Shown here in pieces: positions 1-28,966 of a DNA stretch of 28,966 nucleotides. Both the position numbers and the translations under genes were made by a program. How positions within the stretch are numbered: position 1 is the first letter of the stretch; the number at the start of each line of letters is the position of its first letter. Source of the stretch: Myxococcales bacterium (GTDB taxonomy: Bacteria; Myxococcota; Myxococcia; Myxococcales; 40CM-4-68-19). The notes under the pieces were generated by a model, which had not been told where the DNA came from, searched no databases, and worked only from the letters and a program-made list of their open reading frames with translations. The stretch is from positions 1 through 28,966 of the forward strand of contig DATFUN010000411.1 of assembly GCA_035260805.1 (NCBI GenBank), read 5' to 3'.

Positions 1-1
1 G

Positions 2-1027
2 CTCGCCGCCCACGTCGCGGCGATGGCCCCCTCCAGCAACATCGGCGCGGCGCACCCGGTGGACATCGTCGGGCGGACCGGGGCCGAGAAGAACACGGAA
101 GTCGATACGATGGCCAAGAAGATCGAGAACGACACCGCCGCGTTCGTCCACGGGATCGCCGAGCGCCGCTCGCGGAACGTGGACTGGGCGGAGAAGGCCG
201 TTCGCGAAAGCGTCTCCATCACGGCCAGCGAGGCGCTGCGGGAGAAGGTGATCGACCTGATCGCCGAGGACGTCCCGGAGCTGTTGCGGAAGATCGACGG
301 CCGCGAGGTGCATCTCGGCGGCGAAACCCGCCGGCTGCGCACCGCCGGCGCCGAGCTGCGCACGGTCGAATGGACGGTGCGCGACCGCGTGGTCCACGCG
401 CTCGCCGATCCGCAGATCGCCGTGCTCATCGGCCTGTTGGGCGTGATCGGCATCATGCTCGAGCTGTACCATCCGGGCACCATCGTCCCCGGCGTCGTCG
501 GCGCCGTCTGCCTCGTGATCGCGGGTGTCGCCTTCCAGATGTTGCCGGTCAACGTCGGGGCCCTGGCGCTCTGCATCCTCGGCGTAGGCCTGCTGGTCGC
601 GGAGATGTACGTGGGCGGCCATGGCTGGTTCATCGCCGCCGGCACCGTCTCCGTCATGATCGGCCTGCTGTTCCTCATCGGGCACACCGGCCGCGGCTTC
701 TGGGCCGACCCGGACTTCGGCCTGGGCTGGCGCGTGGTGATCCCGGTCGGCGCGGCGCTCGGCTTGATCAGCGCCACCCTGGTCTGGAAGTTCACCAGCA
801 GCGCGAGCCAGCCGCTCCAGTCCGGCGCGCCAGGTCTGCTCGGCGAGGAGGGCGAGGTGCGCGAGGCGATCGGCCCCGACGGAGGGCGCGTGCTCGTGCA
901 CGGCGAGCTCTGGTCGGCGCACGCGCCCGCGCCCATCCCGGAGGGCGCCCGCGTCCGGGTGGTGGGCGTCCGCGGCCTCACCGTCGAGGTGGTGCCGGTC
1001 GAGCATCAGCTCAAGGAGGTCACGTGA
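2..1027 (+). CDS. nfeD: NfeD-family membrane-bound serine protease (nodulation efficiency protein D type), 5'-truncated by the window edge
   Basis: Frame is open from base 2 ([20 protein letters not shown], typical NfeD ClpP-class segment). It has [24 protein letters not shown], several TM helices (ELYHPG..PGVVG) and a C-terminal OB-fold ([10 protein letters not shown]...V.V..V.GL..EV). It lies directly upstream of an SPFH gene. Confidence 0.9.
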
Positions 1028-1890
1028 GCCCCTTCTGGTTCTTCCTCGTCCCCGTCGGGCTCTGGTTCATCTCGGGGCTGCGCGTCATCCAGGAATACGA
1101 GGCAGGCGTGATCTTCCGCCTGGGCCGATTCGCCGAGGTGAAACGCGCCGGACTGAACTGGATCGTGCCCGGCCTCGACCGGATGGTGAAGGTGGACCTG
1201 CGCACCGTCACGCGCGACGTGCCGCCGCAAGACGTGATCACCCGTGACAACGTCAGCCTCAAGGTCAGCGCGGTCATCTACTTCCGGGTCATCGACGCGC
1301 AGCGCGCCATCATCCAGGTCGAGAACTTCCTCTACGCGACCTCGCAGCTCGCCCAGACCACGCTGCGCTCGACCCTGGGCAAGCTCGAGCTGGACGACCT
1401 GCTCGCGCAGCGGGAGAAGATCAACAAGGAGCTGCAGATCGTGCTCGACCTGCATACCGAGCCGTGGGGCATCAAGGTCACCGCCGTAGAGGTGAAGGCG
1501 ATCGACCTGCCCCCGGAGATGCAGCGGGCGATGGCGCGCCAGGCCGAGGCGGAGCGCGAGCGGCGCGCAAAGGTCATCGCCGCCGAAGGTGAGTACCAGG
1601 CCGCGGAGAAGCTGGGCATGGCGGCCGACGTCATCGACGCGCATCCGGCTGCGCTGCAGCTGCGGTATCTCCAGACCCTGGTCGAGATCAGCGCGGAGAA
1701 GGCGAGCACCACCATCTTCCCGGTGCCCATCGACCTCTTGCAGACGTTCCTCAACCACCGCGCGCCTCGAGAGCCGCCGCCCCGCGCACCCGCCCAGGTC
1801 GGTCCGCCCGCCACGCCGCAGCTCCATCCGCAGGCGCCGCAGCGCCCCCTGCCGCCGCGCACGTCTCCGCAGGGCGACCAGAATGAGTGA
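1024..1890 (+). CDS. SPFH/stomatin (slipin) family protein with Pro-rich C-terminal tail
   Basis: GTG start overlaps the nfeD stop (GTGA), SD AAGGAGG upstream. N-terminal hydrophobic anchor; motifs [65 protein letters not shown]. Confidence 0.93.
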
Positions 1891-2893
1891 CCCGTACGGC
1901 CTCCGCCGGGTGGTGCGCCCCAAGGGCGCGCTCCCGCAGCAGGCGGAGGTGCTCGATCCGCACCTTCCGCTGGGCCCGGACGAGCTGTCCATCGAGGTGG
2001 AGCGGCTCAACGTGGACGCAGCGAGCTTCCGCCAGCTCGCGCAGGAAGCCGGCGGCGACGCGCAGCGCATCTCCGCCCGGGTGGCCGCGATCGTGAGCGC
2101 TCGCGGCAAGATGCACAACCCGGTGACCGGCTCGGGCGGCATGCTCATCGGCCGCGTCGCCGAAGTCGGACCCGCGCACCCTGCCGCCTCGGAGCTGAAG
2201 CCGGGGGACCGCATCGCGACGCTCGTCTCCCTCACCTTGACTCCGCTGGCGCTGCAGGAGATCGAGCGCGTGCACCTCCGATCCGAGCGGCTCGACGTGC
2301 GCGGCCGCGCCATCCTCTTCGCCACCGGGATCTGGGCGCGCCTGCCGGAGGACCTGCCGGAAGCCGTCGCCCTGGCGGTGCTCGACGTCTGCGGGGCGCC
2401 GGCCTGGGTGGCCCGCCTGGCTCGTCCCGGCGAACGCGTCCTGGTGCTGGGCGCGGGGAAGAGCGGCTCGCTCGCCTGCGCGCAGGCACGCAAGAACGGC
2501 GCCCACGTCACCGCGCTCGACTACCGGCCCGAGGCGCCGCGGATGCTGGTGCACGAGCGACTCGCCGACGCCGCGATCGCGGTCGACGCCACCCAGCCGC
2601 TCGAGGTCTACGCCCGGGCGCGGGAGGCGGGCCTGTTCGACCTGGTGGTGAACTGCGCGAGCGTCCCGGGCACCGAGATGGGGAGCATCCTCGCCGCGCG
2701 CGACGGCGGGGAGGTCCTCTTCTTCAGCATGGCGACGAGCTTCACCGCGGCGGCGCTGGGCGCCGAGGGCGCTGGGAAGGACGTGCGCCTCACCATCGGA
2801 AACGGGTACGCGCGGGGCCACGCGGAGCTCGCGCTCGAGCTGCTCCGCTCGACTCCCGCGCTCCAGCGGCTGTTCGCGGCCCGCGTGGGATGA
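1883..2893 (+). CDS. kdd: L-erythro-3,5-diaminohexanoate dehydrogenase
   Basis: ATG at 1883. Motifs [83 protein letters not shown] are characteristic of Kdd. The other lysine-pathway genes are nearby. Confidence 0.9.
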
Positions 2894-3459
2894 GGCGAGC
2901 GGCCGCGATCGCGCTCGCCGGAGGCCGGAGCGCGCGCTTCGGTTCCGACAAGGCGCTGGCTTCGTTCCGCGGCGCGCCACTCCTCGCCGCGGTGCTGCGC
3001 GGCCTCCGGGCGGAGTTCCCGGAGGTGCTGGTGGTCGCCAAGCGCGCCGAGCCCTACGCAGGCTTCGGCGAGCGGATCGAGCTGGACCGCTCCGAGCTGT
3101 ACACGCCGCTGAGCGGGCTCGAAGCGGGGCTCGCCGCGAGCTCGGCCGAGGTGATGTTCTGCTGCGCGGCGGACATGCCGTTCGCGGCCGACGTCGCGCT
3201 GCTCGACGCGCTCTTCGCCGCGCTCGCCGGACACGACGCGGCGGTCCCGGTGCACGCGGGAGCGCGGCAGCCCCTCTGTGCGCTCTACCGGCGCGAGCCG
3301 TGCCTGCGCGCCGCTGCCGAGCTCCTGGCGCGCTCCGCCGTCGGCCCCAAGCGCCTGCTGGACACGGTGCGCACCGCCTTCGTGGATTGGCCCGAGGAGC
3401 GTCCGTTCCTCGACGCCGACACGCCGGCGCAGCTCGCGCGCCTCGAATCCGCCGGGTGA
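2890..3459 (+). CDS. mobA: Molybdenum cofactor guanylyltransferase (MobA-like nucleotidyltransferase)
   Basis: LAGGRSARFGSDKAL, PLSGLEAGL, ADMPF, QPLCALY, DADTP.L motifs. ATGA overlap with the kdd stop. Confidence 0.85.
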   Translation: MRRAAAIALAGGRSARFGSDKALASFRGAPLLAAVLRGLRAEFPEVLVVAKRAEPYAGFGERIELDRSELYTPLSGLEAGLAASSAEVMFCCAADMPFAADVALLDALFAALAGHDAAVPVHAGARQPLCALYRREPCLRAAAELLARSAVGPKRLLDTVRTAFVDWPEERPFLDADTPAQLARLESAG

Positions 3460-3473
3460 GGCGCGTCGCGGCT

Positions 3474-4091
3474 TCAGCCCCGCGCGGCGAGCGGAGGGAG
3501 CTCGTTCACGAACGCCACCTCGTCGAAGCCCAAGCCCAAGAACAGCGCGCGCAGCGACTGCTCGGCGGAGGCGCGCGCCCGGGCCTTGAGCACCTGGTCG
3601 GCTTCCACCTCACGCCCGAACGCGATGCGCGCCAGCTCGAAGAGCTGCGCCGTCTGCTTCGAGTCGAGGTTGGAGCCGATCACCTCCGTCTCGGCGGGCT
3701 TCAGCTCGACCTGCGCCTGCACCTTGGGCAGCACCACCTCGACCCGGCGCCCGCTGACGCGCAAGGAAGAGGCATCGAGCTTGGCGAGGTCGACCGCCAG
3801 ATGCGCCTCGGCGAAGACGATGGCCCTGCCCCGGGGCGGCCGCAAAGACCAGCTCGCCCACTGCACCAGGTCGCCCCAGACGGAGCCCGTCTCGCGCGGA
3901 TCGGGCGCGAAGGCCACCTTCTTGTAGAGGGACACGTCCAGCGTCTGCAGGCGCGCCACCTCTCGCACCTTGAGGACCAGCGCGGGAGCGTCCGGCAGCG
4001 GCGGCGGGCGATGGGTGAAGTGCCATACCGCCCCGGCGCCCAGCGCGGCGGCGAGGAGGCACGCGACGGCCGTCGCCGCGAGGGTTCGCAT
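3474..4091 (-). CDS. DUF4230-like single-anchor membrane protein
   Basis: Start MRTLAATAVACLLAAALGAG (hydrophobic anchor), then VREVARLQTLDVSLYKKV, AIVFAEAHLAVDLAKL, V.LPK, A.A.AEQSLRALFLGLGF..V, a pattern I associate with DUF4230. Confidence 0.65.
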   Translation of the reverse strand: MRTLAATAVACLLAAALGAGAVWHFTHRPPPLPDAPALVLKVREVARLQTLDVSLYKKVAFAPDPRETGSVWGDLVQWASWSLRPPRGRAIVFAEAHLAVDLAKLDASSLRVSGRRVEVVLPKVQAQVELKPAETEVIGSNLDSKQTAQLFELARIAFGREVEADQVLKARARASAEQSLRALFLGLGFDEVAFVNELPPLAARG

Positions 4092-4188
4092 GCAGCCGAA
4101 TGTACCGTAGGGCCGAGCCGCGGCAAGAACGGTGCCTTGCTCCCCTTCAGGGGGTAGGGTAGGTGCTGCGCTCTTTTGCGGAGGAGAC

Positions 4189-5802
4189 TTGGCGGAGCTG
4201 TTCGTCGAACCAGGGAAGGTCGTGCGCGCGCGGGAGCTGGCCCAGAAAGCCGCCCGCGGGGTGCAGTCCTTCATCGACCGGCACAGCACCGTCGCCATCG
4301 AGCGGACGGTGCTTCGGCTCCTCGGCATCGGAGGAGCGGGCGCGCGCGGGGCGCCGCTGGCGAATCTCCTGGTGGACAAGCTGCGCGATGCCAAGGTGCT
4401 GCACAAGGGCGCGGCGTGGTGGATGGGCCGCGCGCTCAAGGCGAGCCCGGGCCGCGATCCGCTGCAGGCGATCGAGCGCATCGCCGCGCGCCCCGAGAAG
4501 CTGCCGCCGCTCACGCCGGCTGAAGACGCAGAGCTGCGCGAGACCATCCGCGCCGATGCCCGGGCGGCTGCGCGCGAGCTGCGCGACAAGATCGAGAAGC
4601 GCAAGGAGCTCAAGCGCAGCCTCCAGGTCGGCAGCTTCCCCGGAGCGCCCTGGAAGTACGTGATCGTCGCCACCGGCAACATCCACGACGACGTGGAGCA
4701 GGCGCGGGCCGCGGCGCAGCAGGGCGCGGACGTGATCGCGGTGATCCGCAGCACGGCGCAGTCGCTGCTCGACTACGTGCCGCATGGCCCGACCACCGAG
4801 GGGTATGGAGGGACGTACGCCACGCAGGAGAACTTCCGGATCATGCGCGAGGCGCTCGACGAGGTCTCGCGCCAGCTCGGCCGCTACGTGCACCTGACCA
4901 ACTACTCGAGCGGGCTGTGCATGCCGGAGATCGCGTACATGGCCGCCGCGGAGCGGCTGGACATGCTGCTCAACGACGCGATGTACGGGATCCTCTTCCG
5001 CGACATCAACATGCAGCGGACCTTCTGCGACCAGTACTTCTCGCGGCGGATCTGCGCCTTCGCGGAGATCATCATCAACACCGGCGAGGACAACTACATC
5101 ACCACCGCCGATGCGGACGAGGCCGCGCACACCGTCATCGCCTCGCAGCTGGTCAACGAAGGCTTCGCGCACCTCGCCGGCATGCCGGAGGAGCTGATCG
5201 GCTTCGGCCACTCCTTCGAGATCGACCCGGCGCGCGAGGACACGCTCCTGCGCGAGTTCGCCATGGCGATGATGGTGCGCGAGCTGTTCCCGCGCAGCCC
5301 GATCAAGTACATGCCCCCGACCAAGCACAAGGAAGGGGACATCTTCTTCAGCCATGCGTACGACGTCATGTCCGACCTGGTGGCGATCTCCACGCGGCAG
5401 GGCATCCAGCTCCTCGGAATGATGACCGAGGCGATGCACAATCCCTTCTTGATGGACCGGTACGTGGCCCTGAAGGCGGCCTCGTACGTGTACCGGGCGG
5501 CACGGCATCTGGGGGACGAGATCTCCTTCAAGCCCGACGGGATCGTCGCCCGCAGGCAGCGCGAGGTGTTCGACAAGGCGCTCGCGCTGCTCGAGGAGGT
5601 CGCCAAGGACGGCATGATGGCGGCCATCGGGAAGGCGCGCTTCGGCGACACCGCGCGGACGGAGACGGGCGGGAAGGGCCTGGACGGCGTCTTCGAGCGC
5701 GCCCCCGACTACTTCAACCCGTTCCTGGAGATCCTCGAGTCCGATCGACGCGCCGAAGGCGCTTCCGGACGGGCCCCCCTGGGGGGCGAGGGCCAGGCGT
5801 GA
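4189..5802 (+). CDS. kamD: D-lysine/beta-lysine 5,6-aminomutase alpha subunit (PLP, TIM barrel)
   Basis: TTG start after SD GAGGAG. Motifs HSTVAIERTVLRLLGI, YVIVATGNIHDD..QA.AAA.QGADVIAVIRSTAQSLLDYVP.G.T.EGYGGTYATQENFR, TNYSSGLCMPEIA, LNDAMYGILFRDINM.RT..DQ.FSR, INTGEDNY, KYMPPTK. Confidence 0.95.
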   Translation: MAELFVEPGKVVRARELAQKAARGVQSFIDRHSTVAIERTVLRLLGIGGAGARGAPLANLLVDKLRDAKVLHKGAAWWMGRALKASPGRDPLQAIERIAARPEKLPPLTPAEDAELRETIRADARAAARELRDKIEKRKELKRSLQVGSFPGAPWKYVIVATGNIHDDVEQARAAAQQGADVIAVIRSTAQSLLDYVPHGPTTEGYGGTYATQENFRIMREALDEVSRQLGRYVHLTNYSSGLCMPEIAYMAAAERLDMLLNDAMYGILFRDINMQRTFCDQYFSRRICAFAEIIINTGEDNYITTADADEAAHTVIASQLVNEGFAHLAGMPEELIGFGHSFEIDPAREDTLLREFAMAMMVRELFPRSPIKYMPPTKHKEGDIFFSHAYDVMSDLVAISTRQGIQLLGMMTEAMHNPFLMDRYVALKAASYVYRAARHLGDEISFKPDGIVARRQREVFDKALALLEEVAKDGMMAAIGKARFGDTARTETGGKGLDGVFERAPDYFNPFLEILESDRRAEGASGRAPLGGEGQA

Positions 5803-6608
5803 GTGAGAAGCAGCTCATCCGGCCGTATGGCGATCGCAAGGACGACGGGGTCGTCCAGCTCTCCTTCGTACTGCCGGTTCCCGTCTCGGAGAAGGCCAAG
5901 GAAGCCGCCGCGCAGGTGGCCAAGAAGCTCGGCCTCTCGCACGTGCTGGTCGCCTCGATGGAGGCGGCGGGCGAGGACTACAGCTTCTTCGTCGTCTACG
6001 GCCGGACCCACCTGCAGCTCGACTACGGCGCGATCGAGGTGCCGGTCGTCGCCCACAGAAAGCACCCCTTCGACGAGCTGAACGACGTCATCGAGCGCGA
6101 CATCGGCCGCAAGATCGTGGTGGTCGGCGCCTGCATCGGCACCGATTCGCACACCACCGGGATCGACGCGATCATGAACATGAAGGGCTATGCCGGCGAC
6201 TACGGCCTGGAGCGCTACCGCATGTTCCGCGCGATCAATCTGGGGTCGCAGGTGGAGCCGCACGCGCTGGTCGAGAAGGCCCGGGAAGTCGAGGCCGACG
6301 CCGTGCTCGTCTCCAAGGTCGTCACCCAGCGCGACGTGCACAAGGAGGACGCGCGCACCCTGGTCGACGCCGCCAGGCAGGCGAGGATCTTCGACAAGAC
6401 CATCTGGATCTTCGGGGGGCCACGGGTCGACCACAAGACGGCGTTGGAGCTGGGCTTCGACGCGGGATTCGGGCCCGGCACCAAGCCCAGCGACGTCGCG
6501 AATTACATCTATTATCGTCTACTCGAGCGACAGGGGCGCGCCCCGGCGCCGCAGCCGACCGCGCACGGGACCCCCGATGCGACCATCCAGGGGGCGGAGA
6601 AGCCATGA
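5799..6608 (+). CDS. kamE: Lysine 5,6-aminomutase beta subunit (cobalamin-binding)
   Basis: GTGA overlap with kamD. Motifs [43 protein letters not shown] (DxH B12 motif), [26 protein letters not shown]. Confidence 0.95.
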
Positions 6609-7009
6609 GCGGCGTCGGATTGAAGGCGCTCTTGCGCCTGCGGCTCGCAGCGCACGACGCGCACTACGGCGGCGGGCTGGTGGACGGCGCGCGGGTGCTC
6701 GGCCTGTTCGGCGACGCGGCGACGGAGCTGCTCGTCCGGCTGGACGGCGACGAGGGGCTGTTCCGCGCGTACGAGTCGGTCGAGTTCCTCGCGCCGCTGC
6801 GCGCGGGCGACTTCGTCGAGGTCGAGGGCGAGATCGTCTCGGTCGGGAAGACGAGCCGGAAGATGCGCTTCGAGGCGCGCAAGGTGATCGCGCCCCGCCC
6901 TGACCTCTCGGACTCGGCGGCGGACGTCCTCGCGGAGCCGGTCGTGGTGTGCCGGGCCGTGGGCACCTGCGTCACCCCGGCGGGCAAGCAGCGCAACCCT
7001 CGCCGCTGA
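6605..7009 (+). CDS. kal: 3-aminobutyryl-CoA ammonia-lyase (hotdog fold)
   Basis: [56 protein letters not shown]....[17 protein letters not shown] overlap with kamE. Confidence 0.92.
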
Positions 7010-7064
7010 CGCGGCCGCGCACGGATGCGCATCTTGCCGCCTGACCAAAACCAACGGAGGCGGT

Positions 7065-7496
7065 ATGCGCGTTCAGGAATTGCTCAAAGGAAACGTCGTC
7101 GCTGTTCGCTCCGATGCCAGCATCCAGGAGGTCGCCCGCAAGATGGCCGAGGAGGACATCGGCTTCCTGCCCGTCGTCGACGCGTCGGGCAAGGCGATCG
7201 GCACGCTGACTGACCGCGACATCGTCGTTCGGCTCATCGCCAAGGGCGGCGACGTCAAGAACGCCAAGGTCGATCAGGTGATGACCAGGGAGGTGGTCAG
7301 CATCCGGCCGGACGAAGACGTCCAGAAGGCGGCGGAGCTGATGCAGGAGCGGAAGATCTCGCGCGTCCTGGTCTGCGATCAGAACGGCAAGCCCCTGGGA
7401 GTGATCAGCCTGGGGGACCTGGCCGAGCGGCACGAGGAGGGCGAGGTCGGCCGCACGGTCAAGGAGGTCAAGGAAGGCTCTTCACTCACCCACTGA
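7065..7496 (+). CDS. Stand-alone tandem CBS domain protein
   Basis: SD GGAGG. Two CBS repeats (IGFLPVVD..G..IGTLTDRDIVVR; VMT..V..I.PDEDV..AAELM....ISRVLV....G..LGVISLGDL). Confidence 0.9.
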   Translation: MRVQELLKGNVVAVRSDASIQEVARKMAEEDIGFLPVVDASGKAIGTLTDRDIVVRLIAKGGDVKNAKVDQVMTREVVSIRPDEDVQKAAELMQERKISRVLVCDQNGKPLGVISLGDLAERHEEGEVGRTVKEVKEGSSLTH

Positions 7497-7530
7497 GCGA
7501 AGCTCCGGCCGGCGGGGTAGGATCCGGCCC

Positions 7531-8358
7531 ATGCCGGCTACCCCCGCCATCCTGACCGCGGCGATCTGCGGCGCGGAAACCACCCGCCAGCAGACGCCGT
7601 ATCTGCCCATCACCGCTGACGAGCTGGCAGCGGAGGCAGAGCGTTGCGCGCAGGCGGGCGCATCGGTCATCCACCTGCACGTGCGCAACGACGACGGGAG
7701 CCCCACCCAGGACCGGGCGCTGTTCGAGAAGGCGATCCGGGCCATCCGCGGACGCTGCGGGGTGATCGTCCAGACCACCACCGGCGGTGCGGTGGGCATG
7801 AGCGCCGAGGAGCGCGCGCAGCCCCTTCTCTGCGACCCGGAGATGGCGACGCTCAACGCCGGCTCGCTGAACTTCGGCGACGACGTGTTCCTGAATCCGT
7901 TCCCGATGGTGCGCGAGTTCGCCCGGCGCATGCGCGAGCGCGCCATCGTCCCCGAGCTGGAATGCTACGACGCGGGGCACGTGGAGAGCTGCCTCGCGCT
8001 TGCCAAGGAGGGGGTCATCGACCTGCCGGCGCATTTCGACTTCGTCCTCGGCGTGCGCGGCGGGCTGGGCGCCTCGGAAGAAAACCTCAGGTTCCTCCTC
8101 GGCAAGCTTCCGCAGGGGTGCAGCTTCAGCGTGGCCGGGATCGGCCGCCACCAGCTCCCCATGGCGGAGCTGTCGTTGCGCCTCGGCGGGCACGCGCGGT
8201 GCGGCCTGGAGGACAACGTCTACTCGTCCAAGGGCGTCCTGGCGAAGGGCTCCTACGAGCTGGTGGCGCGGCTCGCGCAGATGGCGCGCGAGGCCGGACG
8301 GAGCGTGGCCAGTCCCGCGCAAGCGCGCGAGCTGTTGCGCATCCGGCCCCGCGGTTAG
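7531..8358 (+). CDS. kce: 3-keto-5-aminohexanoate cleavage enzyme (BKACE family)
   Basis: TAAICGAETTRQQTPYLPIT..E, AGAS.IHLHVR..DG (Zn-binding HxH), QTTTGGAVGM, EMATLNAGSLNFG, PELECYD.G, FDFVLG, RCGLEDN. Confidence 0.92.
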   Translation: MPATPAILTAAICGAETTRQQTPYLPITADELAAEAERCAQAGASVIHLHVRNDDGSPTQDRALFEKAIRAIRGRCGVIVQTTTGGAVGMSAEERAQPLLCDPEMATLNAGSLNFGDDVFLNPFPMVREFARRMRERAIVPELECYDAGHVESCLALAKEGVIDLPAHFDFVLGVRGGLGASEENLRFLLGKLPQGCSFSVAGIGRHQLPMAELSLRLGGHARCGLEDNVYSSKGVLAKGSYELVARLAQMAREAGRSVASPAQARELLRIRPRG

Positions 8359-8369
8359 ACTCCGCGGCC

Positions 8370-10595
<2,226 letters not shown>

Positions 10596-10599
10596 AATC

Positions 10600-10687
10600 A
10601 AACAGATCACCGCGGAGGCGCGGAGAGCGCGGAGGAGTTTTTCAATCAATCAACTCCGCGTCCTCCGCGCCTCCGCGGTGATTGTTT
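10600..10687. repeat. Intergenic long inverted repeat with internal CGCGGAG reiterations (REP/MITE-like palindromic element)
   Basis: ATCACCGCGGAGGCGCGGAG (10606-10625) is the exact reverse complement of 10663-10682. After a 2-nt mismatch the arms pair for another 7 bp (10628-10634 / 10654-10660). Outer AAACA/TGTTT ends, AT-rich spacer. Confidence 0.9.
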
Positions 10688-10692
10688 GTCCC

Positions 10693-12258
10693 CTACACCG
10701 GGGAGATTTCGCGTTTTCGGTAAGGGCGGTCGAGGCGCTTTCCTTCGGTAATGCGCAAATAGTGGGCGAGGAGGGGGCGGGTATCGCGAGGGTCGATCAC
10801 GTCGTCGACGTAGGCGTGGGCGGCGACGCGGTAGATGTCGATCATCGGCCGGATGCGGGCGGCCAGCTCCTGCTTGAGGGCCTCGGGATCCTCGGACTGC
10901 GCCAAGAGCTTGTTCGCCGCGATGGCCACCATTCCCTCGGCGCCCATCACGCTGATCTCGGCGCCGGGCCAGGCGAGCAGGGCGTCGGGTTCGTACGCGC
11001 GCCCGTTCATCACGTAATAACCGGCGCCGTAACCTTTGCGCAGCACCACCGTGAGCTTGGGGACGGTGGCCGAGGCGACCGCGTACAGCATCTTCGCGCC
11101 GTGGCGGATGATCCCTTCCTTCTCGACCTTGGTGCCGACCATGAACCCGGGCACGTCCTGCAGGAAGAGGAGCGGGATCTCGAACGCGTCGCACAGGTTC
11201 ACGAACCGCGCCGCCTTGTCCGCCGCATTCACGTCGAGCACGCCGCCGAGGTGCATGGGGTTGTTCGCCACGATGCCCACGCTGCGGCCGTCGATGCGGG
11301 CGAGCCCGGTGACCAGGTTGCGCGCCCAGCGCGGCTTCAGCTCGAACAACCTTCCCTCGTCCACCACCGCCCCGATCACCTTGTGCACGTCGTACGCCTG
11401 GCGGGGATTGTCGGGAATCACGTCGAGGAGCGCCTCGTCGCGGCGGTCGACCGGATCGGCCGTGGCGCGGCGAGGTGGCTTTTCTCCGCAGCGGAGAGGG
11501 AAGAAGGACAGGTACTCCCGCACGGCGGCGAGGCAGGCGGCGTCGTCCGCCACCTCCAGGTCGGCGCACCCCGAGATCTCCGTGTGCACCTTGCTGCCGC
11601 CGAGCTGCTCCTCGGTGACGTCCTCGCCGACCACGCTCTTGACCAGGTACGGCCCGCCGATCGCCATCGAGGAGGTGCCCTTCACCATGGGCACGAAGTC
11701 CGCCAGCCCCGGGATGTACGCCGTGCCGGCCGCGCCTGGGCCGACCATCGCCGCCACCTGCGGCACCACGCCCGAGAGCACGACCTGCTCGCGGAACAGG
11801 TAGCCCGTGTCCGCGAACGAGCCGACGATCGCTGCTTCCTCCGCGTCGGCCGAAAGGCGCGCGCCGGCCGAGTCGACCAGCCAGATCATCGGTATCCGCT
11901 CGCGGAGCGCCAGCTCGCGCAGCCGCGCTGCCTTCCGCTCGCCGACCGGCCCGATGCTCCCGCCGTGCACGGTGAAGTCGTAGGACGCGACGCAACACGG
12001 CCGCCCGTCGATGAAGCCGGTCCCGCACACCACGCCGTCCGCCGGGGCAGGCCGTTGCGACTCTTCCGGCAGCTGCCCGAGGTGGGTGGCGAGCAATCCG
12101 ATCTCGACCAGGCTGCCCGGATCGAGCAGCAGCTCGAGCCGCGCGCGCGCGTCCAGCTTGCCCCGCTCGCGCTGGCGACGCAGCCGCTCCTCGCCGCCCA
12201 TCCGCAGCGCTTCCGCCCTGCGGCGGCGCAGCTCCTCCACCTTGTCGCGCATCGACAT
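10693..12258 (-). CDS. Acyl-CoA carboxylase carboxyltransferase (beta) subunit, PccB/MccB-like
   Basis: Start MSMRDKV after [66 protein letters not shown]...LGG......[44 protein letters not shown]. Confidence 0.9.
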
Positions 12259-12322
12259 ACCCGCTCCGCAAATTACCACTATCCGCCTACATTTGCTTCC
12301 GGTCGATCGATAATCCTGATGT

Positions 12323-12352
12323 TTGACCCTCTGTAGAACGGTGGTCTAGCGT
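12323..12352 (+). promoter_or_regulatory. Putative sigma70-type promoter of the kinase-receptor operon
   Basis: TTGACC-N18-TAGCGT, 12 nt before the kinase ATG, in an AT-richer divergent intergenic region. Confidence 0.45.
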
Positions 12353-12364
12353 GAGCTGACCCGC

Positions 12365-13933
12365 ATGAGCGCCTCGGCCTCTCCGCACCCGCCGCCCGCA
12401 GCCGAGGCGGACCCGCTCATCGGGCGTACCGTCAACGACCGGTACCGCATCGTCGAGGCGATCGGCCAGGGCGGCATGGGCCGCGTCTACAAGGCGCTGC
12501 AGTCGCCGCTCGATCGGGTGGTGGCGCTCAAGATCCTCGGCGCCGGCCACGACCGCGATCCCAATTTCTACAAGCGCTTCTTCCTCGAGGCGTCGGTCAC
12601 CGCCAAGCTGACGCATCCCAATACCATCACCCTCTACGACTACGGGCGCACCGAGGACGGCATCTTCTTCATCGCCATGGAGTTCCTCGACGGCCGCACC
12701 CTGTCCCAGGTCATGCGGCAGGAGGGTCCTCTCGCGCAGGAGCGCGTGGTCCACGTGGCGCAGCAGATCTGCCGCTCGCTCCGCGAGGCGCATGCGCTGG
12801 GGATCATCCACCGCGACCTCAAGCCCGCCAACGTCATGCTGCTGCGGCAGCAGGACGACCACGATTTCGTCAAGGTGCTCGACTTCGGCCTGGTGAAGTT
12901 CTTCCACGGCGAGAGCCCGGACGGCGACATCACCAACGCCGGCACCTTCATGGGCTCTCCGCATTACATCGCGCCGGAGCAGGCCCGCAACCAGGGTCCG
13001 GATCAGCGCTGCGATCTGTACTCGCTGGGCGTGCTGCTCTACCAGATGCTCACCGGCAAGGTGCCATTCACCGCCGAGAGCCCGGTGGACATCATCTTGA
13101 AGCACCTGCACGAGGCGCCGGTGCCGCCCCGCCAGCTCCGGCCCGATCTCGCCATCGACGCGCCGCTCGAGGCCATCGTGCTGCGCTGCATGGCCAAGGA
13201 CCGTGCCGACCGCTTCCAGTCGATGGACGAGCTCCTCGGAGCGCTCAAGGCGGTGCGCCAGGAGCTGACCGGTGCCGCCGGATCGCGCTCGGCGCCGCTG
13301 CCCGTCACTCCCGATTCGCTCCGCCCGCTCCCCGTGCAGACACCGCCTTTGCCGATGACTCCCGGAGCCGGCTCCCGCGCGGTGCGGCCGCCGCCGCTTC
13401 CCGCCGATGCTCTGGAGGAACGCGCGCGCTGGCATCGCTTCACCGGAATGGGCGAACCGACCTGGTCGGGCCGGTCGATCTGGTTCGCGACTACCGCGGC
13501 GGTGCTGGCCGCGGCCGCGCTCGTGGTCTGGATGGGGAGCGGGCGCCGCCGGCCGCCGAGGCCCACGGTGACGGTGGAGCAGGGCGCTCCGGTGGTGGTC
13601 GGCACGTCGGGCCCAGCGGCTCCTACTGCCTACCAGCCGGCGAGCGCCGGACTGACCGTGGTGACGCTCACCAGCGCTCCTTCCGGTGCGGAGGTGAACG
13701 ATGCCGACGGGCGCGCGCTGGGCCGGACGCCGATGGACCTCCCCGTCAGCACCGGCAGGCCGCTGCAGCTGGTCTTGAAGCTCGAGGGCTACAAGCCGTT
13801 CCCGGTCGCGCGCACTTCGCTCTCCGGCGACCGCATCGCCATCACGGCCACCCTGAAGAAGGAACCGTCCAAGGCCGAGCCGCCGCCGGCGCATGTCCGG
13901 CGATCGGCCGGCTACAAGGACGATCCGTACTGA
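12365..13933 (+). CDS. Membrane Hanks-type Ser/Thr protein kinase with TM helix and extracytoplasmic PEGA-like domain
   Basis: GQGGMGRVY, VALK, HRDLKPAN, VKVLDFGL, YIAPEQ, DLYSLG; Pro-rich linker; TM IWFATTAAVLAAAALVVWM; PEGA-like LTSAPSGAEV..G..LGRTP.....L.L.L.GY; ends YKDDPY. Confidence 0.93.
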   Translation: MSASASPHPPPAAEADPLIGRTVNDRYRIVEAIGQGGMGRVYKALQSPLDRVVALKILGAGHDRDPNFYKRFFLEASVTAKLTHPNTITLYDYGRTEDGIFFIAMEFLDGRTLSQVMRQEGPLAQERVVHVAQQICRSLREAHALGIIHRDLKPANVMLLRQQDDHDFVKVLDFGLVKFFHGESPDGDITNAGTFMGSPHYIAPEQARNQGPDQRCDLYSLGVLLYQMLTGKVPFTAESPVDIILKHLHEAPVPPRQLRPDLAIDAPLEAIVLRCMAKDRADRFQSMDELLGALKAVRQELTGAAGSRSAPLPVTPDSLRPLPVQTPPLPMTPGAGSRAVRPPPLPADALEERARWHRFTGMGEPTWSGRSIWFATTAAVLAAAALVVWMGSGRRRPPRPTVTVEQGAPVVVGTSGPAAPTAYQPASAGLTVVTLTSAPSGAEVNDADGRALGRTPMDLPVSTGRPLQLVLKLEGYKPFPVARTSLSGDRIAITATLKKEPSKAEPPPAHVRRSAGYKDDPY

Positions 13934-13942
13934 GGACTAGCG

Positions 13943-16552
13943 ATGACCCACGCGACGCGCGCCCGAAGGAGTCCGGTCCCGCACGGTCTGTTCCGCGGCG
14001 CTGCCTGCGCGCTGCTGCTCTCGCTCTTCGCCGCACCGGCGGCGCGGGCGGACGCCCGCAGCGAGGCGAAGCGCCGCTTCCGCGAAGGGATGGCGCTGAT
14101 CGCGGCTGGGCAGGTGGAGCGCGGCATCGCCGAGCTGAAGCAGGCCTACGCCATCAAGCCGCACCCGGCCCTGCTCTACAACATCGCGCGCGCCTACGTG
14201 GATCTGGGGAAGATCCCCGACGCGCTCGACTACTTCCAACGTTACGTGGCGACCGATCCCGACGACCGCGCGCAGGTCGAGGCGGTGATGACCCGGCTCT
14301 CCGGCGCCGTCGGCGCGCGGGCGCCGCCCGCGCAGCCGGCGGCGGCACCGGCCGTGGACATCGCCCAGTTGCTCGCCGCGTTGCAAGAGCTGATCGAGCG
14401 CAACAAGGCCCCGGCGACGCTGGCTGCTGCGAAGGGAACCGCTGCGCGGGGCGCGGCGCCGGCCGCCGCGAGGAAAGACGACGAGGGAATGTTCGAAGCC
14501 ACCGCGGTGACCGCCCGGACACGGGCCACCGCGCAGGAGATCGCCTCCGCGCTGGAAGGCGGCCACACGGACGAGGACATTTTCGAGGAACAGGTGGTGA
14601 CCGCGGGTGTGCACGCCAGCTCGGAAGCCAGGGCTCCGGCATCGTTGACGGTGATCACCGCCGACGAGATCCGCCTCACCGGCGCGGCGAGCGTCCCCGA
14701 GATCCTGAGGCGGGTCCCCGGCGTGGACGTCGCCGAGATGAACCCGTCGGACACCAACGTCTCGGTGCGCGGGTTCAACCGGCGCGTCGCCAACAAGGTG
14801 CTGGTGCTGGTCGACGGCCGCAGCGTCTACCAGGACTTCCTCGGCGCGACGCTGTGGCCGTTGCTCGACGTCTCGGTGCAGGACATCGCTCGCATCGAGG
14901 TGATCCGCGGCCCCGGGTCCGCGCTCTACGGAGCCAACGCGTACGCGGGCGTGGTGAACATCATCACCAGGACCGGCGACGAGGTGAACGGCGGGCGCGC
15001 TTTCTTGCAGGCGGGCAACTACGGGACGCTCCAGGGTGCGCTCTCCGCGGGCGGGCGAAGCGGCAAGCTCACCTACCGCACCAGCCTCGCCTACGATCGC
15101 GCGGACAAATGGAGCACCGACGCTCCCGCGGGCTCCACGCCGCAGTTCTCGCAGCCGGCGCGCAGCCGCGAGATCCAGCGCGCCGAGGTCGCCGCCGACT
15201 ACCAGTCGAGCGGCCTCTCGATCCGCGGCGGCGCCGGGTTCGACAACATGAACGCGATGGAGGTGTTCCCGCTCGGCTCGCTTCGCACCTTCGGCAACGA
15301 AGGGCAGGGCGGGTTCGTCCGCGCCGAGGCCACCTACGGAGAGACCGACGTCAAGGTCTACTGGAACGCGCTGCGCATGCGGTCGGGCCCGGAGTACTGG
15401 CCGTTTGCCCTGCCGTCGATCCTGACCAGCGTCCGCTCGGACGTGATCGACGCCTCCGCCCGCACTGGCGTTGCCTACGAGTTCCTGGGCCGGCACCGCT
15501 TCAACTTCGGCGCGGGGTTCCGCTACTCGACGGCCGACTGGGGATTCCTCGCACCGCGCGCCGACGGAGGCACGCGCTACACGCAGGAGCATTTCAGCGG
15601 GTTCCTGCAGGACGAGTGGGAGCCTTCCCGGCGCGTCACAGTGACCCTCAGCTACCGCATCGACCGCCACCCGCTCCTGGCCGACCAGCACATCACGGCG
15701 GGAGGCCTCGTCCACTCGCCTCGCGCAACGGTGCTGGTGGAGGTCGCCCGAGACCAGTTCCTCCGCTTCACCACCGGGACCGCGTTCCGCGCGCCCACGT
15801 TTCTGGAGTCCTACGCGAATCTCTTCGCGCCGGTCACGCCGGGCGCGGGCATCCGCTTCCGGGGCGACCTGAACCTGAAGCCCGAGGAGATCCTGCAGGC
15901 GGAGCTCGGCTACAAGGGCCGCATCGGCGATCAGCTGACGCCCGAGGCAGTGGTGTACGTCGAGCGGGTGCGCAACCTGATCACCGACGGTGCGCTGCAA
16001 CCCGCCCCTTCCGGCAGCTCGTCGGGCGGCCAGACGTTGCTCGGGTCCACCGGGTTCCAGAACGAGCCGAACACCTTCGTCGGAATCGGCGCCGAGCTGG
16101 GCCTGCGCTACCAGCCGGCGGACGGCGTCGACGTGAGCATGAACTACTCCTTCGAGAAGATCTCCGATTGCACCTCGACCTGCACGAGCGACCACCTCGC
16201 CGCGAACCAGTCGTCGGCCACGGTCGCCAATACCGCTCAGCACAAGCTGAACGTGGTGGCCACCTGGCGTACGCGCGCGAACTTCGACCTCGGCGTCGAC
16301 GCGCACTACGTCTCCAGCGTGACCTGGTTCGAGAAGTCCTTCGATCCCGGCGCGCCCGCGGGCGTGGTGCTGGCGCCTTACGCGCTGCCCGCATACACGC
16401 TGATCAACGCGCGCGTCGGGTACCGCTTCATCCGCGACCGGCTGGAAGGCGGCGTGTCCGTGTACAACCTGCTCGGCGACGACCACCGCGAACATCCCTT
16501 CGGCAGCCCCATCGGACGCCGCATTTTGATCACCGCGGCCGCGTCGTTCTAG
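13943..16552 (+). CDS. TonB-dependent outer-membrane receptor with N-terminal TPR domain
   Basis: Signal peptide ending ARA|D; TPR-like AKRRFREG..L...G....I.EL.QAYAI.PHP.LLYNIARAY..LG....A..YF..Y; TonB-box-like EEQVVTA; plug APAS.TVIT..EI...G...VPE.LR.VPG, .RGFN...NK.LVLVDGR, IEVIRGPGSALYGANA..GV.NIIT; barrel AFRAPT, L.PE, Y..INAR.GY, NL.G; C-terminal Phe. Confidence 0.93.
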   Translation: MTHATRARRSPVPHGLFRGAACALLLSLFAAPAARADARSEAKRRFREGMALIAAGQVERGIAELKQAYAIKPHPALLYNIARAYVDLGKIPDALDYFQRYVATDPDDRAQVEAVMTRLSGAVGARAPPAQPAAAPAVDIAQLLAALQELIERNKAPATLAAAKGTAARGAAPAAARKDDEGMFEATAVTARTRATAQEIASALEGGHTDEDIFEEQVVTAGVHASSEARAPASLTVITADEIRLTGAASVPEILRRVPGVDVAEMNPSDTNVSVRGFNRRVANKVLVLVDGRSVYQDFLGATLWPLLDVSVQDIARIEVIRGPGSALYGANAYAGVVNIITRTGDEVNGGRAFLQAGNYGTLQGALSAGGRSGKLTYRTSLAYDRADKWSTDAPAGSTPQFSQPARSREIQRAEVAADYQSSGLSIRGGAGFDNMNAMEVFPLGSLRTFGNEGQGGFVRAEATYGETDVKVYWNALRMRSGPEYWPFALPSILTSVRSDVIDASARTGVAYEFLGRHRFNFGAGFRYSTADWGFLAPRADGGTRYTQEHFSGFLQDEWEPSRRVTVTLSYRIDRHPLLADQHITAGGLVHSPRATVLVEVARDQFLRFTTGTAFRAPTFLESYANLFAPVTPGAGIRFRGDLNLKPEEILQAELGYKGRIGDQLTPEAVVYVERVRNLITDGALQPAPSGSSSGGQTLLGSTGFQNEPNTFVGIGAELGLRYQPADGVDVSMNYSFEKISDCTSTCTSDHLAANQSSATVANTAQHKLNVVATWRTRANFDLGVDAHYVSSVTWFEKSFDPGAPAGVVLAPYALPAYTLINARVGYRFIRDRLEGGVSVYNLLGDDHREHPFGSPIGRRILITAAASF

Positions 16553-16565
16553 AACTGCGGCCGCG

Positions 16566-16836
16566 ATGCGGCTGGTCTCCATCGGCCGGGAGAACCTGGA
16601 AGGCGACGGGCAGGCCGACCGCCGCCGGCACGGCGGGCCGGACATGGCCGTGCTCGGCTACGCCGAGGAGCATTTACCCGCGTTGGCGAGACGAGCTGGC
16701 CTTCAGGGATCTTCCCTATGGCGCATCCGGCGAAAACCTCACCGTCGCCGGCGCCACCGAGGACTCGACCTGCCTCGGGCGACGTGTGGCGCGCCGGCAC
16801 GGCGCTGCTGCAGCGATTGGCGCGAGCATCTCGTAG
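16566..16836 (+). pseudogene. Decayed MOSC-domain (YiiM-like) gene fragment
   Basis: MOSC-like peptides in three successive frames: ENLEGDGQADRRRHGGPDMAV.GYAEEH / YPRWRDEL....PYGASGENLTVAG.TEDSTCLG / DVWRAGTALLQ. Each switch needs removal of one base (TTT 16673-16675, GGG 16777-16779). The segment with the catalytic QPR.PC motif is missing. Confidence 0.8.
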
Positions 16837-16880
16837 GCTTGCTCCGCAGGGGCCTGAGCGCCCAAGAGCGCGTCAACCAC

Positions 16881-16926
16881 GCAAAACGAAACGGGTCCGG
16901 GGATCCCAGAGGGCTCCCGGACCCGT
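16881..16926 (-). terminator. Intrinsic terminator for the two small minus-strand genes
   Basis: 11-bp perfect stem ACGGGTCCGGG (16891-16901) / CCCGGACCCGT (16916-16926), followed on the minus strand by TTCGTTTTGC, 25 nt after the stop at 16952. Confidence 0.75.
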
Positions 16927-16951
16927 CGGGGGGTTCGCCCGTTCGCCTCTA

Positions 16952-17152
16952 TCAGCCGCGTTGCGCCGCGGGATCGTCGTCGAGCATGTCGTTCGGCGAG
17001 GGGATCTTGCGCAGCTCGGCCTTGGAGATCTTCCACGCCTGTTGCACGACCCAGCTCAGGGAGCGATCGAGCCGCTGAGCCTGCTGCTGGATCTCGCTGA
17101 GCATGTCCTCGGGAAAGTACAGGCTCTGCTTGCGCGCGTCGTTGGCCGACAT
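16952..17152 (-). CDS. Small myxobacterial RHH-like protein (MXAN_4361/MXAN_4362, TIGR04563-type), copy 2
   Basis: 66 aa, RKQSLYFPEDML.EIQ..A.R.DRSLSW.VQQAWKI. SD GAGGAG; the ATG abuts the stop of its paralog. Family name recalled from memory. Confidence 0.85.
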   Translation of the reverse strand: MSANDARKQSLYFPEDMLSEIQQQAQRLDRSLSWVVQQAWKISKAELRKIPSPNDMLDDDPAAQRG

Positions 17153-17362
17153 CTATTCGCGCTCCTCGCCCGGTGCACGGGCCTCGGTGCCGATCACGTC
17201 GTTCACCGAAGGAAAACGCATGATCTCGTTGCGCGCGATCTTCCAAGCCTGCTGCACGATCCACGAAAGCGAACGGTCCTGCCGGTTCGCCTCCTCCTGG
17301 ATTTCCCGCAGCATGTCCTCGGGGAAGTAGAGGCTCTGCTTTCGTTTGTCAGTACCCGCCAT
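17153..17362 (-). CDS. Small myxobacterial RHH-like protein (TIGR04563-type), copy 1
   Basis: 69 aa, MAGTDKRKQSLYFPEDMLREIQEEANRQDRSLSWIVQQAWKIARNEIMRFPSVNDV; SD GGAGG upstream. Confidence 0.85.
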   Translation of the reverse strand: MAGTDKRKQSLYFPEDMLREIQEEANRQDRSLSWIVQQAWKIARNEIMRFPSVNDVIGTEARAPGEERE

Positions 17363-17422
17363 CAACACCCTCCGGGTGCCAGCGCCGCCGCTTGATGCGG
17401 CGTGTGCCCACGTGCCATCACC

Positions 17423-17451
17423 CTGTCTAGACTTGGACGACAGCGGGGTCA
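17423..17451 (-). promoter_or_regulatory. Possible sigma70-type promoter of the RHH-like pair
   Basis: Minus strand TTGACC-N17-TAGACA about 60 nt before the ATG; the -10 lacks the final T. Confidence 0.35.
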
Positions 17452-17648
17452 AGGATCCGCCTTGTAGGTCCTACGCGGAGCAAGCGGCCACCTCCCTGTA
17501 ATTCCTCCTGCGCAGCAGGAGGCTCTGCTGAAACGTAGGCCGAGGTCCTCCGCAGCCCCACGCGTCGTCTCGCGGCCTTGCGCAGCCACAGCGGTTCTCG
17601 CTGCGCTTCGCCCTGTCCACTGCCATGCACGTAGCGCACTCGTCGCCG

Positions 17649-17664
17649 TGGCACGCGGTTCGCA
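17649..17664 (+). promoter_or_regulatory. Sigma54 (-24/-12) promoter
   Basis: TGGCACGCGGTTCGCA: TGGCACG box with exact GG-N10-GC spacing (GG 17650-51, GC 17662-63). Predicted start near 17675, just before SD GAGAGG and ATG 17690. Confidence 0.7.
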
Positions 17665-17689
17665 GGACTTGTGTAACCGAGAGGTGACC

Positions 17690-17842
17690 ATGTCGGTGAG
17701 CGGACTCATCACCACGAAGGACGTGCTGAAGCACAGCGCGACCATCGTGCGCGAGTTCGGGGCTGGCACCTATCTGCGCTGCTGCCTGGCCATCCTGCGC
17801 GGGCGCCGCACTACGTTCCTCAGCCTGGTGTTCTCGCGCTGA
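17690..17842 (+). CDS. 50-aa basic/amphipathic small protein of unknown function
   Basis: MSVSGLITTKDVLKHSATIVREFGAGTYLRCCLAILRGRRTTFLSLVFSR; SD GAGAGG, strongly GC3-biased codons, sigma54 promoter upstream, palindrome downstream. Confidence 0.8.
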   Translation: MSVSGLITTKDVLKHSATIVREFGAGTYLRCCLAILRGRRTTFLSLVFSR

Positions 17843-17856
17843 GCCCCTCGTCAATC

Positions 17857-17876
17857 CGCTGACGGAGCCGTCAGCG
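17857..17876. other. Perfect 9+9 palindrome CGCTGACGG-AG-CCGTCAGCG (hairpin or operator)
   Basis: Read directly from the sequence. No U-tract on either side. Confidence 0.6.
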
Positions 17877-17910
17877 TCATGACTACCCGTCCAAAAATCA
17901 GACTGCGACG

Positions 17911-17943
17911 AAAAAGGCTGACCAGGCTCTCGCCTGGCCAGCC
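17911..17943 (-). terminator. Intrinsic terminator on the minus strand with no obvious CDS upstream
   Basis: Minus-strand RNA GGCUGGCCAGGC-GAGA-GCCUGGUCAGCC-UUUUU: 12-bp stem (one G.U), GNRA loop, U-tract. Confidence 0.75.
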
Positions 17944-18080
17944 CCGATGGGCTCGGAGGGGGAGGGGGGGACCCCCAAGCCCATTGCCTTTCGAACCGTC
18001 CAGCCGCTTGGCTGGTCACCGTCCAGAAACCTGTTGCCCGCGCTCGTTGTTCCCCGCCGCCGATCCGGTGCCCTCTCTCG
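17911..18080 (-). ncRNA. Candidate small regulatory RNA (~170 nt); 5' end uncertain
   Basis: Three consecutive hairpins ending in a terminator. G.U wobbles work only on the minus strand. C-rich tract. Weak TTGCGC-N17-CAACTT promoter at 18115-18087. Confidence 0.45.
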
Positions 18081-18278
18081 CCGGAGAAGTTGGGTTTGAA
18101 ACACGCCCGGCGCAAGGGCACACGACGCACAAACCCCTGAAAATCCGACCGATCGGAGCATAACGGGCCTGGGTTCCAGCCGCAGCGTGGCGAGCGCGAA
18201 TGCGGTCCACGCAGGCAGGCGAGCAGGCACCCGCTCCATGCGGCCTCTCGATGTCCTGGTTCGGTAGAATGGCAGACG

Positions 18279-19601
18279 ATGACCGGCGACCCCGTCGAAG
18301 TGGCACTGCTCGCCTGCGCCGATCTGTTGCCGCGAGGCGCGTCGGTGCTCGCCGCCTGCTCGGGAGGCCCGGACTCCGCCGCGCTCACCGCGGAGCTGGC
18401 GGCCTGCGCAGACGCGCTCGGCGTGCGGGTCGCCGTCGGACACGTGGATCACGCGCTGCGTCCCGAGTCGGCCGGCGACGCCGAACAGGTCCGGGATCTG
18501 GCGCGATCCTTGGGGCTGCCGTTCCATCTGCGCCGCCTCGAGGCGCTCGACGTGTCCGAGCTCGGCCTCGAAGGGGCGGCGCGGGAAGCGCGCTACGGTG
18601 CCCTCGCGCAGCTTGCCGCACAGGCGGGAGCCGATCGGGTTGCGACGGCGCACACGCGCCGCGACCAGGCCGAGACGGTCCTGTTGCGGCTCGCGCGCGG
18701 CGGCGGGTCGGGAGCGGTTGCGGGAATCCGGCGGAAGCGCGCCCTGACCGAGGGCATCCTCCTCGTCCGCCCGCTCCTCGGCGTGACGCGCGAGGCGACC
18801 GAGGCGTATTGCCGCGCTCGAGGCCTGCGCGCGGTCGAGGATGCGCACAACGCCGATCCGCGGCGCGCGCGGGCGCGGTTGCGCGCGGTCATGCCTGCGT
18901 TAGCCGCCGCGCTCAATCCCCGGCTGGAGGAGGCGCTCGCCGGAGCTGCGCGCATCGCCGCCGAAGAGGACGTGCTGCTCGATGGGCTGGCCAGGGAGGC
19001 GCTCGACTCCGCCACCGCCGGCGAGGGCTTCTCCGCCGAGCGGCTCGCCGCGGTGCCCACCGCGCTGCTCCGCCGCGCGCTGCTCATGGCCGCTCAGGGC
19101 AGTGCGCGTCCGGAGCGCGGCCATCTGGAACAGTTGGTTCATTTCCTGACCGGCCGGCGTACAGGGCGGCTCGACCTTCCCGGCGGACGCGCGGTGATCG
19201 AGCGGGGCGTGCTGCGTTTCGAGTCGAACGCTGCGCTGCCTCCGCCCCCGGTGGATGTGGCGGTCCCCGGCCCCGGCGTCTACCGTTGGGCCGGCCGCGC
19301 GCTCCATGTAGGCGCAGGTGCGCAACGCGCGGATCTCCGGCTGGCTCCGTTCCCCTGGACGCTGCGCAAGCGCCTCCCCGGTGACCGGTTCCGCGTTGCC
19401 GGGGGGCCGGAGAAGAAGCTGGGGGACGTCTGGCAGGCGGAAGGGGTCCCCGCCTCGCGCCGCGAACGCATCCCCCTTCTGGCGGATGCAGGGGGCCGCG
19501 TCTTCTGGGTCGAGGGCCTACCGCCGGGGCCGGCCTGCGCGGCGCCGCCCGAGGACGCGGTCCGGTTCGAATTCGCGCCGGAAATGGATGCCTTGCGCTA
19601 G
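18279..19601 (+). CDS. tilS: tRNA(Ile)-lysidine synthetase
   Basis: ACSGGPDS PP-loop, HVDHALR, AAREARY, TAHT..DQAETVLLRLARG, RPLL, ED.HN.D....RARLR; C-terminal domain R...PGDRF......KKL; upstream of ftsH. Confidence 0.93.
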   Translation: MTGDPVEVALLACADLLPRGASVLAACSGGPDSAALTAELAACADALGVRVAVGHVDHALRPESAGDAEQVRDLARSLGLPFHLRRLEALDVSELGLEGAAREARYGALAQLAAQAGADRVATAHTRRDQAETVLLRLARGGGSGAVAGIRRKRALTEGILLVRPLLGVTREATEAYCRARGLRAVEDAHNADPRRARARLRAVMPALAAALNPRLEEALAGAARIAAEEDVLLDGLAREALDSATAGEGFSAERLAAVPTALLRRALLMAAQGSARPERGHLEQLVHFLTGRRTGRLDLPGGRAVIERGVLRFESNAALPPPPVDVAVPGPGVYRWAGRALHVGAGAQRADLRLAPFPWTLRKRLPGDRFRVAGGPEKKLGDVWQAEGVPASRRERIPLLADAGGRVFWVEGLPPGPACAAPPEDAVRFEFAPEMDALR

Positions 19602-19679
19602 CGGTTCCCCGGCAAGCGGCGAAGCGTCCCCGCTTTTGCTACCATCCCGTCCCGTCAGGCCACTGCGGAGGAGCCTTAG

Positions 19680-21608
<1,929 letters not shown>

Positions 21609-21632
21609 TCGCCGCTTTCGATAGCTTTCGGT

Positions 21633-21670
21633 AGGGCCGGTGCCTTGCGGCGCCGGCCCTTTTGTTTTTG
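21633..21670 (+). terminator. Intrinsic terminator of ftsH
   Basis: AGGGCCGGTGCC-TTGC-GGCGCCGGCCCT stem (one G.U) followed by TTTGTTTTTG. Confidence 0.85.
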
Positions 21671-21695
21671 CATGGTTAACCAAACGGGCCTCGGA

Positions 21696-21711
21696 TGTTT
21701 CACGTGGAACG
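21696..21711. other. parS-like centromere site TGTTTCACGTGGAACG
   Basis: Near-palindromic 16-mer matching the chromosomal parS consensus (TGTTNCACGTGNAAC[A/G]). Confidence 0.7.
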
Positions 21712-21730
21712 TGACCTGGGGAGAATCCGG

Positions 21731-22060
21731 ATGAAGAGACTATCGATGGCGGTGCTGGCGATGGTGCTGGGCGTTTCGGCGGCCACGGGGGCGGCGGAAG
21801 TGGATCGGCGCGAGCGGCGCCAGCAGGAGCGCATCGCCCAGGGTGTGCAGAGCGGCCAGCTCACGCCCGGCGAGACCGCCCGGCTGGAGCGGAAGGAAGC
21901 GCGCATCCACCGCGAGATCGAGCGCGATCGCGCGGCCAACGGCGGCACGCTGACGCCGGCCGAGCGGCGGCGCCTCAATCGCCAGCAGAACCGGGTCAGC
22001 CGGCAGATCTACCGCGAGAAGCACGACGCCCAGCAGCAGTCATCGGCGGCTCCCCGGTAG
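21731..22060 (+). CDS. Small secreted Arg/Gln-rich helical protein of unknown function (109 aa)
   Basis: Signal peptide [22 protein letters not shown]; mature part with repeated G.LT..E..RL.R.Q/E units; purine-rich GGGGAGA upstream. Confidence 0.8.
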
Positions 22061-22104
22061 GCGCTCGGACGCCCCGGCTGCCTGCGCTACGGTACAGTGC
22101 GCAG

Positions 22105-23253
22105 GTGCCGAGGCTGATCGAGCTGCAGAGGGAATCCGATTCGCTGGCCGCGTGCGCGGCCGCCGGGCGGCAGGTGCGGGATCCGAATCTGCGCGGGTGG
22201 GCGGCGTTGCTGCCCCCGCGGCCCGCGCTGCTCCAGGAGGGTTTGCGTCAATCGGGAATCCCGGTGCTCCGCGGCGAGAAGGGTGCGCTCGCATTGGGCA
22301 GCATCTCGCAGCTGTGGTCGGCGGCGCGGAGCCTGGCCGACGCGGTGGAGGACGGCGGCGCGCGGGCGCTGGCGACGGAGCTCGCCCGCCGCGCCGGGAA
22401 CGTCGAGGCGCCCGAGCAGCCGTGGCTCCTTCCCCGCTCCCGCCTTCCCGAAGGGCGCGTGCTGGTCATGGCGGTGCTCAACGTCACGCCCGACTCGTTC
22501 TCGGACGGCGGCAGCTTCGCCGTGGCCGATGCCGCCGTGGAGCACGGCCTGCGGCTCGCCGCGGAGGGCGCCGATCTGATCGACGTGGGAGGCGAGTCGA
22601 CCCGTCCCGGCGCGCAGCCGGTCCCGGCCGACGAAGAGCTGCGCCGCGCACTGCCGGTGATCCGCGAGCTGGTCCGCAGGGCCAAGGTGCCCATCTCCAT
22701 CGACACGACCAAGGCGGAGGTCGCGCGGGCGGCGGTGGAGGCCGGCGCCGAGGTGGTCAACGACGTCTCGGGTCTGCGGCGCGATCCGGAGATGGGGACC
22801 GCGGTTGCGCGCGGGGGCGCGGCGCTGTGCCTGATGCACTCGCGCGGCGAGCCGCGGGACATGCAGCAGCATGCCGCGTACGCCGATCTCCTCGGCGAGA
22901 TGCAGGACGAGCTGCTCGAGGGGCTGCGACGTGCTCGGGAGGCGGGCGTGCCCGAGGAGCGCATCGCGCTCGATCCGGGGCTCGGATTCGCGAAGACGGC
23001 CGAGCACAACCTTCTCCTCATGCGGAGGCTACGCGAGCTGACGCAGCTCGGGAGGCCCTTGCTGGCCGGCGCCTCGCGCAAGTCGTTCCTGGGCAGATTG
23101 AGCGGAAAGATCGCCCCGGAGCGGTTGACGGGATCGGTCGCCGCTGCCGCCGTGCTGGCGCTGAACGGTGCATCCATCTTGCGGGTCCACGACGTGGCTG
23201 CCACGCGGGAAGCGCTGGCCGTCGTGGACGCGGTGCGTTCGTCGGCCAGTTGA
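22105..23253 (+). CDS. folP: Dihydropteroate synthase with N-terminal extension
   Basis: [71 protein letters not shown]. Confidence 0.95.
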
Positions 23254-23327
23254 CACACAACCTGACCCTTGCAAGTTGCTCCGCGGACGCTCGCACACCT
23301 ACATTGCAGCCACCCGATTGGAGCCAG

Positions 23328-24716
23328 ATGGCCTTGCGATTGACCGAGAAGCCGTCAGAACCCGCCCGCCGGCTCTTCGGCACCGACGGCATCCGTGGCG
23401 TCGCCAACGTCCACCCGATGACGGGCGAGATGATGCTCCAGCTCGGGCGCGCGGTGGCCTACCTCATCCGCAACGGATCGCACCGCCACCGCGTGGTGAT
23501 CGGGAAGGACACGCGCCTCTCCGGATACATGCTGGAGACGGCGCTCGCCTCGGGCATCTGCAGCATGGGCGTCGACGTGCTCATCTGTGGCCCCCTGCCC
23601 ACGCCGGCCATCTCGCAGCTCACCCTCTCCATGCGCGCCGACGCGGGCGCGGTGATCTCCGCCAGCCACAACCCCTACCAGGACAACGGGATCAAGTTCT
23701 TCAGCCGCGACGGATTCAAGCTCCCCGACGACATCGAGATGAAGATCGAGGAGCTGATCGCGAACGACGAGCTGCATCACCTCCGCCCGACGGCCACCAG
23801 CATCGGAAAGGCGTTCCGCATCGAGGACGCCGGCGGCCGCTACGTGGTCTTCGCCAAGAGCACCTTCCCCAAGGACCTCACGTTGGAGGGGCTCACCATC
23901 GTGGTCGATTGCGGCCACGGCGCCGCCTACCGCGTCGCGCCCACCGTGCTCCAGGAGCTGGGCGCGAAAGTGATCACCATCGGCGCCGCGCCGGACGGCA
24001 AGAACATCAACAAGGGCTTCGGCGCGCTCCACCCCGAGACGATGTGCAAGGCGGTGCTGAAGACCGGCGCGGATCTCGGCATCGCGCTCGACGGCGACGC
24101 GGACCGCCTGATCGTGGCCGACGAGAAGGGCAGGGTGGTGGACGGCGACGCGGTGATGGCCGTCTGCGGGCTCGACCTGCTCCGGCGCAGGGCGCTGCCG
24201 AAGAAGACGGTGGTCGCCACGGTGATGAGCAACCTGGGGCTCGATCAGTGCATCGCGAAGGCGGGCGGGCGGGTGGTACGCACGCGGGTCGGCGACCGAT
24301 ACGTGGTCGAGGAGATGCGCAAGAACGGGTTTTCTTTTGGTGGCGAGCAGAGCGGGCACCTGATCTTCCTCGAGCACGCCACCACCGGCGACGGCACCGT
24401 GGCGGCGCTGGCGCTGCTCAGCGTCATGGTGCAGAGCGGCAAGCCGATCTCCGAGCTTGCCAAGGCGATGGACGTCTACCCGCAGGCGCAGCTCAACCTT
24501 GCCGTGCGGGAGAAGCCGGAGCTGGGCTCGCTCCCGGGCGTGATGCGCGCCATCCGCGACGTGGAGAAGAAGCTGGGCAAGGAAGGCCGGGTGCTGGTGC
24601 GCTACAGCGGCACCGAGCCGAAAGTGCGCGTGCTGGTCGAGGGGCCGGACAAGAAGCTGATCGAGTCCCACGCGAGCGGGATCGCCGCCGAGTTGAAGAA
24701 GGCGATCGGGAGCTAA
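23328..24716 (+). CDS. glmM: Phosphoglucosamine mutase
   Basis: [26 protein letters not shown] (phospho-Ser), [22 protein letters not shown]. Confidence 0.97.
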
Positions 24717-24863
24717 GCTCCGCCCCGCAAATCGAGCTCCCAGGTGTCCCCGACGAGGGTCGTGCCCGAAGCCGTGATGCGCCTTCTCGTGCGAACGACC
24801 GCAAGCGGCGCGGAAGCGCACCGTCGCCGGGCGAGGTAGACTCGAAGGCTGCGGAGGAGCTCG

Positions 24864-25589
24864 ATGCGGCTCGGCGTCAACATCGATCACGTCGCCACGC
24901 TCCGGCAGGCGCGGCGCGGGAGGTATCCGGATCCGGTCGCGGCGGCGGTGGTGGCCGAGCTGGGCGGCGCGGACCAGATCACGCTGCACGTGCGGGAAGA
25001 CCGCCGGCACGTGAACGACCGCGACCTCACGCTCCTCCGGCAGACGGTGAACGGGACGCTCAATCTGGAGATGGCGGCGGTGCAGCCGATGGTGGATCTG
25101 GCGCTGCACGAGCGGCCGGATACCTGCACGCTGGTGCCCGAGCGCCGGGAGGAGCTGACCACGGAGGGCGGGCTGGACGCGATCGGCCACCGCGACGAGG
25201 TGCGCCGGGTCACCCGGGCGCTGCGGGACGGAGGGATCGAGGTGTCGCTGTTCATCGATCCCGACCTGGAGCAGGTCAAGGCGAGCCACCGGGCGGATGC
25301 CCAGGCGATCGAGCTGCACACAGGCCGGTATTGCGAGGCGCGCGGTGCAGACGAGCGCAAGCGCGAGCTCTCGCGCCTGGTCGACGCCGCCAAGGCGGCC
25401 GGCAAGCTCGGTCTGCGGGTGGCCGCCGGCCACGGGCTGGACTACTGGAACGTGAAGCCCGTCGTCGGCATCGAGGAGATCGCGGAGCTGAACATCGGCT
25501 ACGCGATCGTGTGTCGGGCCGTCCTCGTCGGGCTGGAGCGCGCCGTGCGCGACATGAAGGAGCTGATCGCCCGGCCGGGGCGCGCATGA
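24864..25589 (+). CDS. pdxJ: Pyridoxine 5'-phosphate synthase
   Basis: [70 protein letters not shown]. Confidence 0.97.
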
Positions 25590-27118
25590 GGCTGCTCACG
25601 GCCGCCGAGCAGCGCGAGCTGGATCGGCTGGCCGCCGAGGTCGGCCTTCCGACCCGCGTCCTGATGGAGAGCGCGGGTGCCGCCGTCGCGCGCGAGGCGT
25701 CGTCGCTGCGGCCGCGCACCGTGGCTGTCTACTGCGGGCCGGGGAACAACGGAGGGGACGGGTTCGTCGCCGCGCGCCTGCTCCGCGAACAACTGGGCGG
25801 CGACGCGGTGACCGTGGTGGCGACCGCTCGGGAGAAGCTGCGCGGGGATGCGCTCGCAGCGGCGCAGGCGTGGTTGGGAGCGGTGGTCGCGCAGGCTCCG
25901 CAGACCGAGCTGGTGATCGACGCGGTCTTCGGCAGCGGGTTGTCGCGGCCGCCGGCCGGGGCGGAAGCGGCGGCGATCGCCGCCATGAACGAGGCCCGGT
26001 CCCGAGGCGCGCGGGTCCTGGCGGTGGACGTTCCCTCCGGAATCGACTCCGACACCGGCGCCGTGTACCCGGTCCATCTCGCCCGCGCCGACGTCACGGT
26101 GACGCTGCACCTGCCCAAGCGCGGGCTGTGGCTCTACCCGGGAGCGGCGTCGGCCGGCCGCATCGCGGTCGCGCCCATCGGCATCCCGCGCGCGCTGGAG
26201 GACCGGCTGGAGGCCGCCCCCTGCGAGCTGCTCGACGAGCAGTGGGGGCGCGCGCTGCTCACGCCGCGCGATCCCACCGCGCACAAGAATGACTTCGGGC
26301 ACGTGCTCGCGGTGGCCGGATCGCCGGGCAAGTCGGGTGCGGCCGCGCTGGTCGTGGAGGCAGCGCTGCGCGCCGGCGCCGGCCTGGTCACGCTGGCCGC
26401 GCGCCCGGAAGTCTTGCAAACCGCCTTGCCCGGCGTGCCCGAAGCGATGGGGTTCCCGCTGCCCGGCTCGGGCCCGCTCGGGCCCTCGGACCTCGGGCCG
26501 CTGCGCGAGGCCGTCAAGCAGAAGACCGCCGTCGCCATCGGGCCCGGCATCGCCCGCGGCCCGGAAACGGCCGGACTGATCGCCGACCTGCTGCCGGCGC
26601 TCGATCCGGGCTGCGCCTGCGTGCTCGACGCGGATGCGCTCAATGCGCTGTCCGAGCACCGCGACCGCCTCGCCGAATGGCTGCGCCGCGCGCCGGTCCG
26701 CCCGCTCCTGACCCCCCACCCGGGCGAGTTTGCGCGCTTGACCGGCGAGGAGGTGGAGCGGATCGAGTCCGATCGCATCGGAGCGGCTGCGCGCGCGGCG
26801 CAGCGCTTCGGCGCCTGCGTCGCGCTCAAGGGAGCCCGGACCGTGGTTGCCGATCCCGAAGGCGCCACGGCCATCTGCGCCCACGGCAACCCCGGAATGG
26901 CGACGGCCGGCTCGGGCGACGTGCTCACGGGCATCTCGGCCGCCGTCCTCGCGCGCAGGTCGGGCGCGGGTGGAACGGGCGAGCGCGCGCGGCTCGCGGT
27001 GCTCCTGCACGCGCTGGCGGGGGACCTCGCCGCCCGGCGCGTAGGGCAAGCGGCGCTGGTCGCGAGCGACATCTCGCGGGTCGGCCTGCCGCGGTTGTTC
27101 CGGCGCTGGCGGCGATGA
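25586..27118 (+). CDS. nnr: Bifunctional NAD(P)H-hydrate epimerase/dehydratase (YjeF/Nnr)
   Basis: [82 protein letters not shown] overlap with pdxJ. Confidence 0.95.
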
Positions 27119-27582
27119 TCCTGCGCTCGCCGGAGCAGACGCGCTCCCTGGGCCGGCGGCTCGGGGCGCTGCTCCGGGCGGGGGATTTCGTCGCGCTCGT
27201 CGGCGAGCTTGGAGCGGGCAAGACGCTCCTGGTCCGCGGCGCCGCGGAAGGCGCCGGAGTGGCCGATGCGGCCAGCTCGCCGACGTTCGCGCTCGTGAAC
27301 CTCTACCGCGGCGGCCGCGTCGCGCTGCAGCACCTGGACCTCTACCGGCTCGCCGGACCTGCGGAGCTGTTCGCGCTGGGCTTCGAGGACCTGCTGGCGG
27401 AGCCCGCCGCGACTCTGTGTGAATGGGCCGAGCGGGCAGGAGCCGCTCTTCCCGAAGATCGGCTGGAGATCCTGCTCGAGCCGGCCGGTCCGAACGAGCG
27501 GCGCGCCACGCTGCGCGCGCACGGGACCCGCGCGAAGGAGTTGCTCGACGCCCTGCTACAGGGCGGCGCGGCGCAGCCGTAG
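27115..27582 (+). CDS. tsaE: tRNA threonylcarbamoyladenosine biosynthesis ATPase
   Basis: GELGAGKT, SSPTFALVNLY, HLDLYRL, EW. ATGA overlap with nnr. Confidence 0.95.
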   Translation: MILRSPEQTRSLGRRLGALLRAGDFVALVGELGAGKTLLVRGAAEGAGVADAASSPTFALVNLYRGGRVALQHLDLYRLAGPAELFALGFEDLLAEPAATLCEWAERAGAALPEDRLEILLEPAGPNERRATLRAHGTRAKELLDALLQGGAAQP

Positions 27583-28332
27583 GTTCTCGTCGACGCCGAC
27601 GATCGTCTCCGCCCGCACTTCGCGCCACGGGCTGCGTCCCTGCGGCACCGGCTCGTGGAGGCGCGGATCCTCGCTGGCCACCGCGAACCACGCCACGCGG
27701 CCGTCGCGCTCGGGCTCGGCCGCCGAGACGTACAGCGTCCGGCCGCGCCGGCAGGCGAGCATCGTCCGGCCGTCGGTGGCGAGGAAGGTGGTCGCCGCCT
27801 CCGTGCCGCACCTGCGCACGACGATCTCCACCGCCTCCGCGAGCGCGGCCGCCGCATCGTCGAACCGGGCGGTGGTCGGGTCGCAGCGCCGGGCGAGGCG
27901 CGTCAAGAAGACCAGGAAGCAGCGTTCGCTGTCGGTCTCGCCCCGCAGCTTGTCCCGGAGCGCCGCATCGATCTCCGATTCGACCCCGGCGCGCCGTTCC
28001 TCCCAGCCGGGAACCGTGCCGTTGTGCGCAAACAACCAAGGACCCCACTCGAACGGATGGGTGTTCTCGAAGGAAACGCGTCCGATGCTCGCCTTGCGGA
28101 TGTGCGCGAGGATCGTGGAGGCGGTCACGAAGGACGAGACCTCCTCGAAGTCGTCGTCGCCGTGCGCCGCGGTCAGGCTGCGCACCACCTGCGGCACCCG
28201 GTCGACGTACCAGCCCAGTCCCCACCCGTCGGGGTGCTCGCGGCTCTGCACGCGCAGCGCATTCGCTCCGTGCAAGAGCTCGTGCGCGACGCCTCCCGGA
28301 GCAGCGGCGCGGCAGCCGAATAAACGGCACAT
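27556..28332 (-). CDS. Class II glutamine amidotransferase-like Ntn hydrolase (YafJ/EgtC/DUG3 type)
   Basis: MCRLFG (Cys2 nucleophile), HPDGWG.GWY, LAHIRKAS.G....NTHPF, FAHNG, G.TDSE..F, VASE. Overlaps the tsaE 3' end by 27 nt. Confidence 0.88.
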   Translation of the reverse strand: MCRLFGCRAAAPGGVAHELLHGANALRVQSREHPDGWGLGWYVDRVPQVVRSLTAAHGDDDFEEVSSFVTASTILAHIRKASIGRVSFENTHPFEWGPWLFAHNGTVPGWEERRAGVESEIDAALRDKLRGETDSERCFLVFLTRLARRCDPTTARFDDAAAALAEAVEIVVRRCGTEAATTFLATDGRTMLACRRGRTLYVSAAEPERDGRVAWFAVASEDPRLHEPVPQGRSPWREVRAETIVGVDENLRLRRAAL

Positions 28333-28478
28333 GGCGCCATTCTACGGCGGCCGGCAGGGTGGCCGCTCCTCCCTGTTTCACCCCGTGCGCGGGGCGGCGC
28401 CGCGGTGGGCGCGCGTCCGACATGCGCCGCGCGTCAAATCCTCGCTTCGGGCGGGTCGCGTGCTAGGGTCGGCGGCGC

Positions 28479-28966
28479 GTGGCTGACGACATCGCATCGA
28501 AGAGCGTTCGGTGGCTCGCCCGCCTCGCCGCCTGTGCGCTCGCCGCGGGCTGCGCACGATACTCGGGGCCGCCGGACCCCGACTTCGCCAACGCCCGCGA
28601 CCTGTACCAGCGGCTGTACGCCACCGAGCTCGACGAGGCCTACGGCGATCCCAAGATGGACGAAGTGGTCTCGCTGCTCCGGAACGTGCACAAGCGCTCG
28701 GTGGACGCGCCTTCGGCCCAGGCATTGCTCCACGCCATCGAGCACGGGCGGGAAGAGCTGGCCAAGGTGCACGCCGAGCGGGAGAAGCTGAGCAAGGCGG
28801 CCTCCGAGGTGGTCGCCGCGCCGAGCAACATCGATCCGACGCGCGTGCTGGGTCAGGCTGACGCCGGTCCGCCGCAAGATCCCTACGGGCCGTCCGCATC
28901 GGTCGCGCAGATCAACAGGGACAGCGGCGGGTGCCTGGTCTCCGGCGAGCCGTTCAACGAAGGAAC
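28479..28966 (+). CDS. Putative lipoprotein of unknown function, 3'-truncated by the window edge
   Basis: GTG is the first start after an in-frame TAG at 28464. Basic/hydrophobic signal with LAAGC lipobox; open GC3-rich frame to the window end (…YQRLYATELDEAYGDPKMDEVVSLL…). Not listed in the supplied ORF track. Confidence 0.75.
   Translation, partial: MADDIASKSVRWLARLAACALAAGCARYSGPPDPDFANARDLYQRLYATELDEAYGDPKMDEVVSLLRNVHKRSVDAPSAQALLHAIEHGREELAKVHAEREKLSKAASEVVAAPSNIDPTRVLGQADAGPPQDPYGPSASVAQINRDSGGCLVSGEPFNEG

Follow-up and report, generated by a model that had tools for sequence, protein, structure and literature searches.

The kinase and receptor genes

The window analysed here, a stretch of 28,966 nucleotides from a Myxococcales bacterium (contig DATFUN010000411.1), holds two adjoining genes that code for a membrane-spanning Ser/Thr kinase and an outer-membrane receptor. 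Their features are the following:

12280..12364, no strand: intergenic region of 85 bp, presumed promoter region of the kinase-receptor unit, with no sigma-70 consensus
12365..13933, plus strand: Hanks-type Ser/Thr kinase, 522 aa (P0001), from Pfam and catalytic residues invariant in 44 orthologues
12443..13219, plus strand: cytoplasmic kinase domain, residues 27-285 (PF00069, Pkinase, E 1.7e-49)
13475..13537, plus strand: single transmembrane helix, residues about 371-391, within a hydrophobic segment at about 370-393 and the sole Kyte-Doolittle peak above 1.6 in the kinase
13658..13858, plus strand: periplasmic PEGA beta-sandwich, residues 432-498 (PF08308; AF2 model)
13910..13930, plus strand: C-terminal tail GYKDDPY, residues 516-522, conserved in orthologues and preceded by a variable basic linker
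13943..16552, plus strand: TonB-dependent receptor with N-terminal TPR extension, 869 aa (P0002), from Pfam and profile search
13943..14050, plus strand: signal peptide, residues 1-36, cleavage after ARA, read from the sequence
14051..14317, plus strand: periplasmic TPR module, residues 37-125, two TPR pairs and a capping helix (TPR_19, TPR_2; AF2)
14318..14584, plus strand: variable Ala/Pro-rich linker of about 90 residues (orthologue alignment, AF2)
14585..14605, plus strand: TonB box EEQVVTA, residues 215-221 (orthologue conservation)
14630..14953, plus strand: plug domain, residues 230-337 (PF07715, E 1e-24)
15059..16549, plus strand: beta-barrel, residues 373-869 (PF00593 over residues 373-843, E 4.6e-30)

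Both ORFs are the coding frames, with GC3 of 0.90 in the kinase and 0.92 in the receptor, and a 9-nt spacer separates the kinase TGA (13931-13933) from the receptor ATG (13943). This spacing, the build of the kinase (cytoplasmic Hanks domain, one transmembrane helix, periplasmic PEGA) and that of the receptor (a mature N-terminal TPR, Ala/Pro linker, TonB box, plug and barrel) had all been read by the initial annotation, and Pfam, the single hydrophobic segment and the AF2 models bear it out. The promoter-like region that it had placed before both genes did not hold up in the same way, as a scan of 12000-17200 for the sigma-70 consensus found no promoter and only the 85-bp intergenic region lies there, common to the kinase gene and a divergent carboxyltransferase gene (minus strand, 10693-12279). 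The neighbours in the window are the carboxyltransferase, small ORFs, tilS and ftsH. Sigma70_r2 had 15 matches in the genome (73% complete) and none on the contig of the window, and the STN domain (PF07660) had none anywhere in the 73%-complete genome, in agreement with the earlier reading that neither an ECF sigma or anti-sigma gene nor an STN domain accompanies the pair. TonB_C proteins are encoded in the genome.

In the kinase, the Gly-rich loop, the VAxK Lys, the alphaC Glu and the HRDLKPxN, DFG and APE motifs are all present, and the 44 orthologues share without exception G36, G37, G39, K56, E75, H149-R150-D151, N156, D173-F174-G175, the activation-loop T190 and P204-E205 of the APE motif. 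Judged from these residues, the kinase is of RD type and active-looking. Its best NCBIfam match was NF033483 (PknB/Stk1 PASTA), but identity as such a PASTA kinase was rejected, as the match reached 332 bits against an equivalog cut-off of 450 and covered the kinase domain alone (residues 19-301), and no PASTA domain was found. The PEGA domain scored 25.5 bits against a cut-off of 20.8 and was modelled by AF2 as a beta-sandwich of seven strands (pLDDT about 95). Within the periplasmic part, conservation in the orthologue alignment is limited to the core of PEGA and the final 7 residues, and all 44 aligned kinases end, after a variable linker, in G-[YF]-K-x-[DN]-(I)-P-Y or a close variant. As a C-terminal tail this type of motif is confined to this kinase in the genomes checked.

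The receptor has a signal peptide with its hydrophobic core at about residues 16-34, a TonB box just before the plug, and the C-terminal aromatic typical of outer-membrane barrels (...AASF). Its profile aligned with CirA across plug and barrel (positions 209-772, E 1e-50). The TonB box reads Y/F-E-E-x-V-V-T-A among 44 orthologues, with E216, V218, V219 and A221 invariant or nearly so, and on these motifs the protein is predicted to be a working TonB-dependent transporter. The first mature residue, D37 (nucleotide 14051), is nearly invariant in the orthologues and opens the TPR, the best-conserved periplasmic part of the receptor (TPR_19 over residues 52-119, E 5e-10), which AF2 modelled as five helices (residues 38-124, pLDDT 94-97) making 2.5 repeats. 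Invariant or nearly invariant in the TPR are D37, R39, A42, F46, G49, Y69, P73-H74-P75, N80, Y85, Y101 and D108, among others. The linker that follows varies freely and has two lower-confidence helices in the AF2 model (residues 140-154 and 191-205). Pfam found no PEGA or CarboxypepD_reg-like domain before the plug of P0002. A FecA-type transducer with an STN domain was also rejected, as Pfam finds solely TPR families in residues 37-125.

Conservation of the pair across Myxococcota

Surveying the genes of such TPR-fused receptors for a neighbouring kinase, as the initial annotation had suggested, gave adjacency throughout the phylum. Among 63 informative loci, drawn from 80 receptor loci in named Myxococcota genomes including Myxococcus xanthus DK1622, the kinase gene was directly upstream at 54, within 3 kb at 5, present only as a fragment at 2 and absent at 2. 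The kinase was likewise upstream on the same strand at 24/24 orthologous receptor loci found in 40 relatives. The gene order is the same in M. xanthus DK1622, where the receptor gene is directly downstream of the kinase (ABF89024.1), with an overlap of 4 nt or a gap of 38 nt depending on the gene call. One copy of the receptor, and no more, is present in 148 of the 301 genomes sampled from the phylum, a tally that takes in one unpublished genome (G191) on which no specific claim rests.

Only the kinase and the receptor are conserved in this neighbourhood, together with a lipoprotein gene that lies 3' of the receptor in most relatives. Conservation beside the pair does not extend to any substrate, phosphatase, FHA protein or regulator. 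The lipoprotein carries no SusD or other Pfam signature, and its gene was not found in the genus of the window. The module was ancestrally one of three genes, and since the TPR and the kinase tail are intact in this genus all the same, the TPR is independent of the lipoprotein.

Gene adjacency is evidence of functional linkage and not of binding or direction. It could even be purely historical, with two co-transcribed proteins working in unrelated processes. At least one genome has the orthologous kinase (tail LYKDNPY) and the receptor on different contigs, and therefore the linkage is not obligatory. However, same-strand adjacency persists even where receptor identity between lineages is as low as 34-40% and the flanking genes all differ, and the genes, 9 nt apart in the window, overlap in many relatives, which makes co-transcription without a shared function very improbable.

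Possible pairing of TPR and kinase tail

The TPR and the tail, the conserved ends of the two proteins in the periplasm, may also have changed together. Basic residues at TPR positions 44 and 72 are retained wherever the kinase tail has two acidic residues, and are mostly lost with the tails KTDIPY, KGAY or KDVPY. This covariation of charge is suggestive only, being confounded by phylogeny and comprising very few independent events. The fold of the TPR model is like that of three-repeat modules with C-terminal peptides as ligands (CTPR390, RPAP3, Tah1, and FKBP52 with Hsp90 MEEVD), in weak and generic matches (E 0.007-0.07) under the significance line of the tool. The conserved R39, R44, R47, N80 and R83, picked by eye alone, are candidates for the basic/Asn residues of a carboxylate clamp.

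A TPR encoded after a membrane kinase is a recurrent theme in several paralogous families and not a one-off fusion. A second receptor of the genome, on contig C19, consists of TPR, PEGA repeats, plug and barrel and is encoded after another TM-PEGA kinase, and a 315-aa TPR protein is located after two further such kinases of this genome. In two complete genomes, which have 120 and at least 150 kinases in about 10 Mb each, a kinase was directly upstream at 11 of the 22 loci with this TPR type, where less than one would be expected. A different tail, x-I-K-x-[EG]-R, is conserved in the second kinase family, and further TPR-linked kinases end in D/N/S-P-Y/F.

The kinase and the receptor probably constitute an undescribed signalling link between the inner and outer membranes, which we picture as a trans-envelope receptor-kinase module. 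The receptor TPR sits on its flexible linker before the TonB box, in the same compartment as the PEGA domain, basic linker and tail of the kinase, and would dock the tail GYKDDPY, possibly together with PEGA. Ligand binding and TonB-driven movement of the plug would alter the position or availability of the TPR, as for the STN domain of FecA-type transducers. This would change how the RD-type kinase oligomerises and autophosphorylates its activation loop, and the kinase would phosphorylate cytoplasmic targets. Here we infer the TPR-kinase contact, a signal running from outside to inside, a ligand and targets, and to the claim that the TPR docks the tail or PEGA and relays the state of the receptor to phosphorylation we give, tentatively, a little short of an even chance.

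Operon linkage would be accounted for equally well if the receptor imported a compound that the kinase PEGA detects in the periplasm, the two proteins making no contact and the TPR having TonB, peptidoglycan or the lipoprotein as its partner. Enterobactin is sensed after uptake, in the periplasm, by PfeS or PirS. At 20 loci in Myxococcaceae, a gene for a Peripla_BP_2 binding protein is found divergently upstream, a hint of a true uptake pathway, and the barrel and plug look much like those of common small transporters in the CirA or BtuB class. We nevertheless consider sensing of this kind unlikely, as it leaves unexplained both the invariant peptide that ends the kinase after a variable linker and the occurrence of the same TPR type after other TM-PEGA kinases even where no transporter is joined to it, and the TPR is still conserved where the lipoprotein was not found.

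Influence might also run the other way or be structural, with PEGA and tail acting on the receptor; they might, for instance, control access to the TonB box, keep the receptor stable or in place, or tether the two membranes. The kinase domain would then report or set the state of the cytoplasm, and no information would pass inwards from the surface. The PEGA model has a weak fold likeness to transthyretin-like domains and to SusC NTE domains beside the TonB box (9hfj, 6ytc; E about 0.007), and the paralogous receptor on contig C19 has PEGA x2 and CarboxypepD_reg in its own N-terminal extension, so that PEGA and TPR modules change places between the two partners. However, these fold matches are weak, the simplest role for an RD kinase that is intact and keeps an invariant activation-loop Thr is that of a signalling output, and we know of no TonB-dependent transporter that requires a kinase for transport. 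Thus, we find coupling of this kind quite improbable.

Docking of the TPR on the kinase, as preferred here, could extend beyond the pair in the window. It is conceivable, if somewhat doubtful, that myxobacteria have a general periplasmic docking code in which short, family-specific C-terminal peptides of membrane Hanks kinases are each read by a cognate TPR. These peptides may be G-Y-K-D-D-P-Y for the window pair, x-I-K-x-E-R for kinases of the second receptor family, and variants of D/N-P-Y/F in other cases, and the TPR may come immediately behind the signal peptide in an outer-membrane protein, which may be a TonB-dependent receptor or a small, possibly outer-membrane-anchored protein. Such a code would imply that receptor-kinase pairs spanning two membranes form an entire family, the bacterial analogue of receptor/co-receptor kinases, in which the window pair is conserved most widely. 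Myxobacterial genomes encode 100 or more Hanks kinases each, very few of them with a known input, and a rule of TPR-tail docking would at once give a sizeable share of them a partner in the outer membrane.

Relation to known envelope systems

To our knowledge, all characterised TonB-dependent transducers signal via anti-sigma/ECF-sigma pairs. Signalling from such a receptor through a eukaryote-like Ser/Thr kinase would add a second route, with a different mechanism, by which information from the surface crosses the two membranes. Our literature search returned no paper describing a pair of kinase and TPR-TonB receptor and no phenotype reported for either gene. The pair is present in the genetically tractable M. 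xanthus DK1622 and therefore the hypothesis is open to direct testing.

The analogy with FecA and PupB drawn in the initial annotation stands for the topology and fails for the parts. As in FecA-FecR-FecI, PupB-PupR and FpvA-FpvR, an outer-membrane TonB receptor has an extra periplasmic domain before the TonB box and adjoins the gene of an inner-membrane signalling protein that crosses the membrane once and has its C-terminal part in the periplasm. In contrast to those systems, the extension is a TPR and not STN, the partner is a Hanks Ser/Thr kinase and not an anti-sigma factor, no ECF sigma gene is nearby, and the output would be phosphorylation instead of regulated proteolysis and sigma release. 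In Cycloclasticus, an outer-membrane receptor and a periplasmic protein feed a two-component system (PahS-PahP-TCS, PMC10570129), which likewise couples the receptor to an inner-membrane kinase-type sensor and not to a sigma/anti-sigma pair; however, the kinase reported for that system is a histidine kinase and the periplasmic adaptor is separate, with no TPR fusion and no Hanks kinase.

SusC/RagA and Oar-type receptors also place a transthyretin-like periplasmic beta-sandwich near the TonB box, and a lipoprotein gene often follows the receptor, as in most relatives of this locus. Here, however, the beta-sandwich (PEGA) is on the inner-membrane kinase while the receptor extension is a TPR, and the lipoprotein of the relatives lacks the SusD signature and was not found in this genus. 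With the PASTA kinases (PknB, Stk1, PrkC) the kinase shares an RD Hanks domain, one transmembrane helix, an extracytoplasmic sensor domain and, probably, activation by dimerisation and activation-loop phosphorylation. It differs from them in that the sensor is PEGA with a C-terminal peptide instead of PASTA repeats, the host is diderm and the partner is in the outer membrane.

The peptide-binding TPRs of Hop, RPAP3, Tah1 and FKBP52, which bind the EEVD of Hsp70/Hsp90, are small modules of two to three repeats, and the candidate ligand here is comparably an acidic peptide at the extreme C-terminus, on a flexible linker. The setting here is nevertheless periplasmic, and the structural likeness is weak and unaccompanied by sequence kinship. 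In LpoP-PBP1B, an outer-membrane-anchored TPR regulator likewise hangs on a long disordered linker, and it reaches an inner-membrane enzyme.

Conservation of the kinase-receptor pair in myxobacteria

The kinase gene and the TonB-dependent receptor gene do form a pair, and this pairing is kept throughout the phylum. The window (G+C ~70%) belongs to an uncultured myxobacterium whose assembly has 3.0 Mb and is 73% complete. Third-position GC indicated two same-strand genes in it, and the 9-nt spacing between them held, with the kinase stop codon TGA at 13931-13933 and the receptor ATG at 13943. The window contains the following genes:

4132-5802, D-lysine 5,6-aminomutase alpha subunit, neighbouring gene
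7531-8358, beta-keto acid cleavage enzyme, neighbouring gene
10693-12279, minus strand, carboxyltransferase, neighbouring gene divergent from the kinase
12365-13933, kinase (product P0001)
13943-16552, same strand as the kinase, receptor (product P0002)
18279-19601, tilS, neighbouring gene
19680-21608, ftsH, neighbouring gene

As the carboxyltransferase gene upstream of the kinase is on the opposite strand according to third-position GC, the pair stands as a unit of its own, with 85 bp of divergent intergenic DNA in front of it. The initial annotation had placed a promoter-like region there, which was not recovered: a sigma-70 consensus scan found no promoter or terminator in the 85 bp. As for iron regulation, the likeness of the sequence to a Fur box, judged by eye, was just 12/19. 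The five neighbouring genes are kept in close relatives only and are outside the kinase-receptor module; with the ORFs of the window as queries, solely the two genes recurred (48 and 52 of 58 loci), any neighbour being found at 8 loci at most.

The receptor orthologue was single-copy in 40 related genomes, and the kinase was upstream on the same strand at all 24 loci that cover the receptor 5' end, while non-orthologous TonB receptors retrieved alongside were without a kinase upstream. A protein search gave 2418 receptor relatives. When 185,579 species genomes were scanned with a pattern, 80 receptor loci came up, every one myxobacterial, from genera including Myxococcus, Corallococcus, Pyxidicoccus, Archangium, Cystobacter, Hyalangium, Vitiosangium and Labilithrix and families including Polyangiaceae and Sandaracinaceae, with receptor identity to P0002 as low as 34%. 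The survey of TPR-bearing receptor genes for an adjacent kinase, put forward in the initial annotation, came out in favour of the pairing. At 63 loci the upstream DNA was long enough to judge: the kinase was directly adjacent in 54 and displaced by an insertion, within ~3 kb, in 5; two had kinase fragments only and two had no kinase. In one of the latter the orthologous kinase, with the C-terminal tail LYKDNPY, was on a separate contig, and for the second one the strongest kinase matches were at contig edges. That this gene order is pure coincidence is hardly credible.

The receptor was present in 148 of 301 sampled genomes of the phylum (one unpublished genome, G191, included), being close to ubiquitous in two large families (121/140 and 12/17) and not found in several other families of the sample (0/45, 0/17, 0/14). 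Myxococcus xanthus DK1622 has the same gene arrangement (kinase ABF89024.1), and the presence of the pair in this model organism makes direct testing possible.

Domains of the two proteins and comparison with FecA-type systems

The domain descriptions proposed earlier for both genes agreed with the profile searches. P0001 (522 aa) is a Hanks kinase and not a PASTA kinase, with a Pkinase domain (E 1.7e-49), a single hydrophobic helix near residues 371-391 and a PEGA domain at residues 432-498 above the Pfam cut-off. Its catalytic set (Gly loop, K56, E75, HRD, N156, DFG, T190 of the activation loop and P204-E205 of the APE motif; P0001 numbering) was invariant in 44 orthologues, and judged by these residues it is thus an active-looking RD kinase, not a pseudokinase. 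The AlphaFold2 model of residues 392-522 was a confident seven-strand beta-sandwich (pLDDT ~95) with disordered linkers on both sides. Its PDB neighbours were transthyretin-like domains, among them the NTEs of two SusC transporters, at an E-value of just ~0.007. A reading close to this likeness is that the coupling is reversed or structural, the PEGA domain doing in trans what the NTE does in receptors that have one of their own; we consider it quite improbable.

P0002 (869 aa) consists of a signal peptide (1-36), a TPR (Pfam TPR_19, E 5e-10), an Ala/Pro-rich linker, the TonB-box-like EEQVVTA (215-221), plug, barrel and a terminal Phe. When residues 37-228 were modelled with AlphaFold2, five helices at residues 38-124 (pLDDT 94-97) formed two TPR pairs and a cap, and the linker had two further helices of lower confidence. 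The fold matches of the TPR (E 0.007-0.07) were generic small TPRs, many of them from structures with a C-terminal peptide bound, LpoP being another; this likeness of the model to peptide-binding TPRs is a lead and not a test. Over plug and barrel the profile of 44 receptor orthologues matched the colicin I receptor CirA (E 1e-50), and no curated equivalog was matched by it. The best NCBIfam match, TOL_0244, reached 206 bits where the cut-off is 645, and the PDB neighbours were CirA and BtuB; the receptor is not assignable to a substrate.

As had been noted at first, a TPR stands in place of an STN domain and no ECF sigma gene is nearby: no STN domain was found in the window's own genome (73% complete) and no sigma-70 region 2 on the window's contig. 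Five TonB_C proteins are encoded elsewhere in the genome. The STN, anti-sigma and ECF features of FecA-type transducers are absent from this receptor and locus, and P0002 is therefore a member of the TonB-dependent transporter family and not a FecA-type transducer. The suggested analogy to FecA-type systems held for the topology of the proposed relay, but not for its parts, and the output would differ as well. In the full-text library searched, no paper describing a TonB receptor that acts with a Ser/Thr kinase turned up, in line with the earlier remark that a characterised example was not known, and none on PEGA kinases or the DK1622 kinase accession. The kinase-receptor pair is probably a new form of cell-surface signalling.

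Kinase tail and receptor TPR

In the 44 aligned pairs the receptor TPR was conserved as well as the plug, and the linker behind it was not alignable. Conservation in the periplasmic part of the kinase was confined to the core of the PEGA domain and the seven C-terminal residues (GYKDDPY in the window), which follow a low-complexity linker of variable length. Every orthologue has this tail as G-[YF]-K-x-[DN]-P-Y or a close variant (KTDIPY, KGAY and KDVPY in Polyangia), at times with one or two extra residues beyond. Docking motifs typically look like this, a conserved peptide at the very C-terminus held on a flexible tether, and they are typically read by TPRs, for example in Hsp70/90 co-chaperones and PEX5. 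The strict expression [YF]K..P[YF] at the C-terminus retrieved just this kinase in the window's genome, and the DNA pattern YK[DE][DN]PY found the orthologue and one internal unrelated match in two of three complete genomes.

In pairs whose kinase tail retains two acidic residues, TPR positions 44 and 72 carry basic residues; in the others they are mostly Ala, Thr or Leu. This split runs along the class boundary and hence reflects one or a few events, which makes it no more than suggestive of covariation between TPR charge and tail acidity. Complex prediction for the TPR arm (37-156) and kinase residues 428-522, using 44-row alignments and run without controls, scored 0.16 against a mark of 0.32, a result that weighs neither way on docking.

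We propose that the TPR would dock the kinase tail and/or the PEGA domain, and that the ligand or TonB state of the receptor would pass via the TPR to kinase activity, a relay to which we give somewhat less than an even chance. It is unlikely that the kinase instead senses an imported compound without contact to the receptor.

Further TPR-kinase pairs and accompanying genes

A second kinase-receptor family (type-2) was found on another contig of the same genome, C19, where a TM-PEGA kinase is followed by a receptor with TPR and PEGA repeats in its extension, and a third arrangement on contig C385, where two tandem kinases precede a small TPR protein:

L114 (G000:C19:5000-14000), 5471-7702, minus strand, type-2 kinase, TM-PEGA, end ...VKDPAIKAER
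L114, 2552-5470, minus strand, type-2 receptor, 972 aa, signal peptide, TPR, PEGA repeats/CarboxypepD_reg, plug, barrel
L115 (G000:C385:1-7399), 4600-6387 and 2718-4556, minus strand, tandem TM-PEGA-like kinases, the one adjoining the TPR gene with end ...EETIKIDF
L115, 1674-2621, minus strand, 315-aa protein, signal peptide, homologous TPR, Pro/Ala linker, hydrophobic segment, end ...QGRF

Both TPRs align in register with that of P0002 (hhalign probability 95%), and of 15 related loci, 14 had the type-2 kinase next to the receptor and with the conserved C-terminus x-I-K-x-[EG]-R. In two complete genomes a kinase domain was directly upstream on the same strand at 11 of the 22 loci matched by the P0002-type TPR; as kinases make up just ~1.5-3% of genes there, fewer than one would be expected. 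TPR-after-kinase is a recurrent theme and not a single fusion. On looser inspection upstream of TPR paralogues, around half of the remaining TPR-linked kinases had D/N/S-P-Y/F in their last few residues, which supports the view that such tails are shared by many kinases of myxobacteria. Co-duplication of the two kinase-receptor families was dropped, since the closest paralogues of the P0001 kinase domain are the C385 kinases (39% identical) and not the type-2 kinase (32%). TPR 'Mkap' proteins are known from M. xanthus.

The 3.5 kb upstream of the receptor at the type-2 locus L164 (G009:C198) yielded no kinase, and at L041 (CAWBVQ010000007.1), a locus of the first family, just the C-terminal kinase part and tail were detectable upstream; both could be rearrangements or divergent copies. 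Many small TPR proteins downstream of kinases at L118-L137 (Corallococcus exercitus and a Polyangiaceae MAG) end ...GL.GTF, ...LRLTY, ...IGSFQ or ...MGRF. Such ends are similar to the signal at the C-terminus of outer-membrane barrels, and an outer-membrane anchor is therefore possible for these proteins.

In DK1622 a gene for a 404-aa lipobox protein without a Pfam family (L145:11154-12368) comes next after the receptor gene and overlaps it by 4 nt. Homologues of ~320-400 aa came immediately after the receptor at 61-71 of the 80 loci, the window's own family among them, and were not found in the window (16553-18278), in two other assemblies of the genus (L031, L032) or anywhere in the window's genome (73% complete). 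The ancestral cassette is thus kinase, TPR-receptor and lipoprotein, of which the window's genus has a reduced version, and as TPR and tail are intact without it, the lipoprotein is unlikely to be the conserved partner of the TPR. An Atlas look-up placed it in its own myxobacterial cluster alone (0.97), with beta-sandwich lipoproteins of Bacteroidota as sub-threshold leads.

Other accompanying genes, none of them in the window, were seen in Myxococcaceae: a Peripla_BP_2 binding-protein gene divergently upstream of the kinase at 20 loci (in DK1622, L145:5862-6731, minus strand), and a response regulator and an MsrPQ-like pair (Ferric_reduct and Oxidored_molyb) downstream.
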